Assembly (NCBI GenBank): GCA_945918795.1
Contig: CAMEIT010000002.1
Coordinates: forward strand, 42-64,041
Origin: an uncultured Clostridia bacterium
GTDB taxonomy: Bacteria > Bacillota > Clostridia > HGM11327
DNA length: 64,000 bases
Reading direction: 5' to 3'
Part shown: piece after piece, positions 1 through 64,000 of the stretch
Layout of the letters: each line of letters starts with the position of its first letter
Position numbering within the stretch: the first letter of the stretch is position 1
Translations under genes and position numbers: made by a program
Notes under the pieces: generated by a model
Databases searched by the model: none
What the model was told of the DNA's origin: nothing
What the model saw: the letters and a program-made list of their open reading frames with translations, nothing else

Positions 1-41
1 GGGTTATGAGCCCGACGAGCTACCAACTGCTCCACCCCGCG
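1..41 (-). tRNA. Partial initiator tRNA-Met (CAU); only the 5' portion is present, truncated by the window edge
   Basis: Reverse complement of 1-41 reads CGCGGGGTGGAGCAGTTGGTAGCTCGTCGGGCTCATAACCC. This is the classic initiator tRNA 5' half, with the three G-C pairs of the anticodon stem and a CAU anticodon loop (CTCATAA). The remainder lies off the window. Confidence 0.6.
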
Positions 42-176
42 ACGTCAACTAAAGAACGTTCATATTATACAACGTTTAGCCTTGTTTGTCAAGTACTTTT
101 TTTAATAAGTCTTATATCCGTTTTCATCTTTGAATTAATTTGTTGAGCCTTATTGCGACGCTCAAACAAAAGATTT

Positions 177-716
177 TTATTTCATAACCTTCACAAACCG
201 AAACATTTCCGATCCGCTCTCGCCGTTGATACCCTCCGGATCATTCGGATCCATATGAGTTTCGCAGAAAAATTCCACAGCGTGGAAGCCGCATTTGTTT
301 ATGTAAAAATGGATATTCCGCATGTCAAAATACGGTGTGCAGGTCTCCCATACCCCGGTTTCGGGGTGGAGCGCTTCAACGGCTTTCCATGCGCCGTAGC
401 CTATGCCTTTTCCGTGCGCATCGGGGGAGACAAAAATCAGGTCAAGGGAATTGTGATGCGTTTTTTTATCTATGCTCAAAACAACGCCGCCCACCTTTTT
501 GCCGTCAAGCATAATGCGGTAAGCTTCGTTTCCGGGTGCGTCAATGCTTTTCTCAATTGTTCTGCGTGAAATGATTTCGCCGTCTGAATCGAGATGATCG
601 TCTCTTTTCCCGAACTCTTCAAGCGCTCCGTACTTGAAAGCCCATTGGTTGTCAAGTATGAATTGTTCGCGGTCGTCCGCCTCCAGCGGAACAAGTGTTA
701 CATTTGTGTTTTTCAT
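177..716 (-). CDS. GNAT family N-acetyltransferase
   Basis: The ORF reads MKNTNVTLVPLEADDREQF...DAHGKGIGYGAWKAV. It has the acetyl-CoA binding motif of GNAT proteins. GGGAGGA sits 7 nt upstream of the ATG at 716. Confidence 0.65.
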   Translation of the reverse strand: MKNTNVTLVPLEADDREQFILDNQWAFKYGALEEFGKRDDHLDSDGEIISRRTIEKSIDAPGNEAYRIMLDGKKVGGVVLSIDKKTHHNSLDLIFVSPDAHGKGIGYGAWKAVEALHPETGVWETCTPYFDMRNIHFYINKCGFHAVEFFCETHMDPNDPEGINGESGSEMFRFVKVMK

Positions 717-1068
717 AATGGAATCCTCCCGTAAATAAAATTGCTCGGCAATAATAATAATGTAATAACCGAGCGCACCCGACACCTTATCTGACATACG
801 CACCCCAAAGCACTGCGGCACTTTGCCTTACGATTACAATACTATATCAAATTGTAGCACATGATTTTGGATTTTGCAATAGGCACGATTGAGTGGATTT
901 TTCGCACGACAATGATATTTTTACATTCTTGCAATCAACTTCAGCCAAGATTTATGCGGAAATTGATTGCGAGGACTGTTATTTTTTTATAAAACGTGGT
1001 ATAATTAATAAAATATAATGTTATGAATTTAATTTTCGGCAGGCTCGTATCCCGAAGAGCAGAAAGGA

Positions 1069-1713
1069 TTGTCTCTATGCAATATTACAGGACAGAATAT
1101 TACAATGAACGCCGCCCCGGGTAAAATAATATATTTCGTGAGGCACGCAAAGGATGACAGCCGATACAGAGGAGGCTGGAGCCGCAGACCGCTTGTGCGT
1201 GAGGGCGACATTCAGGCGCGTGAGCTTGCGGAAAAAATAGGCGGCAGTATAGATACTCTGGCAATAAACACCATAATAAGCTCAGACCTCCCGCGCGCTT
1301 TGCAGACGGCAAAGCCGTGTTCACAGATATTGGATATACCGATAATTACGTCAATGGGCTGGCGTGAAACAAATAACGGAAAGCTTGCCGGTATGCTGAA
1401 CAGAGAGGCTGAGAGGCGTTATCCGGGTATGTATTGGTCTGCGCTTGAACCCGACCAGAGGTATCCCGGAGGAGAAAGTCCGTCGGAATTTTATTGCAGG
1501 ATCAAGCGTGAGTTCGAATTGCTCAAAGCAGACGTTATTGAGGAAAAACTGCGTTCGAATGTAATAGTTTTTACTCATTCCGGAGTCATAAACATACTTT
1601 ACAGCATTATATGCGACGAATTGTGGACTAATAAAAACCGCTCGTTTGATATACCGTATACGAGCGTTCACGCATATGACATGAGCTGTGAGAAAATACA
1701 AAGAATATTATAA
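1069..1713 (+). CDS. Histidine phosphatase family protein (phosphoglycerate mutase-like)
   Basis: N-terminal IIYFVRHAKDD resembles the RHG catalytic motif of histidine phosphatases. AAAGGA lies 8 nt upstream of the ATG at 1069; an alternative ATG is at 1105. Confidence 0.55.
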   Translation: MSLCNITGQNITMNAAPGKIIYFVRHAKDDSRYRGGWSRRPLVREGDIQARELAEKIGGSIDTLAINTIISSDLPRALQTAKPCSQILDIPIITSMGWRETNNGKLAGMLNREAERRYPGMYWSALEPDQRYPGGESPSEFYCRIKREFELLKADVIEEKLRSNVIVFTHSGVINILYSIICDELWTNKNRSFDIPYTSVHAYDMSCEKIQRIL

Positions 1714-1730
1714 AAAGGAAATCGTTTGAA

Positions 1731-2150
1731 ATGAAATTTAACTTCAAGGATAAAAATGAATATATAAGGATAATCAAATTCGGGTTCGTGGGAATTTTCA
1801 ATACGGCTGTCGATTGGGTTGTGTTCTTTTTGTTGAATACTCTTGCCGGGATAAACGTTGTAATAAGTCAGCCGATAGCCTATGCCTGCGGCGTAATATC
1901 AAGCTATTTAGGCAATAAATTCTTTACTTTCAAATCAAAGGAGAAGGTCACATTTGCGGAAACGGCAAAGTTTGTGACGGTCAACCTCATATCATTGGGC
2001 GTTTCGACACTTATAATAACGCTTCTTGTCAAGAACGCCGGCTGGAATGAGTATTTGGCAAAAATACCTTCAACGATAGCGGCAATGGCTGTTAATTTCA
2101 TAGGCAGCAGATTTTTTGTGTTCAACAAGAGCGTTGACGGTGCTGAGTAA
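1731..2150 (+). CDS. GtrA family membrane protein (polysaccharide synthesis associated)
   Basis: 139 aa with 4 predicted TM segments. The GtrA-like signature is FGFVGIFNTAVDWVVFFLL. AAGGAAA RBS is present. Confidence 0.65.
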   Translation: MKFNFKDKNEYIRIIKFGFVGIFNTAVDWVVFFLLNTLAGINVVISQPIAYACGVISSYLGNKFFTFKSKEKVTFAETAKFVTVNLISLGVSTLIITLLVKNAGWNEYLAKIPSTIAAMAVNFIGSRFFVFNKSVDGAE

Positions 2151-2251
2151 ATGTATATGAAATATGCTTAAGCTTTAAGTGAGCATATTATTTCAGTAAA
2201 GTATTATAAAGGAAGGTGTGCCTTGCAGAAAATGCCGAGGCAAAAAAGATT

Positions 2252-3274
2252 ATGAATGAAAAGGTGAGATTTGCGATAGTCGGATGCGGAAGAATAGCTC
2301 CGTTTCATGCGGACGGTATTGCCAAGGCTCCGTCGGCAGAGCTTTGTGCTGTATGCGATGTTGTGGAAGAAAAAGCACGCGATTTTGCACTCAACAGAGG
2401 CTTGCAAAAATGGTATACGGATGCGGACGATATGTTCAGAAATGAAAAGATCGATGTATGCTGTGTATGCGTACCGAGCGGATTGCATCATGAAATAGCA
2501 ATAAAAGCGGCAGGGTACGGAATAAACGTTCTGTGCGAAAAACCGCTTGACATTAATTCGGACAATATGCTTGAAATGATAAAGGCGTGCGAGGATAACA
2601 ATGTAAAGCTCGGAGCGATATTCCAAAGACGCACTTATCAGGCGGCGTGCGAAGTAAAAAAGGCGATCGATAACGGCTCGTTCGGAAAAATCACGATAGG
2701 AAGCGCACATCTTTATTTTTACCGCGATCAGGATTATTACGACAGCGGCGAATGGCGCGGAACGTGGGCTCTTGACGGAGGCGGCGCGCTTATGAATCAG
2801 GGCGTACACGGAGTGGATATGATAACATGGCTTATGGGCGGAGTGAAAAGCTTAAGAGCCGATTGCAAGAGACTTCTTTGGAATACGGAAGTGGAGGATA
2901 CGGCGGTTATAACTCTTACATATAAAAACGGAGCTGTGGGAGTTATCGAGTGCACGACATCGGTTTATCCGGGACTTGAAACTGTGTTCACGGTAGGCGG
3001 CCAAAACGGATCGGTTCTTTTCGGCGATAATATGATATATTCGTGGAAATTCAAAAACGATACTCCTTCTCAGCCGGAAATCGAGGACGCTTTTGCCGGA
3101 ACAAACTGCTCATATGACGATTGCTCGCCTCACGCGGTTCAGATAGAGGATATGGCAAGGGCTGTTATTGAAAACAGAGAACCTATGATTACGGGCAAAG
3201 AAGCAATGCAAAGCGTCAAGGTCATACTTGCAATATATGAGTCCGCAAGAACGGGCAGGGAAGTCTTTTTATAA
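2252..3274 (+). CDS. Gfo/Idh/MocA family NAD(P)-dependent oxidoreductase
   Basis: Rossmann-fold N-terminus VRFAIVGCGRIAPFHADGI plus the EKPL motif typical of Gfo/Idh/MocA. Start was chosen at the ATG giving MNEKVRF; the GTG at 2216 lies too close to the SD. Confidence 0.7.
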   Translation: MNEKVRFAIVGCGRIAPFHADGIAKAPSAELCAVCDVVEEKARDFALNRGLQKWYTDADDMFRNEKIDVCCVCVPSGLHHEIAIKAAGYGINVLCEKPLDINSDNMLEMIKACEDNNVKLGAIFQRRTYQAACEVKKAIDNGSFGKITIGSAHLYFYRDQDYYDSGEWRGTWALDGGGALMNQGVHGVDMITWLMGGVKSLRADCKRLLWNTEVEDTAVITLTYKNGAVGVIECTTSVYPGLETVFTVGGQNGSVLFGDNMIYSWKFKNDTPSQPEIEDAFAGTNCSYDDCSPHAVQIEDMARAVIENREPMITGKEAMQSVKVILAIYESARTGREVFL

Positions 3275-4092
3275 TGGACATAATAAGCAGTAAGAAATTT
3301 AATTATATTGTTTGCCCGAAATGCAGAAAAAAGCTGTCCGTTTCGGGCAATACGCTTAAGTGCGCCGACGGACATTCATTTGATATTGCGTCATGCGGAT
3401 ATGTAAATCTGCTTCCTCCGCATAAAACAGGCGATGTGCCCGGTGACAGCAAGGAAATGGTAAGGGCAAGACGCGATTTTTTGTCAAAGGGCTACTATAA
3501 GCCTCTTGCAGATAAATTATACGAAATAATAAAAGGCTACAAGCCCGAGATAATTGCGGATATAGGCTGCGGAGAAGGATATTATACATCGGGAATGGGT
3601 GCTTTCGGTGCTCACGTAATGGGCTTTGACATATCAAAGTATGCGCTTATGTATGCCGCAAAACGCGACAAGGCGTCTGATTACTGCACGGCAAATCTGC
3701 ACGATATTCCTCTTGCTGACAATACGGCTGATATGGCGGTATGCTGTTTTTGCGCGCATGACGAGCACGAATTTGCACGCATATTGAAAGAAAACGGAAA
3801 GCTCATAACGGTGCTTCCCGCAAAACGTCATTTGTTCGGCTTGAAAGAGATTCTTTACGATAAGCCTTACGAAAATACGGAAGAAAATGAGGCAATGGAA
3901 TACTTTTGCCTCGTTGAAGAGGACAGGGTAGAGTATACGGTTGATATAGACTGCACTGACGATATAATGAATCTGTTTTCCATGACGCCGTATTTCTGGA
4001 AAACGTCCAAAGACGGAGTTGACAGACTGAAAGCGATGTCTCATCTGAATACGGAGCTCGGTTTTGTGATAAGGACGTACGTCAAGCGCTGA
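3274..4092 (+). CDS. rRNA (guanine-N1)-methyltransferase RlmA/RrmA-like, with a zinc ribbon and a class I SAM-MTase domain
   Basis: N-terminal CPKCRKK...LKCADGH Cys4 zinc ribbon followed by the SAM-binding motif IADIGCGEGYYT. TAATG stop/start overlap with the upstream gene. Confidence 0.55.
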   Translation: MDIISSKKFNYIVCPKCRKKLSVSGNTLKCADGHSFDIASCGYVNLLPPHKTGDVPGDSKEMVRARRDFLSKGYYKPLADKLYEIIKGYKPEIIADIGCGEGYYTSGMGAFGAHVMGFDISKYALMYAAKRDKASDYCTANLHDIPLADNTADMAVCCFCAHDEHEFARILKENGKLITVLPAKRHLFGLKEILYDKPYENTEENEAMEYFCLVEEDRVEYTVDIDCTDDIMNLFSMTPYFWKTSKDGVDRLKAMSHLNTELGFVIRTYVKR

Positions 4093-4129
4093 TTTTCAGT
4101 GCGGAATAAAAATAAAGGATAGTTTATTC

Positions 4130-4687
4130 ATGGAATATCTGTGGAAAGTGCTCGGCATAATGGCGGTTGTTTGTGCCGTGGCAAATATAGCTATTAATAT
4201 TCTTGTTATTTTCAGAGTGAAAATGACATTCAGCTGTGATATATATATAACAGAATATGTGATGTCGGCTGTTATTTTGCTTGCTTTGCTAAGACAGCTT
4301 TTGAGCGATACGTGGATAGTCATAATATCAGCATTGCTTTTGCTCTTGTGGTGTGTACTTATGAGCGTATTCAGGCTTAAAGGGCTTCATTTTATAAGAG
4401 TGTTCGGCATAAAAAAGGTAATGCACGAGAAGCTACGCGATAAGCTTGAAAAATCATGCGCGAATGCCGGACTTGACAGAACGAGCGCTTATATTTACGG
4501 CGGCGACGCTGAGACTCCGTGCAATATGATAATATTCAGGCACGCCGATTCTGCTGTGAGAAAGTCTGTTACCTATGACGTAAATAAATTCATGAAGAAT
4601 TATGCCTGCGGAATAGTTGTGCCGTGCGTGGTGGAGTTTCTGCTTGATGCGGCGGTCATATTTATTGTTTTCAGCGTGCTGGTGTGA
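4130..4687 (+). CDS. Hypothetical integral membrane protein
   Basis: 185 aa with several hydrophobic helices and an AAAGGA RBS. No recognisable family. Confidence 0.45.
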   Translation: MEYLWKVLGIMAVVCAVANIAINILVIFRVKMTFSCDIYITEYVMSAVILLALLRQLLSDTWIVIISALLLLLWCVLMSVFRLKGLHFIRVFGIKKVMHEKLRDKLEKSCANAGLDRTSAYIYGGDAETPCNMIIFRHADSAVRKSVTYDVNKFMKNYACGIVVPCVVEFLLDAAVIFIVFSVLV

Positions 4688-4807
4688 TGCTGCGTTTGAT
4701 TCACGGATAAATAAATGATATTGACAATATGGTTTCTATTATCAATTCAAATTTGATTTGATGACATATATTTTTTTGAATAGCTTTGTGCTATTGGAGG
4801 GGTAAAA

Positions 4808-5827
4808 GTGGTTAAAGATCTGACTACATCGCAAATTGACAGGCAAAATATATTAAATAATGACCTTGCTATTGCTGAAATTCAAAAGGCTTCAAATATT
4901 GACTGCGTTTTTTTTGAGGACAGATTATATTTAACAAAGGAAATGGTTGCCGCCTTTTTTGAGGTGGATGTAAGGACAATTGAACGTTATATCTCTTCTT
5001 TTAGTGAGGAATTGAAAAGCAATGGCTATGAGATTTTAAAAGGCAAGAGACTAAAGGATTTTTTGAAGGCGTATTATGAGCATTTTGGTACCGACATTAA
5101 TGTCGGTACCAAAACGACGGTACTTGGCGTATTTGATTTTAAGGCGTTCTTGAATATTGCAATGCTTCTGCCGGAAAGTGAAAACGCGCGAATTCTGCGA
5201 CAGTTAATGCTCGACATCGTTATAGATTTAATTAATCAGAAAACGGGCGGAGGAACAAAATATATAAATCAACGCGACAGGGACTTCATTGGAGCATATC
5301 TTCAAGAAGAAAATTACAGACGCGAATTTACAGATGCACTGCGGGATTATGTCGATATGGGTAACGCTAAATATGCTATTTTCACAGATATGATTTACCA
5401 GAGCATATTTAAGGAAAAATCTCGTGAATATCGCGAAATTTTACGACTTCAAAAAAATGACAAGGTTAGAGATACTTTATATTCGGAAGTGCTCGAAATA
5501 GTTTCTTCTTATGAACGCGGACTTGCAGTTATGATAAAAGAACAATCAGAGGCAGTCGGGCATAAGCTCAGTAATTGGGAAGTAAATGATGTGTTTCATG
5601 CTTTTGAATTGTTGCCGCACTGGAAGCCGTTGATATTCAGTGCGCGTACTAAAATGGCAAGCCGGGATTTGGCATTAAGAGATGCTTTTCATAAACAGTT
5701 AAATGATTATATAAAACCGTTGGAACGCGAAGAATATGAAAGATTTCTCGGGAATGAGGGAGATCAGATTGAAAAACTCATGCAGGAAAATCAGGATGTG
5801 TTAAAACGCCTTAAGGAGCGTGAGTGA
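4808..5827 (+). CDS. RhuM-like (virulence protein RhuM family) DNA-binding protein; putative partner/antitoxin of the downstream Doc
   Basis: 339 aa. The N-terminal region (EDRLYLTKEMVAAFFEVDVRTIERYI) resembles the HTH region of RhuM-family proteins. GTG start with GGAGGGG 5 nt upstream. Stop TGA at 5825-5827 is 1 nt before the doc ATG. Confidence 0.5.
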   Translation: MVKDLTTSQIDRQNILNNDLAIAEIQKASNIDCVFFEDRLYLTKEMVAAFFEVDVRTIERYISSFSEELKSNGYEILKGKRLKDFLKAYYEHFGTDINVGTKTTVLGVFDFKAFLNIAMLLPESENARILRQLMLDIVIDLINQKTGGGTKYINQRDRDFIGAYLQEENYRREFTDALRDYVDMGNAKYAIFTDMIYQSIFKEKSREYREILRLQKNDKVRDTLYSEVLEIVSSYERGLAVMIKEQSEAVGHKLSNWEVNDVFHAFELLPHWKPLIFSARTKMASRDLALRDAFHKQLNDYIKPLEREEYERFLGNEGDQIEKLMQENQDVLKRLKERE

Positions 5828-5828
5828 T

Positions 5829-6266
5829 ATGGCGGAATTGTGTTATATCACTATTGATGAAGCAATAAAGATTCATCAACAAACTGTTGAACATAGTGGC
5901 GGAGGAGCTTTAGGCCATTTTGATTTGGGCAAATTGGAAAGCGTTTTGGAAAATATTCAAAATGATGATTATTATTTAACCTTTGTCGATAAAATAACAC
6001 ATTTATTCTTTTGCACGTGTAAATTTCATTGCTTTGAGGACGGAAACAAACGTCTTGCCATCACGTTATCGGCACAATTTTTATTGAAAAACGGATACCT
6101 GCTCGTTGCACAATCTTTTTTAAGGGAAATGGAGAATATCAGTTATCATGTTGCCGCAGGAAAGATCAGCAAAGAACTGTTACATGACATATTGGATTCG
6201 ATTTTGAAGGGACAATTTGAAAATGATGAAGAACTGAAATTAAGGATCATTAATGCCATTATGTAA
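5829..6266 (+). CDS. doc: Doc/Fic family toxin (death-on-curing)
   Basis: Contains the Fic/Doc active-site motif HCFEDGNKRLA (HxFx(D/E)GNKR). 146 aa. AAGGAG 10 nt upstream of the ATG. Confidence 0.75.
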   Translation: MAELCYITIDEAIKIHQQTVEHSGGGALGHFDLGKLESVLENIQNDDYYLTFVDKITHLFFCTCKFHCFEDGNKRLAITLSAQFLLKNGYLLVAQSFLREMENISYHVAAGKISKELLHDILDSILKGQFENDEELKLRIINAIM

Positions 6267-6392
6267 TAATAAAACCAACCATTATTGATTTTCAAGGATG
6301 GTTTTATTGAAACATAAATCTCGATTGTTGTTTTTTAAGGAAGATTTATGTTATAATATGTTCGATAGCTTATTTACCGAAATATAATATAA

Positions 6393-6433
6393 TATCCGCA
6401 ACGGGGCTTAATACCCCGCCGCGGATATTTTTT
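6393..6433 (+). terminator. Rho-independent terminator
   Basis: GC-rich hairpin ATATCCGCaacGGGGCttaataCCCCgccGCGGATAT followed by TTTTTT. Confidence 0.55.
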
Positions 6434-6519
6434 GCTTCAAGCCAAAATATTTTTCAGCCATTTCTTGTTTACAAAGTATATAGGCAGGCAAATAAGCGGT
6501 AATATTACCGCTTATTTTG

Positions 6520-7221
6520 TCACATAATACTCATTAATTGCAAAAGATACAGTATTATGAAAAAGACAACGGGCACGGCGAGCGCGGGAAGCATATTAAG
6601 CGTTTTTATGTTTTTGATGTTGAGTATGGATATTCCCGAGCTTGCAATCAATATGCCGCCTATAATTGAAATTTCGGTCATGAGGTCGGGCGGAATGAAG
6701 TTGCCCGCCAGACAGCCCAAAAGGTATATACTGCCCTGCCACACAAAAAGTACGCCTGCCGCAAGGGCGATGCCTATGCCGTATGTGGACGCGAGCACCA
6801 TGGATGTGACAAGGTCGAGGGTTGCATTTGTGAAAAGATAAGTATTGTCCGAATTAACGGCACTTTCTATCGGTCCGAGTATTGAGAGCGTGCCTATGCA
6901 GAACAAAAGCACAGCCGTTGAAAGACCTTTGCCGAGCTCCGACGAGCCGAATTTGATTTTGTCTGTAAGATTGTGAAAGCCCGAATCTATATCGAGAATA
7001 TTGCCTATCAGACTGCCCAAAGCAAGGCTCACTATAAACAGCACGGGATATTTGCTGTTGGGCATATTTTTAACTACGGCGTTTATGCCGAGTGCTGTTG
7101 CCGCAAGCCCCATTGCCGTGAACAGTGCGTCGCGGTATTTTTCTTTTATTCCTTTTCTTGCAATACTTCCTATTGTACTGCCGACTATTATTGCGGCAGT
7201 GTTGACGACGGTTCCTATCAT
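6520..7221 (-). CDS. DUF554 family membrane protein (YqgA/YdfK-like)
   Basis: 233 aa polytopic membrane protein. The N-terminus MIGTVVNTAAIIVGSTIGSIARKGI is typical of DUF554. Confidence 0.6.
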   Translation of the reverse strand: MIGTVVNTAAIIVGSTIGSIARKGIKEKYRDALFTAMGLAATALGINAVVKNMPNSKYPVLFIVSLALGSLIGNILDIDSGFHNLTDKIKFGSSELGKGLSTAVLLFCIGTLSILGPIESAVNSDNTYLFTNATLDLVTSMVLASTYGIGIALAAGVLFVWQGSIYLLGCLAGNFIPPDLMTEISIIGGILIASSGISILNIKNIKTLNMLPALAVPVVFFIILYLLQLMSIM

Positions 7222-7352
7222 ATTCTTAAAATCAATAAATTATTTGCGGTTCTTGCCGAGGTATACATACATCGAAACATATCAATAATTTCAAATCGCA
7301 TCCGTAAAATAAAATGCTGTTTGAAAAATCGACATTTGTGTTAACACGGTGT

Positions 7353-8180
7353 TTATTTTATAATGCCCAAAATGTCTGCAATACTCTCGAGCGTGAACGT
7401 GGGTTTTATATCTCCGTTTATAATATCGCAAAGCTCTGCCTCGCCCGAAAGCACGCATACGGACGTGATGCCGGCATTTATTCCCGCGGCAATATCCGTA
7501 TACAGCCTGTCGCCTATTATAACGGCGTCTTGTTTTGCACAGGAATATTTCTCCAATGCAAAATCAATCATGGCAGGCTCGGGCTTGCCTATGTAAAGCG
7601 GCCTTTTGCCTGTCGCCATGAAGAGCATTTCACACATTGCAAAGCAGTCCGGAACAAAGCCGAAGCCTACGGGGCACGCTTTGTCGGGATTGGTGGCAAT
7701 GTAATGTACATTATATTTTGTGAGCATCTCGGATGTGCGGCGGAGCTTTTCGTACGTTAACTCTGTGTCGTATCCGACAAGCACTATTCCCGCCTCGGCG
7801 TCGACCTCTTCGGTAACGCTTATACCCGATTCCTCAAGCTCTCTTATAAGGGAGCGCGTTCCCATACAGAATACCTTTTCGTGAAGGTAATTTGACTTGA
7901 TATATCGTGCTGTTGCCTGCGATGATGTGAAAAAGTCGTCATACTCTGCCGGTATACCCATTTGGGACAGCTTTTTTACATAATCGTTTACGGATTTTGA
8001 GGAGTTGTTCGTAATAAAAACGTATCTTCCTTTGTTTTCCTTTATTTGGCGCAAAAAATCAAGTGTGCTCTCAAATAATCTGTTTTCTTCGTAAATCGTT
8101 CCGTCCATGTCGAGCAGAAAAAGCTTTTTGTTTTTCAGTGCAGAGGCGTCGATATAGAACTTGTCCAAAAATGTATCCAC
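7353..8180 (-). CDS. HAD-IIA family sugar-phosphatase (NagD-like)
   Basis: DMDGT motif I (LFLLDMDGTIYEE) and a C-terminal GD motif (VIIGDRLYTDI). GTG start. Confidence 0.65.
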   Translation of the reverse strand: MDTFLDKFYIDASALKNKKLFLLDMDGTIYEENRLFESTLDFLRQIKENKGRYVFITNNSSKSVNDYVKKLSQMGIPAEYDDFFTSSQATARYIKSNYLHEKVFCMGTRSLIRELEESGISVTEEVDAEAGIVLVGYDTELTYEKLRRTSEMLTKYNVHYIATNPDKACPVGFGFVPDCFAMCEMLFMATGKRPLYIGKPEPAMIDFALEKYSCAKQDAVIIGDRLYTDIAAGINAGITSVCVLSGEAELCDIINGDIKPTFTLESIADILGIIK

Positions 8181-8355
8181 TGTCGGAAACCCAATCCTTT
8201 TATATCAAAATATTCCGTAAAATCAATGCTTTATATTCAATTCGATGTAATTATAACATATATTTCCCGCCAAATCAAGCAAAACGGGCAAATATAATAA
8301 ATCTGCCGACCTTATGGAGAGTCGGCAGACGAGGAGAAGCTGTTATGAATTGAAT

Positions 8356-9807
8356 TTACATTTTAGCAAAAGCATTTTTGAGTGCAGGATAAAGCGACTT
8401 GAATATTTCGTATTTTTTGTCGTACAAAGCGACAGTTTGACTGTCAGGCTTGACTGTGGACTTGATTTTTACAATATTGTTTACGGCATCGTATACATTA
8501 TTATATGCGCCTGAGCCTACCATTGCAAGTATTGCCGCACCGTAAGAGGGACCCTGCTCTGTAACGGGAGATGAGACTGTAACGTTCAGCACGTTTGCGA
8601 TGATTTTCTTCCATATCTCGCTTCTTGCACCTCCGCCGCATATATTCGTAGACGTGATGTTAAGTCCGTTTTTCCTTGCCGACTCAACGCAGTCGCGCAA
8701 TGCAAACGCAACGCCTTCGAGCACGGCAAGACTCATTTGTTCTCTTGTCGTATTCGCACTGATACCTATAAATGCGCCCTTGGCGTTTGTGTCGTTATGC
8801 GGACTTCTTTCTCCCATGAGATACGGCAGAAAAAATACGCTGTTTTTCCCGAGGAGTGGTTCTGAATTTTGTGTTTCGGCAGAATAGTCGCTTGCCTGCA
8901 AAATGTCTTGTATCCACCATTTGTTGCAAGAGGCGGCGGAAAGTATGCAGCCCATGAGATGCCACCTACCTGTTGCGTGCGCAAACGAGTGAAGTGAGTT
9001 GCCCGGGTCCGAAACAAAATTGTCGCCCGATATGAATATGGTGCCGCTCGTGCCGAGCGATATGTTGCAGCTGCCGTTTGCTACCGTGCCCGTGCCGACA
9101 GCCGCGGCGGCATTGTCGCCTGCGCCGGCTGTAACGACAGCATTGGGTAGATTGTATTCTTCCTTGAGCTTGCCCGTGACCTCATAGCTCTCAAAAAGGC
9201 GCGGGAGCCATTCGGGCTTTACGGAGCATATGCGGCACATTTCCTCAGACCAGCACTTGTTTTCAACGTCAAGCAACAGCATACCCGAAGCATCCGAGTA
9301 ATCGCTTGAAAAAACTCCCGTCAGCATATATGCCACGTAATCCTTCGGAAGCATTATCTTTGCTATCCTGCGGAAATTTTCAGGCTCGTTTTCTTTTACC
9401 CACAGTATTTTCGGCGCAGTAAATCCGGCAAAGGCTATGTTTGCGGTAAGGCGTGTAAGCTTGCTTTTGCCTATTTCGTTATTGAGATAATCGGTTTGCT
9501 TTTGACTTCTGCCGTCATTCCAAAGAATTGCAGGGCGTATTACATTGTCGTTTTCATCGAGCATCACAAGACCATGCATTTGTCCGCCGAATGAAACGCC
9601 TGCTATTTCGTTGCTTATGCCGTCGGAAAGCGAGGCGAGAATTTCCTTTGCGGCATCAAGCCAATCGCATGGGTTTTGCTCGCTCCATCCCTCGTAAGGA
9701 TAAAAAACGGGATATTCAACGTTTGCTTCTTTTAATATACGTCCGCTTTTGTCCGCAAGAATACCTTTTGCGGAGCTTGTTCCGAGATCAATGCCAATAT
9801 AGTACAT
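8356..9807 (-). CDS. xylB: Xylulokinase (FGGY carbohydrate kinase)
   Basis: 483 aa with the FGGY N-terminal motif YYIGIDLGTSSAKGIL. Start ATG overlaps the stop of the upstream isomerase (TGATG). Confidence 0.75.
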   Translation of the reverse strand: MYYIGIDLGTSSAKGILADKSGRILKEANVEYPVFYPYEGWSEQNPCDWLDAAKEILASLSDGISNEIAGVSFGGQMHGLVMLDENDNVIRPAILWNDGRSQKQTDYLNNEIGKSKLTRLTANIAFAGFTAPKILWVKENEPENFRRIAKIMLPKDYVAYMLTGVFSSDYSDASGMLLLDVENKCWSEEMCRICSVKPEWLPRLFESYEVTGKLKEEYNLPNAVVTAGAGDNAAAAVGTGTVANGSCNISLGTSGTIFISGDNFVSDPGNSLHSFAHATGRWHLMGCILSAASCNKWWIQDILQASDYSAETQNSEPLLGKNSVFFLPYLMGERSPHNDTNAKGAFIGISANTTREQMSLAVLEGVAFALRDCVESARKNGLNITSTNICGGGARSEIWKKIIANVLNVTVSSPVTEQGPSYGAAILAMVGSGAYNNVYDAVNNIVKIKSTVKPDSQTVALYDKKYEIFKSLYPALKNAFAKM

Positions 9808-11282
9808 CAGAATGGATTCTCCGTTTTATATTTATCGGATTCGGGCTTGTTGTAGCCTATTTCCTGTACGCCTAAATATTTGAATACTTCAAAGAGAGCT
9901 TTTCCGCAGTGAGAAAAAGCCACAGCACCGTGATGCGGGAATCCGTTTTCGATAAGCACGTGTCTGTAAAAGCGTCCCATTTCCTTTATGGCAAATACGC
10001 CCACACTGCCGAATGATTTAGTCGCAACGGGAAGGACTTCTCCCTCGGCAACGTACGCGAGCAGACGGTTGTCGGCGGTTGACTGCAAACGGTAAAATGT
10101 TATGTCTCGCGGAACAATGTCGCCCTCGAGAGTGCCGTTTGTAACCTCAACGGGAAGCGCTCTTGCCATTATCATCTGATTCTTCATTACGGGAGAGCAA
10201 AGCTTTTTGGAGCAGGTGTTGCCGCAGTGGAAGCCCATAAAGGTATCGGTATGCTTGTAATTGAATTTGTTTTTGATGTCCTCGTCATACATATCCTTCG
10301 GAACAGTGTTGTTGATGTCAAGGAGCGTTACTATATCCTCTGTTACGCAGGAGCCTATAAATTCAGACAGACAGCCGTAAATATCGACTTCGCAGGATAC
10401 AGGTATTCCTCTGCCCGTAAGACGTGAATTTACATAGCACGGCACAAAACCGAATTGCGTCTGGAATGCCGGCCAGCACTTGCCTGCAATGGCTACATAT
10501 TTTCTGTAACCCTTGTGAGCTTCTATCCAATCGAGGAGAGTAAGCTCATATTGAGCGAGCTTTGCGAGAATTTCGGGCTTTTTGTTGCCCTTGCCGAGCT
10601 CTTTTTCCATATCGGCGGCAACATCCGGTATGCGCTTGTCGTCTTTGTGCTTGTTGAATGCTTCGAAAAGGTCAAGCTCAGAATTTTCTTCTATTTCAAC
10701 GCCGAGATTGAAAAGCTGTTTTATCGGTGCGTTGCAGGCAAGAAAATTCATCGGACGCGGACCGAATGAAATGATTTTGAGATTCTTCAAGCCCTCAACG
10801 GCTCTTGCAATCGGGAGAAAATCGTGTATCATATCGGCACACTCATAAGCATCGCCGACGGGATATTCGGGTATGTAGGCTTTGATGTTGCGCAGCTTGA
10901 GATTGTAGCTTGCATTGAGCATACCGCAAAAAGCATCGCCTCTGTCGCCCGTAAGTCTGTTGCTTGCCTCCTCGGCGGCGGCACAGAACATTACCGCACC
11001 GTCAAAATGCTTTGCAAGAAGCGTTTCCGATATTTCGGGACCGAAATTGCCTAAATATACGCAAAGTGCGTTGCAGCCTGCTTTTGTTACATCTTCAAGT
11101 GCCTTGACCATATGTATTTCGCTTTCGACAATACATATAGGGCACTCGTATATTTCTTTTTCCGAGTATTTTTCGCTGTATGCCTTTACGAGCGCCTTGC
11201 GTCTGTTTACGGAAAGGCTCTCGGGGAAGCAGTCTCTCGATACTGCGACGATACCTACTTTGATCTCAGGTATGTTGTTCAT
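9807..11282 (-). CDS. L-fucose isomerase-like family sugar isomerase (putative pentose isomerase)
   Basis: 491 aa. Resembles the FucI/AraA-like C-terminal domain family rather than a TIM-barrel XylA. Sits between a GH3 hydrolase and xylulokinase. AAAGGAAA RBS. Confidence 0.5.
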   Translation of the reverse strand: MNNIPEIKVGIVAVSRDCFPESLSVNRRKALVKAYSEKYSEKEIYECPICIVESEIHMVKALEDVTKAGCNALCVYLGNFGPEISETLLAKHFDGAVMFCAAAEEASNRLTGDRGDAFCGMLNASYNLKLRNIKAYIPEYPVGDAYECADMIHDFLPIARAVEGLKNLKIISFGPRPMNFLACNAPIKQLFNLGVEIEENSELDLFEAFNKHKDDKRIPDVAADMEKELGKGNKKPEILAKLAQYELTLLDWIEAHKGYRKYVAIAGKCWPAFQTQFGFVPCYVNSRLTGRGIPVSCEVDIYGCLSEFIGSCVTEDIVTLLDINNTVPKDMYDEDIKNKFNYKHTDTFMGFHCGNTCSKKLCSPVMKNQMIMARALPVEVTNGTLEGDIVPRDITFYRLQSTADNRLLAYVAEGEVLPVATKSFGSVGVFAIKEMGRFYRHVLIENGFPHHGAVAFSHCGKALFEVFKYLGVQEIGYNKPESDKYKTENPF

Positions 11283-11316
11283 TTATTATGTTTCCTTTCT
11301 TTGTTATTTGTATTTG

Positions 11317-13482
11317 TTATACCGCGCTGTCGATTATTGTATCTTCATTTGCACGAAGCTTTATTGCACTTGATCTTTTGCCGGTAAGCTCGAAGCTTCT
11401 TTCGTCAGGCTGATATTCGCCGACGTATAGAGTGTATTCGCCTTGCAAAACGCCGAAAACGCCGTTTTCATCCCAAAGAGCAAACGCATCAATGGGGAGT
11501 GTTACGGTAACATCAGACTTGCCGTCTTTGGGAACAAATGCTTTTGTAATCTTCTTCAGCTGTGCGTTCGGAGTGCCTTTGCGCTCTGCTTTTACGTATA
11601 GCTGAAGCGTTGCAGAGCTATCGTACCTGCCGTTATTCTTTATGCTTATATTTACCGTAACGCCTCTTTGGGTTATCGTATGGGTATCGCATTTTACATC
11701 CTCAATATTAAAATCGGTATAGCCAAGACCGTATCCGAACGGATACAGCGGCTTTGAGGTTATATAACGGTAAGTACGATTTTTCATTGAATAATCCTCA
11801 AAATCAGGCAGATCTTCATCCGAACGGTAAAATGTAATCGGCAGCCTGCCCTCGGGACTGTATTCGCCGAACAAAAGCTCGGCTACGGCTTTCCCTCCGA
11901 GCGCGCCCGGATACCACGCCTGTATTATTGCCGGAATATTTGCATCGGCGTCCCTTAAGTCGATAGCACTGCCTGCAAGCATTACAAGAACTGTCGGCTT
12001 TCCCGATTCGTATATTGCTTTTATAATATCGTTTTGTAATCCCGGCAGCTTGAGCCCTACCTTGTCGCCGCTTGCAAACTGATTGCTTTGATCTCCCTCT
12101 TCGCCCTCAAGGCAAGCGTCAAGCCCAAAGCAGGCAATTACAACGTCGCTTTTTTCGCATACTGTCTTTACCTCGGAAAGTCTGTCGTTTGCTTCGGCAA
12201 GAGACTGCACGCGATCTGCATATAAGTGACAGCCCTCGCTTGCATATACCCTTATATCGGTGTCGCTGAGATAATCCTGTATTCCTTCCGAGACCGTTAT
12301 GTATCTTGATGCCGTGCCCTCATAATTGCCTATGAGCGCCTTGCGGCTGTCGGCATTCGGACCTATAATGCCTATTGAGCTGATTTTATTTTTATCAAGC
12401 GGAAGAATGCGGTTCTCGTTTTTCAAAAGAACGATGCTCTTTCTTGCGGCTTTGAGATTGAGAGCGCGCATTTCGCTTGAATCCACTGCCGAATACGGAA
12501 TCGATGAATAAGCATTATCCTCGCTCTTATCAAATTCACCGAGCTTGAACCTTGTTGTAAAAAGGCGCACTACCGATTCCGTGATATAATCCTCAGACAG
12601 TAATTTGTCCCTGACGGCATCTATAAGGAAAGGATAAGTGCAGCCGCAGTTGAGGTCACAGCCGTTTTTGACGGCAAGCGCCACGGATTCCTCGGGACTG
12701 TTTGTTACCATATGGTTCTCGTGGAAATCCTTGATTGCCCAGCAGTCCGACGTCATGTAGCCCGAGAATCCCCATTTTCCTCTTAAAAGATTTGTGAGCA
12801 GATATTCGCTTCCACAGCACGGCTCGTCGTTTACTCTGTTGTATGCGCCCATAATGCCCTCAACGTCTGCCTCTTTTATGCAGGCGTAAAATGCGGGAAG
12901 ATACGTTTCGTACATATCCTGCTTTGATACTTTTGCATCAAACACGTGTCTTAAGGATTCGGGACCCGAATGTACGGCGAAATGCTTTGCACACGCGGCG
13001 GCTTTGATATATTTTTCATCATTACCCTGCAAGCCTTTTACAAATGCGACGCCCATTCTCGATGTGAGGTACGGATCCTCACCGTATGTTTCGTGTCCGC
13101 GTCCCCAGCGCGGATCTCTGAAAATATTGATGTTGGGCGACCACATTGTAAGTCCCTTGTATAAGCCTGCATCGTTATATTTCTGCTGTTCGTTGAATTT
13201 TGCTCTTGCTTCCGTTGATATTGCGCTTGCAATTTCTTCGGTAAGGCTTTCGTCAAATGTTGCCGCAATACCTATTGCCTGCGGAAAAACGGTTGCAATT
13301 CCTGCGCGCGCAACGCCGTGCAGAGCTTCATTCCACCAGTTGTATTCTTTTATCCCCAAACGCGGTATCGCGGGTGCGCTGTGAAGCATCTGACTTACTT
13401 TTTCTTCAAGTGTCATCCGACTGACGAGCTCTTCGGCGCGTCTGCGGTATTCCGAGAGCGTTTCCTGTTTTATGCTTGACAT
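11317..13482 (-). CDS. Glycoside hydrolase family 3 (beta-xylosidase / beta-glucosidase)
   Basis: 721 aa. GH3 N-terminal domain with the KHF motif, and a C-terminal domain. AGAGGAG RBS. Confidence 0.75.
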   Translation of the reverse strand: MSSIKQETLSEYRRRAEELVSRMTLEEKVSQMLHSAPAIPRLGIKEYNWWNEALHGVARAGIATVFPQAIGIAATFDESLTEEIASAISTEARAKFNEQQKYNDAGLYKGLTMWSPNINIFRDPRWGRGHETYGEDPYLTSRMGVAFVKGLQGNDEKYIKAAACAKHFAVHSGPESLRHVFDAKVSKQDMYETYLPAFYACIKEADVEGIMGAYNRVNDEPCCGSEYLLTNLLRGKWGFSGYMTSDCWAIKDFHENHMVTNSPEESVALAVKNGCDLNCGCTYPFLIDAVRDKLLSEDYITESVVRLFTTRFKLGEFDKSEDNAYSSIPYSAVDSSEMRALNLKAARKSIVLLKNENRILPLDKNKISSIGIIGPNADSRKALIGNYEGTASRYITVSEGIQDYLSDTDIRVYASEGCHLYADRVQSLAEANDRLSEVKTVCEKSDVVIACFGLDACLEGEEGDQSNQFASGDKVGLKLPGLQNDIIKAIYESGKPTVLVMLAGSAIDLRDADANIPAIIQAWYPGALGGKAVAELLFGEYSPEGRLPITFYRSDEDLPDFEDYSMKNRTYRYITSKPLYPFGYGLGYTDFNIEDVKCDTHTITQRGVTVNISIKNNGRYDSSATLQLYVKAERKGTPNAQLKKITKAFVPKDGKSDVTVTLPIDAFALWDENGVFGVLQGEYTLYVGEYQPDERSFELTGKRSSAIKLRANEDTIIDSAV

Positions 13483-13700
13483 ATTGCTCCTCTTTGCTTT
13501 AATATTTGCTGTAATTATTTTAGCACATATTCATTCATAAATCAATATCTGATATATCACAATATATATTTTTATTTTCAGGCACACGCTCAATAGTTAC
13601 CATGTTACATATTAAAAGGTGGATATGTTCCATTGTGTTGGGAATGCTTTTCTGCTAAACTATACTTAAAGCTTGAGAAAAAGAGAGGAAAACTATTGAT

Positions 13701-14948
13701 ATGGAGAGAAAAGTACGTATAGGTGTGTTCGGACTCGGGAGAGGGTGCGACCTTATAGGCTGTTTTATAAATGCAGGTGCCGAGGTTACGGCAATATGTG
13801 ATTACCGTCCTGCGGCGGTTGCGCGTGCCGTCGAAAAGTATTTTAAGGGCAAAAAGGTAGAGACATTTGACAATTTTGACGACTTCATTGATGCAGATTT
13901 TGATGCCGTACTGCTTACGGATTATTTTTGCACTCATGCGGCTAACGCAGTTAAAGCAATGCGCCACGGAAAACACGTCATAAGCGAGACTATTTCAAAT
14001 GTAACAATGGCCCAGGGCGTGGAGCTTTGCCGAGTAAAGGAAGAAACGGGGAAAACGTATGCGCTTCTTGAAAATTACCCGTATTTTAAGACGAATCTTG
14101 AAATGAAGCGGCTGTACGAGGAGGGCACTATGGGAAGCCTTGTATATGCCGAGGGCGAATATGCTCATCCCATGAGCAAGGAGGAACAGAACTCTCTTGC
14201 GCCGGGTGAACGTCATTGGCGAAATTGGACGCCGCGAACATATTACATCACGCACGCACTTGCGCCTTTAATGCAAATGACGGGAGCAACGCCTGTGAAG
14301 GTGACAGCTATGGCGTCGTTTCAGCCGGAAACGGCAAAGGGCACGGCACTTCACTCGGGAGATGCCGCCGCGATAATCATGTGTCAGACAGACACGAACG
14401 CCGTATTCCGCGTAATAGGCTGGGCAAACTACGCCCCACATGGAAATTGGTATAGACTTTGTTGCACAAAGGGCGGAGTTGAAGTCAATCATGAAAACAT
14501 GAATATTATGCTCTCGTATAACCATTGGTGCGTGCCGGAGGGCAAACAGGCATCGAATATTTACACTGCCGAATGGCCTGACAAAAAGCTCGGCGATATT
14601 GCGGACAATTCGGGTCACGGAGGCGGAGACTTCATGGTTATATATGATTTCGTGAAGGCACTTGAAGAAAACAGAGAGCCGTATTGGAATGTTTACCGCG
14701 CGACAACGGCTGCTTCCGTTGCGATATTGGCATGGAGAAGCGTATTGAACGGCAATATGGCATATGATGTGCCGGATTTCAGAAATGAAGAGGACAGGAA
14801 GAAATACGAATTTGACAATATTACGCCTTTCCCCGATGAAAACGGCAAAGTATCCGTTCCGTGCTCGTCAAAGCCGTATTCGCCGTCTGAGGATGACCTT
14901 AATACGGCAAGAGAAATGTGGAAAAGCAAGGATTTCCTGCTGAGATAA
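13701..14948 (+). CDS. Gfo/Idh/MocA family oxidoreductase
   Basis: Rossmann N-terminus VRIGVFGLGRG. 415 aa. GAGAGGAAA RBS. Confidence 0.65.
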   Translation: MERKVRIGVFGLGRGCDLIGCFINAGAEVTAICDYRPAAVARAVEKYFKGKKVETFDNFDDFIDADFDAVLLTDYFCTHAANAVKAMRHGKHVISETISNVTMAQGVELCRVKEETGKTYALLENYPYFKTNLEMKRLYEEGTMGSLVYAEGEYAHPMSKEEQNSLAPGERHWRNWTPRTYYITHALAPLMQMTGATPVKVTAMASFQPETAKGTALHSGDAAAIIMCQTDTNAVFRVIGWANYAPHGNWYRLCCTKGGVEVNHENMNIMLSYNHWCVPEGKQASNIYTAEWPDKKLGDIADNSGHGGGDFMVIYDFVKALEENREPYWNVYRATTAASVAILAWRSVLNGNMAYDVPDFRNEEDRKKYEFDNITPFPDENGKVSVPCSSKPYSPSEDDLNTAREMWKSKDFLLR

Positions 14949-15017
14949 AATGAGAAACGGCATATTTTCATTTTGGAGTACGATGAAAATATGCCGTTTT
15001 GTTTGTATTGAAAAAAA

Positions 15018-16091
15018 TTACGGTCTGTTATTTGCAGTGACGGCTTTGAGCTTGTCAAGTAAAGCCGCAAAGCGGCTGTTGCCCTCAAGCTGCGAGCCGT
15101 ATTTTCTTATGATCTCATTCAGGAGCACTTCGGACTCGGTCTCGGAATAATTCTTTGTGCTTCCGTTTATGTCGTCGAAAACCTTATTTACCATAAGTGC
15201 CGTGTAATTTGATGATATGCGTGTATCTGCCTTGACAGAATGTTCGGCGGCATTTTCAAGAGAGGCAAGCATACCGTCAAAATCGCCGAGTGCGTGATAG
15301 CTTTCTGCCATTTGACTGTATATGCCGGCAACTCTGCAATGGAAAAATCCCAAATTGCCGTCTTTATAAAGCAAATTATAACAATCGAGTGCAAATTGCA
15401 ATGCTTCAATAGTCTCTGCGGGTGTAAATTTTCCTTTTGTGAGCATTATGGTTGTATTAAGCCATATACTGTCAACGAGATTTTGAATATTTCTCTGACA
15501 GTAATTGACTGCTTCATCTCCTTCAAGCAGGTGCGGCATAAGCTGCCCTTCGGTAATGTAACCTGCCGTTTTTGCATATTTTTTTGCGGCTTCGGCATCG
15601 TTTTTACAATAATAATGTGTAAAGCACAGTATCTGAACAGCGCCGCATCTGAGCGTGTTATCCGTTGATTCTTCAAGAATACGTTTGCCGTATTCTATTA
15701 TCTCATCGGCGTATTCAACTGCGTTGTCAATGTTCAGGGCATACATTAATTTGTGGATAACGGATAAGTCGTTCGGGAACTCATGCTTTGCTTTGCGCCA
15801 CAGTTCAACGGCTTCTTTCGTTTTGCCGGCATTGAGCAGGCGTTGATTTGTTTCATCGTATTCATCCAGCTTTTTCTTCTTTTGAATTTCACCGACTCCG
15901 AGCAGGTCGTCAATGCTTATGCCGTAGTAAGATGCAATAGCAGGCAAAAGTGTGATGTCGGGGTACCCCTCACCACGCTCCCACTTGGAAACGGCTTGTA
16001 CTGTGACTCCCAAATGGCTTGCCAGATCCTCTTGTGTATTTCCTTTTTCTTTACGCAGATTTTTTAATTGCTCGTTTAAGAGTATATTCAT
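15018..16091 (-). CDS. XRE-family HTH transcriptional regulator with a C-terminal TPR-like domain (RNPP/Rgg-like architecture)
   Basis: N-terminal HTH_3 ([32 protein letters not shown]) followed by ~290 aa of helical TPR-like repeats. GGAGGA RBS. Confidence 0.7.
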
Positions 16092-16254
16092 AGTATTCCT
16101 CCGAAAACAATATTACAAGCGCTTGTTCTGAATATATTATATCAAATGAAATTGATTAATACAATGACTGCTCTGTTAAATTGCAGTTTAATTATTAAAC
16201 GAATAGTTTAATTGAAGGGGAACAGGCTGCTCATATGCAGTCCGATGCTTTGGC

Positions 16255-16299
16255 GTAATGTTACACAAGGAAAACTTAAATCAAAAATACGCAAACACC
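16255..16299 (+). repeat. Direct repeat copy A (~46 bp), upstream of the transposase gene
   Basis: GTAATGTTACACAAGGAAAACTTAAATCAAAAATACGCAAACACC is nearly identical to 17928-17973 (1 substitution, 1 indel). Confidence 0.8.
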
Positions 16300-16406
16300 G
16301 AAACTTTTTTATGCTGTCTTTTACGGAGAATTTGCAATCACAAAAATATCGGCAGAGAGACTGTTTTCCTCTGCCGATTTGTGTTATAATGATATGGATG
16401 ATGAAA

Positions 16407-16925
16407 ATGGATAAAGGAAAAGAATTGCCGCAAAGGAAGCATCCTCGTCTTGTCAATTATGATTATGGTTCTGCCGGTGCATATTTTATAACGATATGTA
16501 CGCAAAACAGAAGGTGTGTTTTATCTCGTATCGTAGGGCGGGGGCTTGCTCCCGCCGAAGCAAGAGGTATGGAATACACCTCATTTGGAAAGATTGCAGA
16601 GCAACAGCTGTTATTACTTGAAGAACGATATGAATATTTATCGGTTGACAAATATGTAATTATGCCAAACCACATCCATGTTGTTTTGATTTTAGAGAGC
16701 GAAGCGGCGGGAGCAAGCCCCCGCCCTACAATCACAGACATTGTTTGTGCATATAAATCGTTGACAACGAGAGAATGTAAGAATAACGGATTTGACGGAA
16801 AATTGTTTCAAACTTCATTTTATGAGCATATAATCCGAGGCAGAGAGGATTATGAAGAAATCGTGAAATACATTTACGAAAACCCGATTTGTTGGTACTA
16901 TGACGAATTATATACAGAAGGATAG
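16407..16925 (+). CDS. tnpA: IS200/IS605-family (HuH Y1) transposase TnpA-like protein
   Basis: HuH motif MPNHIHVVL, a conserved Tyr-containing C-terminus, and an N-terminus typical of Y1 transposases (AGAYFITICTQNRRCVL). The upstream extension to 16212 lacks an RBS. Confidence 0.7.
   Translation: MDKGKELPQRKHPRLVNYDYGSAGAYFITICTQNRRCVLSRIVGRGLAPAEARGMEYTSFGKIAEQQLLLLEERYEYLSVDKYVIMPNHIHVVLILESEAAGASPRPTITDIVCAYKSLTTRECKNNGFDGKLFQTSFYEHIIRGREDYEEIVKYIYENPICWYYDELYTEG
16533..16729 (+). repeat. Perfect 25-bp GC-rich inverted repeat (arms 16533-16557 and 16705-16729) embedded in the transposase coding sequence
   Basis: GTAGGGCGGGGGCTTGCTCCCGCCG is the exact reverse complement of CGGCGGGAGCAAGCCCCCGCCCTAC. 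The 147-bp spacer encodes the HuH motif. Confidence 0.9.
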
Positions 16926-16995
16926 GAGCATGGGCTTTGCTTGAAACCGGCAAAACAGAGAGATAAATAAGAATTTGGAGAGGTGGGAATGGGAT

Positions 16996-17760
16996 ATGAG
17001 TGAATGGTTTTCAGTTGAAGAAATTGATTCCCAAACATTTGCAATTAACGAATATAAACACTGGGAAGAAACACACTGCTATCTGTTATGTGGTCAGGTA
17101 AGTGCAGTCCTAATTGATACCGGGTTGGGCGTTTCCAATATTAGAAAAATTGTAGACAGCTTAACGGAGTTGCCAGTTATGACGATTACAACTCATATTC
17201 ACTGGGATCACATCGGCGGGCATAAGTATTTTGATAATATCGCTGTACATGAAAATGAAAAGGATTGGCTATCAGTCAAGTTTCCTATACCGCTGCAAGT
17301 TGTTAAGAATAATCTGACGAAGGTTCCTTGTGATTTTCCGGCAGAGTTTGATATTGATGCTTATCAGATTTTTCAAGGTGAGCCGCAAAGGATTCTGCAC
17401 GATGGCGATTGGTTGGATTTAGGCGGACGGGAAATTCAGGTTATCCATACTCCGGGACATTCTCCCGGACACTGTTGTTTTTACGAGCCGGGACGAGAAT
17501 ACCTGTATTCCGGTGATCTGATTTACAAGGGATGCCTTTATGCCTTTTACCCAACCACTGATCCACAGCTTTTCTATCAATCTGTAAAACGGGTGCAGAA
17601 ATATAAAATAGCAAAGGTTCTACCCGGTCATCATGATGTGGACATTCCTGTATCGTTGATAAACGAAATTGAAGCAGGATTTGCACAATTGGAGAGAAAT
17701 GGACAGCTCAAACAAGAAAGCGGACTGTTTGAGTTCGGAAATTTCCAAATTCAAATCTGA
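16996..17760 (+). CDS. MBL-fold metallo-hydrolase
   Basis: THIHWDHIGG (HxHxDH) metal-binding motif. ~254 aa. Confidence 0.7.
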   Translation: MSEWFSVEEIDSQTFAINEYKHWEETHCYLLCGQVSAVLIDTGLGVSNIRKIVDSLTELPVMTITTHIHWDHIGGHKYFDNIAVHENEKDWLSVKFPIPLQVVKNNLTKVPCDFPAEFDIDAYQIFQGEPQRILHDGDWLDLGGREIQVIHTPGHSPGHCCFYEPGREYLYSGDLIYKGCLYAFYPTTDPQLFYQSVKRVQKYKIAKVLPGHHDVDIPVSLINEIEAGFAQLERNGQLKQESGLFEFGNFQIQI

Positions 17761-17927
17761 ATAACAAATTCCGCTTTATCAAGCAGAAAGCCCCGGCATA
17801 TAATGAATAATCTGCCGGGGTTCTATTTGTTTACTGCGGAGCAAAAAAACTCACCTATTTATGAGGACGAATCGTTTGATGATTTCCTAGACAAGAACAT
17901 CACGCTTTCACATTCGGGATTTTTTGT

Positions 17928-17973
17928 TGTAATGTTACACAAGGAAAACTTAAATCAAAAATATGCAAAACAC
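17928..17973 (+). repeat. Direct repeat copy B (~46 bp), downstream of the MBL hydrolase gene
   Basis: See copy A at 16255-16299. Confidence 0.8.
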
Positions 17974-18055
17974 CTCTTCACAATTCACTCTTACTTATTA
18001 CCCGGAATCCCGAATGTGAATTTAGTGAAAAGTGAACAGTGAACAGTGAAAAAGT

Positions 18056-18089
18056 AAAAATCCCGAACGCTTTTGCATTCGGGATTTTT
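18056..18089. terminator. Bidirectional rho-independent terminator
   Basis: AAAAATCCCGAAcgcttttgcaTTCGGGATTTTT. The stem is flanked by A-run and T-run, between convergent genes. Confidence 0.7.
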
Positions 18090-18156
18090 GAGTTTCCCCA
18101 ACAATTTCGAACCTTTGCTTACAAGATAGAATATTCTCTTCCAAGCGATCAAAAGC

Positions 18157-18948
18157 CTACCCTTCTACTATCGGCACCCAATAAACCCCAAGATCATCAT
18201 CGTTTTCTTGGTTTATAGGCGTTTGGTAAGAAATCATAACCGAATAGGTGTTATCCAGTCGATAATTTGTTTGCGGAAACCATTCTTTCGTGATTTGATT
18301 GAACGTCTTTTGCCTTGCATCGGCTCGTGAACTTCCCTTACAAACAAATACAGCCCAGGTCGCCGCAGGAAAATAATAAAGTTCAAAACCATCCAAATGC
18401 TCGGAATCACTTGACATATCACGATACAATCCACCACACTTTTGTTTTGTCGAGATCATTCTCAGCTGATTCTCATTCAAATCAGTTTCGCTCCAATAGG
18501 TTAATCGATCTGCCTCAACTTTGAGTAATACCTCAAATCCCGGCTGCTTTTCAATTCTGTAATCCATAATATAGCCTCCTCCTAAAATAAATTGAAGTCG
18601 TAACGGTGCAAAGGCTTTTAACGTACAACCGCCACGCCGAACTGCAGAAGGAGTAACACCGTGAAAACGCGAGAAGGCTTTGGTAAAGCTATCGTGAGAA
18701 TCATAACCATACATCAGAGCAATATCGATGATTTTTTCATTTGAAGAAAGGAGCTCCATTCCCGCCTCCGCCAATCTCCGATTCCGAATATATTCACTTA
18801 CGGGAAAACCGCACAGCATGGAAAATGCTTTTTGAAAATATCCGGAAGACATATAAACATGCGACGCGACATCCTCAATTGAAAAATCATCCTTCAAATG
18901 CGATTCCATATAATCGATCGCTTCTTCAATGCTTTCTAACCAATTCAT
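18157..18948 (-). CDS. AraC-family transcriptional regulator with a GyrI-like effector-binding domain
   Basis: N-terminal AraC HTH (DVASHVYMSSGYFQKAFSMLCGFPVSEYIRNRRL) and a C-terminal GyrI-like domain. AGGAGGTG RBS. Confidence 0.7.
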   Translation of the reverse strand: MNWLESIEEAIDYMESHLKDDFSIEDVASHVYMSSGYFQKAFSMLCGFPVSEYIRNRRLAEAGMELLSSNEKIIDIALMYGYDSHDSFTKAFSRFHGVTPSAVRRGGCTLKAFAPLRLQFILGGGYIMDYRIEKQPGFEVLLKVEADRLTYWSETDLNENQLRMISTKQKCGGLYRDMSSDSEHLDGFELYYFPAATWAVFVCKGSSRADARQKTFNQITKEWFPQTNYRLDNTYSVMISYQTPINQENDDDLGVYWVPIVEG

Positions 18949-19165
18949 TGCTTTCACCTCCTGTGCTCTTATTTTAGCACACCTATATAATGTATTTCTC
19001 GTCATTTTGTGAAATGATTTGTCCAATACACCTTATCACATCAAAAAAATTATACCATAAGAACAATATAAACTCAATATGCCCCCATAAAGTCGCAGGT
19101 TCAAGTCCAAAAGGTTCAAGAAAAGGTGCAATGGTGAAAGGGGGTTGTTTTTTACCCCTAAAAAC

Positions 19166-19200
19166 ACGAAAAGTCCTTGAAAATCAAGGACTTTTCGTGT
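19166..19200. terminator. Strong bidirectional terminator hairpin, distal to the tRNA cluster
   Basis: CACGAAAAGTCCTTGAaaaTCAAGGACTTTTCGTG is a 16-bp perfect stem, with further small hairpins on each side. Confidence 0.65.
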
Positions 19201-19226
19201 TAGGGTGCAAAATTGTTGCACCATTT

Positions 19227-19302
19227 TGGAGCCGGTTATGGGACTCGAACCCGCAACCTGCTGATTACAAATCAGCTGCTCTACCAATTGAGCTAAGCCG
19301 GC
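19227..19302 (-). tRNA. tRNA-Thr (UGU)
   Basis: Cloverleaf with anticodon loop TTTGTAA; CCA is encoded. Two A-C mismatches, in the acceptor stem and the T stem. Confidence 0.8.
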
Positions 19303-19328
19303 AAGATAAATTATGTGTAACCGAAAAC

Positions 19329-19405
19329 TGGCGACCCGGATGAGGCTCGAACTCACGACCTCCAGCGTGACAGGCTGGCGTTCTAACCAACTGAACTACC
19401 GGGCC
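19329..19405 (-). tRNA. tRNA-Asp (GUC)
   Basis: Anticodon loop CTGTCAC, T-loop TTCGAGC, CCA encoded. Confidence 0.85.
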
Positions 19406-19413
19406 AGGAGTTT

Positions 19414-19489
19414 TGGTGACCCATCGCAGACTCGAACTGCGGACACCTTGATTAAAAGTCAAGTGCTCTACCGCCTGAGCTAATGGGTC
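19414..19489 (-). tRNA. tRNA-Lys (UUU)
   Basis: Anticodon loop CTTTTAA, acceptor GACCCAT/ATGGGTC, CCA encoded. Confidence 0.85.
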
Positions 19490-19508
19490 ACGTCTCGAAT
19501 ACTGCTAT

Positions 19509-19537
19509 ATTATACTCGAAAACCTTTTTTTTGTCAA
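19509..19537 (-). promoter_or_regulatory. Consensus sigma-A promoter of the tRNA operon (TTGACA-N17-TATAAT)
   Basis: On the minus strand it reads TTGACAaaaaaaaggttttcgagTATAAT, ~20 nt upstream of tRNA-Lys. Confidence 0.75.
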
Positions 19538-19659
19538 TACCCTTTTTGCAAAAAAATATATTTTATAATACAAACGCTCGGTTAAGCGCAAGGTGTGCCC
19601 GATAAATGAAAGCAGACAGCGTGAAAATGTTTTTCGTTTATCGGGCAGGGAACATTTGA

Positions 19660-22098
19660 TTACTTGTTTTGTACTTCGGGTATGTGCCAGATGTTTTCGG
19701 CATATTCTCTTACGCTTCTGTCGGCGGCAAAATATCCTGCCGATGCGATATTCATGAGCGCTTTTCTGTTCCAACGGCTCTTCTGAGAATACAGCGCCGT
19801 GACGCGCTCGTGAACGTTGCAGTAGGAATCAAAATCGGCAAGGCACATATACGGGTCCGCAATCGAGTTATTTCCCGATATGAGATATTGCTTCATGAAG
19901 TCGAATCTTTGTCCCGCAAAGCCCGTACCGAGCATATCTACCGCAGTGCGTATTTTTTCACTTGAATTGTAATACGAGAGCGCGTTGTATCCGCTTCTCC
20001 ACAGCTCTTCAACGTCCTCAGCGTCAAGTCCGAACAGGAACATATTTTCTTCACCCATGACATCTCTCATTTCAATGTTTGCGCCGTCTAAAGTCGCAAC
20101 AGTCAGAGCACCGTTTATCATGAATTTCATATTGCTCGTGCCGCTTGCTTCCTTGCCTGCAAGAGAGATCTGTTCGCTTATATCGGCGGCGGGAATGAGA
20201 TTTTCCGCGAGTGAAACATTATAATTCTCTAAAAATATTACGCGCATTTTGTCTCTGAGCGTAGGCGTTCTTTCTATTTCAGCCGAAATACTGCATATAA
20301 GGTGGATTATTTCCTTTGCCATGTGGTAGCTTGGCGCGGCTTTGCCTGCAAATATAAACGTCTGAGGTGTTACGTCGGCATTGGGCGAATTTTTGAGCAG
20401 AGAATACATATATATTATTCTGAGCGCGCAAAGGAGCTGTCTTTTGTATTCGTGTATGCGCTTTACCTGTACGTCGAAAATCGATGACGGGTCCACAAGA
20501 ATATTTGTTTTCTCGGCTATTATTTTCGCAAATTTTACTTTGTTTTCATGCTTTATTTCACCGAGCCTTTGCAAAACGGCGCTGTCGTCGGCATATTTGC
20601 GGAAATTTTGAAGCTGTTCGGGGTCTTTTCTGTAATCTGTGCCTATGCACTCATCAAGAAGCTTTGCAAGCCCCGGATTTGAATAGCAAAGCCAACGCCT
20701 GTGAGCGATTCCGTTTGTGACGTTTGTGAATTTGTCAGGCTCGTAATCGTAAAAATCCTTGAATACGGATTTTTTGAGTATTTCCGAGTGCAATTTGGAA
20801 ACACCGTTTACTTTTGAGCTTGCCGCAACGGAAAGATTTGCCATTCTTACATTTGAATACGCTGTAATTGACATTCTTGAGATTCTGTCCCAGTCGTCGG
20901 GGCATATTTTCCACAGATCGGCGCAGAAACGTTTATTTATTTCCTGTATTATCATGTATATTCTCGGCAGGCGCAGACGGAAGAGGTCTTCATTCCACGT
21001 TTCCAGAGCCTCGGGCATAACCGTATGGTTTGTATAAGAAAACACTTTTTTTGCCGTATCCCATGCTTTTTCCCATGAATATGAGTACACGTCTATAAGA
21101 ATCCTTATAAGCTCGGGAATACACAGCGCAGGATGCGTGTCGTTAAGGTGTATTGCGACCTTATCCGCAAAATTATCGAGAGTGCCGTAAGCCTTGAGGT
21201 GATCGCTTATGATAGTCTGAACAGATGCAGATGCAAGGAAATATTGCTGAGAGAGCCTTAAAAGCTTTCCCTCGGTGTGGTTGTCCGACGGATAGAGCAT
21301 TTTTGATATTACTTCAGCGTTTGTTTCCTCTTCAAGCGCTTTGACATACTGCCCCTGCGAAAAGAGATTCATATTAAGATTTTTGGGACTTTGCGCTCTC
21401 CAGAGCCTCAATATGTTTACGGCTTCGCAGTTATAGCCCGACACCATAAGGTCATAGGGCACTGCCTGTACCTCTTCATAATCCTCATGCTTGAACACGA
21501 GACGGCCGTTTTCCCAACCTTGAGTAACGTGTCCGCCGAATTTAACCGTGCAGGCTTTATCCGAGCGCAGTCTCAGCCATGATTCTGCCTTGCCGAGCCA
21601 TTCGTCGGGCAGCTCTGTCTGCACGCCGTCAAGTATTCTTTGCTTGAAAAAGCGGTATTCGTAACATATCGAAAACCCCGTCACGCTGTATTCTTCCGTT
21701 GTGAGCGCGTCCATAAAGCACGCCGCAAGACGTCCCAGACCGCCGTTGCCGAGCGCCGGGTCGGGGTCCTCGTTTATTATGCTTTCAAGAGAAAATCCCA
21801 TATCGCGAAGCGCGAGTTTATAGTCTTCGAAAAGTCCGAGATTTTCCAGATTGTTTTTCAGCTGAGGACCTATCAAAAATTCAATCGACATATAATATGC
21901 TCTTTTTGCGCCCTGCTGTCTGCGCCTTTCTCTGAATGTACTGCTTTTCTGCGTGAGAATATCGCGCACGCTCATAACGACAGCCTTATACATTTGTTCC
22001 TGTGTTGCCTCCTGCTCGGTTGCACTGAAGTAGCGCGCGAGCTTGACCGAAATGTTTTCTTTTATTTGCTCAACTCTGTCGGGAGATTTTCCGTTCAT
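19660..22098 (-). CDS. glgP: Glycogen/alpha-glucan phosphorylase
   Basis: ~812 aa GT35 phosphorylase (EFLIGPQLKNNLENLG; pyridoxal-phosphate lysine region). The start chosen at MNGKSPD has a GAGGAA RBS. Confidence 0.85.
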   Translation of the reverse strand: MNGKSPDRVEQIKENISVKLARYFSATEQEATQEQMYKAVVMSVRDILTQKSSTFRERRRQQGAKRAYYMSIEFLIGPQLKNNLENLGLFEDYKLALRDMGFSLESIINEDPDPALGNGGLGRLAACFMDALTTEEYSVTGFSICYEYRFFKQRILDGVQTELPDEWLGKAESWLRLRSDKACTVKFGGHVTQGWENGRLVFKHEDYEEVQAVPYDLMVSGYNCEAVNILRLWRAQSPKNLNMNLFSQGQYVKALEEETNAEVISKMLYPSDNHTEGKLLRLSQQYFLASASVQTIISDHLKAYGTLDNFADKVAIHLNDTHPALCIPELIRILIDVYSYSWEKAWDTAKKVFSYTNHTVMPEALETWNEDLFRLRLPRIYMIIQEINKRFCADLWKICPDDWDRISRMSITAYSNVRMANLSVAASSKVNGVSKLHSEILKKSVFKDFYDYEPDKFTNVTNGIAHRRWLCYSNPGLAKLLDECIGTDYRKDPEQLQNFRKYADDSAVLQRLGEIKHENKVKFAKIIAEKTNILVDPSSIFDVQVKRIHEYKRQLLCALRIIYMYSLLKNSPNADVTPQTFIFAGKAAPSYHMAKEIIHLICSISAEIERTPTLRDKMRVIFLENYNVSLAENLIPAADISEQISLAGKEASGTSNMKFMINGALTVATLDGANIEMRDVMGEENMFLFGLDAEDVEELWRSGYNALSYYNSSEKIRTAVDMLGTGFAGQRFDFMKQYLISGNNSIADPYMCLADFDSYCNVHERVTALYSQKSRWNRKALMNIASAGYFAADRSVREYAENIWHIPEVQNK

Positions 22099-22138
22099 AA
22101 ATGTTCCTCTGTTTTTTGACTGATTTTTGTGCTGTATA

Positions 22139-23584
22139 TCACAAGCCCAGCACCTCATTGTACATTTTTATGTACTCATTGGCAGATGCGTTCCATGAAA
22201 AATCGATGTTCATTATTTTCTTTACCAAGCGCACCCATTCTTCCTTGCCGTAATTGTATTGACCTATTGCTTCCCACAGCACGTACAGCATATCATGTGC
22301 ATTATAATTTGCAAACGTATAGCCGTTTCCTGTATCCGTATCTTTATTATAGTATTTTATTGAGTCAAAAAGACCGCCTGTTTCGCGCACGAGCGGCACT
22401 GCACCGTAACGCGAAGCAATCATTTGCGCAAGACCGCACGGCTCACTCTTTGACGGCATGAGGAATATATCCGCCGCCGCGTACATTTTCTTTGAAAATG
22501 CTTTGTCAAACCTCAATATCGCTCTGACCTTATCGGGATGTTCGGCTTCGGCAGATTTGAAGAAGTCCTCATACTGCTTTTCGCCCGTGCCGAGCACCGC
22601 AAACTGCACGTCTGCTTTGAGGAGATCGTGCATAACGCACGTGACGAGGTCTATTCCTTTGTGCGAAGCAAGCCTTGATATCATGACTATGAGAGGCACA
22701 TCGGCACGCTCCGGCAGTGCAAGCTCTTTTTGCAACAGACGCTTGTTTTCGGCCTTGCCCTCGAGCGTGTTGCTGTTGTATTTTACGTACAGATCGTTGT
22801 CAAGCTCGGGATTGTAATATTTATCGTCTATGCCGTTTAATATTCCGCGTATTTTGTCCTTATTCGGACACAGTATGAAATGCAGACCGCTTGAGTATTG
22901 GGGCGTCTGTATTTCTTGTGCATACTTTGGACTTACCGTGCTTAAAATGTCACAGCATTGTATTGCACCCTTTGTGAGGTTTATTGCACCGTTGTACTCA
23001 ACAAGACTTGAATATTCTCCAGGTATTCCGAATACGTCGTAAAGTATTGACATATCGTATATGCCTTGATAGTCTATATTGTGTATTGTGTGTATCGATT
23101 TTATGCGGTTGTATCTTTCGTCGGCTGAAAATGCCGTTTTCAGATATACCGAGCATAACGCCGATTGCCAGTCGTTAGTATGCAGTATGTCAGGAAAGAA
23201 CTTTATTGCCGGCAGCATCTCAAGTATCGCACGGCTGAAAAAGGCATACCGCTCTCCGTCGTCAAAACTGCCGTACATCGATTCTCTCTTGAAATAGTAT
23301 TCGTTGTCTATGAAGTAAAATATTACTCCGCCGTAAGTTAACTTGTAAACTCCGCAGTATTGGTTCCTCCATGAAAGCGGTACCTCAATCTCGCATACAA
23401 GCTGCATTTTGTCGCGGTATTCTTGCTTTATTGAACTATATAGCGGCATTGCTACCCTTATGTTCATGCCTTTCTTCTTTAGCGCCGCAGGTAGTGACCC
23501 CGCAACGTCTCCTAACCCTCCCGTTGCCGCAAACGGTAGTGCCTCGCTCGTTATGTATAATATCTTCGTGCGCTGTTTTTCCAT
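22139..23584 (-). CDS. glgA: Glycogen synthase (ADP-glucose type)
   Basis: 481 aa. N-terminal KILYITSEALPFAATGGLGDV is the conserved GlgA motif. Confidence 0.85.
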   Translation of the reverse strand: MEKQRTKILYITSEALPFAATGGLGDVAGSLPAALKKKGMNIRVAMPLYSSIKQEYRDKMQLVCEIEVPLSWRNQYCGVYKLTYGGVIFYFIDNEYYFKRESMYGSFDDGERYAFFSRAILEMLPAIKFFPDILHTNDWQSALCSVYLKTAFSADERYNRIKSIHTIHNIDYQGIYDMSILYDVFGIPGEYSSLVEYNGAINLTKGAIQCCDILSTVSPKYAQEIQTPQYSSGLHFILCPNKDKIRGILNGIDDKYYNPELDNDLYVKYNSNTLEGKAENKRLLQKELALPERADVPLIVMISRLASHKGIDLVTCVMHDLLKADVQFAVLGTGEKQYEDFFKSAEAEHPDKVRAILRFDKAFSKKMYAAADIFLMPSKSEPCGLAQMIASRYGAVPLVRETGGLFDSIKYYNKDTDTGNGYTFANYNAHDMLYVLWEAIGQYNYGKEEWVRLVKKIMNIDFSWNASANEYIKMYNEVLGL

Positions 23585-23667
23585 AATATTGAAATCTCCT
23601 TTTGTTTTTTGTTTTTGGGGACTTTTGAAAGAAGCCAGTAATAATCTCTTCGAGATTATTACGCAAG

Positions 23668-23886
23668 CCCGAAAACTTTAAAACGCTTCGCGGTTTACAC
23701 ATCTTCCCGCCGAGAGTATGGCGGCAAGATGTGCATTGAATTTACACCTCTTTTTCGGGGTTTTTTTCTTGGGAGCTTTTGAAAAGCTCCCAAACCCGAA
23801 AACTTTAAAACGCTTTGCGGTTTACACATCTTCCCGCCGAGAGTATGGCGGCAAGATGTGTATTGAATTTACACCTCTTTTTCGGG
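23668..23886. repeat. Two tandem copies (23668-23759 and 23795-23886) of a 92-nt highly structured element in the glgD-glgA intergenic region
   Basis: The copies differ at 2 of 92 positions. Each has outer stem CCCGAAAA/TTTTCGGG and an inner 14-bp hairpin CACATCTTCCCGCC/GGCGGCAAGATGTG. The spacer carries the hairpin GGGAGCTTTTgaaaAGCTCCC. A degenerate third copy lies upstream (~23600-23667). Confidence 0.8.
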
Positions 23887-24042
23887 TTTTGAGTGCACCT
23901 TAATATAAGAAAGAAACGTAAACTTAATGGCAATCTGACTTGACGATCATCGGCAAGGCAGATTGTCAACTGCAACGCAGTTTAAAGTTTCGCACAAGCC
24001 TTTTCAAAGGCTTGGCGGGGTACGGGCGGCAGCCCGAAAAAA

Positions 24043-25176
24043 TCAAATCATTGTGCCTTTATCAATGTAAACAGGATTTTCTTTTGTACCGGATGTTTTA
24101 CCGCCATCGCGGAAGACGACGCGTTTATCAGCGACGGTGAAGTCGACTGAAGCGTTTTCGCCGACGTATGTATCCTGGAAGAGGATTGAATTTCTTACAA
24201 CGGCGTTTCTGCTTACCTTTACGCCGCGGAAGAGAATACAATTTTCAACGGTACCCTGTATTGTACAATTATCGGCTATGAGCGAATTACTTGCGCTTGC
24301 GGTAGTGCTGTAACTTGTCGGTGCGGAGTTATGCACTTTTGTGAAGATTGCTCTACCGGGCACATTAAACAGCTCCTCCATATACTGCTGATTATTAAGA
24401 ATATCCATGCTTGCGGAGAAGTATTCTTTGAACGAGCTCATAGACGCCACGAATCCGTTATACTCATATATTCTGAAATCCATTATATCTTTATTCTTCA
24501 TAATAATATCTCGGTTAAAGCTTGTATAATTATGAGCGATAGCTTCAAGGAGCATACTATTGAGGAATTTACGGCTCATTACCATAACGTTCATGTTTAT
24601 ATAATTATAGCCGGTATGATTTTTAGGATGAATTATCATATTTGTGAGGCGGCCGTTTTCGTCTGCTTCAATCATAACACCGTTATGAGATTCGCGCGAT
24701 GTAAAGTCGATATGTTTTGCAACGAGAGTTATATCTGCGCCCGTTTTAATATGAGTATTTATCACGTCATTGAGGTCCATATTACATATTACGTCGCAGT
24801 CGGAGAGGACGACGTAATCCTGTTTTATCTGTTGGAGAGAATGGTGTACGCTTTTGAGTGCCTCCATTCTCGAATTATAGAGAGTATTTACGTTATTTGC
24901 GTAAGCTGTTATATAAGGCGGAAGTATTTTTATACCGCCCGAGTGAAGAGCGAGGTCCCAATCTTTACCGGAGCCTATATGCTCCATAAGTGAGTGGTAA
25001 TTATAATGGGTTATTACTTTAATATCCGTGATACCCGCGTGAACCATATTCGAAAGCGGAAAATCAACGAATCTGTATCTGCACATAAACGGTATCGAAG
25101 CCATTGTTCTTGTGCCTGTCAGTTCCGCTATGTTTCTGTCATGTAAGTTTGAAAAAATAATACCTGCTGCCGACAT
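24043..25176 (-). CDS. glgD: Glucose-1-phosphate adenylyltransferase regulatory subunit GlgD
   Basis: 377 aa ADP-Glc PPase paralog lacking the GGxGxRL catalytic motif, with a C-terminal left-handed beta-helix. AAGGAGG RBS. Confidence 0.8.
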   Translation of the reverse strand: MSAAGIIFSNLHDRNIAELTGTRTMASIPFMCRYRFVDFPLSNMVHAGITDIKVITHYNYHSLMEHIGSGKDWDLALHSGGIKILPPYITAYANNVNTLYNSRMEALKSVHHSLQQIKQDYVVLSDCDVICNMDLNDVINTHIKTGADITLVAKHIDFTSRESHNGVMIEADENGRLTNMIIHPKNHTGYNYINMNVMVMSRKFLNSMLLEAIAHNYTSFNRDIIMKNKDIMDFRIYEYNGFVASMSSFKEYFSASMDILNNQQYMEELFNVPGRAIFTKVHNSAPTSYSTTASASNSLIADNCTIQGTVENCILFRGVKVSRNAVVRNSILFQDTYVGENASVDFTVADKRVVFRDGGKTSGTKENPVYIDKGTMI

Positions 25177-25205
25177 ACTGTTACCTCCTTTGTTTTGACC
25201 TTATA

Positions 25206-26417
25206 TTAAATGTGTGCGAGAGTGTTTGCGTTAATCATTTCAGAGCCTTTTATGACTGTCCCGTCGAGAATATCAAGTCCGCTGCCGAGCACGGCAATGC
25301 CTGCACCGCTTGATACGGGTTCGCCTATGATACATTCCGAGCCGATCTTTGTATCCGTATCGACTATTGAATATTCCACAACGGCTCCGCTTGCAATTTC
25401 AACTCCGCTCATAATAACGCTGTCTTTTACGACTGCTCCCTTTGCGATCTTGACTCCGTTGAAAAGGACGGAGTTTTCAACAGTGCCGTAAATTCTGCAG
25501 CCTTCAGTGACGATTGAATTCTTTATTACCGCGCCTTCACCGACAAAGTGCGGCGGATTTGCATAATTCCTCGAATAAATGCGCCATGAACGGTCATTGA
25601 GTCTGAATGCGGGGGAGTCGCCGAGAAGATCCATATTGGCACTCCACAAGCTGTTTATAGTTCCTACGTCCTTCCAGTACCCGTCAAACGGATAAGCATA
25701 CATTGCCATACCGTCGCCGAGCATATTGGGGATTATGTTTTTGCCGAAATCGTTTGATGAAAGAGGGTCCTCTTCGTCGCGACGGAGATAATCAAGCAAT
25801 ACACTTGTCGTGAATATGTAAATACCCATTGACGCCTTTGTGCTCTTCGGATGCTGCGGCTTTTCTTCAAATTCATATATTTTTTCCGAGCCGTCATCAA
25901 GCGTATTCATTATGCCGAAGCGGCTTGCCTGGTCCATCGGAACGTCTATTACAGCTATCGTGCAGTCGGCGTTTTTCTGCTTGTGGTATTGGAGCATGGC
26001 GTTGTAATTCATTTTATATATGTGGTCGCCCGAAAGTATGAGTACATATTCGGGGCCATAGCTTTCTATGAAGTTGATGTTCTGATATATTGCGTTTGCC
26101 GTACCCTTATACCAATTTGCGCTTTTCTTGCCCTGATAAGGTGGAAGAATCGAAACGCCTCCGTATGTGCGGTCGAGGTCCCAAGGCTGACCGTTGCCTA
26201 TGTATTCGTTAAGCTCGAGAGGCTGATACTGCGTGAGAACGCCTACGGTGTCTATGCCTGAATTAATACAGTTTGAAAGAGGAAAATCGATAATTCTGTA
26301 TTTCCCTCCGAAAGGAACCGCCGGTTTGGCATTTTGCTCTGTGAGCGTATAAAGTCTGCTTCCCTGACCGCCTGCAAGAAGCATTGCGATACATTCTTTT
26401 TTATATTGTCTGCGCAT
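25206..26417 (-). CDS. glgC: Glucose-1-phosphate adenylyltransferase
   Basis: N-terminal [16 protein letters not shown] and [18 protein letters not shown] motifs. AAGGAGG RBS. Confidence 0.85.
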
Positions 26418-26807
26418 GAATTTTCCTCCTTGTTATATTTTTATATGTTTTTACAAAATGTTTTCAATGAGCTCCGTCTGTACGGACATCATCGTTATTT
26501 ATTTAATTATACAACAACAACGCGGATTTTTCAACGCGGGATTTTATTAAATATGCGTAAAATATATAATATTGTTTGGATAAATAAATTTTACACTGCA
26601 TGAATAAATTGAGATTGACAAATATATAGGCTGATGCTATAATAAAATTACGTGACCGAAAAGTACAGTACCGAATATACATAAAAATTCAAATATGTGT
26701 GCAAAAGTCGGGGAAAAACGGTCAACTCGGGAGAGCATCAAACGGGAATACCGCACGGATTTTTTCGAATACTCCCGAGCAAAATAACTATGGAACGGAG
26801 ACAGGTT

Positions 26808-28985
26808 ATGAACGGATTTTGGATATGCGCCGATGAGACGCCCTCAAAGACGCAGATGTATTGCTTTGAACATAAATTCACTGCAAAAGACGGCGCCGAA
26901 ATGAAGGCAAGCGTATGTGCTGACAGCAGATACAAGCTTTATGTGAATGACGAGCTCGTGTGCGACGGACCGTGCAGAGGCTCGCAGTATATTCGTTACT
27001 ATGAAGAACCCGATATTACACCGTACCTTAAGGCGGGCGAAAATACAATACGTGCAGAGGTAATATTCCTGACTGAAAACGTATTTATATCCGTATTCAG
27101 GGAGCATCGCCCAGCGTTGTGGTTCAACGGAATATTAAACGAGAACGGTCAGACGAGACAGATTTATTCGGATGAAAGCTGGACGTGCCGCAGACTCGAT
27201 TCGATAGTATTCAGCACGCCGCCGGGAATGATGACTTCAATACCTCCCGCTGAATTTGTTTCGGGTGAGGACAGCTACACATCAATACCCGTAAGACGTA
27301 TGTATGAACCGAATATAGAGAACGGTTGCTTTAATCCGTGGGGCGGCAGAGAGCTGTACCCGCTCGGCAAAAGAATTATTCCGTTTTTGAAGCCGGGTGC
27401 AAGAAAACCGTTTACCGTTTCAAAGCAGGATACGGGCTTGATTGACCTTGATGCAGGCGTTTATACGACGTCGCTTGTAGACCTTTGCTTTGAGGGCAAA
27501 AAGGGAACTAAGCTTTACATAAAGTATTCCGAGTGCTATCAGGGCGAGGACGGAGAAAAACGTATGCGCGATGACAGCACGGGTACGCTTAACGGCTATC
27601 AGGATATTATCGTTCTTACGGGAAAGCCGCAAACATATTCAACATTTTTCTTCCGAGCATTCAGATACGTCCGTCTTGAATTTGAGGACAAGGAAATGAC
27701 CTTTGACATTGAAAAGTCGGGTTACAGAGAGTATTTCTATCCGCTTGATGAGGACGGCTCATTCAAGTGCAGTGACGAGCGCCTCAATCGCATATGGGAT
27801 ATTTCAAGGAATACCGTAAAATGCTGTATGCACGAGCTTTTTGTTGACTGCCCGTATTACGAGCAGCAGCAGTACGGAATGGACAGCGCACTTGAAATAA
27901 TGTTCTCACTGCGTATGTCTTCGGATACGCGCCTTATAAAGAAAGCCATAACGGACTTTGTACATTCACAGCTTCCCGACGGAATGCTTCAGGCAAATTT
28001 CCCATCAACAAGCGTGCAGGTAATTCCCACGTTCTCGCTTTATTGGTTGCTCATGCTCAGAGAATATCTCCGTTATTGCGGCGATGTAAGGTTTGTAAGA
28101 AGCCTCACGGGTACTGTGGATAAGGTTCTTCAGGCGTTTGACAATCTTATAAACGAGGACGGTCTTGTAGGACCGACACATTATTGGCCGTATACGGATT
28201 GGGTGCCGAAGTGGTATTGCGGTGTTCCGGAGGGCGGCAGACAAGAGCCTCTTACGGTATATTGCCTTATTTATGCGACAGCACTCGGCGCGGCAGAGGA
28301 GATATGCTCTGCTGTCGGAAGAGAAGCGCTTGCAAAGGAATATGCAAAACGCCGTGATGCAATGATCAAAGCCGTAAACGAAAAGTGCTTTGATGCTGAG
28401 GCTCAAATGTACCGCGATACGCCGACAAGACGCGATTTCAGCGAGCATACGGCGCTGTGGGCAGTGCTTTCGGGAGCTGTCAAGGGAGAAAAAGCAACAA
28501 AGCTTATGGAAAAGGTAATGAACGAGGATGTTTCAAGATGCACATTCTCCATGAATTACTATATGTTCCGCGCGCTTGAAAAGGCGGATTGCTACAAATA
28601 TTCAGACAGACTTATGGCAGGCTGGCAGAAAATGCTTGATTTGCACTGCACAACGTGGTGCGAGGCTCCGGATAAGCCGAGGAGTGAATGTCACGGCTGG
28701 TCGAGCGCACCTATTTATGAGATGTCGGCATTGACGCTCGGTGTTTGCCCGACAGCCGATGGATTTAAGAGCGTAAGAATAAAGCCTGTAACGGGCAAGC
28801 TTGAATGGGCAAAGGGAACTGTTCCGACGCCTTACGGTGTTATCGGAGTTGAGTGGAAAAAGCAAAACGGGAAATTTATACTTGACGCAGTAATTCCGGA
28901 GGCGATAAATATGCCGGTAACGGTAATACTTGAGGGCAAGGAGCCTGTTTGTGTGAATGAACATAAGATCCATATTGAGGCTTGA
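26808..28985 (+). CDS. GH78-like (alpha-L-rhamnosidase family) six-hairpin glycoside hydrolase
   Basis: ~725 aa. The DCPYYEQQQYGMD segment resembles the DCPxRE..GWxGD region of bacterial rhamnosidases. GGAGA RBS before the ATG at 26808. Confidence 0.45.
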   Translation: MNGFWICADETPSKTQMYCFEHKFTAKDGAEMKASVCADSRYKLYVNDELVCDGPCRGSQYIRYYEEPDITPYLKAGENTIRAEVIFLTENVFISVFREHRPALWFNGILNENGQTRQIYSDESWTCRRLDSIVFSTPPGMMTSIPPAEFVSGEDSYTSIPVRRMYEPNIENGCFNPWGGRELYPLGKRIIPFLKPGARKPFTVSKQDTGLIDLDAGVYTTSLVDLCFEGKKGTKLYIKYSECYQGEDGEKRMRDDSTGTLNGYQDIIVLTGKPQTYSTFFFRAFRYVRLEFEDKEMTFDIEKSGYREYFYPLDEDGSFKCSDERLNRIWDISRNTVKCCMHELFVDCPYYEQQQYGMDSALEIMFSLRMSSDTRLIKKAITDFVHSQLPDGMLQANFPSTSVQVIPTFSLYWLLMLREYLRYCGDVRFVRSLTGTVDKVLQAFDNLINEDGLVGPTHYWPYTDWVPKWYCGVPEGGRQEPLTVYCLIYATALGAAEEICSAVGREALAKEYAKRRDAMIKAVNEKCFDAEAQMYRDTPTRRDFSEHTALWAVLSGAVKGEKATKLMEKVMNEDVSRCTFSMNYYMFRALEKADCYKYSDRLMAGWQKMLDLHCTTWCEAPDKPRSECHGWSSAPIYEMSALTLGVCPTADGFKSVRIKPVTGKLEWAKGTVPTPYGVIGVEWKKQNGKFILDAVIPEAINMPVTVILEGKEPVCVNEHKIHIEA

Positions 28986-29329
28986 TTAAAAAACAAATGC
29001 GCTTTGTGAAGGCTTTCCAAAGCGCATTTTTTGTTTTGCGTGGCAATGGGACTTCCCATTATTGCCGATAAAAGCATGATTTTTGCCGAAACGGATTTTT
29101 ATGGAAATATTATGATGAAAAAATACGGATTATATATATGATTGACTTTTTTTGTCAACAATGATATAATAACCTCAAAATAACAAAACAAAAAAGGCTC
29201 TGCCGCGTTAAGCATTGGCACAAGGGGAAGTAAAGTTGCGACAGGGTTTTTTTATTATCAAAGATAAGTCAAAGCGGTATCGGGAAGCATTTAACGGGAC
29301 GCGATATTACTTTGGGCAAGGAGGGAATA

Positions 29330-30247
29330 ATGTTAAATTCACCTGTTTTAGTTGTATTGGCGGCAGGTATGGGGAGCCGATACGGAGGCTTGAAGCAGAT
29401 AGACAAAATGGACGAGTACGGCAACACGCTTATTAATTTTTCATTGTACGATGCTTATAAGGCGGGGTTCAGAGACGTACTTTTTATTATCAGGCATGAC
29501 ATAAAGGATGACTTTATGGCGGTAATGGGTGATAAGCTCGGCAAATTCGATAACGTTGACTACGTTTATCAGGACCTTGACAATTTGCCGTCGGGAATTG
29601 AAATACCGTTAGGGCGCACAAAGCCTTACGGCACGACGCACGCACTGTTCTGTTCAGCCGAAAAGCTTAAAGGTAAGCAGTTCATAACGATAAATGCAGA
29701 CGATTTTTACGGCTACGGCTCGTATGAGCTTGCGTACAAATTTTTGGCAGAGGAAAAAGCACCCGATACTCACGCTATAATAGGCTATGAAATTGCAGGC
29801 ACGCTGAGCAAAAGCGGATACGTTTCAAGAGGCGTGTGCATTACGGATAAGGACTCAAATCTCGTGAGAATCGATGAGCGAAAGAAAATCAAGCTTATCG
29901 ACGGGGAAGGGTATTTTACTCTCGATGACGGCAAAACATTCAACGCTATTCCTCATGAGGCTGTTTCTTCCATGAATATGTGGGCGTTCAACAGGAATTT
30001 TATAGATGAGCTTGAAAGAAGCTTCCCGGAAAGACTTAAAAACGGTCTTGAAGAGCAGCCTCTGAAGTTTGAGGAGACGATTACGGATGCCGTCAAGCTT
30101 ATGATTGAAAAAGAACAGGCAAAGGTAAAGGTAGTGCCTACGGCAGAAACGTGGTTCGGCGTTACGTATCATGAGGATAAACCAATGGTAAAGGCGTCGA
30201 TAGATAAGCTGCGTGCCGAAGGCAAATACCCGGACAAGCTATATTAA
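29330..30247 (+). CDS. Sugar-phosphate nucleotidyltransferase family protein
   Basis: N-terminal LVVLAAGMGSRYGGLKQ is an NTP-transferase G-loop. GGAGGG RBS. Confidence 0.5.
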   Translation: MLNSPVLVVLAAGMGSRYGGLKQIDKMDEYGNTLINFSLYDAYKAGFRDVLFIIRHDIKDDFMAVMGDKLGKFDNVDYVYQDLDNLPSGIEIPLGRTKPYGTTHALFCSAEKLKGKQFITINADDFYGYGSYELAYKFLAEEKAPDTHAIIGYEIAGTLSKSGYVSRGVCITDKDSNLVRIDERKKIKLIDGEGYFTLDDGKTFNAIPHEAVSSMNMWAFNRNFIDELERSFPERLKNGLEEQPLKFEETITDAVKLMIEKEQAKVKVVPTAETWFGVTYHEDKPMVKASIDKLRAEGKYPDKLY

Positions 30248-30274
30248 TATAAAACACAGGAGATGAAAAACGGA

Positions 30275-31186
30275 ATGCTTGGTTTGCCAATAATATATTT
30301 ACTTATTCTTTCGTTTGTATTCTGCGTTATCGCGTACATAACGAACAGCCTTTTTGCAAAGAAAATTTCTTCGACAGGATCGGATTATTATTTTTTCATG
30401 ATGGTCCAGGCGTTAGTCTGCGGCACTACAATACTTATTATCTCGGGTGGGATCAGTAAGGTATCATCATTTTCGATACTGTTCGGTGTACTTTTCGGAG
30501 CTGTTTGTACGTTCCAGACGCTTACTTACCTCAAAGCACTTTCAATAGGACCTTTCTCATACACGACTGTCATGGTGTCGCTTTCAACTGTAATTCCGAC
30601 ATTGAGCGGACTGTTCTGGGGCGAGACAATTTCCGTGGCACAGATTATAGGTATTGTGCTTATGATAATTTGTATTGCGCTTTCACCCGAGAAAAAAGAG
30701 GGCGCGGATGCAAAAAAAGCATCAACAAAATGGCTTGTGCTTTCGCTTGTGTCGACTGTCTTAAACGGCACTATCGGAGTTTTGCAGAAGATTCATCAGA
30801 CCTCCGAGCACAGGGATGAGTCGCCCGTATTCCTTATTTCCGCTTTCTCGGTAATGATAATAATTGTGGTATCTATTCTCATAGCACGCAAGATAAAATA
30901 CAAGGACTCCGGTGACGCAAAAATATCGTTCAGATTCAAGCTGTCGCACATACTCATATTGCTCGGCTCGGGCGTTGCGCTCGGCGTAAGCCACGTTGTA
31001 AATCTGTTCCTTTCGGGACAATTGCCTGCGGCTGTGCTGTTCCCGATAATAAACATTTGCCCGCTTGTGCTGACAACCTTGGCGGCAACCGTCATATTCC
31101 GCGAGAAGCTTTCGGTTAAACGCTGGATAGGGCTTGCAATCGGAATACTCGCGGTGCTTTTCGTCGGAGGCGTTATACCGTTCTGA
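30275..31186 (+). CDS. DMT/EamA-like family transporter
   Basis: ~300 aa, ~10 TM helices, with two EamA-like halves. The upstream ATG at 30263 is too close to the SD. Confidence 0.55.
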   Translation: MLGLPIIYLLILSFVFCVIAYITNSLFAKKISSTGSDYYFFMMVQALVCGTTILIISGGISKVSSFSILFGVLFGAVCTFQTLTYLKALSIGPFSYTTVMVSLSTVIPTLSGLFWGETISVAQIIGIVLMIICIALSPEKKEGADAKKASTKWLVLSLVSTVLNGTIGVLQKIHQTSEHRDESPVFLISAFSVMIIIVVSILIARKIKYKDSGDAKISFRFKLSHILILLGSGVALGVSHVVNLFLSGQLPAAVLFPIINICPLVLTTLAATVIFREKLSVKRWIGLAIGILAVLFVGGVIPF

Positions 31187-31368
31187 TAAATTTGATTTTG
31201 ATAAGGGACTGTACTCTCAAAATGAGATGCAGTCTTTTTTTTATATACCGAATCTCAAAATATGCTCTTTTGGCGCGATATTACCGAAATATGTTGCAAT
31301 TTTTCGGTAAATACTGTATAATTAATACATAAGCCGGCAATGCCGGAGCAGAAAGGGGAACAGTAATA

Positions 31369-32601
31369 ATGAAAATAGCTGCCATTATATCGGAATACAA
31401 TCCGTTTACCTCCGGGCACGCCTATCACATCCGGGAAACAAAAGCGCTTACCCATGCGGACGCGGTAGTCTGCATAATGTCGGGAAATTTTGTTCAGCGC
31501 GGTGAGCCGGCTATGTTTGATAAGCAGTTCCGAACAAGACTCGCTCTTGAAGGCGGAGCAGACGTCGTTTTTGAATTGCCGACGCTTTTTGCGCTTCAGA
31601 CGGCAGAGCTTTTTGCTTTCGGCGCGGTGAAAATACTCGATTCCCTCGGCTGCATGGATTACCTTTCGTTCGGTACGGAAAGCGAGATGTCTTTTCTGCT
31701 CAAAATAGCTTCTCTTCTTGCCGATGAACCGTACAGCTTCAAAAAAGAACTGAACAGGAATCTTGACGACAAACAGCCTTTTGCTCAGGCAAGAAGCAAT
31801 GCCATTGCAAAATATTTCAATCTTTCGGAAGAGGAAAAATTATCCCTTTCTCTTCCCAATTCGATTCTTGCAATAGAATACATAAAAAAGCTCATGCAGT
31901 TTGAAAGTACGATACAGCCCGTATCTATACACAGAGTAGGAGCCGCATACCGCGACGAAACAACATATTCAGATTATATGTCCGCAACGGCACTCAGAAA
32001 GGCCATAAAAGAGGGCAATTTTGCCTCTGCCGCCAAAACTTTGCCCGCAAAAATATCAAAAATGCTGTCTCAGCAGACAAAGTGGGCGGACAACAACGAC
32101 TTTTTTCGAGCAATAAGATACGCTTTGCTTCGTTCGGATGCCGCTTCGCTGAAAAAAATATCGGGAATTACGGAGGGACTTGAAAATTCATTTGTTTCGG
32201 GTCAATTTGCCGCAACATTTGATGAGCTTGTTGAAAATGTGCACTCAAAGCGCTATACGAAGACGTCGATACAGCGCATGATATATAATATTCTACTCGG
32301 AATTACGACGGAAAACATTGAATACTGCAAAAAAAACACAGACACGCATTATGCAAGGGTTCTCGGCTTCCGACAGGAATCATCGGGCGTAATAAAATAC
32401 ATATCCGAGCATTCGTCTATTCCGATTATTACAAATGTTCCCGCATATAAAAAGTCTATACCCGATACGACGATGTTTGACAAGGATATACTTGCAAGCG
32501 ATGTTTATCAGTTATGTACCGGTCTGCCTGCATCGGGAAGCAGACCTGATTTCAAGCTCGTACCTATAATACGCGGAAATGATTTTCCTGAGCTTAGTTG
32601 A
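31369..32601 (+). CDS. tmcAL: tRNA(Met) cytidine acetate ligase (YlbM/DUF795 nucleotidyltransferase)
   Basis: N-terminal IISEYNPFTSGHAYHIRETK, which is the HxGH-type nucleotidyltransferase motif of TmcAL. 410 aa. Confidence 0.7.
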   Translation: MKIAAIISEYNPFTSGHAYHIRETKALTHADAVVCIMSGNFVQRGEPAMFDKQFRTRLALEGGADVVFELPTLFALQTAELFAFGAVKILDSLGCMDYLSFGTESEMSFLLKIASLLADEPYSFKKELNRNLDDKQPFAQARSNAIAKYFNLSEEEKLSLSLPNSILAIEYIKKLMQFESTIQPVSIHRVGAAYRDETTYSDYMSATALRKAIKEGNFASAAKTLPAKISKMLSQQTKWADNNDFFRAIRYALLRSDAASLKKISGITEGLENSFVSGQFAATFDELVENVHSKRYTKTSIQRMIYNILLGITTENIEYCKKNTDTHYARVLGFRQESSGVIKYISEHSSIPIITNVPAYKKSIPDTTMFDKDILASDVYQLCTGLPASGSRPDFKLVPIIRGNDFPELS

Positions 32602-32627
32602 CAATATATTCGGAAGAATACGCGCTC

Positions 32628-35600
32628 TTAATTAATGTTCACGACAATTTTGTGCGTTTTGCCGTCATCGATAAGCGTTATTTCTCCGTCGGGGCATTCT
32701 TTGCCGTCAAGTAAACAGCCATTGCCCTCCGAACAGATCACGTCAATAATATATTTTGTTTTTTCGCTTCCGTTTTCGCGGTGATATTCCACTCTGAACG
32801 GAAGCATATCCTTTTCAACGACAGGATTTACTCTTATCTTGTCGTTTTTTATTTTTATACCGAGTATATTTTCAAGTATGGTCTTATACATCCATGCCGC
32901 AGAGCCCGTATACCACGTCCAACCGCCCATGCCCACATTTGTGCTTGCGGAATATACGTCCGCCGCGACAACGTAAGGCTCCACCTTGTAATTTTCAGCC
33001 TGTTCTTTTGTGAGGGCATGATTTACGGGATTCAGCATTTTCAGTATGCGCATTGCTTTTGCCGCTTCGCCGCGCATTGCAAAAGCTGTGACGAGCCATA
33101 TTGCACCGTGTGTATATTGTCCGCCGTTTTCTCTTATGCCGCATTTGTATGCTTTTATATATCCCGGATTGCGGTCGGTATCCTTGAAGGGCGGCCAAAA
33201 CAGCTTTACGATTCCGTTTTTTTCATCAACAAGATATTTTTCGGCAGACTCGAGAGCTTCTTTTATCTGCTCATTCGGAGTTATATCGGCAATTGCCGCC
33301 CATGCTTGCGCAATAATATCTATTTTGCATTCATCACATTCGATACTTCCGATGGGCGCACCGTCGTCATAATATGCGCGCCTGTACCATTTGCCGTCCC
33401 ATGCGCTCTGCTTTATACCTCTTTCAAGCATATTGCAGGCTTCGGCAAGAAATTTCATGTCATCCGTTTTATTGAAATATCCGCACACCTTTATAAAACC
33501 CCGAATTACATAGTGTATAAAGAATGCGAGCCATACGCTTTCTCCCTTGCCGTTTTCTCCGATTTTATCAAAGCCATCGTTCCAGTCGCCCGTTCCTATG
33601 AGAGGAAGTCCGTGAGGACCTATCCGGAGTGATTTTTTGAGAGCAAGCATACAGTGCTCGTATAAGGACGCTGTGTTGTCCGAAAAGTATGCTTTTCCGA
33701 AGCTTGAATTTTTACCCTCTTTTATTTCCTGACCTCTCACAAAAGGCACCTGCTCGTTAAATATTTCCATATCGCCGCTGAATTGTGCGTATTCAGAGCT
33801 TACGTACGGAAGAAACACGAGGTCGTCGGATATTTTTGTTCTTATTCCGTACCCTGTTGCTTCATGCCACCAATGCCTTACGTCGCCCTCCTCAAACTGC
33901 TGACGAGCCGCACGGAGAATATGCGTTTTTGCTTCGTTTTTGTCGCAGTACATGAATGCGAGCACATCCTGAAGCTGGTCGCGGAAGCCGTACGCACCCG
34001 AGCACTGATAAAACGATGTTTTTGCATGATATCTGCATACGTAAGCCTGATACATAAGAAAATTATTGAACAGCATATCAAGAGCCTTGTCGTTTGTCGT
34101 GATCTTAAAAGGCCTCGTAAGAGATGAATAATGCAAAGCTACGTCGTTAAGAAGCTTTTTTGCTTTTTGGGGAGATGAATATTTATTTTTAAGCCTTTGT
34201 ATATCCTGTACGCTTTCAGCTCCGCCTAAAAGCAGCACGACTGTCCCTGTGCAATGAGGCTTTATTTCAACAGATGTTTTCAATACGATGCAGTCTGCAC
34301 AAACGCGCTCGCCCGAAGCTCTCCATGACGAATAGTCAAGAGCTTTTGGGTGAGAAAATCCGCCTGTTCTGCCGAAAAAGTCTGATTTTCTCGATAAAAC
34401 CGCCTCAAGCTCTCCCGTACAGCCTGCAAACATAAATCCGTTTTCGGGAATATTCATGTTTTCGGCGTATACAATGCCGCTTGCTTTGCGTACTGTGAGT
34501 GCGATATTGTCAGGCACGGCAGATACGGCCGGTGAAAGATTGCATTCGGCATAATAATAAACGGACAGCTTTTTGCTTATATCGCTTTCGTTTTTAATTT
34601 CGAGTAAGGAAACCTTAACACTGTCCGACGGCGGTACGAAAACGGTTTTTGTAACGCCAAGCTTATTTGCACTATGGCGGTATACCGCGTACCCCAAGCC
34701 GTATGAAACCGTATATTGTCCCGTACCGTCCACAATTCTTGCAGGATTGATATATTGCATTGTCGAATCGTCCTTGATGTACACAGCCTCGGCAGGAACG
34801 TCGCTTACAGGGTCGTTGCACCATGAGGTGAGCTTGTTTTCTCTGCTGTTTTTATACCACGTATATCCACCCGCGCTTTCCGTGACGACAGTGCCGAAAT
34901 CGGCGTTTGCAATTACATTGCTCCACGGGGCAGGCGTGTTTTGACCGTTGTCAAGCAGTATTGTATATTCGCTTTTTGCTTCGTTGAAGCCGCCGTATCC
35001 GTTGAAGAACACAAGCTTTGGCAATATCTCTTCATTTTTAGAGGTATCTTTCCTTATAAGCTTCGGCAGTATGGCAATATTTTCTTTTTTTATGCACTTG
35101 TCTTCAAAAAATATTTGAGCGTATATCTGCGCCTCGCTTCCGTACACCGAGACAGCCGCGCTTTGAGCTATAACAGCGCACTCGTGAGGATTCAGTTCAC
35201 TCTTCAGAATGAATATTCCACCCTTTTTGCCTATCATATCGCGGCATGACGACGTGGATACTATACTGTACACTTCGTCGTAATTACTTTTGTGGTATCC
35301 GTCGTCACCTGTTATCAATACGAGGTCAGCCTTGACGTTCCCGGAAGATATATATTCATATGCGCTGAGGATAAGCTTCAGTCCGCTTTTTTCCGCTCCC
35401 GATGTTTTGCAGCATATTATAGGCAGGTCACCGGAAATTCCGAACTGCCACAAAAGTGTTTTTGCGCAAGGGACAGCTTTTGTTCTGAATGCTTTTTGAT
35501 AATACAATGAGCTCAATATGCTGTTTGCGAGCCTGAAGCGCTTTGAATCTATCCTCTTGTACTGCATCGATATTTTCGAATGCTCAAATGCAAGCTCAAA

Positions 35601-38600
35601 CGCTCTTGCGCAGTTGTCGGGATTTGCGTAATGCTCGGTGATATTGAGAATATCCGAGTAATTGTCCGAATACGCAAGGATATAGTCTATCTGAGCGCTT
35701 TCGCCCTGAGCAAGACTAAGCTGTACGGCGAGTGACGCGCACGGTGAAAGAGTGCTTCTGCTTAGTGAGTCATAATCAAAGCTTCGGCTGAAAAACGCGG
35801 GATTTGATGATGTTTTGTTACGACCTATAAAGTCGTAGCGTGACGTTATGGGCAAAATAGCTTTGGATTTCGGGCACACAGCCATAACGGCGGCAAACTG
35901 CTTTGATTTTTCGTCCGTTCGCGGTGTTCGCTGAGTTACTATGGCATTGTTATCGCTGAGGTACCTGCTTTCCACAAACATATCCGAGTATGCGGGATGA
36001 GAGTAGCTTTCTTCGAGAGTCTCAAGCGCAGGCTCAAAATAGTCGGCAACTGTAAGCTTTTTTGTTCTGCTGTGAGTGTTTTTTATACGCAGTCTGAATA
36101 CTGCGGCATTTCTGTCGGGGCATACAGTTATATTGAGATTACTTTCAATTCCGCGCACCTTTCCGACAAACGTTATGCTGTCGGGCTTGAACGTCACGCT
36201 GTTGTATGAGCTTTTGCCGTAAACGGGAGAAGGCGTTACCGAATAAGCAAAGCCGCTTTCTTCGTCTTTTATGAAAATAAAATGACCGTACTGTTCTGCA
36301 ATTTCGTCACTTTTCCATTTATTGAGAACTATATCGCCTGCAAAGGCTATGTTTGAACCGGAATTGCTTATGACCATACTCAATGAGCCGTTTGTGAGCA
36401 TTGAGCAGTGGGGATGCTGAGTGATGCCGTTAAAGCTTTCCTCAATGTTTTTTGCATAAATATCGGGAGATTTATCTATTGTCTGTCTGGGGACTGCGTC
36501 AGGCTGAACAACGCTCGGCAGTTTTTCCTGAAGCAGTATTTCGCCTGCTTTTACCTCGGGAGCGCTGTGAAAAAGATTTATCATGCAGTCTTTTTTCAGA
36601 CAGTTTGCGGCGGCAATTAGGCTCATGCCTTCATGATGCGCCATGAATGACTTTATTATATTGTCGGAGTCACCGGACATATCCACAGCCTCGTAAAAAC
36701 CGTATCTCGAGCACATTCCGGATTGCCTGAGCCTTTTCAGATTTTTTGCGGCCTTTTCGGGCGCAAACGGAAGTGCGAGGGCTGTGGCATAAGGTGCCAC
36801 TACATATTCGCCCGTTTTTGTGTGGCGCACAGCCGCATACGGTATTCCGAACGCCTTGTACTGATAGTATTTGTCGCCGTCAAAATGCCAATAGCCCGAT
36901 TCGGAAATACCCCACGGGCGCTTTACCTTCCTTGCATAGCGCATCTGTTCCTCGATGATACCGTCAAATGCGTTGCTCCACAGCGTATTGCCGTAAGTTT
37001 TGAGCAATAAAGCCGGCATTAGATATTCAAACATCGAGCCGCTCCACGATTTTAATATATAACGTCCGCTCCGTTTTACGACTATTCGGGAGAGGCGTTG
37101 CCAATGTTTTATTCCGACCTCGCCCGATATTAACGCATAAAAGCTTGTCTGCCTTGCTTCGGAGGCAAACATATCGTATGCGTATTCGGAGAGCTTTTGC
37201 GCTTCAACGTCAAAGCCTACCGAAAACAAGTCCTTTTTCTCATCGTAAAGCAGTGAGAAATCCATGTTTTTGAGAATCGATTGTACGGACGATATGCTTT
37301 CGTTCAGCTTTATGAGTATTTCGGCGTCGGTAACGGTATCCTTGTATTTGCAAAGCGCCTGCCTTACCGCAACAAGACAGCAGGCAAGATTTCCGTTGTC
37401 TGCGCTCGAGACAAACATAGGGTGGAGGGGCTTTAGCGTTGTTATGTCGTACCAATTGTAAGGATGACCGTTCCACTTTTCGAGCTTGTCAAGCGTGGCA
37501 ATTGATTTTGAAAGCATGAGAACCGCTTCCTTATCGCTTAAAAAGCCAAGCTCTTCTGCCGCGACACAGCCGCAAAGCATCATGCCTATATTTGTAGGCG
37601 ACGTGCGCATGACGGCACCCTTGTACGGCTCCTCCTGGAAATTGTCCGGCGGCAGATAATGCGTTTGCTCCGTACACAGCTCTTTGAAATAATTCCATGC
37701 GCCTTTTGCCGTAAATTCAATGATCTCTTCCGCTTCGGCAGAAAGATTTGTCTCTTTTTCCTTTTTTGCTCGGCTTAATCTGTATACCGCAAACGGCGCA
37801 AGCATGAATGCTCCACCGATGAGCGCCTCAAGAAGTCTTGACGATATGAGAGCCGAAATGAAAAGTGCGACCCCGAACAATGCCGAATATAGCATCACAT
37901 TATAATATGAACGGAGACTGCCTTTGTTTGAGCTTTCCGATTGCATTGCCGTCTGCCATTCGAGGAGCTTTTTCTTTGATTTGAGCCGCGCAATAGTCCT
38001 TATGACGGCATCGATATTGTTGAACGCGCAATCTGCCGCAAGGAGCATATTCAGAATAGCCCTTGTGAAAACATCAAAGCTGATCCTTTTATGCTCGTTT
38101 TGCGTTATTTTAAGCCATAAAACACTCAAAAGCTCAAAAATACACGGCAATACCGACTGTAAACCATACAGTATGACTGCAGACAGGAATATTTCTTTGA
38201 TGAATATGCCTATTATGAGAAGCAGACATATTGCAGGCTCTGTAAGTGTTCTTAAGAGGTTTTCATATATTTTATATTTGGTTGTTCCGTCAAGATAATT
38301 GTATATTCGTTTCCCCGCGCTGTTTCTTGTTATAGGCATAAGATACGGCAAGAGCTGCCAATCGCCGCGCATCCACCTGTGAGCACGCTTCCTGTAAGAA
38401 ATGTAATTTGACGGCACATCGTCAACAAAAACAACGTCCGAAACATACCCCGAGCGAAGATAACCGCCCTCTATCATATCGTGGCTGAGTATGGCATTTT
38501 CGGGGAATCTGCCGTCTATTACGTCACAGAAAACCTTGGAATCGTATATGCCTTTGCCTGCAAAGCTCCCTTTACCGAATATATCCTGATATATTTCGGA

Positions 38601-40517
38601 AACACTGTTTATATACGGCTCGCTTCCGGCGCTCCCTGCCATGAGCATTGAAAAACGTGTTTTCAGTGCCGAAGTGAGGCTTGTATCCATTCTCGGCTGA
38701 AGTATTCCGCGTCCCGATTTTACGGTAGCGGTTGCGGGGTCGAAAACGGGCCTGTTCAGAGGATGATCAGCTGTACCGACGAGAGCAAAAGCACTGCCTA
38801 TGGGCATTTTTGTGTCGGCATCAAGTGTGATGACATATTTCGAGCCTACAATGCTTTCTATTCCCGCACTCGCAAAGCAGAAATCCTTTGTGTTGCCGCT
38901 TTGAAGGAATCTGTTGAACTGAATTACAGCACCGCGCTTGCGCTCCCAGCCGAACCAGCGGTTCTGGCTTTCGTTGAATTGCCTGTCTCTGTGCATATAA
39001 AAGAATATGCGCTTGCCGTATTTGACGTTCAGTGCGTTTATTTTGCTGTTTGTGAATGCTTTTATCTGTTCGTCGTCCACATTTTTGCCGCAGTCGGAAT
39101 CGGCAAAGTCTCCGAGCAGTACGAATGATATATTATCACTTTTGTTGGAGATATAGTTGATCTCCATATTTTCCGCAAGAAGCTCTGCCTGCGCCGTATT
39201 TACGATAAGCGCCGGAGTGACAACGACTGTTGAGCATTCCTTTGGAATGCCCTTTTCAAAATCAAGCCTCAAAAAACGTGTCGGCTTTACAAGCTTTGAG
39301 GCAATGAAATTCACAAGGACAAGCGCCACGGCGCGGCACGGTATATACATTATAAATGCCGAAATGATAAACAGCACCGTGTTTATGCCGCTTTTGCCGA
39401 GCAGGCCGAGCGATATGCCGAATATCATGAATGTGACGGAATAAAGTCCGACGATATACAAAAGCCTTTTGATGAGAGATGTTCCCGAATTGTTTTCAAA
39501 CAGAATTTTGCCTATATGGCACTTTTCTTCATTTGCCTCGGCAAGTATTCTTTCGGCGCACTCGGTTTCGGAAATATGAAGCTTTTTTGCTTTCTGCTTC
39601 AGCTTTTTGCGGTAAATGTTCTTGCTTTCCGAGTCCATTTTTGCATATGTGCCGTCATCTTCCGAGCTGAACACAGCGTCTGCAATGCACACGTTGCCGA
39701 ATATCCTTTCCCAGTCGAACATATTTATCTTCATAAGGCTTGTTATGGAGTTCCTTATTGTGATGACGCAGTTGGATTCTATATGGCGTGAAAATTCGAG
39801 CACTTCGTTTGCCGACATATTTATACGCGAAAGCTCGCTGTCAAGCCAGCGCAAAACGCCTTTGCAGTCAGGCGCATTCTGTATTGCCGTAATGAATGAT
39901 GCAAGCTTTGCCGCATCGTTGACATTGACGAGGCTCTCGAGAGACTCCGCCTTTAAATCGTTTCTTTGGCATACCTCCTCGGCTGTGCGCTTTATATTGC
40001 GTGCGGAAACGAGCGCTTCATAGCGTCTGCAAGCAAGAGTCAATATGTTCCTTGCAAGCGCAAGAGAAAAAGCCGCCGAAAGCGACCATAATTCGTCCAT
40101 AGTCAGCACAAGCTCCTTTTGGTATTGCTCAAGGAACTCGGTGATGCCGTTTTCGGTCACAACTCCGCCGTTGAAATCTATATATTCCACTGCAATCGCG
40201 TATATTCTCGGAAAGCCTTTCATAATCCCGTCCGAAAGCACGGGAATATCGTGCGGTATGTTGTGTATCGATTTTTTTATGCTTTTGAGCTGCATTTTGA
40301 TAGCGTAATAATTATCGACGAACCATTCCGTCGCGGAATCCGGAATTTCCTCATCAAAGCAATGATTTTCCGCTTCTTTGTAATATTCGTCAAATACAGC
40401 CTCCTGCTGTTTGGTAATAACGAAATTACCGAATGGGGTTCTAAATAATCTGTTTGTCACACGCTTGTGCGACACAGCCAACTCTATTGCCAACGACTGT
40501 AATGTGTTTCTGTTCAA
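32628..40517 (-). CDS. Cyclic beta-1,2-glucan synthase-like protein, with N-terminal TM segments, a GT84 glycosyltransferase, a central glucanotransferase region and a C-terminal GH94 phosphorylase domain
   Basis: 2629-aa single ORF. A DxD-type GT region (VITLDADTKMP ... QPRMD) lies between TM clusters. The C-terminus carries a GH94 (cellobiose/chitobiose phosphorylase-like) domain with a GDWNDG motif. TTG start with an AAAGGAA RBS. Confidence 0.65.
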   Translation of the reverse strand: MNRNTLQSLAIELAVSHKRVTNRLFRTPFGNFVITKQQEAVFDEYYKEAENHCFDEEIPDSATEWFVDNYYAIKMQLKSIKKSIHNIPHDIPVLSDGIMKGFPRIYAIAVEYIDFNGGVVTENGITEFLEQYQKELVLTMDELWSLSAAFSLALARNILTLACRRYEALVSARNIKRTAEEVCQRNDLKAESLESLVNVNDAAKLASFITAIQNAPDCKGVLRWLDSELSRINMSANEVLEFSRHIESNCVITIRNSITSLMKINMFDWERIFGNVCIADAVFSSEDDGTYAKMDSESKNIYRKKLKQKAKKLHISETECAERILAEANEEKCHIGKILFENNSGTSLIKRLLYIVGLYSVTFMIFGISLGLLGKSGINTVLFIISAFIMYIPCRAVALVLVNFIASKLVKPTRFLRLDFEKGIPKECSTVVVTPALIVNTAQAELLAENMEINYISNKSDNISFVLLGDFADSDCGKNVDDEQIKAFTNSKINALNVKYGKRIFFYMHRDRQFNESQNRWFGWERKRGAVIQFNRFLQSGNTKDFCFASAGIESIVGSKYVITLDADTKMPIGSAFALVGTADHPLNRPVFDPATATVKSGRGILQPRMDTSLTSALKTRFSMLMAGSAGSEPYINSVSEIYQDIFGKGSFAGKGIYDSKVFCDVIDGRFPENAILSHDMIEGGYLRSGYVSDVVFVDDVPSNYISYRKRAHRWMRGDWQLLPYLMPITRNSAGKRIYNYLDGTTKYKIYENLLRTLTEPAICLLLIIGIFIKEIFLSAVILYGLQSVLPCIFELLSVLWLKITQNEHKRISFDVFTRAILNMLLAADCAFNNIDAVIRTIARLKSKKKLLEWQTAMQSESSNKGSLRSYYNVMLYSALFGVALFISALISSRLLEALIGGAFMLAPFAVYRLSRAKKEKETNLSAEAEEIIEFTAKGAWNYFKELCTEQTHYLPPDNFQEEPYKGAVMRTSPTNIGMMLCGCVAAEELGFLSDKEAVLMLSKSIATLDKLEKWNGHPYNWYDITTLKPLHPMFVSSADNGNLACCLVAVRQALCKYKDTVTDAEILIKLNESISSVQSILKNMDFSLLYDEKKDLFSVGFDVEAQKLSEYAYDMFASEARQTSFYALISGEVGIKHWQRLSRIVVKRSGRYILKSWSGSMFEYLMPALLLKTYGNTLWSNAFDGIIEEQMRYARKVKRPWGISESGYWHFDGDKYYQYKAFGIPYAAVRHTKTGEYVVAPYATALALPFAPEKAAKNLKRLRQSGMCSRYGFYEAVDMSGDSDNIIKSFMAHHEGMSLIAAANCLKKDCMINLFHSAPEVKAGEILLQEKLPSVVQPDAVPRQTIDKSPDIYAKNIEESFNGITQHPHCSMLTNGSLSMVISNSGSNIAFAGDIVLNKWKSDEIAEQYGHFIFIKDEESGFAYSVTPSPVYGKSSYNSVTFKPDSITFVGKVRGIESNLNITVCPDRNAAVFRLRIKNTHSRTKKLTVADYFEPALETLEESYSHPAYSDMFVESRYLSDNNAIVTQRTPRTDEKSKQFAAVMAVCPKSKAILPITSRYDFIGRNKTSSNPAFFSRSFDYDSLSRSTLSPCASLAVQLSLAQGESAQIDYILAYSDNYSDILNITEHYANPDNCARAFELAFEHSKISMQYKRIDSKRFRLANSILSSLYYQKAFRTKAVPCAKTLLWQFGISGDLPIICCKTSGAEKSGLKLILSAYEYISSGNVKADLVLITGDDGYHKSNYDEVYSIVSTSSCRDMIGKKGGIFILKSELNPHECAVIAQSAAVSVYGSEAQIYAQIFFEDKCIKKENIAILPKLIRKDTSKNEEILPKLVFFNGYGGFNEAKSEYTILLDNGQNTPAPWSNVIANADFGTVVTESAGGYTWYKNSRENKLTSWCNDPVSDVPAEAVYIKDDSTMQYINPARIVDGTGQYTVSYGLGYAVYRHSANKLGVTKTVFVPPSDSVKVSLLEIKNESDISKKLSVYYYAECNLSPAVSAVPDNIALTVRKASGIVYAENMNIPENGFMFAGCTGELEAVLSRKSDFFGRTGGFSHPKALDYSSWRASGERVCADCIVLKTSVEIKPHCTGTVVLLLGGAESVQDIQRLKNKYSSPQKAKKLLNDVALHYSSLTRPFKITTNDKALDMLFNNFLMYQAYVCRYHAKTSFYQCSGAYGFRDQLQDVLAFMYCDKNEAKTHILRAARQQFEEGDVRHWWHEATGYGIRTKISDDLVFLPYVSSEYAQFSGDMEIFNEQVPFVRGQEIKEGKNSSFGKAYFSDNTASLYEHCMLALKKSLRIGPHGLPLIGTGDWNDGFDKIGENGKGESVWLAFFIHYVIRGFIKVCGYFNKTDDMKFLAEACNMLERGIKQSAWDGKWYRRAYYDDGAPIGSIECDECKIDIIAQAWAAIADITPNEQIKEALESAEKYLVDEKNGIVKLFWPPFKDTDRNPGYIKAYKCGIRENGGQYTHGAIWLVTAFAMRGEAAKAMRILKMLNPVNHALTKEQAENYKVEPYVVAADVYSASTNVGMGGWTWYTGSAAWMYKTILENILGIKIKNDKIRVNPVVEKDMLPFRVEYHRENGSEKTKYIIDVICSEGNGCLLDGKECPDGEITLIDDGKTHKIVVNIN

Positions 40518-40654
40518 AGCTATCCATTCCTTTTCCGTTTGTATTTATATCACGGTTATTATTCACGCCTGAAATGAATTTTATACTTTGCACGAAAAAC
40601 AAGTTTACGCTTTTGATAATTTGAGAATTTGCCGCGTTTTACGGGATATTGATT

Positions 40655-41365
40655 TTAGCCTGTTGTGCTTTGCAATTGACTCCGTTTGCTGTAATAGCTC
40701 ATTATCCCACAGCACACGGAAAAAGCGATGCGCCTTTGGTATGAGGGTGTATTCAGCTTCGTTTCTTCGGTCGGATTTGAAATATATCCGCATTCAATGA
40801 GTACCGACGGGGCTTTGCTTGTTTTCAGAACAAAAAGATTTGTTACGCCTTTTATGGTTCTTGTATTTGTTGAATCAAGCTCGTTTTTTAGCGATATCTG
40901 AATACATTCGGCAAGCTGTCTGCCCTCCTCGCTCGGCTCGTAGTAGAATGTTTCCGCGCCGTGAACGCTCGTATCCGAAAATTTATTCATATGTATGCTT
41001 ACTACCATATCACATTCGGCGCTTGCTATTATGTGCTTCCTCTCGTCATTTGTCATTCCCGTATCTGCTCCGGGCACATCGCCGTCGCCTCTTGTCATAA
41101 TGACCTCAAATCCCTCTTCAAGAAGATATTCTTTCAGAAAGAGTGCTACCTGCATATTGAGAACACTCTCTTTTGTTCCCTTGGTGCTTACTGCGCCCGG
41201 GTCAGAACCACCGTGCCCCGGGTCAATGAGAATTACTTTTCCGTTTCTTTCGTTTGCCGCCTGCGTTGACCGGGTGACGTTTATTATTTTCAGCGAAGAA
41301 AATACGATAAATGCAGTCAAAAGAACTGCAACGGTGGCATATTTTATTATTTTACACGTGCTCAT
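40655..41365 (-). CDS. cwlD: N-acetylmuramoyl-L-alanine amidase (CwlD-like, germination-specific)
   Basis: Amidase_3 domain (VILIDPGHGGSDPGAV ... SIHMN ... ECGYISN) with a signal/TM anchor. AAGGAG RBS. Confidence 0.7.
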   Translation of the reverse strand: MSTCKIIKYATVAVLLTAFIVFSSLKIINVTRSTQAANERNGKVILIDPGHGGSDPGAVSTKGTKESVLNMQVALFLKEYLLEEGFEVIMTRGDGDVPGADTGMTNDERKHIIASAECDMVVSIHMNKFSDTSVHGAETFYYEPSEEGRQLAECIQISLKNELDSTNTRTIKGVTNLFVLKTSKAPSVLIECGYISNPTEETKLNTPSYQRRIAFSVCCGIMSYYSKRSQLQSTTG

Positions 41366-41581
41366 ACGGCATCTCCTTGTTAAAGCTTTTTGCAGTTAAT
41401 TTTATGCCGTAAAAGCTTTTTTAATGCACGCATGAGTTTTTTAAAACAAAAACAACGGCAAGCCCCGAGTATTCGCACGGGAGGAGGGCTTTGCCGCCGT
41501 TTTGAGGAAAAATAAAAAAATTACATAAAAACGTTATAAATTATTTAGCAGTCGGTTCATATCCGTTCGGATTCGGCTGAT

Positions 41582-43024
41582 TTATTCGACGACCTGAACC
41601 TTGAGCAGATTTGTTGTGCCGGACTGATTGAGAGGTACGCCTGCGGTTATAACGACTCTGTCGCCGGAGGATACCATATCGATTTGTTTTGCACAGTCGA
41701 TAGCGTGTCTGAAAAGGCTTTCCTCGTCGTTTTGATTTCTTGCAAGAACCGGGAAGACTCCCCACGAAAGTGAAAGTTGATGGAATGTTTTTATCACCGG
41801 TGTTGCGGCGATAATAGGCTCTATCGGACGGAACTTTGAAACTCTGCGTGCGGTATGTCCGGATTTTGTAACGGCGAGAATTGCTTTCGCCTGAACATCG
41901 CGCGCGGTAGTGCAGGCGGCGTCGCATATTGCGTTTGTTGTTTCACAGCCTCCCGGCTCATATGAGATTCCGGAGTAGGCGTTCATGTCAAATGCGTCCT
42001 TTTCAGCCTGACAAGCTATTTTTGCCATCACCTTTACAACAAGCGCCGGATGATCGCCTATTGCCGTTTCACCCGAAAGCATTACAGCCGATGTGCCGTC
42101 AAACACGGCATTTGCCACGTCCGTTATCTCGGCTCTTGTAGGCGTTGAGGAGTGTATCATGGATTCGAGCATCTGCGTTGCGGTTATTACCATTTTGCCC
42201 GACTGATAGCATTTCCTTATGAATTTTTTCTGGATTCCGGGCAGCTTTTCGTATTCTATCTCGACGCCCATATCTCCTCTTGCCACCATTATTCCGTCGG
42301 AATATCTGAGTATCTCATCAAAATTATTGATACCCTCCATATTTTCTATCTTTGATATTATTTTTATGTTGTGTCCGCCGTAATAATCCATAAACTTTCT
42401 CAAGGATATAACATCCTCCTTGCATCTTACGAATGATGCCGCCACAAAATCAACGTCCATTTCGATTCCGAAGCGTATATCGTCCTCGTCCTGAGCGCTC
42501 AAGTACGGCATATTAAGATGTATGTGCGGAATATTTATTCCCTTTCTGCCCGAAAGCTCGCCGCCGTCAACAACATTGCACACTATATCCGTATCGGTGA
42601 ATGAAACCGCTTCAAGGAGTATTTTTCCGTCGTCTATGAGTATTTTATCTCCTGCCTTAAGCTCCGAGGGGAGAGCCTTGTATGATACGGAAACAATTTT
42701 GTCCGTTCCCTCTATATCGTTTGTTGTGAGGGTGAATTGCTGACCGTTTTTAAGGGTTACCTTTTTGCCGTCCTTGAAAAGACCTATTCTTATTTCGGGA
42801 CCCTTTGTGTCAAGCATTACAGCCGCGGGGAGCTTAAGCTTGTCGCGGACTTTTCTGAACATTTCTATTGATTCCTTGTGGTATTCGTGAGTACCGTGCG
42901 AAAAGTTGAGCCTTGCTATATTCATGCCCTGCAAAAGCATTTCTTCAAGTGTTTTTTCGTTTCTGCTGGCAGGACCGAGCGTACATATTATTTTTGTTTT
43001 TCTTGTGTTTTGCGTTAATTCCAT
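41582..43024 (-). CDS. pyk: Pyruvate kinase
   Basis: N-terminus TKIICTLGPAS...NIARLNFSHG; the MLDTKGPEIR motif is present. 480 aa. Confidence 0.85.
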   Translation of the reverse strand: MELTQNTRKTKIICTLGPASRNEKTLEEMLLQGMNIARLNFSHGTHEYHKESIEMFRKVRDKLKLPAAVMLDTKGPEIRIGLFKDGKKVTLKNGQQFTLTTNDIEGTDKIVSVSYKALPSELKAGDKILIDDGKILLEAVSFTDTDIVCNVVDGGELSGRKGINIPHIHLNMPYLSAQDEDDIRFGIEMDVDFVAASFVRCKEDVISLRKFMDYYGGHNIKIISKIENMEGINNFDEILRYSDGIMVARGDMGVEIEYEKLPGIQKKFIRKCYQSGKMVITATQMLESMIHSSTPTRAEITDVANAVFDGTSAVMLSGETAIGDHPALVVKVMAKIACQAEKDAFDMNAYSGISYEPGGCETTNAICDAACTTARDVQAKAILAVTKSGHTARRVSKFRPIEPIIAATPVIKTFHQLSLSWGVFPVLARNQNDEESLFRHAIDCAKQIDMVSSGDRVVITAGVPLNQSGTTNLLKVQVVE

Positions 43025-43121
43025 AATGTACCTCCGCTTGGTTTATATAAATATTGTATTTCCGGATGTATATGTTACTTTATGTATGTAAATGAAAAGT
43101 ATGTTTTGCGTAAAAATCGCA

Positions 43122-43925
43122 TTAAATGTTTTTGCTTGCGAGAATTTGAGCAAAATCAACGTACTCGGTCCCTGTGCGCTTTATAAGCTCAAATGCTTCC
43201 TCGTATGCAAATCCGAGCTTTTCGGCATTGTGGCAGTCGGATGTGATTGTTACCGTGCCGTTTTTCTCGGCTATGTATCTGAGCATTTCCTCACGTGGAT
43301 AAGGCGTGCTCCTGTAACCTCTGCTTATTGCGCCCGTGTTTACCTCAAATATTCTGCCTGCTTTGATGAGCTCGTCAAGCGCGTCATGCCATAATGATAC
43401 ATATCTGCTGTCATTTTCATCAAACAGCACATAGCCCTCGTTGAATTTTGAGACAAGGTCAAAGTGACCTATTATGTCGCAGTCGGTGATTTTTGCAACA
43501 TTGCCGACTTCACCGAAATAATCATCCGCAAAGGCATAAAAATCGCCGCCGTAATACTCTTTTACCGATGCAACAAGCTTTTCCCGGCTTTCGTCAACGG
43601 GTATATATATTCCGTCTTTTAGTACGTAATGCACGGAGCCTATTATATAATCGGGCCCGAAATTCTGTTCGGGTGCGAAAATATCCTGTTCGATTCCGCA
43701 GTAAATACGTATTTTATCCTTGTATTTGTTTTTTAATTCTCTGACATCGTTTACGTAAAGAGCGGTGTTTTTTCGGCTCATACAATACGACTTGTCAAAA
43801 TCCGTATAGGAGTGCCCCGAAAAGCCTATTGCATCAAAGCCTTTTTCCAAAGCCTTCAAAACAATTTCCTCACACGTATTTTTACCGTCGCAGTAAAGCG
43901 TATGTATATGAAATTCAGATCTCAT
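43122..43925 (-). CDS. PHP-family histidinol-phosphatase-like metal-dependent phosphoesterase
   Basis: N-terminal EFHIHTLYCDGK and HSGHS PHP motifs. Start chosen at MRSEFHIH, which has an AAGGAT RBS. Confidence 0.6.
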   Translation of the reverse strand: MRSEFHIHTLYCDGKNTCEEIVLKALEKGFDAIGFSGHSYTDFDKSYCMSRKNTALYVNDVRELKNKYKDKIRIYCGIEQDIFAPEQNFGPDYIIGSVHYVLKDGIYIPVDESREKLVASVKEYYGGDFYAFADDYFGEVGNVAKITDCDIIGHFDLVSKFNEGYVLFDENDSRYVSLWHDALDELIKAGRIFEVNTGAISRGYRSTPYPREEMLRYIAEKNGTVTITSDCHNAEKLGFAYEEAFELIKRTGTEYVDFAQILASKNI

Positions 43926-43954
43926 AAAATTATCCTTATTCCCGAGTGTATGAC

Positions 43955-44620
43955 TTAATTGTCCGATGAACATATATCAAGGAGTATTTTTTCCGCCTCC
44001 GATGCTGAATGAGCTATAAAATCGGCACCTGCAGCTTTAAGCTCTGCTTCGCTCCCGAAGCCGAACGTCACCCCGATTGACGTCATTGAAAACTCTTTTG
44101 CACCCTCGATATCAAAACGTGTATCGCCTACCATTATGGCTCTTGACGTATCGATGCCGAATCTTTTTATTGCATATCCTATTACATCGGACTTTGTGCG
44201 CCTTGATATATCGTATGTACTTCCCGCAATAAAATCAAAGCAATCCGTTATTTTATGGAAGTCCATCATCTTTTTTACAGTTTCTTCGGGCTTTGAGGTT
44301 GCAATGCCGACAATTGCACCCATAAGACGCAGTTTACATACAAGCTCTCTTATGCCGTCATATATGCGGCTTTCGTACATTCCGAGTGTATGGTAGCGTT
44401 CCCTGTAAAATTCCACTGCTTCAAGCGCCTGTACGTTTGAAAACCTGTAGAACTCACGGAATGAATCGTACAACGGCGGACCTATAAAGCGGTATAAAGC
44501 TTCTTTGTTTTCTTCTTTGATTCCGTATTTTGACAGCGCATATATGACCGAATTTATTATTCCCTCGGAGGAATCCGACACAGTGCCGTCAAAATCAAAC
44601 AATACGTATTTCTTATCCAT
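43955..44620 (-). CDS. HAD-superfamily hydrolase (phosphoglycolate phosphatase-like)
   Basis: Motif I VLFDFDGTVSDS and motif IV MVGDTRFDIEGA. Confidence 0.65.
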   Translation of the reverse strand: MDKKYVLFDFDGTVSDSSEGIINSVIYALSKYGIKEENKEALYRFIGPPLYDSFREFYRFSNVQALEAVEFYRERYHTLGMYESRIYDGIRELVCKLRLMGAIVGIATSKPEETVKKMMDFHKITDCFDFIAGSTYDISRRTKSDVIGYAIKRFGIDTSRAIMVGDTRFDIEGAKEFSMTSIGVTFGFGSEAELKAAGADFIAHSASEAEKILLDICSSDN

Positions 44621-44799
44621 AATTATCCACATAAATAATAAATTTACCGTTTAATTATACTACATTTTGCTCAAAAACACAATACGCATCAAAGTGAGGA
44701 AAATGCTTCCTGCAACGAAAATCAATAAAGTAGCAGTCTGCTATTGACAAAACAATTCTAATTTGCTACAATTTATGTAGATTCAAAATGGGGTAGTGT

Positions 44800-47700
44800 A
44801 TGAAAAAAAGATTTTTATTACTGATATTGCCTTTAACGGTATTTTTATGCTTATTTTCGATAAATTCGATGCAGAGCTCATCTGCCGGGACTGTGACGGT
44901 TCAATTTGAATTGGAATCAACGGAGTACGCAAAGCCGGGGGATGAAATTCAACTGAAAATATATGCAAATGTTTCGGGAAGCAAGCTTGCCGCCTTTGAC
45001 TTTGCAATCAATTATAATTCGTCTTTGCTCGAGCCGAAGCATGATGAGTTCGGTGAGTACGCTTATGACGATGACTTTTTCAATTCCCTTGCAAACAGTA
45101 AAAATGTAAGCAGCTATGTTGAAGAAAACGGTACGGGGGTACTGCAAGCTTTATACGCTGCAAGCAGTCTTGAGGCTACATATGTTCCCGAGGGGAAAAC
45201 GCTCTTATATACGTGCTATTTTGTCGTAAAGGCTACTGCATCAGACGGAACGGCAGCTTTCTCGTTGTCGAATCCGGCAGCAAGCTATCGTAGCTCGGGA
45301 GGAAGTCTGACAGCTGTGCCCTCAGGCGACATTACATCGACAACTGCGGCAACGACCGTAAAAAATGAGCTCTCATCGGACAATAATCTCGGCTCGTTAA
45401 CAGTAAGTACGGGCACACTTTCGCCTTCTTTTGACCCCTCTGTAACATCATATACCGTAAATGTGCCGTATGCGACATCGTCAATAACGCTTACCGCTTC
45501 GGCAAATGACGCGCTTTCCACTGTTGTGGGTGCCGGCACAAAGACGCTTGAAGTCGGTGACAATTCTTTTGATATTACGGTTACGGCGCAAAACGGAACA
45601 AAAAAGGTTTATACAGTGACGGTAAACAGAAAAGCCGCTTCAACAGACAACACTTTGCAGTCGTTGACAGTAAGCGAGGGCGCGCTTTCGCCGACATTTG
45701 ATCCGTCTGAAACCGTATATAATGTAACAGTGCCGTACGAGATAACTTCAATAACACTTGCGGCAACGGCAAACGATATACTTTCCACTGTTGCGGGTAC
45801 AGGCACAAAGAACCTTAATATCGGAAATAATTCTTTTGCAATAACGGTCACAGCCGAAAACGGTACTCAAAAGATATACACTGTAAACGTAACAAGAGAA
45901 AAGTGTACCGATAATACTCTGAAGTTGCTTACTGTAAGCGGAGGTACTTTAACTCCGTCATTCAGCCCGTCTGAAACCGTATATAATGTAACAGTGCCGT
46001 ATGAAACAGACAGCATAACTATTACTGCTGAAAAAAATCACGACACGGCAACCGTTACCGGTGCAGGCGTAAAGAGCCTTGCAGTCGGAAGCAATTCTTT
46101 TGAGATAACAGTAACAGCCCAAAACGGTGCACAAAAGAAATACACATTAAATGTTACGAGAGAAAAGTGTGCAGATAACACACTCAAATCGCTTTCGGTA
46201 AGCGGATACCAGCTGGAGCCGTCGTTTGATAAGTCAGTGCTTGAATACGTACTGAGAGTGCCGTATGAGCTTGGCAGTATAACAATATCGGCAGAGAAAA
46301 ATCACAGTACGGCAACACTGACGGGTACGGGAACAATGACACTGCCCGAGTCGGGAAGCACTGTTTTCTCTGTGAAGGTAACAGCACAGAACTCAAATGT
46401 AAAGGAGTATAAAATAACCGTCATCAAAGCGGACCCTTCAACGGATAACACACTGAAGTCGCTTACAACAAACACGGGTACATGGGATAAGGTGTTCAGC
46501 CCGTCTCAGACATCATACGTTGTTACAGTGCCGTATGCCACATCAAGCATAACGCTCTCGGCAACTGTAAATGATGTGCTTTCAACGGCAACAGGCATGG
46601 GCACAAAGACGCTTGTAGTTGGGAACAATACTTTTGAAATAACCGTTACCGCGCAAAGCGGCGATAAAAAGGTATACACCGTTACAGTCAACCGTAAGGC
46701 GGCATCAACGGATAACACGCTCAAATCGCTCACAACGAATACAGGCTCATGGGATAAGGCATTCAACCCGTCCGAAACATCATATAAAGTGACGGTGCCG
46801 TATACGACGTCGGGCATAACGATTACTGCCGCCGTAAATGACGCACTTTCAACTGTTACGGGCGCAGGAAACAAGAGCCTTAATGTAGGTGATAATTCTT
46901 TTGCAATTACGGTAAAGGCTGAAAGCGGCGCTCAAAAGCAATACACTGTAACAGTAACAAGAGAAAAGTGTACGGATAATACACTCAAGTCGCTTTCTGT
47001 AAACGGATATACATTAACTCCGTCATTCAGTCCGTCTGTATCGGAATATAAGCTTAACGTGCCTTATGTGGTAAACAGTATAACTATTTCGGCACAGGCA
47101 AATCATGCCACTGCAACGGTATCGGGCATAGGCACAAAGACGCTTGCTGTCGGAGAGAATACTTTTGCAATAACAGTGACGGCACAAAACGGCACAACAA
47201 AGGTATACACTATTATCGTAACACGCAAAGCGGCATCAACGGATAATAATCTCAAATCATTGACAATAAATACGGGTACGCTTTTGCCGTCATTCAGCCC
47301 GTCTGAAACATCATACGAGGTAACAGTGCCGTATGCCGTATCGAGCATAACGCTCAATGCCGAGGTAAACGATGCACTTTCAACACTTTCGGGCACGGGT
47401 ACGAAAGAGCTTTCAGTCGGGGAAAATGTGTTTGAAATAACGGTTACGGCTCAAAACGGAGCAAAAAAGGTTTATACCGTGACTGTAACGAGGCAAAATG
47501 CTTCAACGGATAATAACTTGAAGTCTCTCACAACGAATACGGGCGAATGGGACAACGCATTTGACCCCGAGCTGACTTCATACATTGTCAGAGTGCCTTA
47601 TGCCGTAACAAGCATAACGCTCAATGCTGTTGTAAACGATGCACTTTCAACACTTTCGGGCGCAGGCGCAAAAGAGCTTTCAGTCGGGGAAAATGTATTT

Positions 47701-50052
47701 GAAATAACGGTTACGTCAGAGGACGGCTCCGATAAAACGTATACCGTAACGGTAAACAGAGACGAACCGTCATCGGATTCGTCGCTCAAATCGATAGCGC
47801 CGTCGGCAGGCACGCTCACACCCGAGTTTGACCCTGAAATAACGGTGTATGATGTGACTGTCGGATATAAGAATGAAACGATTCAGTTTGATTGGGAAAC
47901 GAGCAATCCGGGCGCAAATGTGTTTATAACGGGGGATGATTACCTGGAAGCGGGCGATGTAACGGTATTTACAATAACCGTAATTGCAGAGGACGGCAGC
48001 AGTACATTCTACATAATAAATGTCACCCGTCTCTTGCAGTCAGACGATGCTTCACTGTCCTCGCTTGAGGTTGGCGGCACAAGGCTCAATTTTGACCCCG
48101 AAATAACAGACTATGATGTAGGTGTTCCCGAGGGAATAAAAACAGCAGATATACAATTCACGGTACGTGATGAAAACGCTTCGGCTGTACTTGAGGGAGA
48201 CGTTAATCTTGACAGTGATAAGCCAAACGTGTTCACAATAACCGTTACCGCGGAAAACGGCAACACCAAGGTATATACCATAATAATATCATACAGAGAA
48301 ATTGAATCCGACTCGTCATTGACATCTCTTACCGACAGCACGGGCACCTTGGAGTTTATTCGCGATATAAAGAATTACAGCATAAAAGTGCCGTATTCTA
48401 CCGATGTAATTGAGTTTGAGTACACACTCGGCGGAAAATATGCAACATCCGTACTTGAAGGACCGGAAATGCTTGAGGCAGGAACCGAAAACGAATACAG
48501 ACTGACTGTAATTGCGGAGGATTCTTCGTTTACGGTATATACGATTACGGTATACAGAATGCCTGCTTCCGAGGATTCGGCGCTTAAGTATTTGTCTGTC
48601 AAAGGATATGACATGACGCCTGAGTTTGACCCGGGAGTCACAATATATGATGTGTATATTCCATATTCGGCTGTAACGGCTGTTGTCGAATTTGAGCCGA
48701 ATCATCAGTTTGCAAGCGTTGAGTACAATGCTCCGGATGAGCTTGTTCCGGGTGAAATAAATATATTCACCGTAAGAGTTATTTCCGAAAGCGGAAACGC
48801 AACATTGTATACAATAAGAGTGTTTAGAGACGTTATTTCCGATGATTCATCACTTTCCGAGCTTAAACTCAAAAATGCAGTGCTTGAACCGGAATTTGCA
48901 CCTGACGAGGTAAATTATACGGCGTCTGTACCGTACAGTGTGGCGGTTGCGGAATTTGAATACAAAGCATCTCATATGGGTTCGGATGTTATTATATCGG
49001 GACCTGACGAGCTTGCAGTCGGAGAAAATATTTACAAGATAGTTGTCAAGGCGGAAACGGGCGCACAGACGATATATACGGTTACGATAACAAGGGCTGA
49101 AATGGAAAGCGATTCAACGCTCAAAACGCTTGTTCCGAGCGTGGGCGAGATCGAATTCGATCCTCTTGTTACGGAATACAATATTACACTTGACTGCTTT
49201 ACCGAATTAATAACATTCGAGTATGAGGCAAGCGGTATGTATGCGAGCGTGACATTTAACGGCAATGAAAATCTTACACAGGGAGAAACGAACGTTTTTG
49301 TCATAAGCGTAATAGCTGAGGACGGCTCTCGGACTGATTACACTGTAAATGTGTTCAGGGAGATGATTTCAAGCGACAGCTCTGCCGCAAAGATAACGGT
49401 TATGGGCAAGGAGCTTGACTTGTCATCCGGCAGGAGAGAGTTCTTGATAGATGTTTCGTACGATACCGAAAGGGCAGAGGTTGTTGCGTGGGCAAATGAC
49501 AGCAAGTCAAGCGTTGAAATAAAAAGAGAACGCGAAACACTTGCTATCGGAGAAAACGTAATCACTGTAATAATTACGGCTCAGGACAAGAGCGTTACCG
49601 AATATAAAATAAAAATATTGCGTGATGCCGGTTCAAGCAATGCGTACCTTGAAAAGCTTGAGCCTGAAAACGGAAGCTTCAACGAAGCCTTTGAGGCAAA
49701 CAAGCTCAATTACACTATGACGGTAGGCCAGGAAATAGATAAGCTTGTATTGATTATAAAGCCTGCTCATGAAAAAGCTGTTTTTGAAGTATCGGATACA
49801 AAGCTTGAGTTTGGTGAGAATGTAATTACAATAACGGTAACGTCCGAAAACGGGAATACGGTACTGTACAAGGTACGTGTTATGAGACAGAAGGATTCAT
49901 TCTGGAAAATGATTACGAGTAACACGATATTTACGGTAGGCGGATTCGGCATAACGATATTCATGTTTGTTGCGGCGGCGCTTGCAGTTATCGTGATATG
50001 CGTTGTGATACTTATAATAGTAAAGGTACGTTCGTCAAAGGATAGGAAATAA
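44800..50052 (+). CDS. Large cell-surface protein with a signal peptide, an N-terminal cohesin-like domain, ~17 tandem cadherin-like beta-sandwich repeats and a C-terminal TM anchor
   Basis: 1750 aa. Signal peptide MKKRFLLLILPLTVFLCLFS. The N-terminal domain is cohesin-like (AAFDFAINYNSSLLEP). ~90-aa units recur with ~270-bp periodicity (LSSLTVSTGTLSPSFDPSVTSYTVNVPYATSSITLTA...YTVTVNR). C-terminal TM FGITIFMFVAAALAVIVICVVILII followed by a KVRSSKDRK tail. Confidence 0.7.
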   Translation: MKKRFLLLILPLTVFLCLFSINSMQSSSAGTVTVQFELESTEYAKPGDEIQLKIYANVSGSKLAAFDFAINYNSSLLEPKHDEFGEYAYDDDFFNSLANSKNVSSYVEENGTGVLQALYAASSLEATYVPEGKTLLYTCYFVVKATASDGTAAFSLSNPAASYRSSGGSLTAVPSGDITSTTAATTVKNELSSDNNLGSLTVSTGTLSPSFDPSVTSYTVNVPYATSSITLTASANDALSTVVGAGTKTLEVGDNSFDITVTAQNGTKKVYTVTVNRKAASTDNTLQSLTVSEGALSPTFDPSETVYNVTVPYEITSITLAATANDILSTVAGTGTKNLNIGNNSFAITVTAENGTQKIYTVNVTREKCTDNTLKLLTVSGGTLTPSFSPSETVYNVTVPYETDSITITAEKNHDTATVTGAGVKSLAVGSNSFEITVTAQNGAQKKYTLNVTREKCADNTLKSLSVSGYQLEPSFDKSVLEYVLRVPYELGSITISAEKNHSTATLTGTGTMTLPESGSTVFSVKVTAQNSNVKEYKITVIKADPSTDNTLKSLTTNTGTWDKVFSPSQTSYVVTVPYATSSITLSATVNDVLSTATGMGTKTLVVGNNTFEITVTAQSGDKKVYTVTVNRKAASTDNTLKSLTTNTGSWDKAFNPSETSYKVTVPYTTSGITITAAVNDALSTVTGAGNKSLNVGDNSFAITVKAESGAQKQYTVTVTREKCTDNTLKSLSVNGYTLTPSFSPSVSEYKLNVPYVVNSITISAQANHATATVSGIGTKTLAVGENTFAITVTAQNGTTKVYTIIVTRKAASTDNNLKSLTINTGTLLPSFSPSETSYEVTVPYAVSSITLNAEVNDALSTLSGTGTKELSVGENVFEITVTAQNGAKKVYTVTVTRQNASTDNNLKSLTTNTGEWDNAFDPELTSYIVRVPYAVTSITLNAVVNDALSTLSGAGAKELSVGENVFEITVTSEDGSDKTYTVTVNRDEPSSDSSLKSIAPSAGTLTPEFDPEITVYDVTVGYKNETIQFDWETSNPGANVFITGDDYLEAGDVTVFTITVIAEDGSSTFYIINVTRLLQSDDASLSSLEVGGTRLNFDPEITDYDVGVPEGIKTADIQFTVRDENASAVLEGDVNLDSDKPNVFTITVTAENGNTKVYTIIISYREIESDSSLTSLTDSTGTLEFIRDIKNYSIKVPYSTDVIEFEYTLGGKYATSVLEGPEMLEAGTENEYRLTVIAEDSSFTVYTITVYRMPASEDSALKYLSVKGYDMTPEFDPGVTIYDVYIPYSAVTAVVEFEPNHQFASVEYNAPDELVPGEINIFTVRVISESGNATLYTIRVFRDVISDDSSLSELKLKNAVLEPEFAPDEVNYTASVPYSVAVAEFEYKASHMGSDVIISGPDELAVGENIYKIVVKAETGAQTIYTVTITRAEMESDSTLKTLVPSVGEIEFDPLVTEYNITLDCFTELITFEYEASGMYASVTFNGNENLTQGETNVFVISVIAEDGSRTDYTVNVFREMISSDSSAAKITVMGKELDLSSGRREFLIDVSYDTERAEVVAWANDSKSSVEIKRERETLAIGENVITVIITAQDKSVTEYKIKILRDAGSSNAYLEKLEPENGSFNEAFEANKLNYTMTVGQEIDKLVLIIKPAHEKAVFEVSDTKLEFGENVITITVTSENGNTVLYKVRVMRQKDSFWKMITSNTIFTVGGFGITIFMFVAAALAVIVICVVILIIVKVRSSKDRK

Positions 50053-50078
50053 ATGCACATTAAAGGTGAGGTTGATAT

Positions 50079-52019
50079 ATGGATATTGAATTGATGTCTG
50101 AGGCAAGTGTGAGATATTATTACTGCATGAATACGCAGTTAAAAGATCATATCTACAAGAGAGCACAGAATTATTTTGACGCGGCGAAAAAAACACGTTC
50201 CGAAATATATGTAAAAGAACAGCTTGAGGAATACAACAGGAAGCAGCGTGAGAAATTTATAAACGGTATAGGCGGTATAGCGTGGGACAGAGCGCCTCTT
50301 GATGCAAAGATCACGTCCGTTAAAGAATACGAGCATTATAATATAGAGAATATAATTTTCTGCTCACGAAAAGATACGTATGTAACCGGCTCGATGTATA
50401 TTCCGCACGGTTTGACAAAGCCTACGGGAGCGGTTCTCTTCCTGCACGGTCATTCTGCCGACACGCGCCATTATCCGGCGTATCAGTCTGCCTGCGACAC
50501 TCTTGCAAGAGCGGGACTTATAGTTTTTGCAATAGACCCCGTCGGTCAGGGCGAAAGGGTAAGCTACTTTGACAGCGAGAAAGGCGAATACATAATTCCG
50601 CCTTGCACGGATGACCATGATTGCGCGGGTGTGCCTGCCGTTGCAACGGGAAAATTTATACAGCGTTATTTCTTAAGCGATGAGATGCGCGCTGTTGATT
50701 ATATGCTTACAAGACCCGAAATCGATCCCAAGAAAATAGGCGTTACGGGAAATTCGGGCGGAGGAACACAGACAATGGCAATGATGGCGGCTGATGACAG
50801 AATAGCTGCCGCGGCGCCTGCAACGTTTGTAACGAGCAGAGAGGCGTATATGTATTCGGGAGAGCCGCAGGACTCGGAGCAGATATGGTACGGAATAACC
50901 GAAGCCGGATACGACCACATAAATCCGATAATGAATTTTGCACCGAAGCCGCTTGCGATACTCACGGTTAATTACGATTTTTTTGCATTGGAGGGCACAA
51001 GAGATACCGTTATTGAAGCACAAAGATTTTATGATATGTATGGAAAACGCGAGAATCTTTATTGGTTCCGCGATGACGCACTGCATGAATATACGCCGTA
51101 TCTCCAAAGGTGTGCTGCAAAATTCTTTGCAAAGCATCTGCTCGGCAAGGACGTGGAAATAGATAACAGTCTGTATGAAATGAAGCCTATTGAGGTTTTC
51201 TACAACACAAAGTCGGGCAGAGTAAGAGGCGAGATAGAGGGCGCGAGATTCTTATACGATGAGAATAACGATGTGGCACGGAATCAATTTGATGAGAGAC
51301 ATTCGCTTCCGGGAGCGGCAAGGCTTATTGAGGCTGAGGCATGGCTCAGAGAAAAGGTGTATGCAAACAGGATTCCGTATGACTTCTTCATAAGAAAGCT
51401 CGAAACATACAAAACCGAAAAATATATAACCGCACCTATATTCTGGCATTCTCAGAAGGATCTTTTTAATTTTGCTTTCCTGATACGCGCGACTGAAAAT
51501 GAATCGAAGCGCCTGCCCGTAATAGTTGCCGTTTGGGAGGACGGAACGAAAAAAATCGCCGAACATGAGGAATGGATAGCACAAAAGTGCTCGGAAGGCT
51601 ACGAGGTAATGGTGCTTGACGTGAGCGGAGTAGGCTATATTCAGGCGGACAAAATTAATACCCATGATATAAAGGCAAAATACGGAACAATGTACAAGCT
51701 CTGCTCGGATCTTTTGTATATGGGCGACAGCATGACGGCACTGAGAAGCTATGATGTTCTGCGCGCCGTCGATATGCTTAATGAGGTTTACGGACTCGAA
51801 TACGGTGAAATCACGATTTACTGCGAGAGCAAATACGGAGTATACGGAATGATTGCGGCGTTCCTGAATAGGGAAACGGGCGTTATTTATGGGGACGACT
51901 TGCTTGAAAACGTATTCGAGCAGGAAATAAAGCCTTTTGCAAAGGCATATTATGACGATCTTGCCGTATTGATGCCGGGAATGCTCAAATATTTTGACTA
52001 TGACGAGCTGAAACGGTAA
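50079..52019 (+). CDS. Alpha/beta-hydrolase (acetyl-xylan-esterase/AXE1-like N-terminal domain), 646 aa
   Basis: GxSxG nucleophile elbow GVTGNSGGG, and a dienelactone/AXE1-like region after LFLHGHSAD. Confidence 0.5.
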   Translation: MDIELMSEASVRYYYCMNTQLKDHIYKRAQNYFDAAKKTRSEIYVKEQLEEYNRKQREKFINGIGGIAWDRAPLDAKITSVKEYEHYNIENIIFCSRKDTYVTGSMYIPHGLTKPTGAVLFLHGHSADTRHYPAYQSACDTLARAGLIVFAIDPVGQGERVSYFDSEKGEYIIPPCTDDHDCAGVPAVATGKFIQRYFLSDEMRAVDYMLTRPEIDPKKIGVTGNSGGGTQTMAMMAADDRIAAAAPATFVTSREAYMYSGEPQDSEQIWYGITEAGYDHINPIMNFAPKPLAILTVNYDFFALEGTRDTVIEAQRFYDMYGKRENLYWFRDDALHEYTPYLQRCAAKFFAKHLLGKDVEIDNSLYEMKPIEVFYNTKSGRVRGEIEGARFLYDENNDVARNQFDERHSLPGAARLIEAEAWLREKVYANRIPYDFFIRKLETYKTEKYITAPIFWHSQKDLFNFAFLIRATENESKRLPVIVAVWEDGTKKIAEHEEWIAQKCSEGYEVMVLDVSGVGYIQADKINTHDIKAKYGTMYKLCSDLLYMGDSMTALRSYDVLRAVDMLNEVYGLEYGEITIYCESKYGVYGMIAAFLNRETGVIYGDDLLENVFEQEIKPFAKAYYDDLAVLMPGMLKYFDYDELKR

Positions 52020-52111
52020 ATACAATAAAACATCATGAAAAAGAAACAAGCTGCACTGTATAATACGGTGCAGCTTGCTTTACATATAATAATTTTCCGG
52101 GGAGAAAAGTA

Positions 52112-53614
52112 TTATTGTTGAGTTGATTTGTCTTTTACAAGAACGTCGTGTGCGCCGCCCTCTACTATTGAAACGGAGCTTACCAAAGTGAGCTTTGCTT
52201 TTTGCTGGAGCTCATCTATGCTGAGTGCGCCGCAGTTGCACATTGTGGAACGTATCTTGCTCAGAGTGATGGCAAGGTTATCATGGAGAGCGCCTGCATA
52301 CGGAACATAGCAGTCAACGCCCTCAACAAATGAAAGCTTTGCCGCGCCGCCCATATCGTATCTTTGCCAATTGCGCGCTCTTGCACTGCCTTCACCCCAA
52401 TATTCCTTCATGTAATTGCCGCTTACCATTATTTTATTTGTGGGACTTTCGTCAAAACGTGAGAAGTAACGTCCGAGCATACAGAAATCGGCGCCCATTG
52501 CAAGTGCGAGCGTTATGTGGTAATCGTGAACTATTCCGCCGTCGGAGCATATAGGTACATATATTCCCGTTTCTTCAAAATACTCGTCACGTGCCTTGGC
52601 AACATCAATAACCGCGGTTGCCTGTCCGCGACCGATACCCTTTGTTTCACGTGTGATACATATTGAGCCTCCGCCGATACCTACTTTTACGAAGTCGGCA
52701 CCTGCTTCAGCCAAAAATCTGAATCCGTCTCTGTCTACAACATTTCCCGCTCCGACCTTGACTGTATCTCCGTAATTTTCACGAATATATGCTATTGTTC
52801 TTTTCTGCCATTCCGTAAAGCCTTCGCTTGAGTCTATGCACAAAACATCGGCACCTGCTTCAACGAGAGCAGGTACTCTTTCGGCGTAATCTCTCGTGTT
52901 TATTCCTGCGCCTACTACATATCTTTTGTCGGAATCGAGCAGCTCGAGCGGATTTTCCTTGTGCTGATCGTAGTCCTTGCGGAAAACAAATGCAACAAGA
53001 CGTCCGTCTTTATCGACAATAGGCAATGAGTTGAGCTTATGATCCCATATAATATTGTTTGCTTCCTTGAGAGATGTGCCCTCCGGAGCAGTATACAGCT
53101 TTTCAAGAGGCGTCATGAACGAAGAAACCTTTTCGTCCATTGACATACGGCTTACTCTGTAATCACGGCTTGTTACTATTCCCACAAGCTTGCCGTTTGC
53201 CGTGCCGTCTTCGGTTACTGCTATTGTTGAATGATTGAGGCGTTCCTTAAGCTCTATTACATCTCTGAGAGTCTGGTCGGGACGTATGTTGGAATCGGAT
53301 GTTACAAAGCCTGCCTTATAATTCTTTACTTTGCGAACCATTTCTGCCTGAGCTTGTATTGTCTGTGAGCCGTATATGAACGAAATGCCGCCTTCTTTTG
53401 CAAGTGCGATTGCCATAGTGTCGTTTGATACTGACTGCATTATAGCCGAAACGAGCGGAATGTTCATTGATATAGCCGGTTCTTCACCTTTTTTGAATTT
53501 TACGAGAGGCGTTTTCAACGATACATTGGAAGGTATGCAATTTGCATCTGAATATCCGGGGATGAGAAGGTATTCGCTGAATGTGCGCGAGGGCTCATTG
53601 TAGTATGTTGCCAT
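52112..53614 (-). CDS. guaB: IMP dehydrogenase
   Basis: 500 aa IMPDH. It has the TIM barrel with a CBS insertion and the active-site loop [12 protein letters not shown]. Confidence 0.8.
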
Positions 53615-53652
53615 TTTTAATCTCCAAATTTTATCTTTTTATATTAATCGTT

Positions 53653-53681
53653 ATTATATCAAACAATAACGTTTATGTCAA
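53653..53681 (-). promoter_or_regulatory. Consensus sigma-A promoter of guaB (TTGACA-N17-TATAAT)
   Basis: On the minus strand it reads TTGACAtaaacgttattgtttgaTATAAT, ~40 nt upstream of the guaB ATG. Confidence 0.7.
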
Positions 53682-53769
53682 GGAAAATTATTTGATATAT
53701 CACATATATCCGCATTCGGGAGCGATTTTTTACATCTGTTGATTGTCACCGAAAGTTGTTATTACGCAG

Positions 53770-53798
53770 TTGACAAATTATTACTGAAATGGTATAAT
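53770..53798 (+). promoter_or_regulatory. Consensus sigma-A promoter with an extended -10 (TTGACA-N17-TGgTATAAT) driving a short terminated transcript
   Basis: Reads TTGACAaattattactgaaatggTATAAT. No ORF lies downstream for ~570 nt. Confidence 0.7.
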
Positions 53799-53805
53799 AT
53801 TATTG

Positions 53806-53975
53806 CTGCACAAACTTATAATTTATTCCATTCATGGGAAAATACTTTGGTAAAAAGGTGTTTTCTCTCTTTACTCATACCATGAATGGATAATATAATG
53901 GACAGAGTTTGTGTAGCGACAATGAGGGGCTCATCTTTTCGGTGCGTTCCTTGTCGGAGCGCACTTTTTATTTTA
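53806..53975 (+). ncRNA. Candidate ~170-nt small RNA or leader transcript, running from the promoter at 53770 to the terminator at 53942-53975
   Basis: Starts with the CTGCACAAAC motif. Contains a 10-bp hairpin CCATTCATGG...CCATGAATGG enclosing ~50 nt. Ends in GTGCGTTCCttgtcGGAGCGCAC + TTTTTATTTT. No SD-led ORF inside. Confidence 0.35.
53942..53975 (+). terminator. Rho-independent terminator
   Basis: GTGCGTTCC/GGAGCGCAC 9-bp stem (one G-U pair) followed by TTTTTATTTT. Confidence 0.65.
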
Positions 53976-54021
53976 TAGGCAAATTGATAAAATCATAAAT
54001 CGGCGCGACAATGAATATTGT

Positions 54022-54221
54022 CTGCACAAACAGGAGCTGAACCGGGCAAATCAAGGGGGGATTTTGTTCCTTTAACAGGAAACATTTTTAATCGGTGCTG
54101 TTGTTGTGCTCGCAACAGACAGTCAATAGATAAATTATGACGTTTTTATATGCTTTTGTGTTAACCCGCAAATATATATAAAATCACTTGGATAAAAACG
54201 GTTCAGCTTCTGTTTGTGCAG
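54022..54221. repeat. 22-bp inverted repeat (54022-54043 and 54200-54221, 21/22 matching) enclosing a ~156-bp hairpin-rich segment. It is either MITE-like or a pair of operator sites. The same 10-nt core occurs a third time at 53806-53815.
   Basis: CTGCACAAACAGGAGCTGAACC against GGTTCAGCTTCTGTTTGTGCAG. All three copies share the flank ATATTrTCTGCACAAAC. Confidence 0.75.
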
Positions 54222-54292
54222 ATAATATGCTCTCAAAAACAATGCGTTTTTTGCAAATTTATTTGATTTTCGGACAATTTGTTACGTAATTA

Positions 54293-54322
54293 TTGACTTT
54301 TCGCTATGCGTTGATATATAAT
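54293..54322 (+). promoter_or_regulatory. Sigma-A-type promoter for the 194-aa membrane protein gene (TTGACT-N18-TATAAT)
   Basis: Reads TTGACTtttcgctatgcgttgataTATAAT, ~50 nt upstream of the GGAGGGA RBS and GTG start. Confidence 0.55.
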
Positions 54323-54372
54323 ATTGACGTATAACATTTGTTTTCATTTGTTGACAGCGGAGGGAAAAAACA

Positions 54373-54957
54373 GTGAATAAGGTCGAAAAAAGGATAAGAA
54401 AAGCAACATTTGCAAACGTTGAAGAAGAATTTTTCGAAATAGACAAAGAAAATCGTATTGCGACTATAAGACTTTCTTTCGATAAGGTGAGCGATATATT
54501 CGACGACAATTATATTACGAAAAAGCCGATATTAAACGGCGACTTTATGGAATGGATCGCCAACGCATTCAGCATAATCCCCTCGCGCTACAAAATAAAG
54601 CTCTCGGTTTCTTTTGCTGATTACGAAGGCTACTCCGAAAGACAACTGAACGAGCTCTTTTTGAAAAATATAATTTTATACGCCAAGAGCAAGCACGGCT
54701 ATCAGAAAAAACGCAACTCGCTTGCTTACGGCTTGATCGCGGTGGGAATCGCTTTTTTTATTGGTATGCTGTTTACGGAGCTTTGCTGGGAAACGGAATC
54801 GATATTCAAAACCATATTCTCTTACGTAAGCGATATAGCCACAACCGTGGCGTTCTGGGAGGCCATGACCATTTTGATAGTGGAAAGAAGGGAACAGCAC
54901 AGTTATATTGTAGCTGTTGAGAAGAGATTTTCGGGCGTTGAATTCGGGAGTAAGTAA
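54373..54957 (+). CDS. Hypothetical protein with a ~115-aa soluble N-terminal domain and 1-2 C-terminal TM helices
   Basis: GTG start 8 nt after GGAGGGA. TM segment LAYGLIAVGIAFFIGMLF. No recognisable family. Confidence 0.5.
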   Translation: MNKVEKRIRKATFANVEEEFFEIDKENRIATIRLSFDKVSDIFDDNYITKKPILNGDFMEWIANAFSIIPSRYKIKLSVSFADYEGYSERQLNELFLKNIILYAKSKHGYQKKRNSLAYGLIAVGIAFFIGMLFTELCWETESIFKTIFSYVSDIATTVAFWEAMTILIVERREQHSYIVAVEKRFSGVEFGSK

Positions 54958-54991
54958 GAAGTAACAAGATATAAATCACATATTTGAATTA

Positions 54992-55774
54992 TTATTCGTT
55001 ATTCTGCGGAATTTTTTTGTATTTCCCGTTGCCGATAAACTCTATTACACCCTTATCGCGCAAAATCTGTAATTGTTGCCTTATTTTAGGTCGAATGTTA
55101 TTATTGTCGGGATGCTTTTCGGCAAGCCGATTTTCAAAACGATACACATCCCCAAGTTCAAATTCATGAGGCTCTATTGAATTTACACAATTGAGAATAT
55201 CGAGCAGCCACCCCCTTTGGGCAACATTATCTGTTTTTAATTTATTTGCCAGCTGCATTTTGAATGTAATATTCTTTATGCTTTCAACCTGACCGTTGTT
55301 TATGATGCGTATTCTTCCTTGCTCGGGAATTTTGCCTATAAGTATATTACAGCCGACCCAGCCTGAGCGTTTTGCCGTTGAAGATAACGGATTCCTTTTT
55401 TCAATAATATCGGGAACGAAAAAATATTTCGGGACGATCCAGAAATCAAGCACCGATAATTCTTTTGCCGAATAGCTCATCAAAAAAAGATCGGGATTTT
55501 CATTGCTGTTTATGCGCTCTATCATTGAGGAATATGCCCCGTCTGTTATTTTGACGCCTAATTTGCCTGTTTTGCTTTTCAGCTCATATTGATTATTGCA
55601 ACATGGACAAAAGAAATCCGCAACAGGACTGTTGTTTTTGAAGTGCTCCAATGTTATATTGCCGCATCTTGGGCAGAACATATTCTTGCCTACCCAGGCT
55701 TCAGTCAAAACCCTTGCCTGCTGTGATTTCGAATTGTAATTATATGTTGAATTTGAATAAAGCTTAAGATCCAT
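54992..55774 (-). CDS. DpnI-like (Dam-replacing/DRP family) methyl-directed Type IIM restriction endonuclease
   Basis: Layout is a PD-(D/E)XK core D-x10-E-L-K (PVADFFCPCCNNQYELKSK) next to a Cys4 cluster (CPRCGN...CPCC), plus a C-terminal winged-helix segment IRPKIRQQLQILRDKGVIEF. This is the same arrangement as the DpnI catalytic Asp/Glu/Lys triad and its m6A-recognition wH domain. Start taken at MDLKLYSNS (ATG), which has a GGAG RBS. Confidence 0.6.
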   Translation of the reverse strand: MDLKLYSNSTYNYNSKSQQARVLTEAWVGKNMFCPRCGNITLEHFKNNSPVADFFCPCCNNQYELKSKTGKLGVKITDGAYSSMIERINSNENPDLFLMSYSAKELSVLDFWIVPKYFFVPDIIEKRNPLSSTAKRSGWVGCNILIGKIPEQGRIRIINNGQVESIKNITFKMQLANKLKTDNVAQRGWLLDILNCVNSIEPHEFELGDVYRFENRLAEKHPDNNNIRPKIRQQLQILRDKGVIEFIGNGKYKKIPQNNE

Positions 55775-55837
55775 AAGGCACAACTCCGATTCTTTGTTAC
55801 GGTAAGGCTTATTGTTTTTCAATCACCGCCGGGCATA

Positions 55838-56986
55838 TCATTCCGCCGTTTTCTTTTTCGGCGGTCTCGGACCGTAAAACTGATAATAGTCAACCTTGAT
55901 TCTTCCGTTATAGAGCTTGCGCTTTTTATCGGCTTTTCTGCCTATTTCGTTTTCAAAATTCTCATCAGCCGTAAGTACATAGAACGACCATGAAGGCAGC
56001 TCCTTCATTGCTCGCCTGAATGCGGCATATATCTTGTTTATTGCCGCTTTGTCGCCTATTCTTTCGCCGTACGGCGGATTCGTTATAATACAGCCGTACT
56101 GCTTTTTTGACGAAAGCTCGGCAAAATCACGCTGCTGAAAATGAATTGTGTCCGCAATCCCCGCTTCAATTGCATTTTTTCTTGCCGTATCAAGCACGCG
56201 CCTGTCTATATCATATCCGCATATGTCAAGCATGGGCCGAATTTCGTCTGCGCGGCTGTATTCATCCGCTTCCAAGCGGACCTTATTCCACATATTTTCG
56301 GTTGTCTGACGCCAATTTTCGCATATAAAATGTCTTTTGTGCCCCGGAGCTACGTGCATCTCGCGCAGTGCGGCTTCAATGAGTATCGTTCCCGAACCGC
56401 ACATCGGGTCAATGAGAGGTCTGTCGGGACGCCAGAAAGAAAGCGCCGCCATTGCATTTGCAAGCGTTTCCTTGAGGGGCGCTTCTCCCGCCTTTGACCT
56501 CCAGCCTCTTTTGTGCAGACCGTCGCCTGACGTATCAATAAGAAGCTCCGCAATATCGTTTCGGATAGATACCGTAACGGGATAAAGCGCACCCGTTTCC
56601 GGTATTGCTCTTACGGAATGACCGTATTTGAGCCGTTCAACGAGAGCTTTTTTTACTATCCTCTGGCAGTCGGACAAGCTGAAAAGAGCGGAGTTTACCG
56701 ATTTCGCATCAACGGTGATCGTAGCGTCGGCGGGAATGTACTTTTCCCACGGCGTACTTTTTGTGCCTTCAAAAAGCTCGTCGAATGACGTGGCTTTGAA
56801 TGTGTTTGCACATATCATTACTCTTTCTCCGGCAGATATGTTCAGGTTGAGTCTGCAAATATCCTCGTATGTTCCCTCAAGAGCTATGCGCCCGTTGTCT
56901 GCTGCCGTCTTTTCATATCCGAGCCTTTCAAGCTCCTTTGCTACTACCGATTCAAGTCCGAATGCAGTGGCTATAATCAGTTTCAT
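55838..56986 (-). CDS. THUMP-domain class I SAM-dependent RNA methyltransferase (RlmL/YpsC family, COG0116)
   Basis: N-terminal THUMP domain. The MTase has a PMCGSGTILIEAA SAM motif and an NPPYGERIG catalytic motif. AAAGGAAA RBS. Confidence 0.7.
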   Translation of the reverse strand: MKLIIATAFGLESVVAKELERLGYEKTAADNGRIALEGTYEDICRLNLNISAGERVMICANTFKATSFDELFEGTKSTPWEKYIPADATITVDAKSVNSALFSLSDCQRIVKKALVERLKYGHSVRAIPETGALYPVTVSIRNDIAELLIDTSGDGLHKRGWRSKAGEAPLKETLANAMAALSFWRPDRPLIDPMCGSGTILIEAALREMHVAPGHKRHFICENWRQTTENMWNKVRLEADEYSRADEIRPMLDICGYDIDRRVLDTARKNAIEAGIADTIHFQQRDFAELSSKKQYGCIITNPPYGERIGDKAAINKIYAAFRRAMKELPSWSFYVLTADENFENEIGRKADKKRKLYNGRIKVDYYQFYGPRPPKKKTAE

Positions 56987-57014
56987 GTTGTATTTCCTTT
57001 GTTTTTTAATTCGT

Positions 57015-57791
57015 TTACAATGTTATATTATAATATTTTTTGAGTATCTCATCAAAAACGTCTTTGTTCTGTATTGTCGTTTGGGTAACGTTATCACCGT
57101 CAAATATACGGAAAATGTCCCCCGAAACGGTTATTCGTCCCGTATCCGTTTTCAGGGAAAGCATTGCAGATTTGCGGAATATGGATTCAGGTGCTGCCTC
57201 GCAGTAAAATGAGGTAGATAAATAATCCTCTTCAAGCTGAGGCTCTTCTGTGAAGGATAAGAATTTACTCCATTCGCCGTTATGATAATCGTAAAGTACC
57301 CAGCCTAAAAAAGGCTCCTTTTTGAATTTATACTGCTCACCGAATTGCTCTTGCACCGTATCCTCTTCGAGCCTGAGCGGAAGCCTCGGCGCGCGCTCTC
57401 CTATGCCGACGTCGGTAAAGAGCCTTGCTTGCGTGTAATCGGATTCGGCAATTATTATTCTGTGGCGGCGCATGGGTATTTTTGCCTCGCCTCTTAAGTA
57501 GCGCGCAAAACAGCTTAATGTATTATACCCCAAAGAAGTAAGCAGTATGTTGTACAGAGCGTTAAGCTCAAAGCAGTAGCCGCCTCTTGAATTAAGCACG
57601 ATTTTGTTGTAGAGAGAAGCCTCATCAAGCTTTAGAGGAATGTTGTTGATTATATCCAGGTTTTCATACGGCACGTGCGTTACGTGGGCGTATTGAAGTC
57701 TTAAAAGCAGTTCTTCATCAGGCAGGGCATGAGCGGGATCAAATGAGAGGTTGATTCTTTCAAAATACTTTGATATTTGTTCTTTTTCCAT
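57015..57791 (-). CDS. Arylamine N-acetyltransferase
   Basis: RGGYCFELN motif with the catalytic Cys. 258 aa. Confidence 0.7.
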   Translation of the reverse strand: MEKEQISKYFERINLSFDPAHALPDEELLLRLQYAHVTHVPYENLDIINNIPLKLDEASLYNKIVLNSRGGYCFELNALYNILLTSLGYNTLSCFARYLRGEAKIPMRRHRIIIAESDYTQARLFTDVGIGERAPRLPLRLEEDTVQEQFGEQYKFKKEPFLGWVLYDYHNGEWSKFLSFTEEPQLEEDYLSTSFYCEAAPESIFRKSAMLSLKTDTGRITVSGDIFRIFDGDNVTQTTIQNKDVFDEILKKYYNITL

Positions 57792-57851
57792 AAAACACTC
57801 CGATGTCCGGCGGACGGGCGCGGGACTGCTCCTTTTAATATTGATTATTTA

Positions 57852-59096
57852 TCAGTTGGCCTTAACCTCTTCAATTTTATTTTCGGGTTTGTCTCCCGTC
57901 ATTAACAGCTTGAGGAGTATAGGCGTTGCAAAGCTTGTGATAACTATGAGAATGACTATAAACGGCATTATTTCCGAGCTTACGAGACCGTTTTCAACGC
58001 CCTTTTGCGCACTTACAAGTGCGACCTCGGCACGCGCCATCATGCCTATGCCGACGCAGAGCGATTCCTTGAATTTGTATTTGCACAGCAGAGCAGAGCC
58101 TGCACAGCCGACAACCTTGCCGATTATTCCGGCAAGTATGAAGCACAAGCCGAACATGAGTATTTCGGTGCTGAAACCCGTAAATTTTGTTGTTATGCCG
58201 ATATTGCAGAAGAATACGGGCGTGAATACCATGTAGCTCATTATGTCGGACTTTCTGTCTATGTAGCTTGCTTCGGGGTTTCTCGAAAGGAAGAGTCCTG
58301 CGGCAAAAGCGCCCGTTATATCGGCAACACCGAATACTTCTTCGCTTAAATACGCAACAAGGAAGCAGAACGCTATGCTGAATATCGGCAACATTCTGTG
58401 ATGCGGAAATTTGTGCTCGAGGAAATTGAAAAATTTACCTGCAAGCATTCCGGCTATTGCAATGAACACAATAAACAGGCAAGTCATGAGCAGTACGTGC
58501 CACGGCGATACAACTTCTCCGTTGCTCCCCTTGAGAGCGACTATGAATGAGAGAATTACGATTCCGATTATATCATCTATTATTGCCGCCGCAACTATTG
58601 TGGTGCCGACCTTACCGGAGAGCTTGCCGAGCTCTTTGAGCGTGGCAACGGTAACGCTTACGGATGTAGCCGTCAGAATTACTCCGTAAAACAGGTTAGA
58701 CAAAAGCGTGTCGCGGCTCATGTTGACAAAGCCGCCGTTAAATAAGCACGCAACAACAAAGCCGAGTGCAAGCGGTACGGCAACGCCGAAGCAGGTTATT
58801 ATTATAGACGGGACACCAACGGACTTTATTTGCTTTATATCGGTTCCGAGACCTGCCGAGAACATAATGAGAATTACGCCTATTTTAGCCAAAAAGCCTA
58901 TTCCGCCGATAGATGTATCGTTGAGTATTGTCTGATTCGGTATATATGATATAAGCCCAATAAGTATTCCGGAAACGAGCATTCCGATAACTCCGGGCAG
59001 TCCTATTTTTTCACATAATTTAGAGAGTACCTTTGACAGTATGAGTATCAGAGCCAAAGGAAGCAAAATAACAAAATAATCTGTTGTAATATTCAT
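57852..59096 (-). CDS. Cation:proton antiporter (CPA1/CPA2 Na+/H+ exchanger family)
   Basis: ~415 aa polytopic membrane protein with Na_H_Exchanger-like repeats. The start at MNITTDYF has an AAAGG RBS. Confidence 0.65.
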   Translation of the reverse strand: MNITTDYFVILLPLALILILSKVLSKLCEKIGLPGVIGMLVSGILIGLISYIPNQTILNDTSIGGIGFLAKIGVILIMFSAGLGTDIKQIKSVGVPSIIITCFGVAVPLALGFVVACLFNGGFVNMSRDTLLSNLFYGVILTATSVSVTVATLKELGKLSGKVGTTIVAAAIIDDIIGIVILSFIVALKGSNGEVVSPWHVLLMTCLFIVFIAIAGMLAGKFFNFLEHKFPHHRMLPIFSIAFCFLVAYLSEEVFGVADITGAFAAGLFLSRNPEASYIDRKSDIMSYMVFTPVFFCNIGITTKFTGFSTEILMFGLCFILAGIIGKVVGCAGSALLCKYKFKESLCVGIGMMARAEVALVSAQKGVENGLVSSEIMPFIVILIVITSFATPILLKLLMTGDKPENKIEEVKAN

Positions 59097-59203
59097 GGAT
59101 ATTTGCCTTTCAGAAGTGTACAAGATTTGCAACCGTATTATTATATACCCAAAACCGAATATTTGCAACCGAAAAATACTTTTTTAATGACAATATCCGC
59201 AAT

Positions 59204-60028
59204 TCAGTCCTTTTTGCCATTCAAATTGCGGTATTCGGATGGAGAGGAGCCTGTATGCTTTCGGAAAACCTTTGAAAAGTAGAGCGCGTCTCTGTAACCT
59301 ACCGCAGATGCTATTTCGTGTATAGGTCTTTTGGATTCGGAAAGCAGAATTTCGGCATGATACATTCGGCAGGAGGTGAGATATTCCGAAAAGCTTGTGC
59401 CTACTGCCTCGCTGAAGCGGCGTGAAATGTATTTGGGATGGTATCTGTACAATCCGCACAGATAGTCGAGAGACAAATCGGGATTTCCGTAACAGCAGTC
59501 GACGGCGGACTTTATTTGCGATACTATGTCCTGCTTTTTGCTGTCGGGATATGCGGCAATGACGGGGAACAGCGAAAATGTATAGTACAAAAGTCCCTTT
59601 GCGAGCATGGAAAGATTATCGGCAGATGAATGTATCAATCCGGAGAACCATAATGTTTCAAGCTCCTCAAATCCGGAATACACGGGAGCCTTGGGGCTTA
59701 TGCCGGCAGATTCGAGAATTTCGTATGCCTTACTTCCTACATATGATATATAGAGATATTTTGTGCGTATACATTCCTTTACCGAGAATGGCATCCCCGG
59801 GAAAGTGAAGAACAAATCGCCCTTTGCAATGGGAAAGCTGCCGTTTTCCGTTTCGAGCACGGCGCTTCCCTCTGTCATGAGGTGACAGCAGAATGCCGCA
59901 ACTTTACGCTTGTCGGGAAGCCTTTGGGGCATCGTCTCATAAATGAACTGAAACGGGAACAAATTATCATCGTCCGAACATGACGCCGAAAATTTGCATA
60001 TGTTGCCGTCCTTTATATCTTCTTTCAT
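59204..60028 (-). CDS. AraC-family transcriptional regulator
   Basis: C-terminal AraC HTH (IASAVGYRDALYFSKVFRKHTGSSPSEYR) and an N-terminal cupin-like sensor domain. GGGAGG RBS. Confidence 0.7.
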   Translation of the reverse strand: MKEDIKDGNICKFSASCSDDDNLFPFQFIYETMPQRLPDKRKVAAFCCHLMTEGSAVLETENGSFPIAKGDLFFTFPGMPFSVKECIRTKYLYISYVGSKAYEILESAGISPKAPVYSGFEELETLWFSGLIHSSADNLSMLAKGLLYYTFSLFPVIAAYPDSKKQDIVSQIKSAVDCCYGNPDLSLDYLCGLYRYHPKYISRRFSEAVGTSFSEYLTSCRMYHAEILLSESKRPIHEIASAVGYRDALYFSKVFRKHTGSSPSEYRNLNGKKD

Positions 60029-60196
60029 GGTGTGCTGCCTCCCGTAATAAAGTATGCTTAATAATTGTAGTATACATTATTTTACCGCACTTGTCAAGAA
60101 AATATATTATTCCGCAATTCACCGTAAACGGAAATATCCGGGACATTTGTGACAATTGATTTTTTCAGAATTGTGTGATATAATTAACAGGTAATT

Positions 60197-60273
60197 GCGT
60201 TCGTAGCTCATCCGGATAGAGCGTAAGACTCCGACTCTTAAGGCGGCAGGTTCGAGTCCTGTCGGACGCACCA
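60197..60273 (+). tRNA. tRNA-Arg (CCG)
   Basis: Acceptor GCGTTCG/CGGACGC (one G-U pair), anticodon loop CTCCGAC, T-loop TTCGAGT, encoded CCA. A terminator-like hairpin AGACACAC...GTGTGTCTTTTT follows. Confidence 0.85.
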
Positions 60274-60550
60274 TCAAGACACACCCAAAAGGAGCGTATA
60301 AAACTCCGATGCGTGTGTCTTTTTCTATGCAAAACAGGGGTAAATTGCCGTTTTTGTGGTAATTTACCCTTTTTGTTGTTTCTTCGCGTATCGCCGTAGG
60401 GATTTGTTCTTCACTCGCTTTTGGAAACCGCAAACCTTTAACGATTGCACAAAAAGGATTTTTGCACGATAAGGAGCGTATGATTTTTTCCGACTTAATC
60501 AACGAAAAAAATGACCGACCGCACTCTTACGAACGCAGTCGGTCGTTTGC

Positions 60551-62179
60551 TTATAAGGTTTCTCTTACTGTTATTCCGCACTCGAACTCGATTTCGATTT
60601 CTTTGTTGGACAGTACGGTGATTTTCCGCACAAGGCTTTTGAACATCACTCGGTCGAACTCTTCAAGTATCTTCCCTGTCTGTAGCAGTTTGGTCACTTC
60701 TTCGATTCGATACGATGCGAGTTGGACTTTTCCTTGCTCGGACAGTATCTCTTCTTTTCTCATAAGCAGTTGGTCAATTTTCATTCCGACCTGCTGACTT
60801 TGATGTTCGTACTCTTTATCGGTAATCTCCCCGTTGTTCCTTATCGTCAGCAGTTCCATCATCTGCTCTTGTAGTTTTTCTATCTCGGCACTCACTTCAT
60901 TTATCGCTGTCGCACAAGAGTCCGTTATTTCGCTCACGATTGCACTTTGCAGTTTTTCGAGTATTTGTTCCTTGTCTCCTATAAGTTCGTTCAGCGCCCT
61001 TACAAACGCTTTTTCAAGGGCTTCTTCCTTGATAGGTCGACTCTTGCAGTATTCCGCGCCCGTGTTTTCGTGTCTTTTGCACACCCATATGTAGTACTTC
61101 TTATATTTGTTGTACTGTTGGTGTCTTCGGTAGGTTTCTCCGCATTCGCCGCATACTATCATTCCACTGAACGGGTATTTCCCTGAAAACTTTCCGCATC
61201 CCGTTTCGCCTGTGCTTCGTAGCGACTGTCTGTTTTGGAACTCTTGCTGTACCATCTCGAATGTTTCTTTCGATATGATAGCCGCGTGACTATCTTCCAC
61301 ATACCAACTCTGTGCGAACCCTTCGTTTTTAATTCGTCTTGGGGATAGGAAGTCAGGAAGGTATGTTTTTTGCAGGTGGCAATCGCCTTTGTACTTCTCA
61401 TTTTGCAGTATCGACTTCACCGTTGACGGATGCCATGTTTCTCTGCCCGATGGTGATGCGATACCATCTCGCTCAAGCCCTTCGGCGATTTCTTTCAGGC
61501 TTTTGCCGTCAAGGAACTCCGCATATATCCTTCTAACCGTTATTGCCTCTTCTGGCACTATTTTTAGCACCGTCCCCTTCTTGTCTCTCGTATATCCAAG
61601 GAAGTGTTTCGTGTTAAGTATTACCTTACCCTCTTGGAACTTTTTCTTGACGCTCCACCTAATATTATTGGATATGCTCCGACTCTCTTCTTCTGCAAGG
61701 CTTGCCATAATCGTAAGGACGAACTCGCTCCGCTCTTGTAGCGTATCGAGGTTTTCTTTCTCGAATATGATTCCGATACCATCTGCTTTCAGTTTTCTTG
61801 CGGTCTGTACGCAGTCGAGTGTGTTTCTTGCGAATCGGCTGACCGATTTCGTAATTATAAGGTCTATCTTTCCGTCTTCGCAGTCCTTTATCATTCGTTT
61901 GAACTGCACTCGCTTGGTATTCTTCCCGCTCAAGCCGGGGTCGGCATAAATGTCAACCATCGTCCAATCGTCATGGCTTGCTATGAGTTTGGTGAAGTGG
62001 TCAACCTGTGCCTCGTAACTGCTTTCCTGTTCTTCGTGGTCGGTCGACACTCGTGCGTATGCAGCCACTCGTATTTTTGGCTTTTGTCCCATCGCTACCG
62101 ACATAGGGTCAAGTCGTTCGGCCCTCGTCTTCGCGGGGATAATCGTAATTTTGGGTTTAGTGTTTGCACAGTTTTCCAT
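60551..62179 (-). CDS. Large serine recombinase (resolvase/invertase N-terminal domain, recombinase domain, zinc ribbon and coiled-coil)
   Basis: IRVAAYARVSTDHEEQ catalytic-Ser motif, C-terminal Cys cluster (CGECG...C) and a coiled-coil region. Start placed at MENCANT, which has an AGGAAA RBS. It overlaps the upstream recombinase stop by ~23 nt. Confidence 0.75.
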   Translation of the reverse strand: MENCANTKPKITIIPAKTRAERLDPMSVAMGQKPKIRVAAYARVSTDHEEQESSYEAQVDHFTKLIASHDDWTMVDIYADPGLSGKNTKRVQFKRMIKDCEDGKIDLIITKSVSRFARNTLDCVQTARKLKADGIGIIFEKENLDTLQERSEFVLTIMASLAEEESRSISNNIRWSVKKKFQEGKVILNTKHFLGYTRDKKGTVLKIVPEEAITVRRIYAEFLDGKSLKEIAEGLERDGIASPSGRETWHPSTVKSILQNEKYKGDCHLQKTYLPDFLSPRRIKNEGFAQSWYVEDSHAAIISKETFEMVQQEFQNRQSLRSTGETGCGKFSGKYPFSGMIVCGECGETYRRHQQYNKYKKYYIWVCKRHENTGAEYCKSRPIKEEALEKAFVRALNELIGDKEQILEKLQSAIVSEITDSCATAINEVSAEIEKLQEQMMELLTIRNNGEITDKEYEHQSQQVGMKIDQLLMRKEEILSEQGKVQLASYRIEEVTKLLQTGKILEEFDRVMFKSLVRKITVLSNKEIEIEFECGITVRETL

Positions 62180-63635
62180 TAATATTTCCTGCCCTCCCGT
62201 TTGTATATTCTTTCGTTGTCTTATATCCATTTTGGAACTCGAATGTAATCGTCCAGTCTTTTATTGTTGCTTTTACAAGGAACTCCGCCATTTGTTCCGT
62301 CATCTCATCCGATTTTCTATATTTCCCTTTTACCATATCTCTCGTTCGTAGATTCTTTATGAGAGTTTCTTGTTCTTTTATCTTTATAAGTATTTTATCG
62401 GTTTCTTCTCGGCATTTGGTTTCGGATATATAACCTTTCGCTCGTAATTGTCGCAGTTCTTGCTCGTTGGCAATAAGTTTTCGCAAGGTCTCTTCTTGCT
62501 CCGTTACGCCATTCACTTCGTTATTAGCATCAATGCTTTCATTGTAGGCTTCAATCAGCAGTCTTGTAACGACTTCGTCTTTGATGTCGTGGGATGGGCA
62601 TTCCTTTGCCCCATAAATATCCTTTTTTCGACAAGTCCACTTTATACACACATATGGTGTTCCGTGTGCCGAAGTTTTTCTTTTGAAACTCGTTCCGCAC
62701 TCTCCGCATATCAGTTTTCCTGATAGCGGATATAATGCCGTAGGTGACCCCATCGGTCGATATTTATTGCTGCGTAACACCATCATCTTCTGTACTTTTT
62801 GGTAGTCTTCACGCGACACAATCGGTTCGTGATCGTCTTGGACATAGTATTGGGGGAGTTCTCCGTAGTTGTACTTCTGCACTTTCATTGTGCTGTATGT
62901 CTTCTGCATAAGACTATCGCCGCAGTACTTTTCGTTTCGCAACATACCCATTACTGTCGATTTACTCCATCGTCCGCCATGCATTGGGGTGTATCCTTCG
63001 TTTTCGAGAATATGGCATATGCTTATAAACGAGTTGCCTTGCAGGTACAGTTCGAAGATTCTTCGTACTATGACCGCTTCTTTCTCGTTTATCACTAACT
63101 TTCCATCGACCATATCGTACCCAAGTATTCGCGTCAGTTCCACACTTCCATTTGCGAATCGTTTCCGTGCCGCCCATTTTTGGTTTTGACTCATCGATAT
63201 TAATTCTTCTTCGGCGAGACTTGCCATAACCGTGAGAATTAAACCGCACTTGGGGTCAAGGGTATGTATATTTTCGGACTCGAATATGATTTCAACTCCT
63301 ATATCTCGGAACTCTCTCACTATTTCCATTAGTTCGACTTTGTTCCGAGCGAATCTCGAAACCGACTTCGTATATATTCTGTCGATTTCACCATTTCGCA
63401 CTTTTTGAAACATCCTTTTGAGTCCATCGCGCTTTTTCATAAATGCACCGCCGATGCCCTCATCAGAGAATAATCCTATATACTCTACGGACTCGTCAAT
63501 TTCGAATCGTCTTTGCCAATAGTTAGACTGGAACGCGAAACTATCTTCTTGGGCATCGCTATCGGTACTGACTCGCACATAGGCACATACCCGTGGCTTC
63601 TCTTCTTTTTTCGTAGGTATCTCTTGAATAATCAT
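62157..63635 (-). CDS. Large serine recombinase (second paralog in the tandem pair)
   Basis: RVCAYVRVSTDSDAQ catalytic motif, recombinase domain and a CGECG zinc ribbon. AAAGGAG RBS. Confidence 0.8.
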   Translation of the reverse strand: MIIQEIPTKKEEKPRVCAYVRVSTDSDAQEDSFAFQSNYWQRRFEIDESVEYIGLFSDEGIGGAFMKKRDGLKRMFQKVRNGEIDRIYTKSVSRFARNKVELMEIVREFRDIGVEIIFESENIHTLDPKCGLILTVMASLAEEELISMSQNQKWAARKRFANGSVELTRILGYDMVDGKLVINEKEAVIVRRIFELYLQGNSFISICHILENEGYTPMHGGRWSKSTVMGMLRNEKYCGDSLMQKTYSTMKVQKYNYGELPQYYVQDDHEPIVSREDYQKVQKMMVLRSNKYRPMGSPTALYPLSGKLICGECGTSFKRKTSAHGTPYVCIKWTCRKKDIYGAKECPSHDIKDEVVTRLLIEAYNESIDANNEVNGVTEQEETLRKLIANEQELRQLRAKGYISETKCREETDKILIKIKEQETLIKNLRTRDMVKGKYRKSDEMTEQMAEFLVKATIKDWTITFEFQNGYKTTKEYTNGRAGNINGKLCKH

Positions 63636-64000
63636 TTTTCACGCTCCTTTCTTGTTTGCCTTTCGGCTCTTTCGACTGGATTTGAACTGCGATTAAAAAT
63701 TTGTCCCGCCCTTTTTATTGGGCAGGACAAACAATACCGTGCTCACCTATAAAAGTCCAGACAAAAACCGCCTTAATCTGAAACTTTTTTGATAATTCTT
63801 TCCTTCTCTGACGAAGTAATTAAACCCCGCTTCAAAAGGCTTTTTATGACGCTTTCAATTATCTGTTTTTCCATCGTCTTCACCGTCCTTTTTGCCGAGC
63901 TGTTTAATAATCTGATTAGCACCCGTAGCCGTCAGTCCGCTTGCTCCGCCGATGACGATTGCCACCACGATGTTCGGTGCCGGGATAATGCTCGGCACGG

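Follow-up and report, generated by a model that had tools for sequence, protein, structure and literature searches.

Does the 46-bp direct repeat that brackets a RAYT-like transposase gene and an MBL-fold hydrolase gene mark the ends of a mobile unit? In the window, by which we mean the whole 64-kb stretch of DNA analysed, the repeat is present as two copies:

16255 to 16299, + strand: 46-mer copy 1 (45 nt), host intergenic DNA immediately left of the cassette described below; a weaker 7/11 match reaches 16244.
17929 to 17974, + strand: 46-mer copy 2 (46 nt), located by repeat search and sequence reading.

The copies are identical at 44 positions and differ by one C/T mismatch and one indel (an extra A). 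The repeat search pairs 16244-16295 with 17918-17969 (52 nt, 90%), with the 11 nt 5' of the core agreeing at only 7/11. With three mismatches allowed, the exact 35-mer GTAATGTTACACAAGGAAAACTTAAATCAAAAATA is found in the window at 16255 and 17929 only, two copies against an expectation of zero (0 matches for the exact 35-mer in 100 shuffles). A sequence-only reading of this DNA had placed near-identical 45-46-bp repeats 1.67 kb apart, at about 110 nt and 170 nt from the two genes. The measured distances agree with it: 1674 nt from start to start, 108 nt from the end of copy 1 to the RAYT start (16407), and 169 nt from the MBL stop (17760) to copy 2.

The 46-mer is confined to one locus of one species, with no homolog found elsewhere. 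The search for additional copies that the same reading had proposed recovered none in the window (three mismatches allowed), in 94 loci, or in the GTDB species representatives, and the single match in the JGI metagenomes is a bare 24-nt stretch within an unrelated ORF (L095). The repeat lies outside any tRNA or gene; its palindrome is only 4-5 bp, and folds covering it contain no strong local hairpin. The genes, in turn, are found without the repeat pair, an observation that the sequence-only reading had named as one that would refute it: the 46-mer is absent from 80 other RAYT loci, from the loci L011 and L099, and from L105, which has the MBL gene without a RAYT gene, and two contigs of the same species carry the genes with copy 1 only (L003) or copy 2 only (L005).

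Judged by where homology to related copies stops, the mobile unit is a cassette of ~1.6 kb, at about 16305-17910, just inside the 46-mers. Its parts are as follows:

16305 to 16330, + strand: cassette left end, ~8 terminal nt followed by the inverted-repeat core GCTGTCTTTTACGGAGAA at 16313-16330.
16348 to 16378, + strand: left hairpin ATCGGCAGAG..CTCTGCCGAT, then TTTGTG (DNA fold -10.4 kcal/mol, z -6.7).
16380 to 16391, + strand: extended -10 promoter-like sequence TGTGTTATAATG, from sequence reading and kept in relatives.
16407 to 16925, + strand: RAYT-like Y1-HUH gene for a protein of 172 aa; its HUH motif is at aa 89-91, its conserved Tyr falls in YIYENP, and 16401 is an alternative start.
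16530 to 16557, + strand: REP-type hairpin arm 1 (GTAGGG plus GC-rich palindrome), encoding VGRGLAPAE in the loop after strand 1.
16705 to 16732, - strand: REP-type hairpin arm 2, inverted relative to arm 1 and 147 nt from it, encoding AAGASPRPT in the loop after the HUH strand.
16960 to 16968, + strand: left arm GAGATAAAT of the passenger-slot hairpin, with its partner CTTTATC at 17774-17780 and the loop TCCG at 17770-17773.
16969 to 17769, + strand: passenger module, starting AAGAATTT and ending CAAAT, which holds the MBL-fold hydrolase CDS (16996-17760, 254 aa).
17787 to 17824, + strand: terminator-like hairpin CCCCGGCA..TGCCGGGG (DNA fold -10.9 kcal/mol, z -3.6).
17883 to 17910, + strand: cassette right end TTTCCTAGACAAGAACATCACGCTTTCA, which repeats the left core in inverted, degenerate form.

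The paralog L011 (92% identical), which shares the assembly GCA_964318515.1 with the locus L002, aligns to 16306-16968 and 17753-17911, and L099/L104 align to 16304-16985 and 17765-17908. On the left, homology begins at 16306 with L011 and at 16304 with L099/L104; on the right, it ends at 17908-17911 with L011, L003b, and L099. L012 and L019 also place the ends just inside the repeats, as do relatives in other gut Clostridia, so that the 46-mers do not delimit the unit as the sequence-only reading had supposed. The left-end core has the family consensus GTTGTCCTTAACGGAGAA, and right-end cores were identified in paralogs; inverted end cores exist at the family level. The left and right ends of the window copy itself show no significant complementarity, being too degenerate to score as inverted repeats, and the end cores are visible only through family comparison.

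Hairpins lie near both ends of the cassette. Both fold well and have a common CGGCAGA/TCTGCCG core; the left one is kept, with stem changes, in L005, L011, L012, L019, L024, L026, and L029, and the right one is common to cassette copies (L011, L012, L013, L099). These hairpins and the family's inverted end cores weaken the contrast that had been drawn with the anatomy of IS200/IS605 elements. The left hairpin may block read-through or serve as a recognition hairpin, and TGTGTTATAATG is the putative promoter of a RAYT-passenger operon. The region 17970-18060 was considered as the left-end remnant of a second, tandem cassette and rejected, since its alignments to seven left ends are no better than those of shuffles. 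Because the cassette, with ends of its own, lies inside the 46-mers, and because canonical copies have no direct repeats, we conclude that the 46-mers are host intergenic DNA and not REPs, att sites, or element termini.

The transposase gene, earlier called simply HuH, does encode a Y1-HUH protein, and more specifically a RAYT-like one. HIH (aa 89-91) and YIYENP are invariant in 32 homologs. Profile scores are modest: Pfam Y1_Tnp (PF01797) gives E=0.0018 and 18.8 bits, below the cut-off of 23, NCBIfam NF047646 (REP_Tyr_transpos) gives E=3.3e-16 and 59.5 bits, below the cut-off of 80 and matching aa 77-161 only, and the IS200/IS605 model NF033573 is not matched (E=0.1). TnpA_REP (PDB 4er8) is found by phmmer at 7.8e-5, and the best fold match to the AF2 core is 4er8_A (E 6e-7, TM 0.58-0.60). 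The protein thus has the RAYT catalytic core, with an HUH motif, one catalytic Tyr, and the 4ER8 fold.

This gene is not a single-copy, immobile, housekeeping-like one. L002 and L011 are on different contigs of GCA_964318515.1, the MAG SIG592 has two 89%-identical copies (L036, L037), and the same-species contigs L003 and L005 carry further copies and tails. Carriage by plasmids or phages was rejected, as only distant homologs (<=38% identity) are found there, in 5 plasmid records and 1 phage record.

The REP-type hairpins of the window, which consist of GTAGGG and a GC palindrome, form an inverted pair inside the RAYT reading frame. Their positions are fixed, and their sequences co-vary among members of the protein family as distant as about 33% identity. 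In-frame tandem duplications of 78 nt are found beside them. These two ORF-internal copies are the only ones in the 64 kb, and the RAYT gene of the window is not flanked by inverted GTAG-tagged REPs. Flanking REPs of the same kind are found in more distant relatives (L023, L025, L035, L038, L043, L076, L081, L085, and L089). The portions consulted of the RAYT, REP, and TIRtron literature contain no mention of co-varying REP-type hairpins inside a RAYT gene of their own. Perhaps this pair acts in cis, as a site of autoregulation or copy-in replication.

The second gene of the cassette is an MBL-fold hydrolase (Lactamase_B, 6e-23), as the sequence-only reading had it. It occupies a hairpin slot whose contents are exchanged among relatives. 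In L011 the slot is empty and forms a perfect hairpin, CGATAAAT-TCCG-ATTTATCG, and in L099 the slot hairpin carries a compensatory change. Elsewhere the slot holds a TfoX-like ORF, other small ORFs, or nothing, with the backbone conserved. From these comparisons, the MBL gene is an exchangeable passenger of the RAYT cassette, and the proposal of an uncharacterised mobile unit around a RAYT-type gene with an MBL passenger is upheld. A habitual partnership between MBL and RAYT was rejected, since an MBL gene lies near RAYT in none of the 80 other RAYT loci. The MBL module, bounded by the same short inverted ends, is found apart from RAYT as well: L105 has a 92%-identical MBL gene, and its homology to the window spans 16963-17777 only (91%).

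The cassette resembles several known systems and differs from each. Like the REPtron (Nunvar 2010, PMC2817692; Ton-Hoang 2012, PMC3333891; Corneloup 2021, PMC8266576), it has a Y1-HUH fold with 4ER8 as best match and GTAG-tagged GC-rich palindromes, but its REP pair lies inside the ORF and not beside the gene, with no other copy in 64 kb. The tnpA_REP gene has been described as single-copy and domesticated, with no evidence of mobility, and how it spreads REPs as unresolved (PMC8266576); the window-type gene, in contrast, is multi-copy, has conserved ends at different loci, and carries a passenger gene in its cassette. TIRtrons with their TIRYT genes (Di Nocera 2013, PMC3733652), in the parts of that work consulted, are similar in that inverted repeats unrelated to REPs lie on both sides of a RAYT-like gene, as the 47-nt pair does in L012. 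Such long inverted repeats are clear in L012 (47 nt), L019, L036, L037, and L099, whereas the window ends are not significantly complementary. Here, however, the inverted repeat has two parts, an inner core that is conserved and forms the element end, and outer A/T-tract arms that vary and resemble a host terminator; the same parts mention neither a passenger slot nor an intragenic REP pair. With IS200/IS605 elements (IS608, ISDra2, IS200) the cassette has in common a Y1-HUH transposase, hairpins near both ends, small size, and canonical copies without target duplication. It differs in that the protein is closer to TnpA_REP than to TnpA_IS200, no conserved tetra- or pentanucleotide target is evident 5' of the insertion, the flanks being complementary hairpin arms, the cassette has inverted end cores, a passenger gene, and no tnpB, and the window copy has a 46-bp flanking repeat. 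Finally, in-frame REP-type palindromes that encode loop residues recall intragenic REPs, as described in the parts consulted of Di Nocera 2013, and Rickettsia palindromic elements (RPEs), but in this case the host gene is the RAYT gene itself, and the palindromes are an inverted, co-varying pair at fixed positions.

The flanks of the cassette suggest what kind of site it enters. In the window, three features to its right are relevant:

17911 to 17925, + strand: cassette right flank CATTCGGGATTTTTT, a terminator right arm, matched by the corresponding arm of the intact terminator (18056-18089).
18006 to 18020, + strand: AATCCCGAATGTGAA, a perfect complement of the right flank (15/15), displaced beyond 46-mer copy 2.
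18056 to 18089, no strand assigned: bidirectional intrinsic terminator, intact and unoccupied, paralogous to the flanking arms (z -6.0).

At five independent insertions, reverse-complement flanks abut the cassette ends (L012 16/16, L019 14/16, L036 15/16, L037 15/16, L099 12/16), the left flank bearing an A-tract and the right one a T-tract, and no direct repeats are present at any of these five. The two arms around a canonical copy are complementary and have the look of an intrinsic terminator split in two. The left flanks are variable hairpin arms that share no short motif at the junction, and flanks are exchanged between copies, the left flank of L011 pairing with the right flank of L003b. 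The window copy departs from this canonical arrangement. It is flanked on the left by 46-mer copy 1 and on the right by a terminator arm, and the arm that matches this right flank lies 84 nt further right, past 46-mer copy 2. Four paralogous arms are found at the locus (17911-17925, 18006-18020, 18056-18070, and 18075-18089), and the only unoccupied site seen is the paralogous terminator 18056-18089, which in L004-type strains directly adjoins tRNA-Thr. An attenuator reading of the four similar arms was dropped, as there is no + strand gene beyond the terminator. At the return junction, GATGCTTTGGC and GATTTTTTGTT form a homeologous stretch (7/11). Searching from the adjacent XRE-TPR regulator, we found neither an empty site nor the ancestral arrangement: its exact and 99% variants are at the same locus, the next homologs, about 60% identical, are not syntenic, and it has no close orthologs.

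How did the 46-mer come to stand on both sides of the cassette? We favour, with roughly even confidence, a locus-specific duplication of host intergenic DNA around the cassette through its (re)insertion or re-copying from the local terminator. The cassette would first have resided in the local terminator, between AATCCCGAATG and CATTCGGGATT at the predicted ancestral canonical site. Re-insertion or re-copying would then have placed it, along with 18 nt of the right arm, about 100 bp upstream, and template switching or staggered-break repair would have re-copied about 46 bp of the target. On this account the 46-mers would have had no part in transposition. The 7/11 homeology at the return junction fits a microhomology-guided switch. 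The predicted empty site has GATGCTTTGGC, a single 46-mer, and then TCTTCACAATTC, and the unoccupied target of split-hairpin insertions should be an intact hairpin, e.g. AAAAAAGGATTGCACGA-N3-8-TCGTGCAATCCTTTTTT. We infer both the order of these events and the mechanism of duplication. Elsewhere in the protein family, long duplications linked to insertions occur in L029 (61 nt that take in the upstream ORF's 3' end and stop codon), in L088 (93-116 nt inside an ORF), and once in L013. Of about 75 loci, only 3-4 have such repeats, and neither L029 nor L088 is a full cassette of the window type. Against this explanation, the 46-bp duplication has no established mechanism here, target duplications being known for no HUH/Y1 element (Nunvar 2010, PMC2817692), and the split terminator is a reading of flank complementarity. 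A rather unlikely but possible alternative, which fits equally well, needs three ordinary events: tandem units of 46-mer, spacer, and terminator would have pre-existed, the cassette would have entered the loop of the first terminator canonically, and a later microhomology deletion of roughly 50-90 nt, depending on the unit drawn, would have taken out the first spacer along with most of the left arm, so that CACC now adjoins GAAAC. The 46-mers would then flank the cassette by position only. Canonical copies do enter between terminator-like arms without duplication, the four paralogous arms show local duplication independent of the cassette, and the left flank ..CACCGAAAC can pair with the right flank at 8/10 positions, as a remnant of the left arm would. 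However, all three events are needed, a cassette-free tandem arrangement is seen in no contig, and the duplications of unique sequence around the RAYT genes of L029 and L088 are left unexplained.

Readings that give the 46-mer a function of its own fare less well. It is improbable that it is a functional site kept twice, either as an operator for XRE-TPR or at the start of a small structured transcript (17971-18093), as its promoter or 5' end. A palindrome at its 5' end, TGTAA-TG-TTACA, is a candidate operator; the region after copy 2 is strongly structured up to the intrinsic terminator at its end (RNA fold z -4.35); reading across copy 2 gives TTGTAA and TTAAAT with a 17-nt spacer between them; and the two copies together have one SNP among 7 strains, at 17967 in copy 2 (none in copy 1). 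Yet with so little strain diversity this conservation means little, the TTG of the putative -35 is missing from copy 1, the 46-mer has no homolog elsewhere, and its exact bracketing of the cassette would be a coincidence. Rfam gives no match, with only tRNAs at the gathering threshold and two sub-threshold chance matches in 16000-18300. For a duplicated regulatory site, which the sequence-only reading had offered, nothing was found in support, the consensus promoter scan calling no promoter in the 46-mer. Very improbable is a role as a functional boundary (attL/attR, REP-like RAYT substrates, or element termini), despite the close bracketing of the RAYT and MBL segment by direct repeats. An integrative element with att repeats was rejected: between the repeats are the RAYT and MBL genes only, with no integrase or recombinase, and the 46-mer is part of no tRNA or gene. 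A REP or REPIN identity fails as well, since the 46-mer has no stable hairpin or GTAG-tagged palindrome and is not multi-copy, with two copies in the window and none elsewhere; the REP-like sequences that had been suspected in it are instead the hairpins inside the RAYT ORF. Paralogous and orthologous cassettes lack the 46-mer, their homology ends on its inner side, and L003 and L005 bear the genes with one copy each.

The RAYT lineage at this locus departs from described RAYTs in being multi-copy, with defined ends, a recognisable hairpin-type target, and cargo. We tentatively suggest that gut Clostridia (Oscillospirales-type MAGs) might carry autonomous RAYT transposons that insert into terminator loops, exchange passengers in a hairpin slot, and hold a co-varying inverted REP pair (REPIN) in the transposase frame. 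If so, the 46-116 bp flanking duplications and the 78-nt in-frame tandem duplications would be footprints of RAYT-driven, hairpin-primed DNA synthesis. At about 0.8-1.6 kb, the cassette is a compact natural system in which one could test how a RAYT recognises hairpins, chooses targets, and captures cargo. As for the 46-bp repeat, we regard it as a minor scar; taken with L029 and L088, it hints that insertions near RAYT genes can couple to long duplications.

A repeat search of the window bears out the direct repeat reported by the sequence-only reading, aligning 16244-16295 with 17918-17969 (52 nt, 90%). The exact 35-mer GTAATGTTACACAAGGAAAACTTAAATCAAAAATA occurs at 16255 and 17929 only, with 3 mismatches permitted and a chance expectation of 0 matches. 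The well-matched core of this 46-mer, 16255-16299 (copy 1) and 17929-17974 (copy 2), differs by one C/T mismatch and one extra A, and the 11 nt preceding it are identical at just 7/11 positions. Two genes lie between the copies, a RAYT-like ORF and then an MBL-fold gene.

Genes between and around the 46-mers
15018-16091, minus strand: XRE-HTH+TPR regulator (neighbour)
16407-16925: RAYT-like Y1-HUH protein gene, 172 aa
16996-17760: MBL-fold gene, 254 aa (Lactamase_B 6e-23)
18157-19026, minus strand: AraC/GyrI-like gene (neighbour)
19227-19489, minus strand: tRNA-Thr/Asp/Lys (neighbours)

The mobile unit ends inside the 46-mers. The exact MBL protein is found on more than 22 contigs, which align to the window at 98-99% identity and include several structural variants. 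Among these contigs, L003 shares the left side with copy 1 and diverges from ~17903-17910, while L005 shares the right side with copy 2 and diverges left of 16320; both breakpoints fall on the inner side of the 46-mers. A 92%-identical RAYT (P0017), encoded at locus L011 on another contig of the L002 assembly (GCA_964318515.1), lies in a cassette that aligns to window 16306-16968 fused directly to 17753-17911, with neither the MBL gene nor a 46-mer. In three further loci (L099, L100, and L104) the alignment covers 16304-16985 and 17765-17908, and a TfoX_N-like ORF stands where the window has the MBL gene. Together these comparisons place the unit at ~16305-17910. The 46-mers, noted from the sequence as flanking a unit, lie outside it: 5-6 nt (GAAAC) intervene at the left end and 18 nt (CATTCGGGATTTTTTGTT) at the right. 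We regard the 46-mer repeat as a local scar of modest interest, and the underlying cassette family as the more interesting result.

Elements of the cassette, from left to right
Left end core: GCTGTCTTTTACGGAGAA (family consensus GTTGTCCTTAACGGAGAA)
16348-16378: left hairpin, z -6.7
Between left hairpin and RAYT gene: putative extended -10, TGTGTTATAATG
Between RAYT gene and passenger: conserved stretch, ..AAAACAGAGCGATAAAT
Ahead of the terminator-like hairpin: post-passenger segment, ..CAAAT-TCCG-ATTTATCG
17787-17824: terminator-like hairpin
Right end of cassette: ..AAGAACATCACGCTTTCA

The left core recurs at the right end, clearly and in inverted orientation, in the paralogs L011, L036, L037, and L099; the right end of the window copy is degenerate, and its inverted match is not significant alone. 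The passenger slot is a small hairpin (window 16960-16978 / 17765-17780) that in the empty slot of L011 (5553-5572) forms the perfect palindrome CGATAAAT-TCCG-ATTTATCG. Both arms persist in filled copies, with a compensatory change in L099 (CGGTAAAT/ATTTACCG), and all passengers in the slots compared (window, L099, L015, L019, L012) start with AAGAATTT and end with CAAAT. No MBL gene was found near the RAYT gene at any of 80 other RAYT loci, and L105, which has no RAYT, encodes a 92%-identical MBL protein (P0243) flanked by TruB and a sigma-F-type operon. Nucleotide homology of L105 (4968-5782) to the window is restricted to 16963-17777 (91% over 815 nt), and this module has short inverted ends like those of the window passenger. 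On these sequence comparisons, the MBL gene is exchangeable cargo, outside the machinery. At L103 (~935-2501), which has the same RAYT as L099, the slot hairpin is broken after GCGGTAAA and followed by an IS110-family transposase gene; a second mobile element appears to target the slot hairpin there.

The flanks of five independent insertions (L012, L019, L036, L037, and L099) share one arrangement: the 16 nt preceding the element and the 16 nt directly abutting its right end are mutually reverse-complementary (16/16 in L012, 15/16 in both L036 and L037, 14/16 in L019, and 12/16 in L099), and an A-tract marks the left side of each and a T-tract the right. L100 and L104 are bracketed in the manner of L099. 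The arm sequences are mutually unrelated, and L036 and L037, 89%-identical copies in one MAG, have a different arm pair around each. None of the five is flanked by direct repeats. The simplest reading is that canonical copies would insert into the loop of intrinsic terminator hairpins. Exchange between copies is also indicated: AAAAAGCCGCATACA, the L011 left arm, base-pairs with TGTCTGCGGCTTTT, which flanks the second L003 tail on its right, and L003 and L005 look like recombinants, although they could be assembly chimeras across the repeat. These two contigs carry additional cassette tails or copies in other contexts of the same species (L003 7213-7358, L005 5209-5415), among them an inverted tail beside AraC(cupin)/GFO_IDH genes and a RAYT with a frameshift, located downstream of a malic enzyme gene; the species would therefore hold at least 3-4 recombining cassette copies, again allowing for chimeras.

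Within the RAYT gene, a 28-nt inverted repeat (16530-16557 / 16705-16732) has arms 96% complementary and 147 nt apart, each consisting of GTAGGG followed by a GC-rich palindrome, the REP signature. These are the sole REP-type copies in the 64-kb window. Of 84 homologous genes (L011-L094), 55 have a pair at matching positions, extending to a protein identity of ~33%. Its sequence varies by clade with arm-to-arm complementarity kept: across 31 distinct arm types, an average of 17.4 of 20 variable positions are complementary within a gene versus 9.1 between genes. Several more distant relatives have no detectable pair in the gene and are flanked by hairpins of the same kind, as in classical REPtrons, and five loci (L023, L025, L035, L038, and L043) have both the intragenic pair and flanking hairpins. 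The peptides encoded by the arms (aa 42-51 and 100-108) map in the AF2 model to a pair of low-confidence loops, one following strand 1 and the other the HUH strand. REPs within genes are a known phenomenon, and PMC3733652 notes REPs that overlap the ends of RAYT genes; a limited set of RAYT, REPtron, and TIRtron papers gave no account of co-varying REPs paired within a RAYT ORF, which is no proof of novelty. Our guess is that the pair may offer the enzyme a cis site on single-stranded DNA, or may serve autoregulation. A cluster of 7 SNPs around arm 2 (16697-16745) sets the window apart from other strains; read against paralog L011 these SNPs appear to match it, which suggests possible gene conversion between cassette copies.

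In its workings the cassette resembles a small Y1-HUH element guided by hairpins. TnpA_REP is the nearest relative of its protein (PDB 4er8, 7.8e-5), and 4er8_A is the best structure match of the AF2 model, followed by the ISDra2, IS200, and IS608 TnpA structures; yet the protein does not reach the curated RAYT model (NCBIfam REP_Tyr_transpos, E=3e-16, 59.5 bits; cut-off 80), and the cassette is not single-copy and immobile as RAYTs are described to be. It also departs from IS200/IS605 in both family models (Pfam Y1_Tnp, E=0.0018, under cut-off; NCBIfam NF033573, E=0.1) and in the target rule. Among architectures already described, the TIRtron (Di Nocera 2013) comes nearest.

The window cassette is a non-canonical insertion. 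Its right flank, CA(CA)TTCGGGATTTTTT (17911-17925), is a terminator arm whose perfect partner, AATCCCGAATGTGAA, lies not to the left of the cassette but at 18006-18020, past copy 2 and a 32-nt spacer; the left flank, copy 1 plus GAAAC, is merely 8/10 complementary to the right. The intact terminator at 18056-18089 is an unoccupied paralog of these arms. We give about an even chance to the 46-mers being an insertion-linked duplication of target DNA. The cassette would originally have lain between the two terminator arms and then have moved, or been re-copied, ~100 bp upstream, carrying 18 nt of the right arm; the same event would have re-copied ~46 bp of target, by template switching or staggered-break fill-in. 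The 7/11 homeology GATGCTTTGGC/GATTTTTTGTT sits at the return junction. In its favor, insertion-linked long duplications of unique sequence recur around RAYT-family genes. A 61-nt repeat (98%) in L029 (1071-1131 / 1731-1791), corresponding to the terminal 61 nt of the upstream ORF with the stop codon included, flanks a minimal unit of hairpin, promoter, and RAYT; a 93-116 nt repeat in L088 (2847-2961 / 3656-3771) lies within the 3' portion of an ORF read, from its translation, as methyltransferase-like; and a pair in L013 (4863-4900 / 6238-6275) resembles a RAYT gene fragment. Within the genes, the protein alignment shows in-frame tandem duplications in P0002, P0004, P0016, P0019, P0021, P0022, P0027, P0033, P0080, and P0118, and also in P0006, P0062, and P0116: a 26-aa (78-nt) unit starting at the arm 2 segment is present in 2-4 repeats, or, in some homologs, the arm 1 segment is duplicated instead. 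Direct duplication next to a REP is thus a recurrent feature of the family. Against an insertion-linked duplication, target duplication is not known for HUH elements (PMC2817692), and a search for an empty site of the window cassette found none.

A tandem duplication of the 46-mer, spacer, and terminator unit could instead have preceded a canonical insertion into the first terminator, followed by a microhomology deletion, a course of events we consider rather unlikely. A functional 46-mer, as operator or promoter, is possible but unsupported, and we think it improbable. That the 46-mers are element termini, att sites, or REPs is hardly credible, being contradicted by the cassette ends and by their distribution. 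A 24-mer of the sequence has no match in GTDB species representatives, JGI metagenomes yielded a single bare 24-nt chance match within an unrelated ORF, and among 94 loci the 35-mer is confined to same-species copies of the window locus (L001-L010, L014). Since the 46-mer is found at this locus alone and has no Rfam match, it is neither a generic repeat nor a REP, and it is no known RNA.

Beyond copy 2, window 17971-18093 (plus strand) is strongly structured (RNA fold z -4.35) with no Rfam match: in a long imperfect hairpin, 17975-18003 pairs with four AGTGAAM heptamers in tandem (18024-18051), beyond which comes the intrinsic terminator. This region could be a candidate small RNA. The adjacent AraC/GyrI-like gene is a 1.13-kb insertion (18093-19222) between the terminator and the tRNA-Thr 3' end, lacking in L004, L006, L008, and L009. 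These four contigs have GGGATTTT|GGAGCCGG at the junction. In L001 homology ends at the same point (19223), followed by large serine recombinase and PemK genes, which suggests an integration hot spot adjoining tRNA-Thr.

What the first reader, a model, noticed from the sequence alone, without database searches (positions are those of the whole stretch)
16533..16729. Perfect 25-bp GC-rich inverted repeat inside the IS200/IS605-type transposase gene, bracketing the HuH motif
The two arms (72% GC in a ~40% GC gene) are exact reverse complements 147 bp apart and both are translated in frame. A perfect long IR inside a coding region is unexpected. It could be a regulatory RNA hairpin, a recombination hotspot, or the footprint of an internal insertion that preserved the frame.
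Basis: seen in the sequence. Interest (0 to 1): 0.55.

Follow-up and report, generated by a model that had tools for sequence, protein, structure and literature searches.

The report
Two REP hairpins inside RAYT gene
The 25-bp inverted repeat is real: it is two oppositely oriented, in-frame copies of a small palindromic repeat element (a GTAG-tagged REP) sitting inside the gene of the REP-associated transposase-like enzyme, an arrangement already reported for one branch of this enzyme family.

Summary
Arms 16533-16557 and 16705-16729 are exact reverse complements, 147 nt apart, in frame, and bracket the HuH codons. The arms are 80% GC, not 72%.

The gene is not a typical IS200/IS605 transposase. 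It is a REP-associated tyrosine transposase (RAYT/TnpA_REP) relative.

Each arm is a REP: 5' GTAG, an 8-bp GC-rich stem, a 4-nt loop.

- 62 of 80 relatives carry such a pair at or next to the gene, with 54 distinct arm sequences in 42 genes.
- The local hairpin covaries. When the two arms differ, the changes are compensated within each arm (17 kept, 1 broken), not across arms.
- The long inverted repeat is therefore a by-product of two copies of one REP.
- Synonymous codons differ in 6% of comparisons inside the arms and 54% outside.
- The same 24-mer is dispersed in metagenomes, 111 of 120 places outside RAYT genes, and flanks a relative as a classical REPtron.
- Relatives show tandem duplications, insertions and an IS insertion at the arms.

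Quentin et al. 2018 described in-frame REP insertions in subclass 2.4 tnpA_REP genes. This is a new member of a known kind. What the intragenic REPs do is not known.

The parts
16407..16925 (+). RAYT / TnpA_REP-like gene (172 aa; start taken at the ATG of MDKGKE...)
   Evidence: ORF. NCBIfam REP_Tyr_transpos scores 59.5 bits against a cut-off of 80. A family profile hits 4ER8 TnpA_REP at E 2e-13 and IS200-type TnpA at about 0.008. The AF2 model has pLDDT 88 and its best PDB fold match is 4ER8. There are 7615 homologues.
16533..16557 (+). Arm 1: REP copy with GTAG on the + strand. GTAG 16533-16536, stem 16537-16544 / 16549-16556 (one G.T), loop CTTG 16545-16548, G 16557. Encodes V43-A50.
   Evidence: GTAG is in codon phase 0 in all 37 relatives examined. 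The peptide lies at the tip of a beta-hairpin, loop 44-53 of the model.
16558..16704 (+). Spacer (147 nt, 35% GC). Encodes helix A, two strands and the HuH motif. It is core protein, not inserted DNA.
   Evidence: Aligns with relatives that lack REPs and with 4ER8. Secondary structure.
16671..16679 (+). HuH codons CAC ATC CAT (H89 I90 H91)
   Evidence: Sequence. Invariant in alignments A1 and A2.
16705..16729 (-). Arm 2: the same REP with GTAG on the - strand (16729-16726). Read on the + strand it encodes A101-T108 (AGASPRPT), in the loop between the HuH strand and helix C.
   Evidence: E. coli TnpA_REP has a 6-residue gap at this loop.
16869..16871 (+). Catalytic tyrosine codon (Y155 of YIYENP, the class 2 'Y...NP' motif)
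   Evidence: Sequence. Y155 and N159 are invariant in A1 and A2, and P160 in A1. Motif definition from Quentin et al. 2018.

Best explanation
The inverted repeat is two copies of one GTAG-tagged REP. Each copy is 5'-GTAG, an 8-bp GC-rich stem, a 4-nt loop and a trailing G. The copies are embedded in frame and in opposite orientation in two surface loops of a RAYT/TnpA_REP-like gene, one on each side of the HuH strand.

The perfect 25-bp arm-to-arm complementarity follows automatically from both arms being the same REP.

Shown here: the REP identity of the arms, the local hairpin as the conserved unit, DNA-level constraint or homogenisation of the arms, dispersed copies of the same REP elsewhere, and instability at the arms in relatives.

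Inferred from what is established for E. coli, S. maltophilia and Marinomonas TnpA_REP (4ER8; Corneloup et al. 2021): on single-stranded DNA each arm folds into its own hairpin. The hairpin with its GTAG foot is the substrate that this kind of enzyme binds and cuts. The gene would then carry its own cognate sites in cis, in place of the flanking REPs of a classical REPtron. That would keep enzyme and REP type linked and make the arms sites of duplication and insertion. Whether the sites also regulate the gene is open.
For: - REP anatomy: GTAG plus hairpin on opposite strands. It matches the subclass 2.4 REPs listed by Quentin et al., e.g. GTAGGGGCGGGTTCTAAACCCGCCC.
- Recurrence: 62 of 80 relatives from GTDB species genomes have a GT[AG]GG... 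arm and its reverse complement 158-357 nt apart at or next to the gene; in a few the pair lies partly outside it. There are 54 distinct arm sequences in 42 genes.
- Local hairpin covariation: 100% and 98.6% of cells paired. 5 of 8 and 6 of 8 pairs change on both sides. Scores are 0.71 and 0.85 against 0.19 and 0.23 in shuffles, with 0 of 500 shuffles reaching the observed value.
- Differences between the two arms of one gene: 17 stem pairs changed on both sides and still paired, 1 changed on one side and still paired, 1 broken.
- Codon choice: synonymous-codon differences among 11 genes of the VGRGLAPA clade are 6.2% in the arms and 53.7% outside. The arms are identical at about 50% protein identity.
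- Arm 2 is read in two different phases in different clades (..PT or ..PLQ), so the constraint is not on the peptide.
- Dispersal: the exact 24-mer occurs in 120 or more metagenome stretches. Only 9 are in a RAYT context. The rest are solitary or close head-to-head doublets, mostly upstream of start codons.
- In L148 the same REP flanks a relative that has no internal REPs, with about 10 copies.
- Same-type copies occur in the flanks of 10 relatives.
- The protein belongs to the TnpA_REP branch, and the arm peptides map to loops.
- Literature: in-frame REP insertions in tnpA_REP genes of subclass 2.4.
Against: - No enzyme activity was tested, so cognate recognition is inferred.
- The window has no other GTAG hairpin in 64 kb, so this genome may have no REP population for the enzyme to act on.
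- NCBIfam and Pfam scores are below their curated cut-offs.
- A single-sequence DNA fold of one arm (-7.5 kcal/mol) is not better than shuffles (z -1.1 to -1.7). Support for the hairpin comes from covariation only.
- 18 of 80 relatives lack the pair, so the pair is not essential to the protein family.
- Strong conservation of the arms could come from repeated gene conversion from dispersed REPs rather than from selection on the gene.
Confidence: 0.75

Rival explanations
1. Tolerated selfish passengers. REPs landed in two permissive loops and are kept uniform only by gene conversion or re-insertion from the genomic REP pool. They have no role for the RAYT gene. This is essentially the reading of Quentin et al. 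2018.
For: The arm peptides lie in loops away from the core. 18 of 80 relatives do without the pair. REP-less relatives have loops of the same length with degenerate sequence. REPs of the same type are dispersed elsewhere. The paper states that such insertions may have little impact on activity.
Against: Position and codon phase of arm 1 are fixed across deep divergence. The arms are retained in the window although no other copy exists in 64 kb to serve as a conversion donor. 28 of 42 loci have no REP within 1 kb outside the gene. Synonymous differences are 6% against 54%.
Confidence: 0.25
2. The functional unit is the long-range 25-bp stem, in mRNA or single-stranded DNA. It closes a 147-nt loop and throttles expression, for example through RNase III cleavage or a translation block.
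For: The predicted fold of 16520-16745 has all 25 arm pairs formed, at -89 kcal/mol and z -7.7. The arms are perfect or nearly perfect complements in most relatives.
Against: In at least 12 loci the arms differ by changes compensated within each arm, which leaves 2-6 arm-to-arm mismatches. Identical REPs occur alone elsewhere. On the mRNA, arm 2 carries an A.C mismatch where arm 1 has G.U, which fits identity defined on the GTAG strand of DNA.
Confidence: 0.1
3. Invertible or excisable segment. Recombination between the arms flips or removes the HuH-coding piece as an on/off switch.
For: In the window the antisense frame across the unit is open, reading VGRGLAPA...AGASPRPT. The arms are 25 bp and perfect.
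Against: The same antisense frame has 1-6 stops in 35 of 37 relatives. No inverted or arm-to-arm deleted form appeared among the homologues inspected. No exhaustive DNA search was made.
Confidence: 0.03
4. Chance, a protein-level constraint, or an assembly artefact.
For: None beyond the fact that both arms are translated.
Against: The chance expectation is about 2e-10. The arms are identical in many independent assemblies. Synonymous sites are frozen. Arm 2 is read in two phases.
Confidence: 0.01

Closest known systems
REP insertions inside tnpA_REP genes of TnpA_Y1 subclass 2.4 (Bertels group 4), Quentin et al. 2018, BMC Genomics 19:475
   Same: In-frame GTAG-type REPs inside the RAYT gene. 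The loop between the HuH strand (beta3) and helix C is variable. Short repeated sequences occur there. The HuH motif is NH[IFV]H. REPs have a GGG/CCC or GGC/GCC stem base.
   Different: [quoted passage not shown] Here a second REP lies upstream of HuH in the beta-hairpin loop. The two form an inverted pair at fixed positions in most Clostridia relatives. Most loci have no flanking REP. The figures of the paper could not be seen.
Classical REPtron (E. coli tnpA_REP flanked by REP/BIME; structure 4ER8)
   Same: Same enzyme branch and fold. GTAG-footed hairpins in inverted orientation are associated with the gene. L148 shows the same REP as the window arms in this classical layout.
   Different: In the window the REPs are inside the coding sequence and translated, not flanking. 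The E. coli protein lacks 6 residues at the arm 2 loop.
REPIN (two inverted REPs forming a mobile doublet; Bertels and Rainey 2011)
   Same: Two copies of one REP in inverted orientation. The dispersed copies of this REP often occur as close +/- doublets, about 50 nt start to start.
   Different: The spacer here is 147 nt of essential coding sequence, not a short non-coding spacer. No copy of the arm-spacer-arm unit was found elsewhere.
IS200/IS605 insertion sequences
   Same: HuH/Y1 fold. Subterminal hairpins serve as enzyme substrates.
   Different: The tyrosine motif is Y...NP, not Y...Q. Pfam Y1_Tnp is below its cut-off. There is a single copy in the window. Homology between loci stops at the gene. 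There are no end hairpins and no tnpB. The family is rare on plasmids and phages.
REPs inserted in other protein-coding genes (Di Nocera et al. 2013, BMC Genomics 14:522)
   Same: GTAG-tagged palindromes tolerated in frame within genes.
   Different: Here the host gene is the REP's own presumed enzyme, and the insertion sites are conserved across the family.

Membership tests
RAYT / TnpA_REP (TnpA_Y1 class 2) | HuH motif plus catalytic tyrosine in a Y...NP motif | tested here: met
   H89-I-H91 and Y155-IYENP. H89, H91, Y155 and N159 are invariant in A1 and A2, and P160 in A1. Motif definition.
RAYT / TnpA_REP (TnpA_Y1 class 2) | Closer in sequence and fold to TnpA_REP than to IS200/IS605 TnpA | tested here: met
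   The family profile hits 4ER8 at E 2e-13, against 0.007-0.009 for IS200-type chains. 4ER8 is the top Foldseek hit.
RAYT / TnpA_REP (TnpA_Y1 class 2) | Curated model score above cut-off (NCBIfam NF047646 REP_Tyr_transpos) | tested here: not met
   59.5 bits against a cut-off of 80. The model is an equivalog, so a distant subclass is expected to fall short.
RAYT / TnpA_REP (TnpA_Y1 class 2) | GT[AG]G-footed REP hairpins within 1 kb of the gene | tested here: met
   Two are present, both inside the gene. None lies outside the gene in the window.
RAYT / TnpA_REP (TnpA_Y1 class 2) | Binds and cleaves its cognate single-stranded REP | not testable with these tools
   Needs biochemistry of the kind in Corneloup et al. 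2021.
TnpA_Y1 subclass 2.4 (Quentin) / RAYT group 4 (Bertels) | Motifs NH[IFV]H, WQ and YIxNNP | tested here: inconclusive
   NHIH is met. The window has FQ where most relatives have WQ. The window has YIYENP, and relatives have YIxxNP. Motifs alone do not separate subclasses 2.4, 2.6 and 2.7.
TnpA_Y1 subclass 2.4 (Quentin) / RAYT group 4 (Bertels) | REPs inserted in frame within the tnpA_REP gene; variable loop between beta3 and helix C | tested here: met
   The feature is described.
TnpA_Y1 subclass 2.4 (Quentin) / RAYT group 4 (Bertels) | Phylogenetic placement with reference members (e.g. ACS97067.1, AFY32102, ABY33858.1) | not tested
   Reference sequences could not be fetched by accession. 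The afdb50 library was unavailable.
REP (repetitive extragenic palindrome) | 20-40 nt imperfect palindrome with a 5' GTAG | tested here: met
REP (repetitive extragenic palindrome) | Many dispersed copies in the same genome, in intergenic DNA | tested here: not met
   The window has only the two intragenic copies in 64 kb. The same 24-mer is dispersed in other genomes and metagenomes. The whole source genome was not available.
IS200/IS605 insertion sequence | Pfam Y1_Tnp above cut-off, Y...Q motif, terminal hairpins, multiple copies | tested here: not met
   Y1_Tnp scores 18.8 against 23. The motif is Y...NP. Homology ends at the gene. There is one copy in the window.

The most novel reading that the evidence does not exclude
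The intragenic pair is not a tolerated passenger. It is the conserved cis element of an 'inside-out REPtron'. In a large, mainly Clostridia clade the RAYT carries its only obligatory REP substrates inside its own reading frame, at two fixed loops bracketing HuH. The hairpin part would be swapped or converted in concert on both arms as enzyme specificity changes. The arms would then act as master copies for the dispersed REPs, as an autoregulatory binding site, or both.
Probability: 0.3. Interest if true: 0.65.

Novelty: new member of a known kind. Interest (0 to 1): 0.4.

Why it matters
How REPs are made, kept uniform and tied to their RAYT is still unresolved.

A RAYT that carries both copies of its REP inside its own reading frame, with no flanking REPs and, in this window, no other copy nearby, is a compact system for two tests. 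One is whether the enzyme acts on these hairpins. The other is whether they regulate the gene or seed new copies.

For annotation, GC-rich peptide pairs such as VGRGLAPA/AGASPRPT or VGAIHESP/RAIRESPLQ mark translated REPs, not protein motifs. The arms are also places where assemblies, reading frames and insertion sequences break the gene.

Tried and rejected
1. Invertible segment with both orientations coding. The open antisense frame in the window is not conserved: 35 of 37 relatives have 1-6 stops.
2. One 197-bp MITE or REPIN insertion. The spacer is the conserved core and aligns with REP-less relatives and with 4ER8.
3. Protein-level cause. Rejected by codon analysis and by the two reading phases of arm 2.
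4. Long-range stem as the selected unit. Rejected by compensation within each arm.
5. Single-sequence DNA folding of one arm is not significant against shuffles, so it was not used as evidence.
6. The consensus promoter/terminator scan does not list the upstream hairpin or the TGtTATAAT.
7. The stop-to-stop ORF test suggested that many dispersed REPs lie in long open frames. Inspection showed most sit just upstream of real start codons.
8. The afdb50 fold library was unavailable.
9. Cluster look-ups gave no organism names.
10. Literature searches found no paper describing the paired arrangement. The general phenomenon is in Quentin et al. 2018.

Full report
**Observation**

The window has GTAGGGCGGGGGCTTGCTCCCGCCG at 16533-16557 and its exact reverse complement at 16705-16729, 147 nt apart. 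No other copy exists in the 64 kb with up to 3 mismatches. None of 100 shuffles gave two matches. The analytic expectation for such a repeat in the 519-nt gene is about 2e-10.

The gene is 39.7% GC. Both arms are read in frame in the ORF 16407-16925, as VGRGLAPA and AGASPRPT. The HuH codons at 16671-16679 lie between them.

**What the gene is**

- Pfam Y1_Tnp scores 18.8 bits against a cut-off of 23. NCBIfam REP_Tyr_transpos scores 59.5 against 80.
- A profile of 35 diverse relatives hits E. coli TnpA_REP (4ER8) at E 2e-13 and IS200-type transposases only at about 0.008.
- An AlphaFold model (pLDDT 88) has 4ER8 as its best solved fold match.
- The tyrosine motif is YIYENP. This is the Y...NP signature of class 2 (TnpA_REP), not the Y...Q of IS200.
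- Homology between loci stops at the gene and its neighbours differ.
- The family is nearly absent from plasmids (5 of 72,556 records) and phages (1 record).

The gene is therefore a RAYT relative, not an IS200/IS605 transposase in the strict sense.

**What the arms are**

Each arm reads 5'-GTAG, an 8-bp stem (GGCGGGGG/CTCCCGCC, with one G.T), a CTTG loop and a G. This is the anatomy of a GTAG-tagged REP (Di Nocera et al. 2013; Quentin et al. 2018). Arm 1 has GTAG on the + strand and arm 2 on the - strand.

I fetched 80 loci encoding relatives of 34-73% identity from one genome per species.

- 62 have a GT[AG]GG arm and its reverse complement 158-357 nt apart at or next to the gene. In a few the pair lies partly outside the gene.
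- In the 42 genes analysed in detail the pair brackets HuH.
- Those 42 genes hold 54 distinct arm sequences. The translated pairs include VGEGLCPLP/GGDGTPPLQ, VGAIHESP/RAIRESPLQ, VGDGVLDVP/GTSRTPSPT and VGADAHIGP/GSMRASSPT.
- GTAG of arm 1 is always in codon phase 0. Arm 2 is read in one of two phases.

**Local hairpin or long stem**

The local hairpin covaries. In two length classes, 100% and 98.6% of cells pair. 5 of 8 and 6 of 8 pairs change on both sides. The covariation scores are 0.71 and 0.85, against 0.19 and 0.23 in shuffles, and 0 of 500 shuffles reach the observed value.

When arm 1 and the reverse complement of arm 2 of the same gene differ, the outcome is as follows:

| Stem pairs compared between the two arms | Count |
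|---|---|
| Changed on both sides, still paired within the arm | 17 |
| Changed on one side, still paired | 1 |
| Broken | 1 |

Examples are in L036, L038, L039, L040, L042, L053, L073 and L075. These changes break arm-to-arm pairing. The preserved unit is therefore each small hairpin. The 25-bp inverted repeat is the automatic result of two copies of one REP in opposite orientation. The long stem would still form on paper (-89 kcal/mol, z -7.7).

**DNA-level constraint**

Among 11 genes of the VGRGLAPA clade, pairs of sequences that share an amino acid use different codons in 6.2% of comparisons inside the arms and 53.7% outside. The arms are identical in genes whose proteins are only about 50% identical. 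L008 carries a change compensated four ways, in both stems of both arms. This needs either selection on the DNA or repeated homogenisation.

**The same REP elsewhere**

Only 9 are in a RAYT context. The others are solitary copies or close +/- doublets, mostly just upstream of start codons.
- In L148, a relative without internal REPs is flanked by about ten copies of this same REP. That is a classical REPtron.
- Ten relatives have same-type copies within 10 kb.
- GT[AG]G hairpins occur at about 0.21 per kb in the distant flanks. Shuffles of the window gave about 0.8 GTAG hairpins per 64 kb.
- 28 of 42 loci have none within 1 kb outside the gene. The window has none at all outside the gene.

**Position in the protein**

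Arm 1 encodes the tip of a beta-hairpin (loop 44-53). Arm 2 encodes the loop between the HuH strand and helix C (97-108). E. coli TnpA_REP has a 6-residue gap at this loop. Relatives without REPs have loops of the same length with degenerate sequence.

**Instability at the arms**

- Close homologues carry 1-4 tandem copies of arm 2 plus adjacent sequence, in 39- and 78-nt units. By my reading of the sequence the junction has GAATG microhomology.
- Some have duplications of arm 1.
- One has a 50-nt insertion inside the loop of an extra arm 1 copy.
- Cluster members include frameshifts and chimeric junctions inside the arms.
- In strains whose upstream DNA is identical to the window, an IS with a DDE transposase is inserted inside arm 1.

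**What is known**

Quentin et al. [quoted passage not shown] They place them generally between HuH and Y, with short repeats in the variable loop between beta3 and helix C. Their subclass 2.4 REPs have the same build as the arms here.

The present case fits that description. The text I could read does not mention the second REP upstream of HuH, the fixed inverted pair, or the lack of flanking REPs. I could not see the figures, and I did not place the protein in a tree with reference members.

**Mechanism**

Shown: the arms are REPs, the local hairpin is conserved, there is a constraint on the DNA, and copies are dispersed.

Inferred from solved and assayed TnpA_REP enzymes (4ER8; Corneloup et al. 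2021): on single-stranded DNA each arm folds and is bound through the hairpin and its GTAG foot. The gene would thus hold its own substrates in cis.

Whether this serves linkage of enzyme and REP type, seeding of copies or autoregulation is open. The main rival is that the arms are tolerated passengers kept uniform by conversion.

**Rejected readings**

The rejected readings are an invertible coding segment, a single 197-bp insertion, a protein-level cause, and chance or artefact.

**Verdict**

This is a real feature that is largely explained, and a new member of a known kind. Interest is moderate, because the paired inside-the-gene layout offers a clean test bed for how RAYTs and REPs interact.

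Noticed in passing
window 16244-16295 and 17918-17969: A 52-nt direct repeat (90% identical; the 35-nt core GTAATGTTACACAAGGAAAACTTAAATCAAAAATA is exact and occurs only twice in the window) flanks the RAYT gene together with the MBL-fold hydrolase gene at 16975-17760.
   Followed up: partly
window 16350-16390: A hairpin CGGCAGAG...CTCTGCCG (16350-16376) is followed by TGtTATAAT (16382-16390) just upstream of the RAYT start codon. It is kept, with compensatory stem changes, in L083, L085, L001 and L003 although their neighbouring genes differ. The consensus promoter/terminator scan does not list it.
   Followed up: partly
L207 617-640 and L208; L206 100-165: In strains whose upstream DNA is identical to the window, the RAYT gene is interrupted inside arm 1, after GTAGGGCGGGGGCTTGCTCC. 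The inserted element starts CATAGATGGGAACTTAAGAG and encodes a DDE_Tnp_1 transposase. L206 shows the opposite end of a similar element abutting a half REP upstream of an intact RAYT gene. A possible 11-bp target duplication is GGGCTTGCTCC.
   Followed up: partly
L148 2510-3823: A RAYT relative without internal REPs (2547-3077) has one upstream and about nine downstream copies of exactly the window's REP, at 79/89-nt spacing. This is a classical REPtron built from the same REP.
   Followed up: partly
L001 2950-3200; L002 4878-5013; L043 1382-1707: Arrays occur at the arms in relatives. L001 has four copies of arm 2 in 39/78-nt units. L002 has an extra arm 1 copy with a 50-nt insertion in its loop. 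L043 has repeated GSPLPIK and DTFGRGDP units.
   Followed up: partly
L003 17100-17400: An intergenic cluster holds at least five different GTAG-REP types side by side in an Oscillospiraceae genome. L041 and L051 each carry two RAYT paralogues with different arm sequences at the two loops.
   Followed up: no
proteins P0271-P0298 (clusters of P0001 and P0017): Many cluster members are fragments, or are frameshifted or chimeric forms that break inside or next to the arms, for example P0272 and P0274. This suggests that short-read assemblies and gene calls often fail at these repeats.
   Followed up: no

Follow-up and report, generated by a model that had tools for sequence, protein, structure and literature searches.

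The glycogen operon of the uncultured Clostridia bacterium examined here carries, between glgD and glgA, a long spacer filled with repeated hairpins, and the question raised by this locus is whether the repeats belong to the operon or to the genome at large. In the window (the whole 64-kb stretch of DNA that was analysed), glgC, glgD, glgA and glgP form an operon on the minus strand, and all four genes are NCBIfam equivalog matches. The glgD–glgA spacer, put at about 460 bp and called unusually long in the preliminary description, measures 458 nt (23585–24042), and it folds much better than its shuffles on both strands (z = −9.2 and −9.8). Two unit types are distinguished within it, F (copies A and B, in plus-strand reading) and C (a third copy, in minus-strand reading), and covariance models were built in this analysis from F units (R1) and from C units (R2). 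From glgC to glgP, the features are as follows.

26417–25206, minus strand: glgC (NCBIfam equivalog).
25176–24043, minus strand: glgD, stop codon 24045–24043, the upstream flank of the spacer (NCBIfam TIGR02092 GlgD, 317 bits).
24023–24036, minus strand: small GC hairpin CGGGCTGCCGCCCG, the first C-type module, starting 6 nt past the glgD stop; the same module precedes the C-type units at the pnp and feo loci described below.
23995–24014, minus strand: P0c hairpin CAAGCCTTTGAAAAGGCTTG, an inverted repeat with a conserved CTTTGAAAAG top, whose stem differs by unit type yet stays complementary.
23899–23994, minus strand: C-type element with a 39-nt imperfect palindrome, P3c, at 23929–23967 (pattern match; model R1, 35 bits, E=6e-6; model R2, 139 bits over 23899–24030; hairpin fold).
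23791–23890, plus strand: F-type unit copy A, core 23795–23886 (model R1, 129 bits).
23769–23793, no strand: P0 hairpin TTGGGAGCTTTTGAAAAGCTCCCAA between the copies, with 12-nt arms that are 100% complementary; variants of this module occur in other strains and at other loci.
23664–23763, plus strand: F-type unit copy B, core 23668–23759 (model R1, 125 bits).
23638–23662, no strand: optional AT-rich hairpin module GTAATAATCTC-ttc-GAGATTATTAC, followed by TGGCTTCTTT on the glg sense strand; an inverted repeat, also called the TAATAATC hairpin, whose presence varies by unit and strain.
23617–23636, plus strand: degenerate P0 hairpin GGGGACTTTTGAAAGAAGCC of copy B's unit, a direct repeat with 83% identity to the intact P0 region; an intact GGGGAC/GTCCCC stands at the same position in strain contigs L094 and L096.
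23584–22139, minus strand: glgA, the downstream flank, with a GGAG ribosome-binding site at 23596–23599 (NCBIfam NF001898 GlgA, 626 bits).
22158–19660, minus strand: glgP (NCBIfam equivalog).

The 92-nt core is indeed present twice, with two mismatches between the copies (the 98% identity previously given) and with no such match in shuffles of the window, where none is expected by chance. As a description of the tandem repeat, 92 nt holds for this core and not for the period, which is 127 nt and comprises the core, a small hairpin and an A-rich linker; the extended repeat is 100 nt long. Each copy folds into an outer stem of 8–11 bp (arms CCCGAAAA/TTTTCGGG), a 3-bp mini-hairpin and a 14-bp inner stem with one mismatch (arms 23698–23711/23720–23733 in copy B and 23825–23838/23847–23860 in copy A), in keeping with the nested 8-bp outer and 14-bp inner stems of the preliminary description, and the hairpin reported to separate the copies was found as GGGAGCTTTTGAAAAGCTCCC at 23769–23793. 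The degenerate third unit said to lie upstream has two candidates, both of them present: the small-hairpin copy at 23617–23636, which adjoins the additional TAATAATC hairpin at 23638–23662, and a full unit at 23899–24036, beyond the interval described at first. The latter is inverted and diverged, with ~53% identity to copies A and B, and was recognized from an inverted-repeat match together with comparison with other strains.

A full unit (~125–155 nt) consists of the small hairpin P0 and the element, with the optional AT-rich hairpin between both. P0 is a short GC hairpin with a conserved CTTTTGAAAAG top, and ahead of the C element stands a separate small hairpin that shares the CTTTGAAAAG top. 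The element itself has a conserved A/T-rich framework (...GAAAACTTTAAA...GTT...CATTgAaTTTAC...TCTTT), which in C units follows the same order as in F units, namely GAAACTTTAAA, mini-hairpin, GTT, a palindrome of 38–39 nt, CATTxAxTTTAC and TCTTT. The imperfect palindrome, P3, is 38–40 nt long in every copy, while its stem sequence is free to change.

Within the window, models R1 and R2 recover the glg copies only (three, in one cluster). The picture changes when other contigs of the same organism are considered. In the pnp–pda spacer, a C unit (R2, 151 bits) is paired with an F unit in inverted orientation (R1, 75–79 bits). About 3 kb downstream, beside a FeoB-associated gene (the feo locus), an F unit (R1, 88–93 bits) precedes a tandem array of three or more inverted C units (R2, 142–153 bits) with a period of ~141 nt. 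Assembly GCA_964318515.1 holds the glg locus (L094) and, on another contig, the pnp and feo clusters, and seven other assemblies are alike; the pnp locus was tracked through an identical PNPase (P0404) in the eight assemblies, and the assignment of the pnp contig to the same organism is by metagenome binning, on which the eight independent assemblies agree. A further C unit, F unit and P0 hairpin abut a convergent histidine-kinase gene on an orphan metagenome contig (L008). The family is therefore seen at three loci and on L008, among ~85 kb of this species. A head-to-head C/F pair is common to the glg, pnp–pda and feo loci and to L008, and one partner of the pair is tandemly amplified, F at glg and C at feo. 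Over its first 70 nt, palindrome included, the F copy of the feo locus matches window copy B at 97% identity, and beyond that at 50%, a mosaic which points to exchange between loci as far as sequence can tell. A glg-locus-specific reading had been drawn from a strict framework pattern, AACTTTAAANNGCNTNGCNGTTN{30,46}YAYTNARTT, which matched no genome contig (185,579 species genomes), no viral contig and one metagenome contig (L008); it was wrong, the pattern being over-strict, since the copies elsewhere differ from it at one or two positions.

Two observations on annotation and assembly attach to these loci. On L105, the called start of pda (polysaccharide deacetylase) falls within the P0 hairpin of the repeat (6581–6680; ATGGACGCTTTTTCAAAAGCGTCC), and the true start is likely to be ~100 nt further downstream (MKILKASLKK), as in the relative L089. 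On L001 (ENA ERZ27232969 k141_161454, 4380–4520), glgD is followed by a C unit, an F unit, P0 and then the terminator/3′ end of a convergent pnp; this is unlike the eight other assemblies, in which pnp is followed by the C/F pair and then pda, and the L001 junction has only a T-rich run and GGG in common with the normal pnp locus. The glgD–pnp join, for which the array is probably responsible, is either a misassembly or a true rearrangement broken at the repeat. Contigs also disagree on the P0 stem of the feo locus, which reads GGACGC in L105 and GGGGAC in L104 and L108.

Contigs with identical GlgD or GlgC were found in NCBI assemblies GCA_019972995.1 and GCA_964318515.1 and in several ENA and Logan assemblies. 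They diverge from the window by 0–12% at 4-fold degenerate sites and are therefore strains of one species. A single C unit lies beside glgD in all of them, and the number of F units varies: one in L002/L098 (spacer 331 nt), two in the window, L094 and L095 (455–482 nt), three in L096 (584 nt) and at least four in L091/L097 (877 nt including a scaffold gap). Nine contigs (L003, L004, L007, L092 and L099–L103) stop within the array. Modules are also shuffled among strains, with two versions of the F palindrome P3, presence or absence of the TAATAATC hairpin and four complementary versions of the P0 stem; L095 has two extra small hairpins, a half-deleted C palindrome and no TAATAATC module. In L095, L099 and L101 (8400–8475), the glgD stop is immediately followed by two extra tandem units of ~35 nt (ATTTTTCGGGGCnTTGCCCCGAnCCCCACAAGCG), which represent a duplication of the small GC hairpin module alone. 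The C palindromes of L007 (2740–2778) and L091 (4201–4239) are only 51% identical to that of the window (23929–23967), against 91% for their flanks, yet all form hairpins of equal length at the same place. Judged from these sequences, wholesale replacement, and not drift, seems to account for the stem of the C unit.

Tandem repeats of strain-variable copy number in operon spacers are a feature that this array shares with the MIRU-VNTR loci of Mycobacterium tuberculosis. MIRUs, however, are 40–100 bp long, often contain short ORFs with translational coupling to the flanking genes and are not multi-hairpin palindromes, and neither period found here (127 or 154 nt) is divisible by 3.

The spacer in relatives, the comparison of which had been proposed in the preliminary description, is short. 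At ~80% GlgD/GlgA identity the glgD–glgA spacers measure 34, 158 and 183 nt and contain no element, and relatives whose PNPase is 94% and 90% identical likewise lack the pnp–pda insert. At both sites there is thus an insertion polymorphism, filled in this species and empty at the orthologous position in relatives. Models R1 and R2 found nothing in ~1 Mb from 80 other Clostridia, nor in the pnp loci of the relatives with 94% and 90% PNPase identity; the ~1 Mb of negative control consisted of loci from the genome-contig scan with the PNPase fragment of L001, in which the matches listed were all of ≤68% identity.

Taken together, we consider that the 92-nt copies are probably units of an undescribed, species-restricted family of interspersed mosaic palindromic repeats, of the same kind as REP/BIME, REPIN, BOX and ERIC. 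Because copies sit elsewhere in the genome and their number varies from one to at least four by strain, the units are most likely repeat DNA and not a dedicated glycogen regulator. Of the possibilities raised earlier, that of a REP/BOX-like intergenic repeat is the one supported, by the unit types at two other loci, the inverted pairs, the tandem amplification of one partner and the strain-variable number.

The closest parallel is with REP/BIME, especially BIME-2 and atypical BIMEs, and with REPIN (PMC3333891, PMC3116915), which are likewise extragenic imperfect palindromes of 30–40 nt with conserved stem mismatches. BIME-2 and atypical BIMEs are REP/iREP inverted pairs in tandem, with linkers and copy number at a locus that vary by strain (PMC3333891). 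The inverted pairs with variable linkers seen here, the tandem amplification of one arrangement, the strain-variable linkers and copy number, the mosaic of small modules and the frequent location between co-transcribed operon genes all resemble this organization. The family differs in having no sequence similarity to REP and no E. coli GTAG foot motif, in units that are ~3–4 times larger, with extra hairpins (P0 and TAATAATC) and a long conserved unpaired framework, and in its host, an uncultured Clostridia species, with three to four loci seen in ~85 kb compared with hundreds for REP. Mismatches in the REP stem are required for binding by TnpA(REP), the REP-associated Y1 transposase (RAYT) (PMC3333891), and a single-strand HUH-type enzyme has been proposed for BIME-2. 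A tblastn search with an approximate IS200 TnpA query, a weak test, found no transposase or RAYT in the window or in 111 loci.

With the modular boxA-boxB(n)-boxC repeats of Streptococcus pneumoniae (PMC3184786) the family shares a Firmicute host, a modular and intergenic character, a variable number of internal modules and predicted stable RNA/DNA hairpins in transcribed spacers. It differs from BOX in sequence and in module set, in that either partner of the inverted pair can be amplified, and in that no counterpart was found of the IS proposed to mobilize BOX. ERIC and the Correia repeats, both of MITE type, are also imperfect palindromes of ~100–150 nt in transcribed intergenic regions at rearrangement-prone sites, and are able to alter mRNA stability or to carry promoters (PMC3184786); unlike the present family, in which neither feature was found, they possess defined terminal inverted repeats together with duplicated TA targets, and tandem arrays are atypical of them (PMC3184786). 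The features of a gene-specific leader or riboswitch are lacking, in that units neighbour three different genes (glgA, pda and one associated with FeoB), lie in either orientation and show no conservation above neutral. Because its behaviour is BIME-like, its sequence is its own and the hallmarks of a MITE were not found, we file the element as a new family of a known kind, outside the REP, BOX, ERIC and Rfam families. The Rfam scan proposed in the preliminary description matched no family: at gathering scores the window gives only tRNAs, the spacer gives nothing credible at E≤10 and the other loci give no match. The tRNAs are three genes on the minus strand directly downstream of glgP (19230–19489; Rfam tRNA, 64–68 bits). 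A BLASTN comparison of the spacer with plasmids and phages was likewise without a match.

There is evidence that the hairpins themselves are maintained. A one-column offset between the C and F palindromes in the raw MAFFT alignment let RNAalifold recover only part of the structure, and hand-defined structures were used instead. Across 14 distinct F units, standard pairs fill 86% of pair cells, compared with 40–49% when the partners are slid, and six pairs have changed on both sides. Without exception, the 12 C-type palindromes retain a mismatch at stem position 15, and this holds even for one whose stem is unrelated in sequence; alpha-type F units share a conserved C.C mismatch. The foot of the palindrome sits in the context GGTTTAC for F units, and GTTGAC or ATGAG for C units. 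This covariation indicates hairpin maintenance and is not proof of RNA function, because template switching or gene conversion also gives compensatory change, so that compensatory changes in DNA palindromes can arise in these ways and do not prove selection. Outside P3, divergence is 9%, compared with 3–12% at 4-fold sites, which is close to the neutral rate; counts of G-T versus A-C pairs gave no signal of strand preference; and units occur in both orientations within one spacer. These three observations argue against a strand-specific functional RNA.

Several candidates were discarded along the way. On the glg sense strand of copy B, AGAGGTG-N8-ATG would open an ORF of 13 codons, considered as a small ORF or type I toxin; it was rejected on account of ATA in place of ATG in copy A, GAAACG in place of the RBS motif elsewhere and frame shifts caused by P3 length. 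A 61-codon plus-strand ORF (23718–23903) spans two copies and shrinks to 15 codons in a single-copy strain, and integron attC sites and sporulation-sigma promoter motifs, checked by eye, did not fit.

Other explanations of the array have to be set against the repeat-family reading. A classical MITE, in which the ~290-nt C–linker–F composite is a non-autonomous transposon whose ends are recognized in trans by an IS transposase and the tandem arrays are secondary, would account for the dispersal of the family across intergenic sites, for a pnp–pda site filled in this species and empty in relatives, for near-identical 70-nt segments common to distant loci and for the long inverted arms of the composite, which fold into a long hairpin. 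We regard it as unlikely: these arms are only ~53% identical, no transposase was seen in the window or loci with the approximate query, and amplification of single arms together with module shuffling fits BIME-like behaviour better. Moreover, the composite ends in different modules, and comparison of the filled and empty pnp–pda sites defined neither a target-site duplication nor short terminal inverted repeats, a weak test given the diverged flanks. Quite unlikely is an array of small RNA genes, each unit being transcribed on its own as a structured sRNA, with copies A and B antisense and copy C sense to the glg transcript. The unit size of ~100–150 nt is typical of sRNA gene repeats, most units in F orientation end in the outer stem followed by 5–7 T, and the C unit contains, on the glg sense strand (24007–23979), a match to a sigma-70-like consensus, TTGAAA-17-TAAACT, which is conserved among the glg-locus C units. 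The C units elsewhere, however, carry TAAAAA, with the final T missing, and F units have no acceptable −35/−10 spacing (21 nt, or broken by a 27-nt hairpin insert). With no canonical promoter and terminator found per unit, both orientations in one spacer, unbiased wobble pairs, near-neutral divergence outside P3 and no Rfam match, the duplicated small RNA envisaged in the preliminary description has little support.

The array lies exactly between the two halves of the operon, and a glg-specific cis-regulatory RNA (tandem leaders, attenuators or riboswitch-like aptamers, or an RNase processing site) controlling glgA–glgP apart from glgC–glgD would suit this position, as it would the three-way-junction-like shape, with its conserved unpaired segments and covarying stems. 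It would also suit the arrangement on the glg sense strand, where units bearing the TAATAATC module are followed by an AT-rich hairpin and a T-rich tract that are terminator-like by consensus scan. Such a regulator is nevertheless very unlikely, in that the same units occur in the pnp–pda spacer and beside the FeoB-associated gene in either orientation to their neighbours, copy C is opposite in orientation, strains have one to at least four copies, the terminator-like module is absent in L095, a 34-nt spacer suffices in relatives and there is no conservation excess over neutral sites. The RNA processing or stability element envisaged in the preliminary description, separating glgCD from glgAP, would at most be a side effect of units that are not particular to glg. 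At the other extreme, a purely local, neutral tandem duplication without relatives elsewhere has almost no probability. It agrees with a 64-kb window that holds the glg cluster only, and with the almost empty first scan of the genome, metagenome and viral collections by the strict pattern. It is contradicted by the members at two further loci of the species and on L008, and because of these other copies the array is not a purely local duplication. A neutral local duplication had been expected to show no other copies together with short spacers in relatives; the short, element-free spacers are there, and the absence of other copies is not.

It is interesting to speculate on how a repeat family of this kind might arise and what it might do at the glg locus. 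We hypothesize that units spread and change by recombination or replication slippage between units, or through a single-strand HUH-type enzyme, and that modules may be exchanged between loci, the element being DNA of a selfish or near-neutral kind that is tolerated between cistrons. Transcribed with the operon, the hairpin array would probably loosen the coupling between glgCD and glgAP, by weak termination at the AT-rich hairpin, by acting as a stabilizing 3′-end hairpin for glgCD or possibly through an internal promoter. Each TAATAATC module has, on the minus strand, a TTTAAA-16-AATAAT match and a weak terminator-like AT-rich hairpin with a T-rich tract by consensus scans, and units at the other loci have no such promoter- or terminator-like matches; on sequence grounds, we would treat these matches, and the sigma-70-like one, as leads only. 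A more ambitious version, which we consider doubtful, is that the units are REPIN-like replicating hairpin doublets in a Gram-positive anaerobe, kept by a single-strand enzyme (HUH-type or other) that reads the framework and the invariant mismatch and tolerates or drives stem replacement, the glg array then setting, as a by-product, the expression of glycogen synthase and phosphorylase differently from strain to strain.

An undescribed interspersed repeat family in an uncultured Clostridia lineage is of interest since such elements are poorly catalogued there, and the present case illustrates that a tidy ‘structured RNA in an operon spacer’ can turn out to be repeat DNA. At this locus many short-read assemblies are interrupted by the array, which is relevant to the annotation of MAGs, as the pda start called inside the repeat demonstrates. 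Its copy-number polymorphism provides a ready strain marker and, if the array alters glgA–glgP expression, it would offer a simple natural means of varying glycogen metabolism between strains.

Two further observations concern the neighbourhood of the repeat and the spacers of relatives. Compared with the window, L007 (glgD at 1528–2661) has 17 amino-acid differences in GlgD and none in GlgC, while divergence at 4-fold sites is alike in both genes (5–6%); this sequence comparison suggests faster protein change, or recombination, in the glgD beside the repeat. Finally, a different motif is present in the glgD–glgA spacers of the relatives at ~80% identity (L005, 4150–4250; L006, 3540–3610) and on L008 (180–240). 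It consists of a hairpin, TGTC, a second hairpin, GAC and (T)GAAGGAG, has no Rfam match and may represent another small repeat family.

Follow-up and report, generated by a model that had tools for sequence, protein, structure and literature searches.

A predicted compact cyclic β-1,2-glucan synthase encoded beside a cwlD-like gene, with a candidate forespore-type promoter, in an uncultured Clostridia bacterium

The stretch of DNA analysed here (the window; 64,000 nucleotides from an uncultured Clostridia bacterium) contains on its reverse strand a giant gene, designated cgs, that lies directly downstream of a cwlD-like gene and converges with a tmcAL-type gene (Table 1). The initial annotation described a single ORF of 2629 aa with an apparent TTG start. 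Given that 2629 open codons far exceed chance expectation, the ORF is real; it forms one open frame behind an in-frame stop codon, and no frameshift was found in it. Comparison with relatives at 96% and at 69% identity gave a dN/dS of 0.10 in each case, indicative of purifying selection, and the G+C content of cgs (0.44–0.48) is the same as that of its flanks. Among loci whose Cgs proteins are 45–96% identical, the string AAAAGGAAyGGATnnyTTTGAACAGAAA is kept in the start region, and the N-terminus MNRNTLQ is the choice of the gene callers in relatives too. The TTG start is therefore supported, being conserved together with its ribosome-binding site down to 45% identity.

Table 1. Features of the cgs locus, in window coordinates
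Feature	Position	Strand	Extent in protein	Evidence and remarks
tmcAL-type nucleotidyltransferase gene (HIGH_NTase1)	31369..32601	+		convergent with cgs; PF05636, 1e-125
cgs ORF	32628..40517	−	2629 codons/aa	uninterrupted; full-length match to 8RF0; dN/dS 0.10
GH94 phosphorylase half	32631..36506	−	aa ~1338–2629	Pfam; 8RF0 alignment; invariant columns
GH94 subdomains			supersandwich 1; Rossmann-fold-like ~1684–1830; supersandwich 2 1862–2098; catalytic (α/α)6 2129–2553	
GH189 cyclization (β-1,2-glucanotransferase) domain	36507..37757	−	aa ~921–1337	8WY1 and 8RF0 alignments
Membrane anchor and GT84 glycosyltransferase	37773..39468	−	aa ~350–915	hydropathy; motifs; 8RF0 alignment
GT core			aa 416–745	D470, R526, D566xD568, primer Y635 (putative), D680, R714-W715-x-R717
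N-terminal cytoplasmic domain	39483..40517	−	aa 1–345	homologous to the AtCgs NTD scaffold
cgs start codon TTG	40517–40515	−		
Ribosome-binding site AAAAGGAA	40527..40534	−		~10 nt upstream of TTG; kept in relatives
In-frame stop TAA	40547–40545	−		upstream of TTG
Two-block promoter-like element GTATA-N15-GTGAATAATA	40557..40586	−		forespore (σF/σG) type
cwlD-like N-acetylmuramoyl-L-alanine amidase gene	40655..41365	−	236 aa	directly upstream of cgs; Amidase_3, 3e-48
Candidate σE-type promoter of cwlD, TGCATT-N16-CATAAAAT	41399..41428	−		σE matrix, 11.3 bits
Intrinsic-terminator-like hairpin and U-run after pyruvate kinase	41443..41497	−		RNA fold, −24.9 kcal/mol

The flanks named in the initial annotation, tmcAL and cwlD, were recovered in profile searches. 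The tmcAL-type gene scored 381.9 bits against NF010191 (cutoff 360). The amidase, which carries an N-terminal hydrophobic segment, found its best NCBIfam match in spore_cwlD (TIGR02883) at 182 bits, below the cutoff of 221.55, and is therefore termed cwlD-like. None of the ORFs scanned, which comprised most of those of at least 150 aa in the window, contains an ABC transporter domain; a ChvA/NdvA/Cgt-type ABC exporter, the dedicated exporter of the Cgs-Cgt (ChvB-ChvA or NdvB-NdvA) system, was not found within the 64 kb. A nucleotidyltransferase gene at 29312–30247 was considered as a source of UDP-glucose; its sole PDB relative is an uncharacterised structural-genomics protein, and no claim of UDP-glucose supply is therefore made for it.

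The window protein is collinear with the Agrobacterium tumefaciens enzyme (AtCgs, or ChvB; PDB 8RF0 and 8RF9), with E = 0 and 1388 bits over query residues 61–2577, the match falling into two stretches (61–1096 and 1066–2577). AtCgs, whose structures were reported by Sedzicki et al. 2024 (PMC10901819), has Brucella Cgs and rhizobial NdvB as orthologues. Both proteins follow the order NTD, TM, GT84, TM, CY, GP1, Rossmann-fold-like, GP2, GP3. Pfam models detected the GH94 catalytic domain (PF17167, 1e-103), two GH94 supersandwich domains and PF10091/DUF3131 in the middle of the protein. Thus, the Cgs/NdvB-type combination of GT84, glucanotransferase-like and C-terminal GH94 regions proposed in the initial annotation was upheld: all three domains were found, no different architecture emerged, and the GDWNDG motif occupies residues 2310–2315. 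Catalytic residues were compared with those published for AtCgs (PMC10901819) and for Thermoanaerobacter italicus (PMC10834661). Every one of them, comprising the GT84 set, the primer tyrosine, the GH189 Glu/Glu pair and the GH94 acid, is present, and the GT, CY and GP residues are invariant in nine members of the clade to which the window protein belongs, which are 46–96% identical to it.

The N-terminal domain was recognised by a HMMER alignment to 8RF9 beginning at query residue 61, in a region for which there is no Pfam model. A Kyte-Doolittle scan revealed hydrophobic blocks at ~350–410, 757–805 and 873–915, each accommodating about two helices, as in the small six-helix membrane anchor around the GT domain. 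In the residue-by-residue alignment to 8RF0, D470, R526 and D566/D568 correspond to AtCgs D527, R586 and D624/D626, and Y635, D680, R714/W715 and R717 to Y694, D739, R773/W774 and R776, so that the UDP-binding Asp, DxD, base Asp and RW motif of GT84 are complete. The putative primer tyrosine, Y635, lies in GSEPYIN and pairs with Y694 in GIDPYVF, within what would be the IF1-homology loop.

The GH189 domain gave its best domain-level match to the T. italicus structure 8WY1 (6e-111), followed by 8RF0 (7e-89). Here, the acid/base E1120, the supporting E1164, the nucleophile E1206 and the pair H1294/H1295 align with T. italicus E1356, E1400, E1442 and H1536/H1537, and D1040/E1120 with AtCgs D1104/E1300. 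In the GH94 half, the RD motif (R2179-D2180), the acid D2314 within GDWNDG and H2470 were identified; D2180 and D2314 align with AtCgs D2393 and D2528, and the Rossmann-fold-like subdomain is present in the 8RF0 alignment. The C-terminal 800 residues also align (E of 1e-50 to 1e-66) with GH94 phosphorylases, including the cellobiose/chitobiose enzymes 3QDE and 1V7V and the type of LpSOGP, the 1,2-β-oligoglucan phosphorylase of Lachnoclostridium phytofermentans (cited in PMC10901819). These proteins share the GDWND catalytic acid; by contrast, they are soluble and catabolic, whereas the module described here is joined to a synthase, where, judging from AtCgs, it may control chain length.

The founder of GH189 is TiCGSCy, the cyclization domain of Thit_1831 and the only part of the T. 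italicus CGS to have been assayed (Tanaka et al. 2024; PMC10834661). It retains a ~120-aa four-helix insert, a characteristic, non-catalytic element present in all structurally characterised GH189 members, and residues 162–285 of the 8WY1 chain have no counterpart in the window protein. In the 8WY1 and 8RF0 alignments this insert is absent from the window Cgs and its clade. D1040 and E1120 lie 80 aa apart, as against 196 in AtCgs and 165–335 in other insert-bearing homologues, and the short form recurs in at least 14 other database homologues. In AtCgs the insert is peripheral and has been implicated in dimer contact rather than catalysis (PMC10901819). As judged from these alignments, the window clade is a compact Cgs subfamily without the four-helix dimerisation insert, a detail that is new. 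Identity to AtCgs amounts to about one third, and the window protein falls short of it by about 200 residues, for the most part owing to the missing motif.

Given the end-to-end alignment with AtCgs, the match to 8WY1, the retention of every published catalytic residue and the dN/dS of 0.10, the window protein is very probably a genuine Cgs, with cyclic β-1,2-glucan made from UDP-glucose as the expected product. By analogy with the A. tumefaciens enzyme, about six helices would anchor it in the cytoplasmic membrane and every catalytic domain would lie in the cytoplasm; a four-step cycle may be envisaged. GT84 would glucosylate Tyr635 on its own IF1-like loop and then lengthen this primer with β-1,2-linked glucose from UDP-glucose; phosphorolysis by the GH94 half (acid D2314) would trim the chain and so set its length; and the GH189 domain (nucleophile E1206, acid/base E1120) would release a ring through intramolecular transglycosylation of the chain. 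As an enzyme, the protein adds nothing new in principle, since the structure and mechanism of Cgs are understood.

A genome scan returned six loci, all from Clostridia, Lachnospiraceae, Eubacteriales or Clostridiales metagenome-assembled genomes and none from the species of the window. A metagenome scan with the clade alignment yielded only distant relatives (28–37% identity, environmental samples), so that the clade was not extended; these sequences served as a negative control for the promoter matrix described below. A protein search with the TiCGSCy sequence, taken from the PDB alignment, returned short fragments only. T. italicus belongs, like the window organism, to the class Clostridia. 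Further Firmicute homologues are on record, namely Thit_1831 itself (PMC10834661), Cthe_1221 of C. thermocellum (PMC3492117, PMC3990059) and a protein of C. tetani (PMC5584792), and others are annotated in C. argentinense and C. botulinum. The rarity in spore-forming Firmicutes implied by the initial annotation does not hold, given that such homologues are already annotated and the T. italicus one is partly characterised. Firmicute homologues also appear in CAZy-style annotations.

Two readings that depart from a native cyclic-glucan synthase can be weighed against these data. The protein might make linear β-1,2-glucan, or act mainly as a catabolic GH94 phosphorylase. Several homologues are annotated at source as "cellobiose phosphorylase" or "glucoamylase family protein", Cthe_1221 is regarded as an enzyme of the former kind in work on C. 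thermocellum, and the clade lacks the four-helix insert of the cyclase domain. Against this stand the invariance of GT84, the primer tyrosine, both GH189 glutamates, E1164 and H1294/H1295, the peripheral position of the insert in AtCgs, and the observation that the T. italicus domain, assayed in isolation, turns linear glucan into rings and does not hydrolyse it (PMC10834661); this reading is improbable. Still less credible is recent acquisition from α-proteobacteria or decay into a pseudogene, suggested by the prominence of the family in Rhizobiales and by a fragmented copy in the genome of one Firmicute, Caloramator sp. mosi_1. The ORF is unbroken and under purifying selection, and its G+C content equals that of the flanks. 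In a crude neighbour-joining tree the clade is monophyletic (45–96% identity, conserved synteny) and far from the Bradyrhizobium branch, non-clade homologues including Bradyrhizobium being only about 28–38% identical to the window protein. As to the phylogenetic check of horizontal origin proposed in the initial annotation, the crude tree carries no sign of recent α-proteobacterial transfer.

The surroundings of cgs differ from those of AtCgs: the bacterium, one of the Clostridia, is monoderm and lacks a periplasm, no ChvA-type exporter is adjacent, and the gene neighbours cwlD instead of loci for virulence or osmoregulation. In 8 of 9 distinct clade loci (L001–L004, L007, L009–L011), the cwlD-like gene is the immediate upstream neighbour of cgs and has the same orientation; the outer flanks are rearranged among loci and the pair itself stays together. 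The tmcAL-type gene is kept downstream in L002 and L007–L011 and is probably unlinked to cgs in function. In L010 and L011, a SipL-like gene is found close to cgs. No terminator or stable RNA structure was found in the 137-nt cwlD-cgs spacer of the window. Given the terminator-like hairpin after the pyruvate kinase gene (z −3.2; equalled in stability by 0 of 200 shuffles), cwlD-cgs is regarded as a separate transcription unit.

The spacer contains a two-block element, with 39 nt between the end of its −10 block and the TTG. Each of the eight cwlD-linked loci has the pattern G[TC]AT[ATG]-N17-18-[ACT]ATA[AC]TA, ending 34–42 nt before this codon. A position weight matrix was taken from 41 σF/σG promoters of Clostridioides difficile (Saujet et al. 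2013, PMC3789822; Table S6). With this matrix, which stems from a distant species, the window element scored 18.4 bits and ranked third of ~128,000 window positions; four relatives gave 16.2–18.4 bits, and the sites of L009, L001 and L003 only 8–12 bits. By sequence match, a candidate forespore-type promoter lies at a functional distance from the cgs start. The element has the G(T/A)ATA-N13-16-GnnAATAATA architecture of the C. difficile promoters, and its −10 block, GTGAATAATA, is identical to that of CD1543; by contrast, no cgs gene appears in the listed C. difficile regulons. In C. argentinense, where cgs occupies an unrelated locus without cwlD, GCATA-N15-GGAAATAATA is found 36 nt before the ATG and is the best forespore-matrix site of the 23.6-kb locus. 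The element is missing in the Firmicute-context loci L014, L015 and L098, in which cgs sits behind a nucleotidyltransferase-phosphomutase gene, and also in L016 and L008.

Other promoter classes were considered. The best σE (mother-cell) match upstream of cgs, ranking 152nd with 10.4 bits, lies elsewhere than the two-block element and was rejected. The σE-type candidate before cwlD (Table 1) has counterparts of 14.4–15.8 bits at the corresponding position in L007, L001 and L009, and the C. difficile cwlD gene likewise has a σE promoter (Table S7 of the same study); a mother-cell promoter is weakly suggested here. On the strand of cgs, the spacer yielded no σ70-type −35/−10 pair. Another high-scoring forespore-matrix site in the window, at 53828, has no known spore gene behind it. 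It was discarded as a positive control for the matrix, given that no small acid-soluble spore protein ORF is present and that the guaB gene located there has an ordinary TTGACA/TATAAT promoter; the matrix therefore yields false positives or unverifiable matches.

Given the cwlD-cgs unit and the conserved σF/σG-type promoter, our working model is that glucan synthesis would accompany sporulation and would not serve host interaction; we assign this model a probability of roughly 0.35–0.4. More specifically, it is conceivable, and tentatively proposed, that cgs is transcribed in the forespore, possibly with mother-cell read-through from cwlD, and that the glucan is a component of the developing spore. 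A functional Cgs expressed in vegetative cells, and making an osmoprotective, envelope-associated, secreted or host/community-directed glucan as in Proteobacteria, has a chance of its own only somewhat short of even; the cwlD adjacency would then be inherited synteny, and the promoter would be read by σA or another non-sporulation sigma factor. Cyclic β-1,2-glucan is indeed known to act in osmoadaptation and host interaction (PMC10901819, PMC11842490), convergent tmcAL is equally conserved without an obvious functional link, several Firmicute-context loci lack a forespore-type site, and Cthe_1221 transcripts respond to carbon source. The promoter evidence bears on both sides: the −10 block AATAATA is AT-rich too and similar to TATAAT, but the conserved −35 block is GTATA-like rather than TTGACA-like, the spacer is devoid of a σ70-type pair, and the forespore matrix places the cgs site third in the window. 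Vegetative expression also sits poorly with a cwlD-cgs pair left intact while its outer flanks were rearranged, and with the same element without cwlD in the independent lineage C. argentinense. In line with the sporulation model, Cthe_1221 ranks among the least abundant 10% of proteins in exponentially growing C. thermocellum (PMC3492117).

That the cgs genes of this clade would be paired in a unit with a cwlD-like spore-cortex gene, and have a forespore-type promoter of their own, is a new detail. The compact, insert-less Cgs is widespread and could offer a simpler scaffold on which to produce cyclic glucans enzymatically. If the sporulation model is correct, the glucan might serve within the core as a solute for dehydration or as a germination reserve; if exported, it might be an osmotic filler between the two forespore membranes, in the space where the cortex is built. 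That space is the monoderm compartment most like the proteobacterial periplasm in which these glucans are held. Such a function would be a new physiological role for a glucan so far known only from Gram-negative osmoadaptation and host interaction, and the cwlD-cgs unit with its forespore-type promoter makes a role for cyclic β-1,2-glucan in a cell without a periplasm concretely testable.

The cgs gene forms a single open reading frame of 2629 codons (window 32628..40517, minus strand), and no internal stop was found in its entire translation, in agreement with the one giant ORF proposed in the initial annotation. The TTG at 40517 is the first possible start past an in-frame upstream TAA (40547-40545) and is preceded by AAAAGGAA at 40534-40527. 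The string AAAAGGAAyGGATnnyTTTGAACAGAAA is kept around the start in loci encoding Cgs proteins of 45-96% identity, and the same MNRNTLQ N-terminus was chosen by independent gene calls in these relatives. Thus, the TTG start proposed previously is upheld and does not merely reflect the way ORFs are listed. The G+C content of cgs (0.44-0.48) is similar to that of its flanks, and dN/dS is 0.10 against both the 96%- and the 69%-identical relative. cgs is an intact gene and is subject to purifying selection.

The domain architecture was as first described: a membrane-anchored GT84 region, a glucanotransferase-like middle part and a C-terminal GH94 phosphorylase containing GDWNDG. Solved structures of Agrobacterium tumefaciens Cgs (AtCgs; PDB 8RF0/8RF9) match the whole protein (E = 0, 1388 bits) in two overlapping stretches that span query residues 61-2577, and the cyclization domain of T. 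italicus, the GH189 founder (8WY1), matches the middle part at 6e-111. A Rossmann-fold-like subdomain was found between the two supersandwiches, and three hydrophobic blocks detected by hydropathy scan flank the GT domain and fit a six-helix anchor. Every residue singled out by the two structural papers (AtCgs, PMC10901819; T. italicus, PMC10834661) was checked, and none of the tabulated residues varied when the window protein was aligned with eight clade members (46-96% identity). Taken together, these comparisons indicate that the predicted Cgs identity is real and was correctly interpreted at the outset. By analogy with the A. tumefaciens and T. italicus systems, Y635 would be autoglucosylated and the beta-1,2 chain elongated from UDP-glucose on the cytoplasmic side of the membrane; phosphorolysis would control chain length, and E1206 and E1120 would release the product as a ring.

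Features of the window and of the Cgs protein (residues assigned by alignment; At, AtCgs; Ti, T. italicus)
Feature	Position	Strand	Counterpart or remark
Promoter-like element GTATA-N15-GTGAATAATA	40586-40557	-	
TmcAL-type nucleotidyltransferase	downstream of cgs		convergent
Amidase_3 protein, 236 aa	137 nt upstream of cgs	same as cgs	best NCBIfam match spore CwlD, below curated cutoff
DUF3131	aa 936-1062		Pfam
PF10091	aa 1117-1319		Pfam
GH94 supersandwich, two			Pfam
GH94 catalytic domain	aa 2129-2553		Pfam, E = 1e-103
GT84, UDP binding	D470		At D527
GT84, near putative substrate site	R526		At R586
GT84, DxD	D566/D568		At D624/D626
GT84, primer tyrosine, autoglucosylated in AtCgs	Y635		At Y694
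GT84, catalytic base	D680		At D739
GT84, RW motif	R714-W715		At R773-W774
GT84, near putative substrate site	R717		At R776
Cyclase, active-site acid	D1040		At D1104
Cyclase, acid/base	E1120		At E1300 / Ti E1356
Cyclase, supports acid/base	E1164		Ti E1400
Cyclase, nucleophile	E1206		Ti E1442
Cyclase, support nucleophile	H1294-H1295		Ti H1536-H1537
Phosphorylase, RD motif	D2180		At D2393
Phosphorylase, catalytic acid in GDWNDG	D2314		At D2528
Sugar-use genes	8356-13482; 26697-28985	-; +	
glgC-glgD-glgA-glgP glycogen cluster	19660-26417	-	6 kb from cgs
Sugar-nucleotidyltransferase-like protein (311 aa), then EamA-family membrane protein	29312-31186	+	
Predicted surface protein, 1750 aa	44800-50052	+	
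DpnI-like methyl-directed restriction endonuclease, adjoining RlmL/THUMP-type methyltransferase	54992-56986	-	PF06044 + PF17726
Two adjacent large serine recombinases	60551-63635	-	Resolvase + Recombinase + Zn-ribbon

The window Cgs is shorter than AtCgs by about 200 residues, most of which is accounted for by one deletion. In AtCgs, D1104 and E1300 lie 196 residues apart, an interval that includes a ~120-residue four-helix motif protruding from the cyclase domain and making a back-to-back dimer contact (PMC10901819), whereas the equivalent pair in the window Cgs is separated by 80 residues and the dimerisation insert is gone. The short cyclase form is common to the entire clade of closest relatives and also occurs in 14 or more further database homologues (2600-2800 aa); where the insert is present, the same two positions are 165-335 residues apart. 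Given this distribution, the short form represents a real subfamily, yet one that is not specific to the window. The insert lies peripheral to the active site, and its absence is expected to change the oligomeric state but not the chemistry.

The neighbours of cgs are those named at the outset, tmcAL and cwlD: the convergent gene is of tmcAL type, and the upstream Amidase_3 gene has CwlD as its best match but scores below the cutoff. The trio recurs in relatives of 96%, 74%, 69%, 48%, 46%, 45% and 42% identity, as far as contigs reach, and the genes beyond it vary (pyruvate kinase in the window, SipL-like and HTH genes in L010, the 69% relative, and pta-ackA in locus L009). In one clade member (L008, 54%), cwlD has been lost and the start region is different as well. 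In the 69% relative (L010 4889-6472; L011 672-2255), a gene for a SipL-like (SpoIVA-interacting) protein and a small HTH gene lie directly upstream of cwlD-cgs, which adds to the sporulation context seen in the clade. In the window, a strong terminator-like hairpin (-24.9 kcal/mol, z -3.2) separates pyruvate kinase from cwlD, and the cwlD-cgs spacer contains neither a terminator nor a stable fold (z +0.6). Within the 3' end of cgs (32817-32846), 216 nt beyond the tmcAL stop, the plus strand carries a terminator-like hairpin plus T-run that could end the convergent tmcAL transcript inside the cgs coding sequence. No ChvA/NdvA-type ABC exporter was found among the window ORFs scanned.

A promoter-like pattern, G[TC]AT[ATG]-N17-18-[ACT]ATA[AC]TA, precedes cgs in all eight cwlD-linked loci (spacers aligned by eye), with 34-42 nt between the end of the -10 block and the TTG. 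Counting both strands, the window has one occurrence, about as many as chance predicts for 128 kb, so that a chance hit within this single 140-nt spacer is unlikely. Since this pattern was derived from the same sequences that it describes, the sites were scored independently with a two-block weight matrix based on the 41 sigmaF/sigmaG promoters mapped in C. difficile (Saujet et al. 2013, Table S6; PMC3789822). With this matrix, which comes from another Clostridia family, the cgs site scores 18.4 bits and ranks third of about 128,000 positions, only four of which reach 18 bits. Orthologous sites score 18.4 (L007, the 96% relative), 16.8 (L010), 16.8 (L004) and 16.2 bits (L002), and those in L003, L001 and L009 score 8-12 bits. 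A sigmaE promoter for cgs was rejected: the best match to a matrix built likewise from 47 promoters (Table S7) reached 10.4 bits, rank 152, at a site other than the conserved element. A consensus scan of the cgs strand here found no sigma-70-type pair. Upstream of cwlD, a weaker mother-cell-type candidate (-10 CATAAAAT) occupies the same place in four loci, in agreement with the sigmaE dependence of cwlD in C. difficile (Saujet et al. 2013, Table S7; PMC3789822).

Outside this gene context, two distant relatives show the same type of element: cgs of C. argentinense (34% identity) carries GCATA-N15-GGAAATAATA ending 36 nt before the ATG, the top score in its 23.6-kb locus under either background, and a weaker GTATA-N15-GAACAAAATA lies 33 nt ahead of the start in locus L017 (31% identity). 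None of 51 environmental cgs loci reaches 16 bits upstream (median 2.2), a control confounded by higher G+C. Other cgs loci in Firmicute context (L014, L015 and a fragmented Caloramator copy) are without a forespore-type element. A fused NTP_transferase, LbH and phosphogluco/phosphomannomutase gene directly precedes cgs in L014 (3532-5973), L015 (3486-5969) and L098 (4038-6480), with a gap of 28-32 nt in L014 and L015, an arrangement that looks like an operon for supply of UDP-glucose, the substrate; in Caloramator sp. mosi_1, both genes are apparently broken into several ORFs. Given that the matrix is from a foreign family and finds no positive control within the window, and that other loci are without the element, sporulation-linked expression of cgs in this putative spore former is a hypothesis rather than a finding, and its probability is put at about one third.

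Another forespore-type site (53798-53828, minus strand, 18.6 bits) lies ~185 nt ahead of guaB, a gene with a TTGACA-N17-TATAAT promoter of its own. Neither a spore gene nor a small spore-protein ORF follows it, and it is thus a false positive or else an additional promoter. The top match in the window (19.5 bits at 25908, minus strand) falls within glgC of the glycogen cluster, which comprises an ADP-glucose pyrophosphorylase pair, a starch-synthase-type GT5 and glycogen phosphorylase. The glg operon of Bacillus subtilis is under sporulation control. Of the two serine recombinase genes, which hint at the boundary of a mobile element or prophage, one has an 18.2-bit match at its 5' end (62210). 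The predicted surface protein has a signal-like segment at its N-terminus and a hydrophobic anchor at its C-terminus, together with 13 cadherin-like beta-sandwich repeats (PF12733, 3e-160). The nucleotidyltransferase-EamA pair keeps its synteny in the 96% relative and is possibly linked to sugar-nucleotide supply or export; the sole solved relative of the 311-aa protein is 3PNN, an uncharacterised structural-genomics protein. The sugar-use genes encode a GH3 beta-glucosidase-type enzyme (11317-13482), an L-fucose-isomerase-like protein, an FGGY kinase and a rhamnosidase-like six-hairpin glycosidase, and no beta-1,2-glucan degradation genes (GH144, GH162, SOGP-type) were seen among the window ORFs scanned.

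The closest relatives of the protein are from metagenome-assembled Clostridia, Lachnospiraceae and Eubacteriales of gut and rumen samples, and identity drops from 45% within the clade to 37% beyond. The phylogenetic check for horizontal origin proposed at the outset gave no sign of recent transfer from alpha-proteobacteria: in a rough neighbour-joining tree, the clade is monophyletic and has other insert-less sequences as its sister group, and the Bradyrhizobium branch is distant. The Cgs family is very large; a metagenome scan returned at least 600 matching stretches (584 among the matches listed encode relatives), and the cyclase domain has matches in 2928 proteins at E <= 1e-40. Homologues in spore formers are on record for T. 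italicus (Thit_1831, of which the isolated domain cyclises linear glucan; PMC10834661), C. thermocellum (Cthe_1221; PMC3492117, PMC3990059, PMC8303734) and C. tetani (PMC5584792). Further spore-former homologues are the GT84 entries for Aneurinibacillus and Alicyclobacillus and those named in databases for C. argentinense, C. botulinum, Caloramator and Tissierellales. Given the spore-former homologues already in the literature, a Cgs-like gene in a Firmicute is not new per se; a literature search found no paper giving a Firmicute Cgs a role or tying Cgs to sporulation. The enzyme is an additional member of a known family, already annotated in the phylum, and the value added lies in the insert-less subfamily and in a testable link to sporulation.
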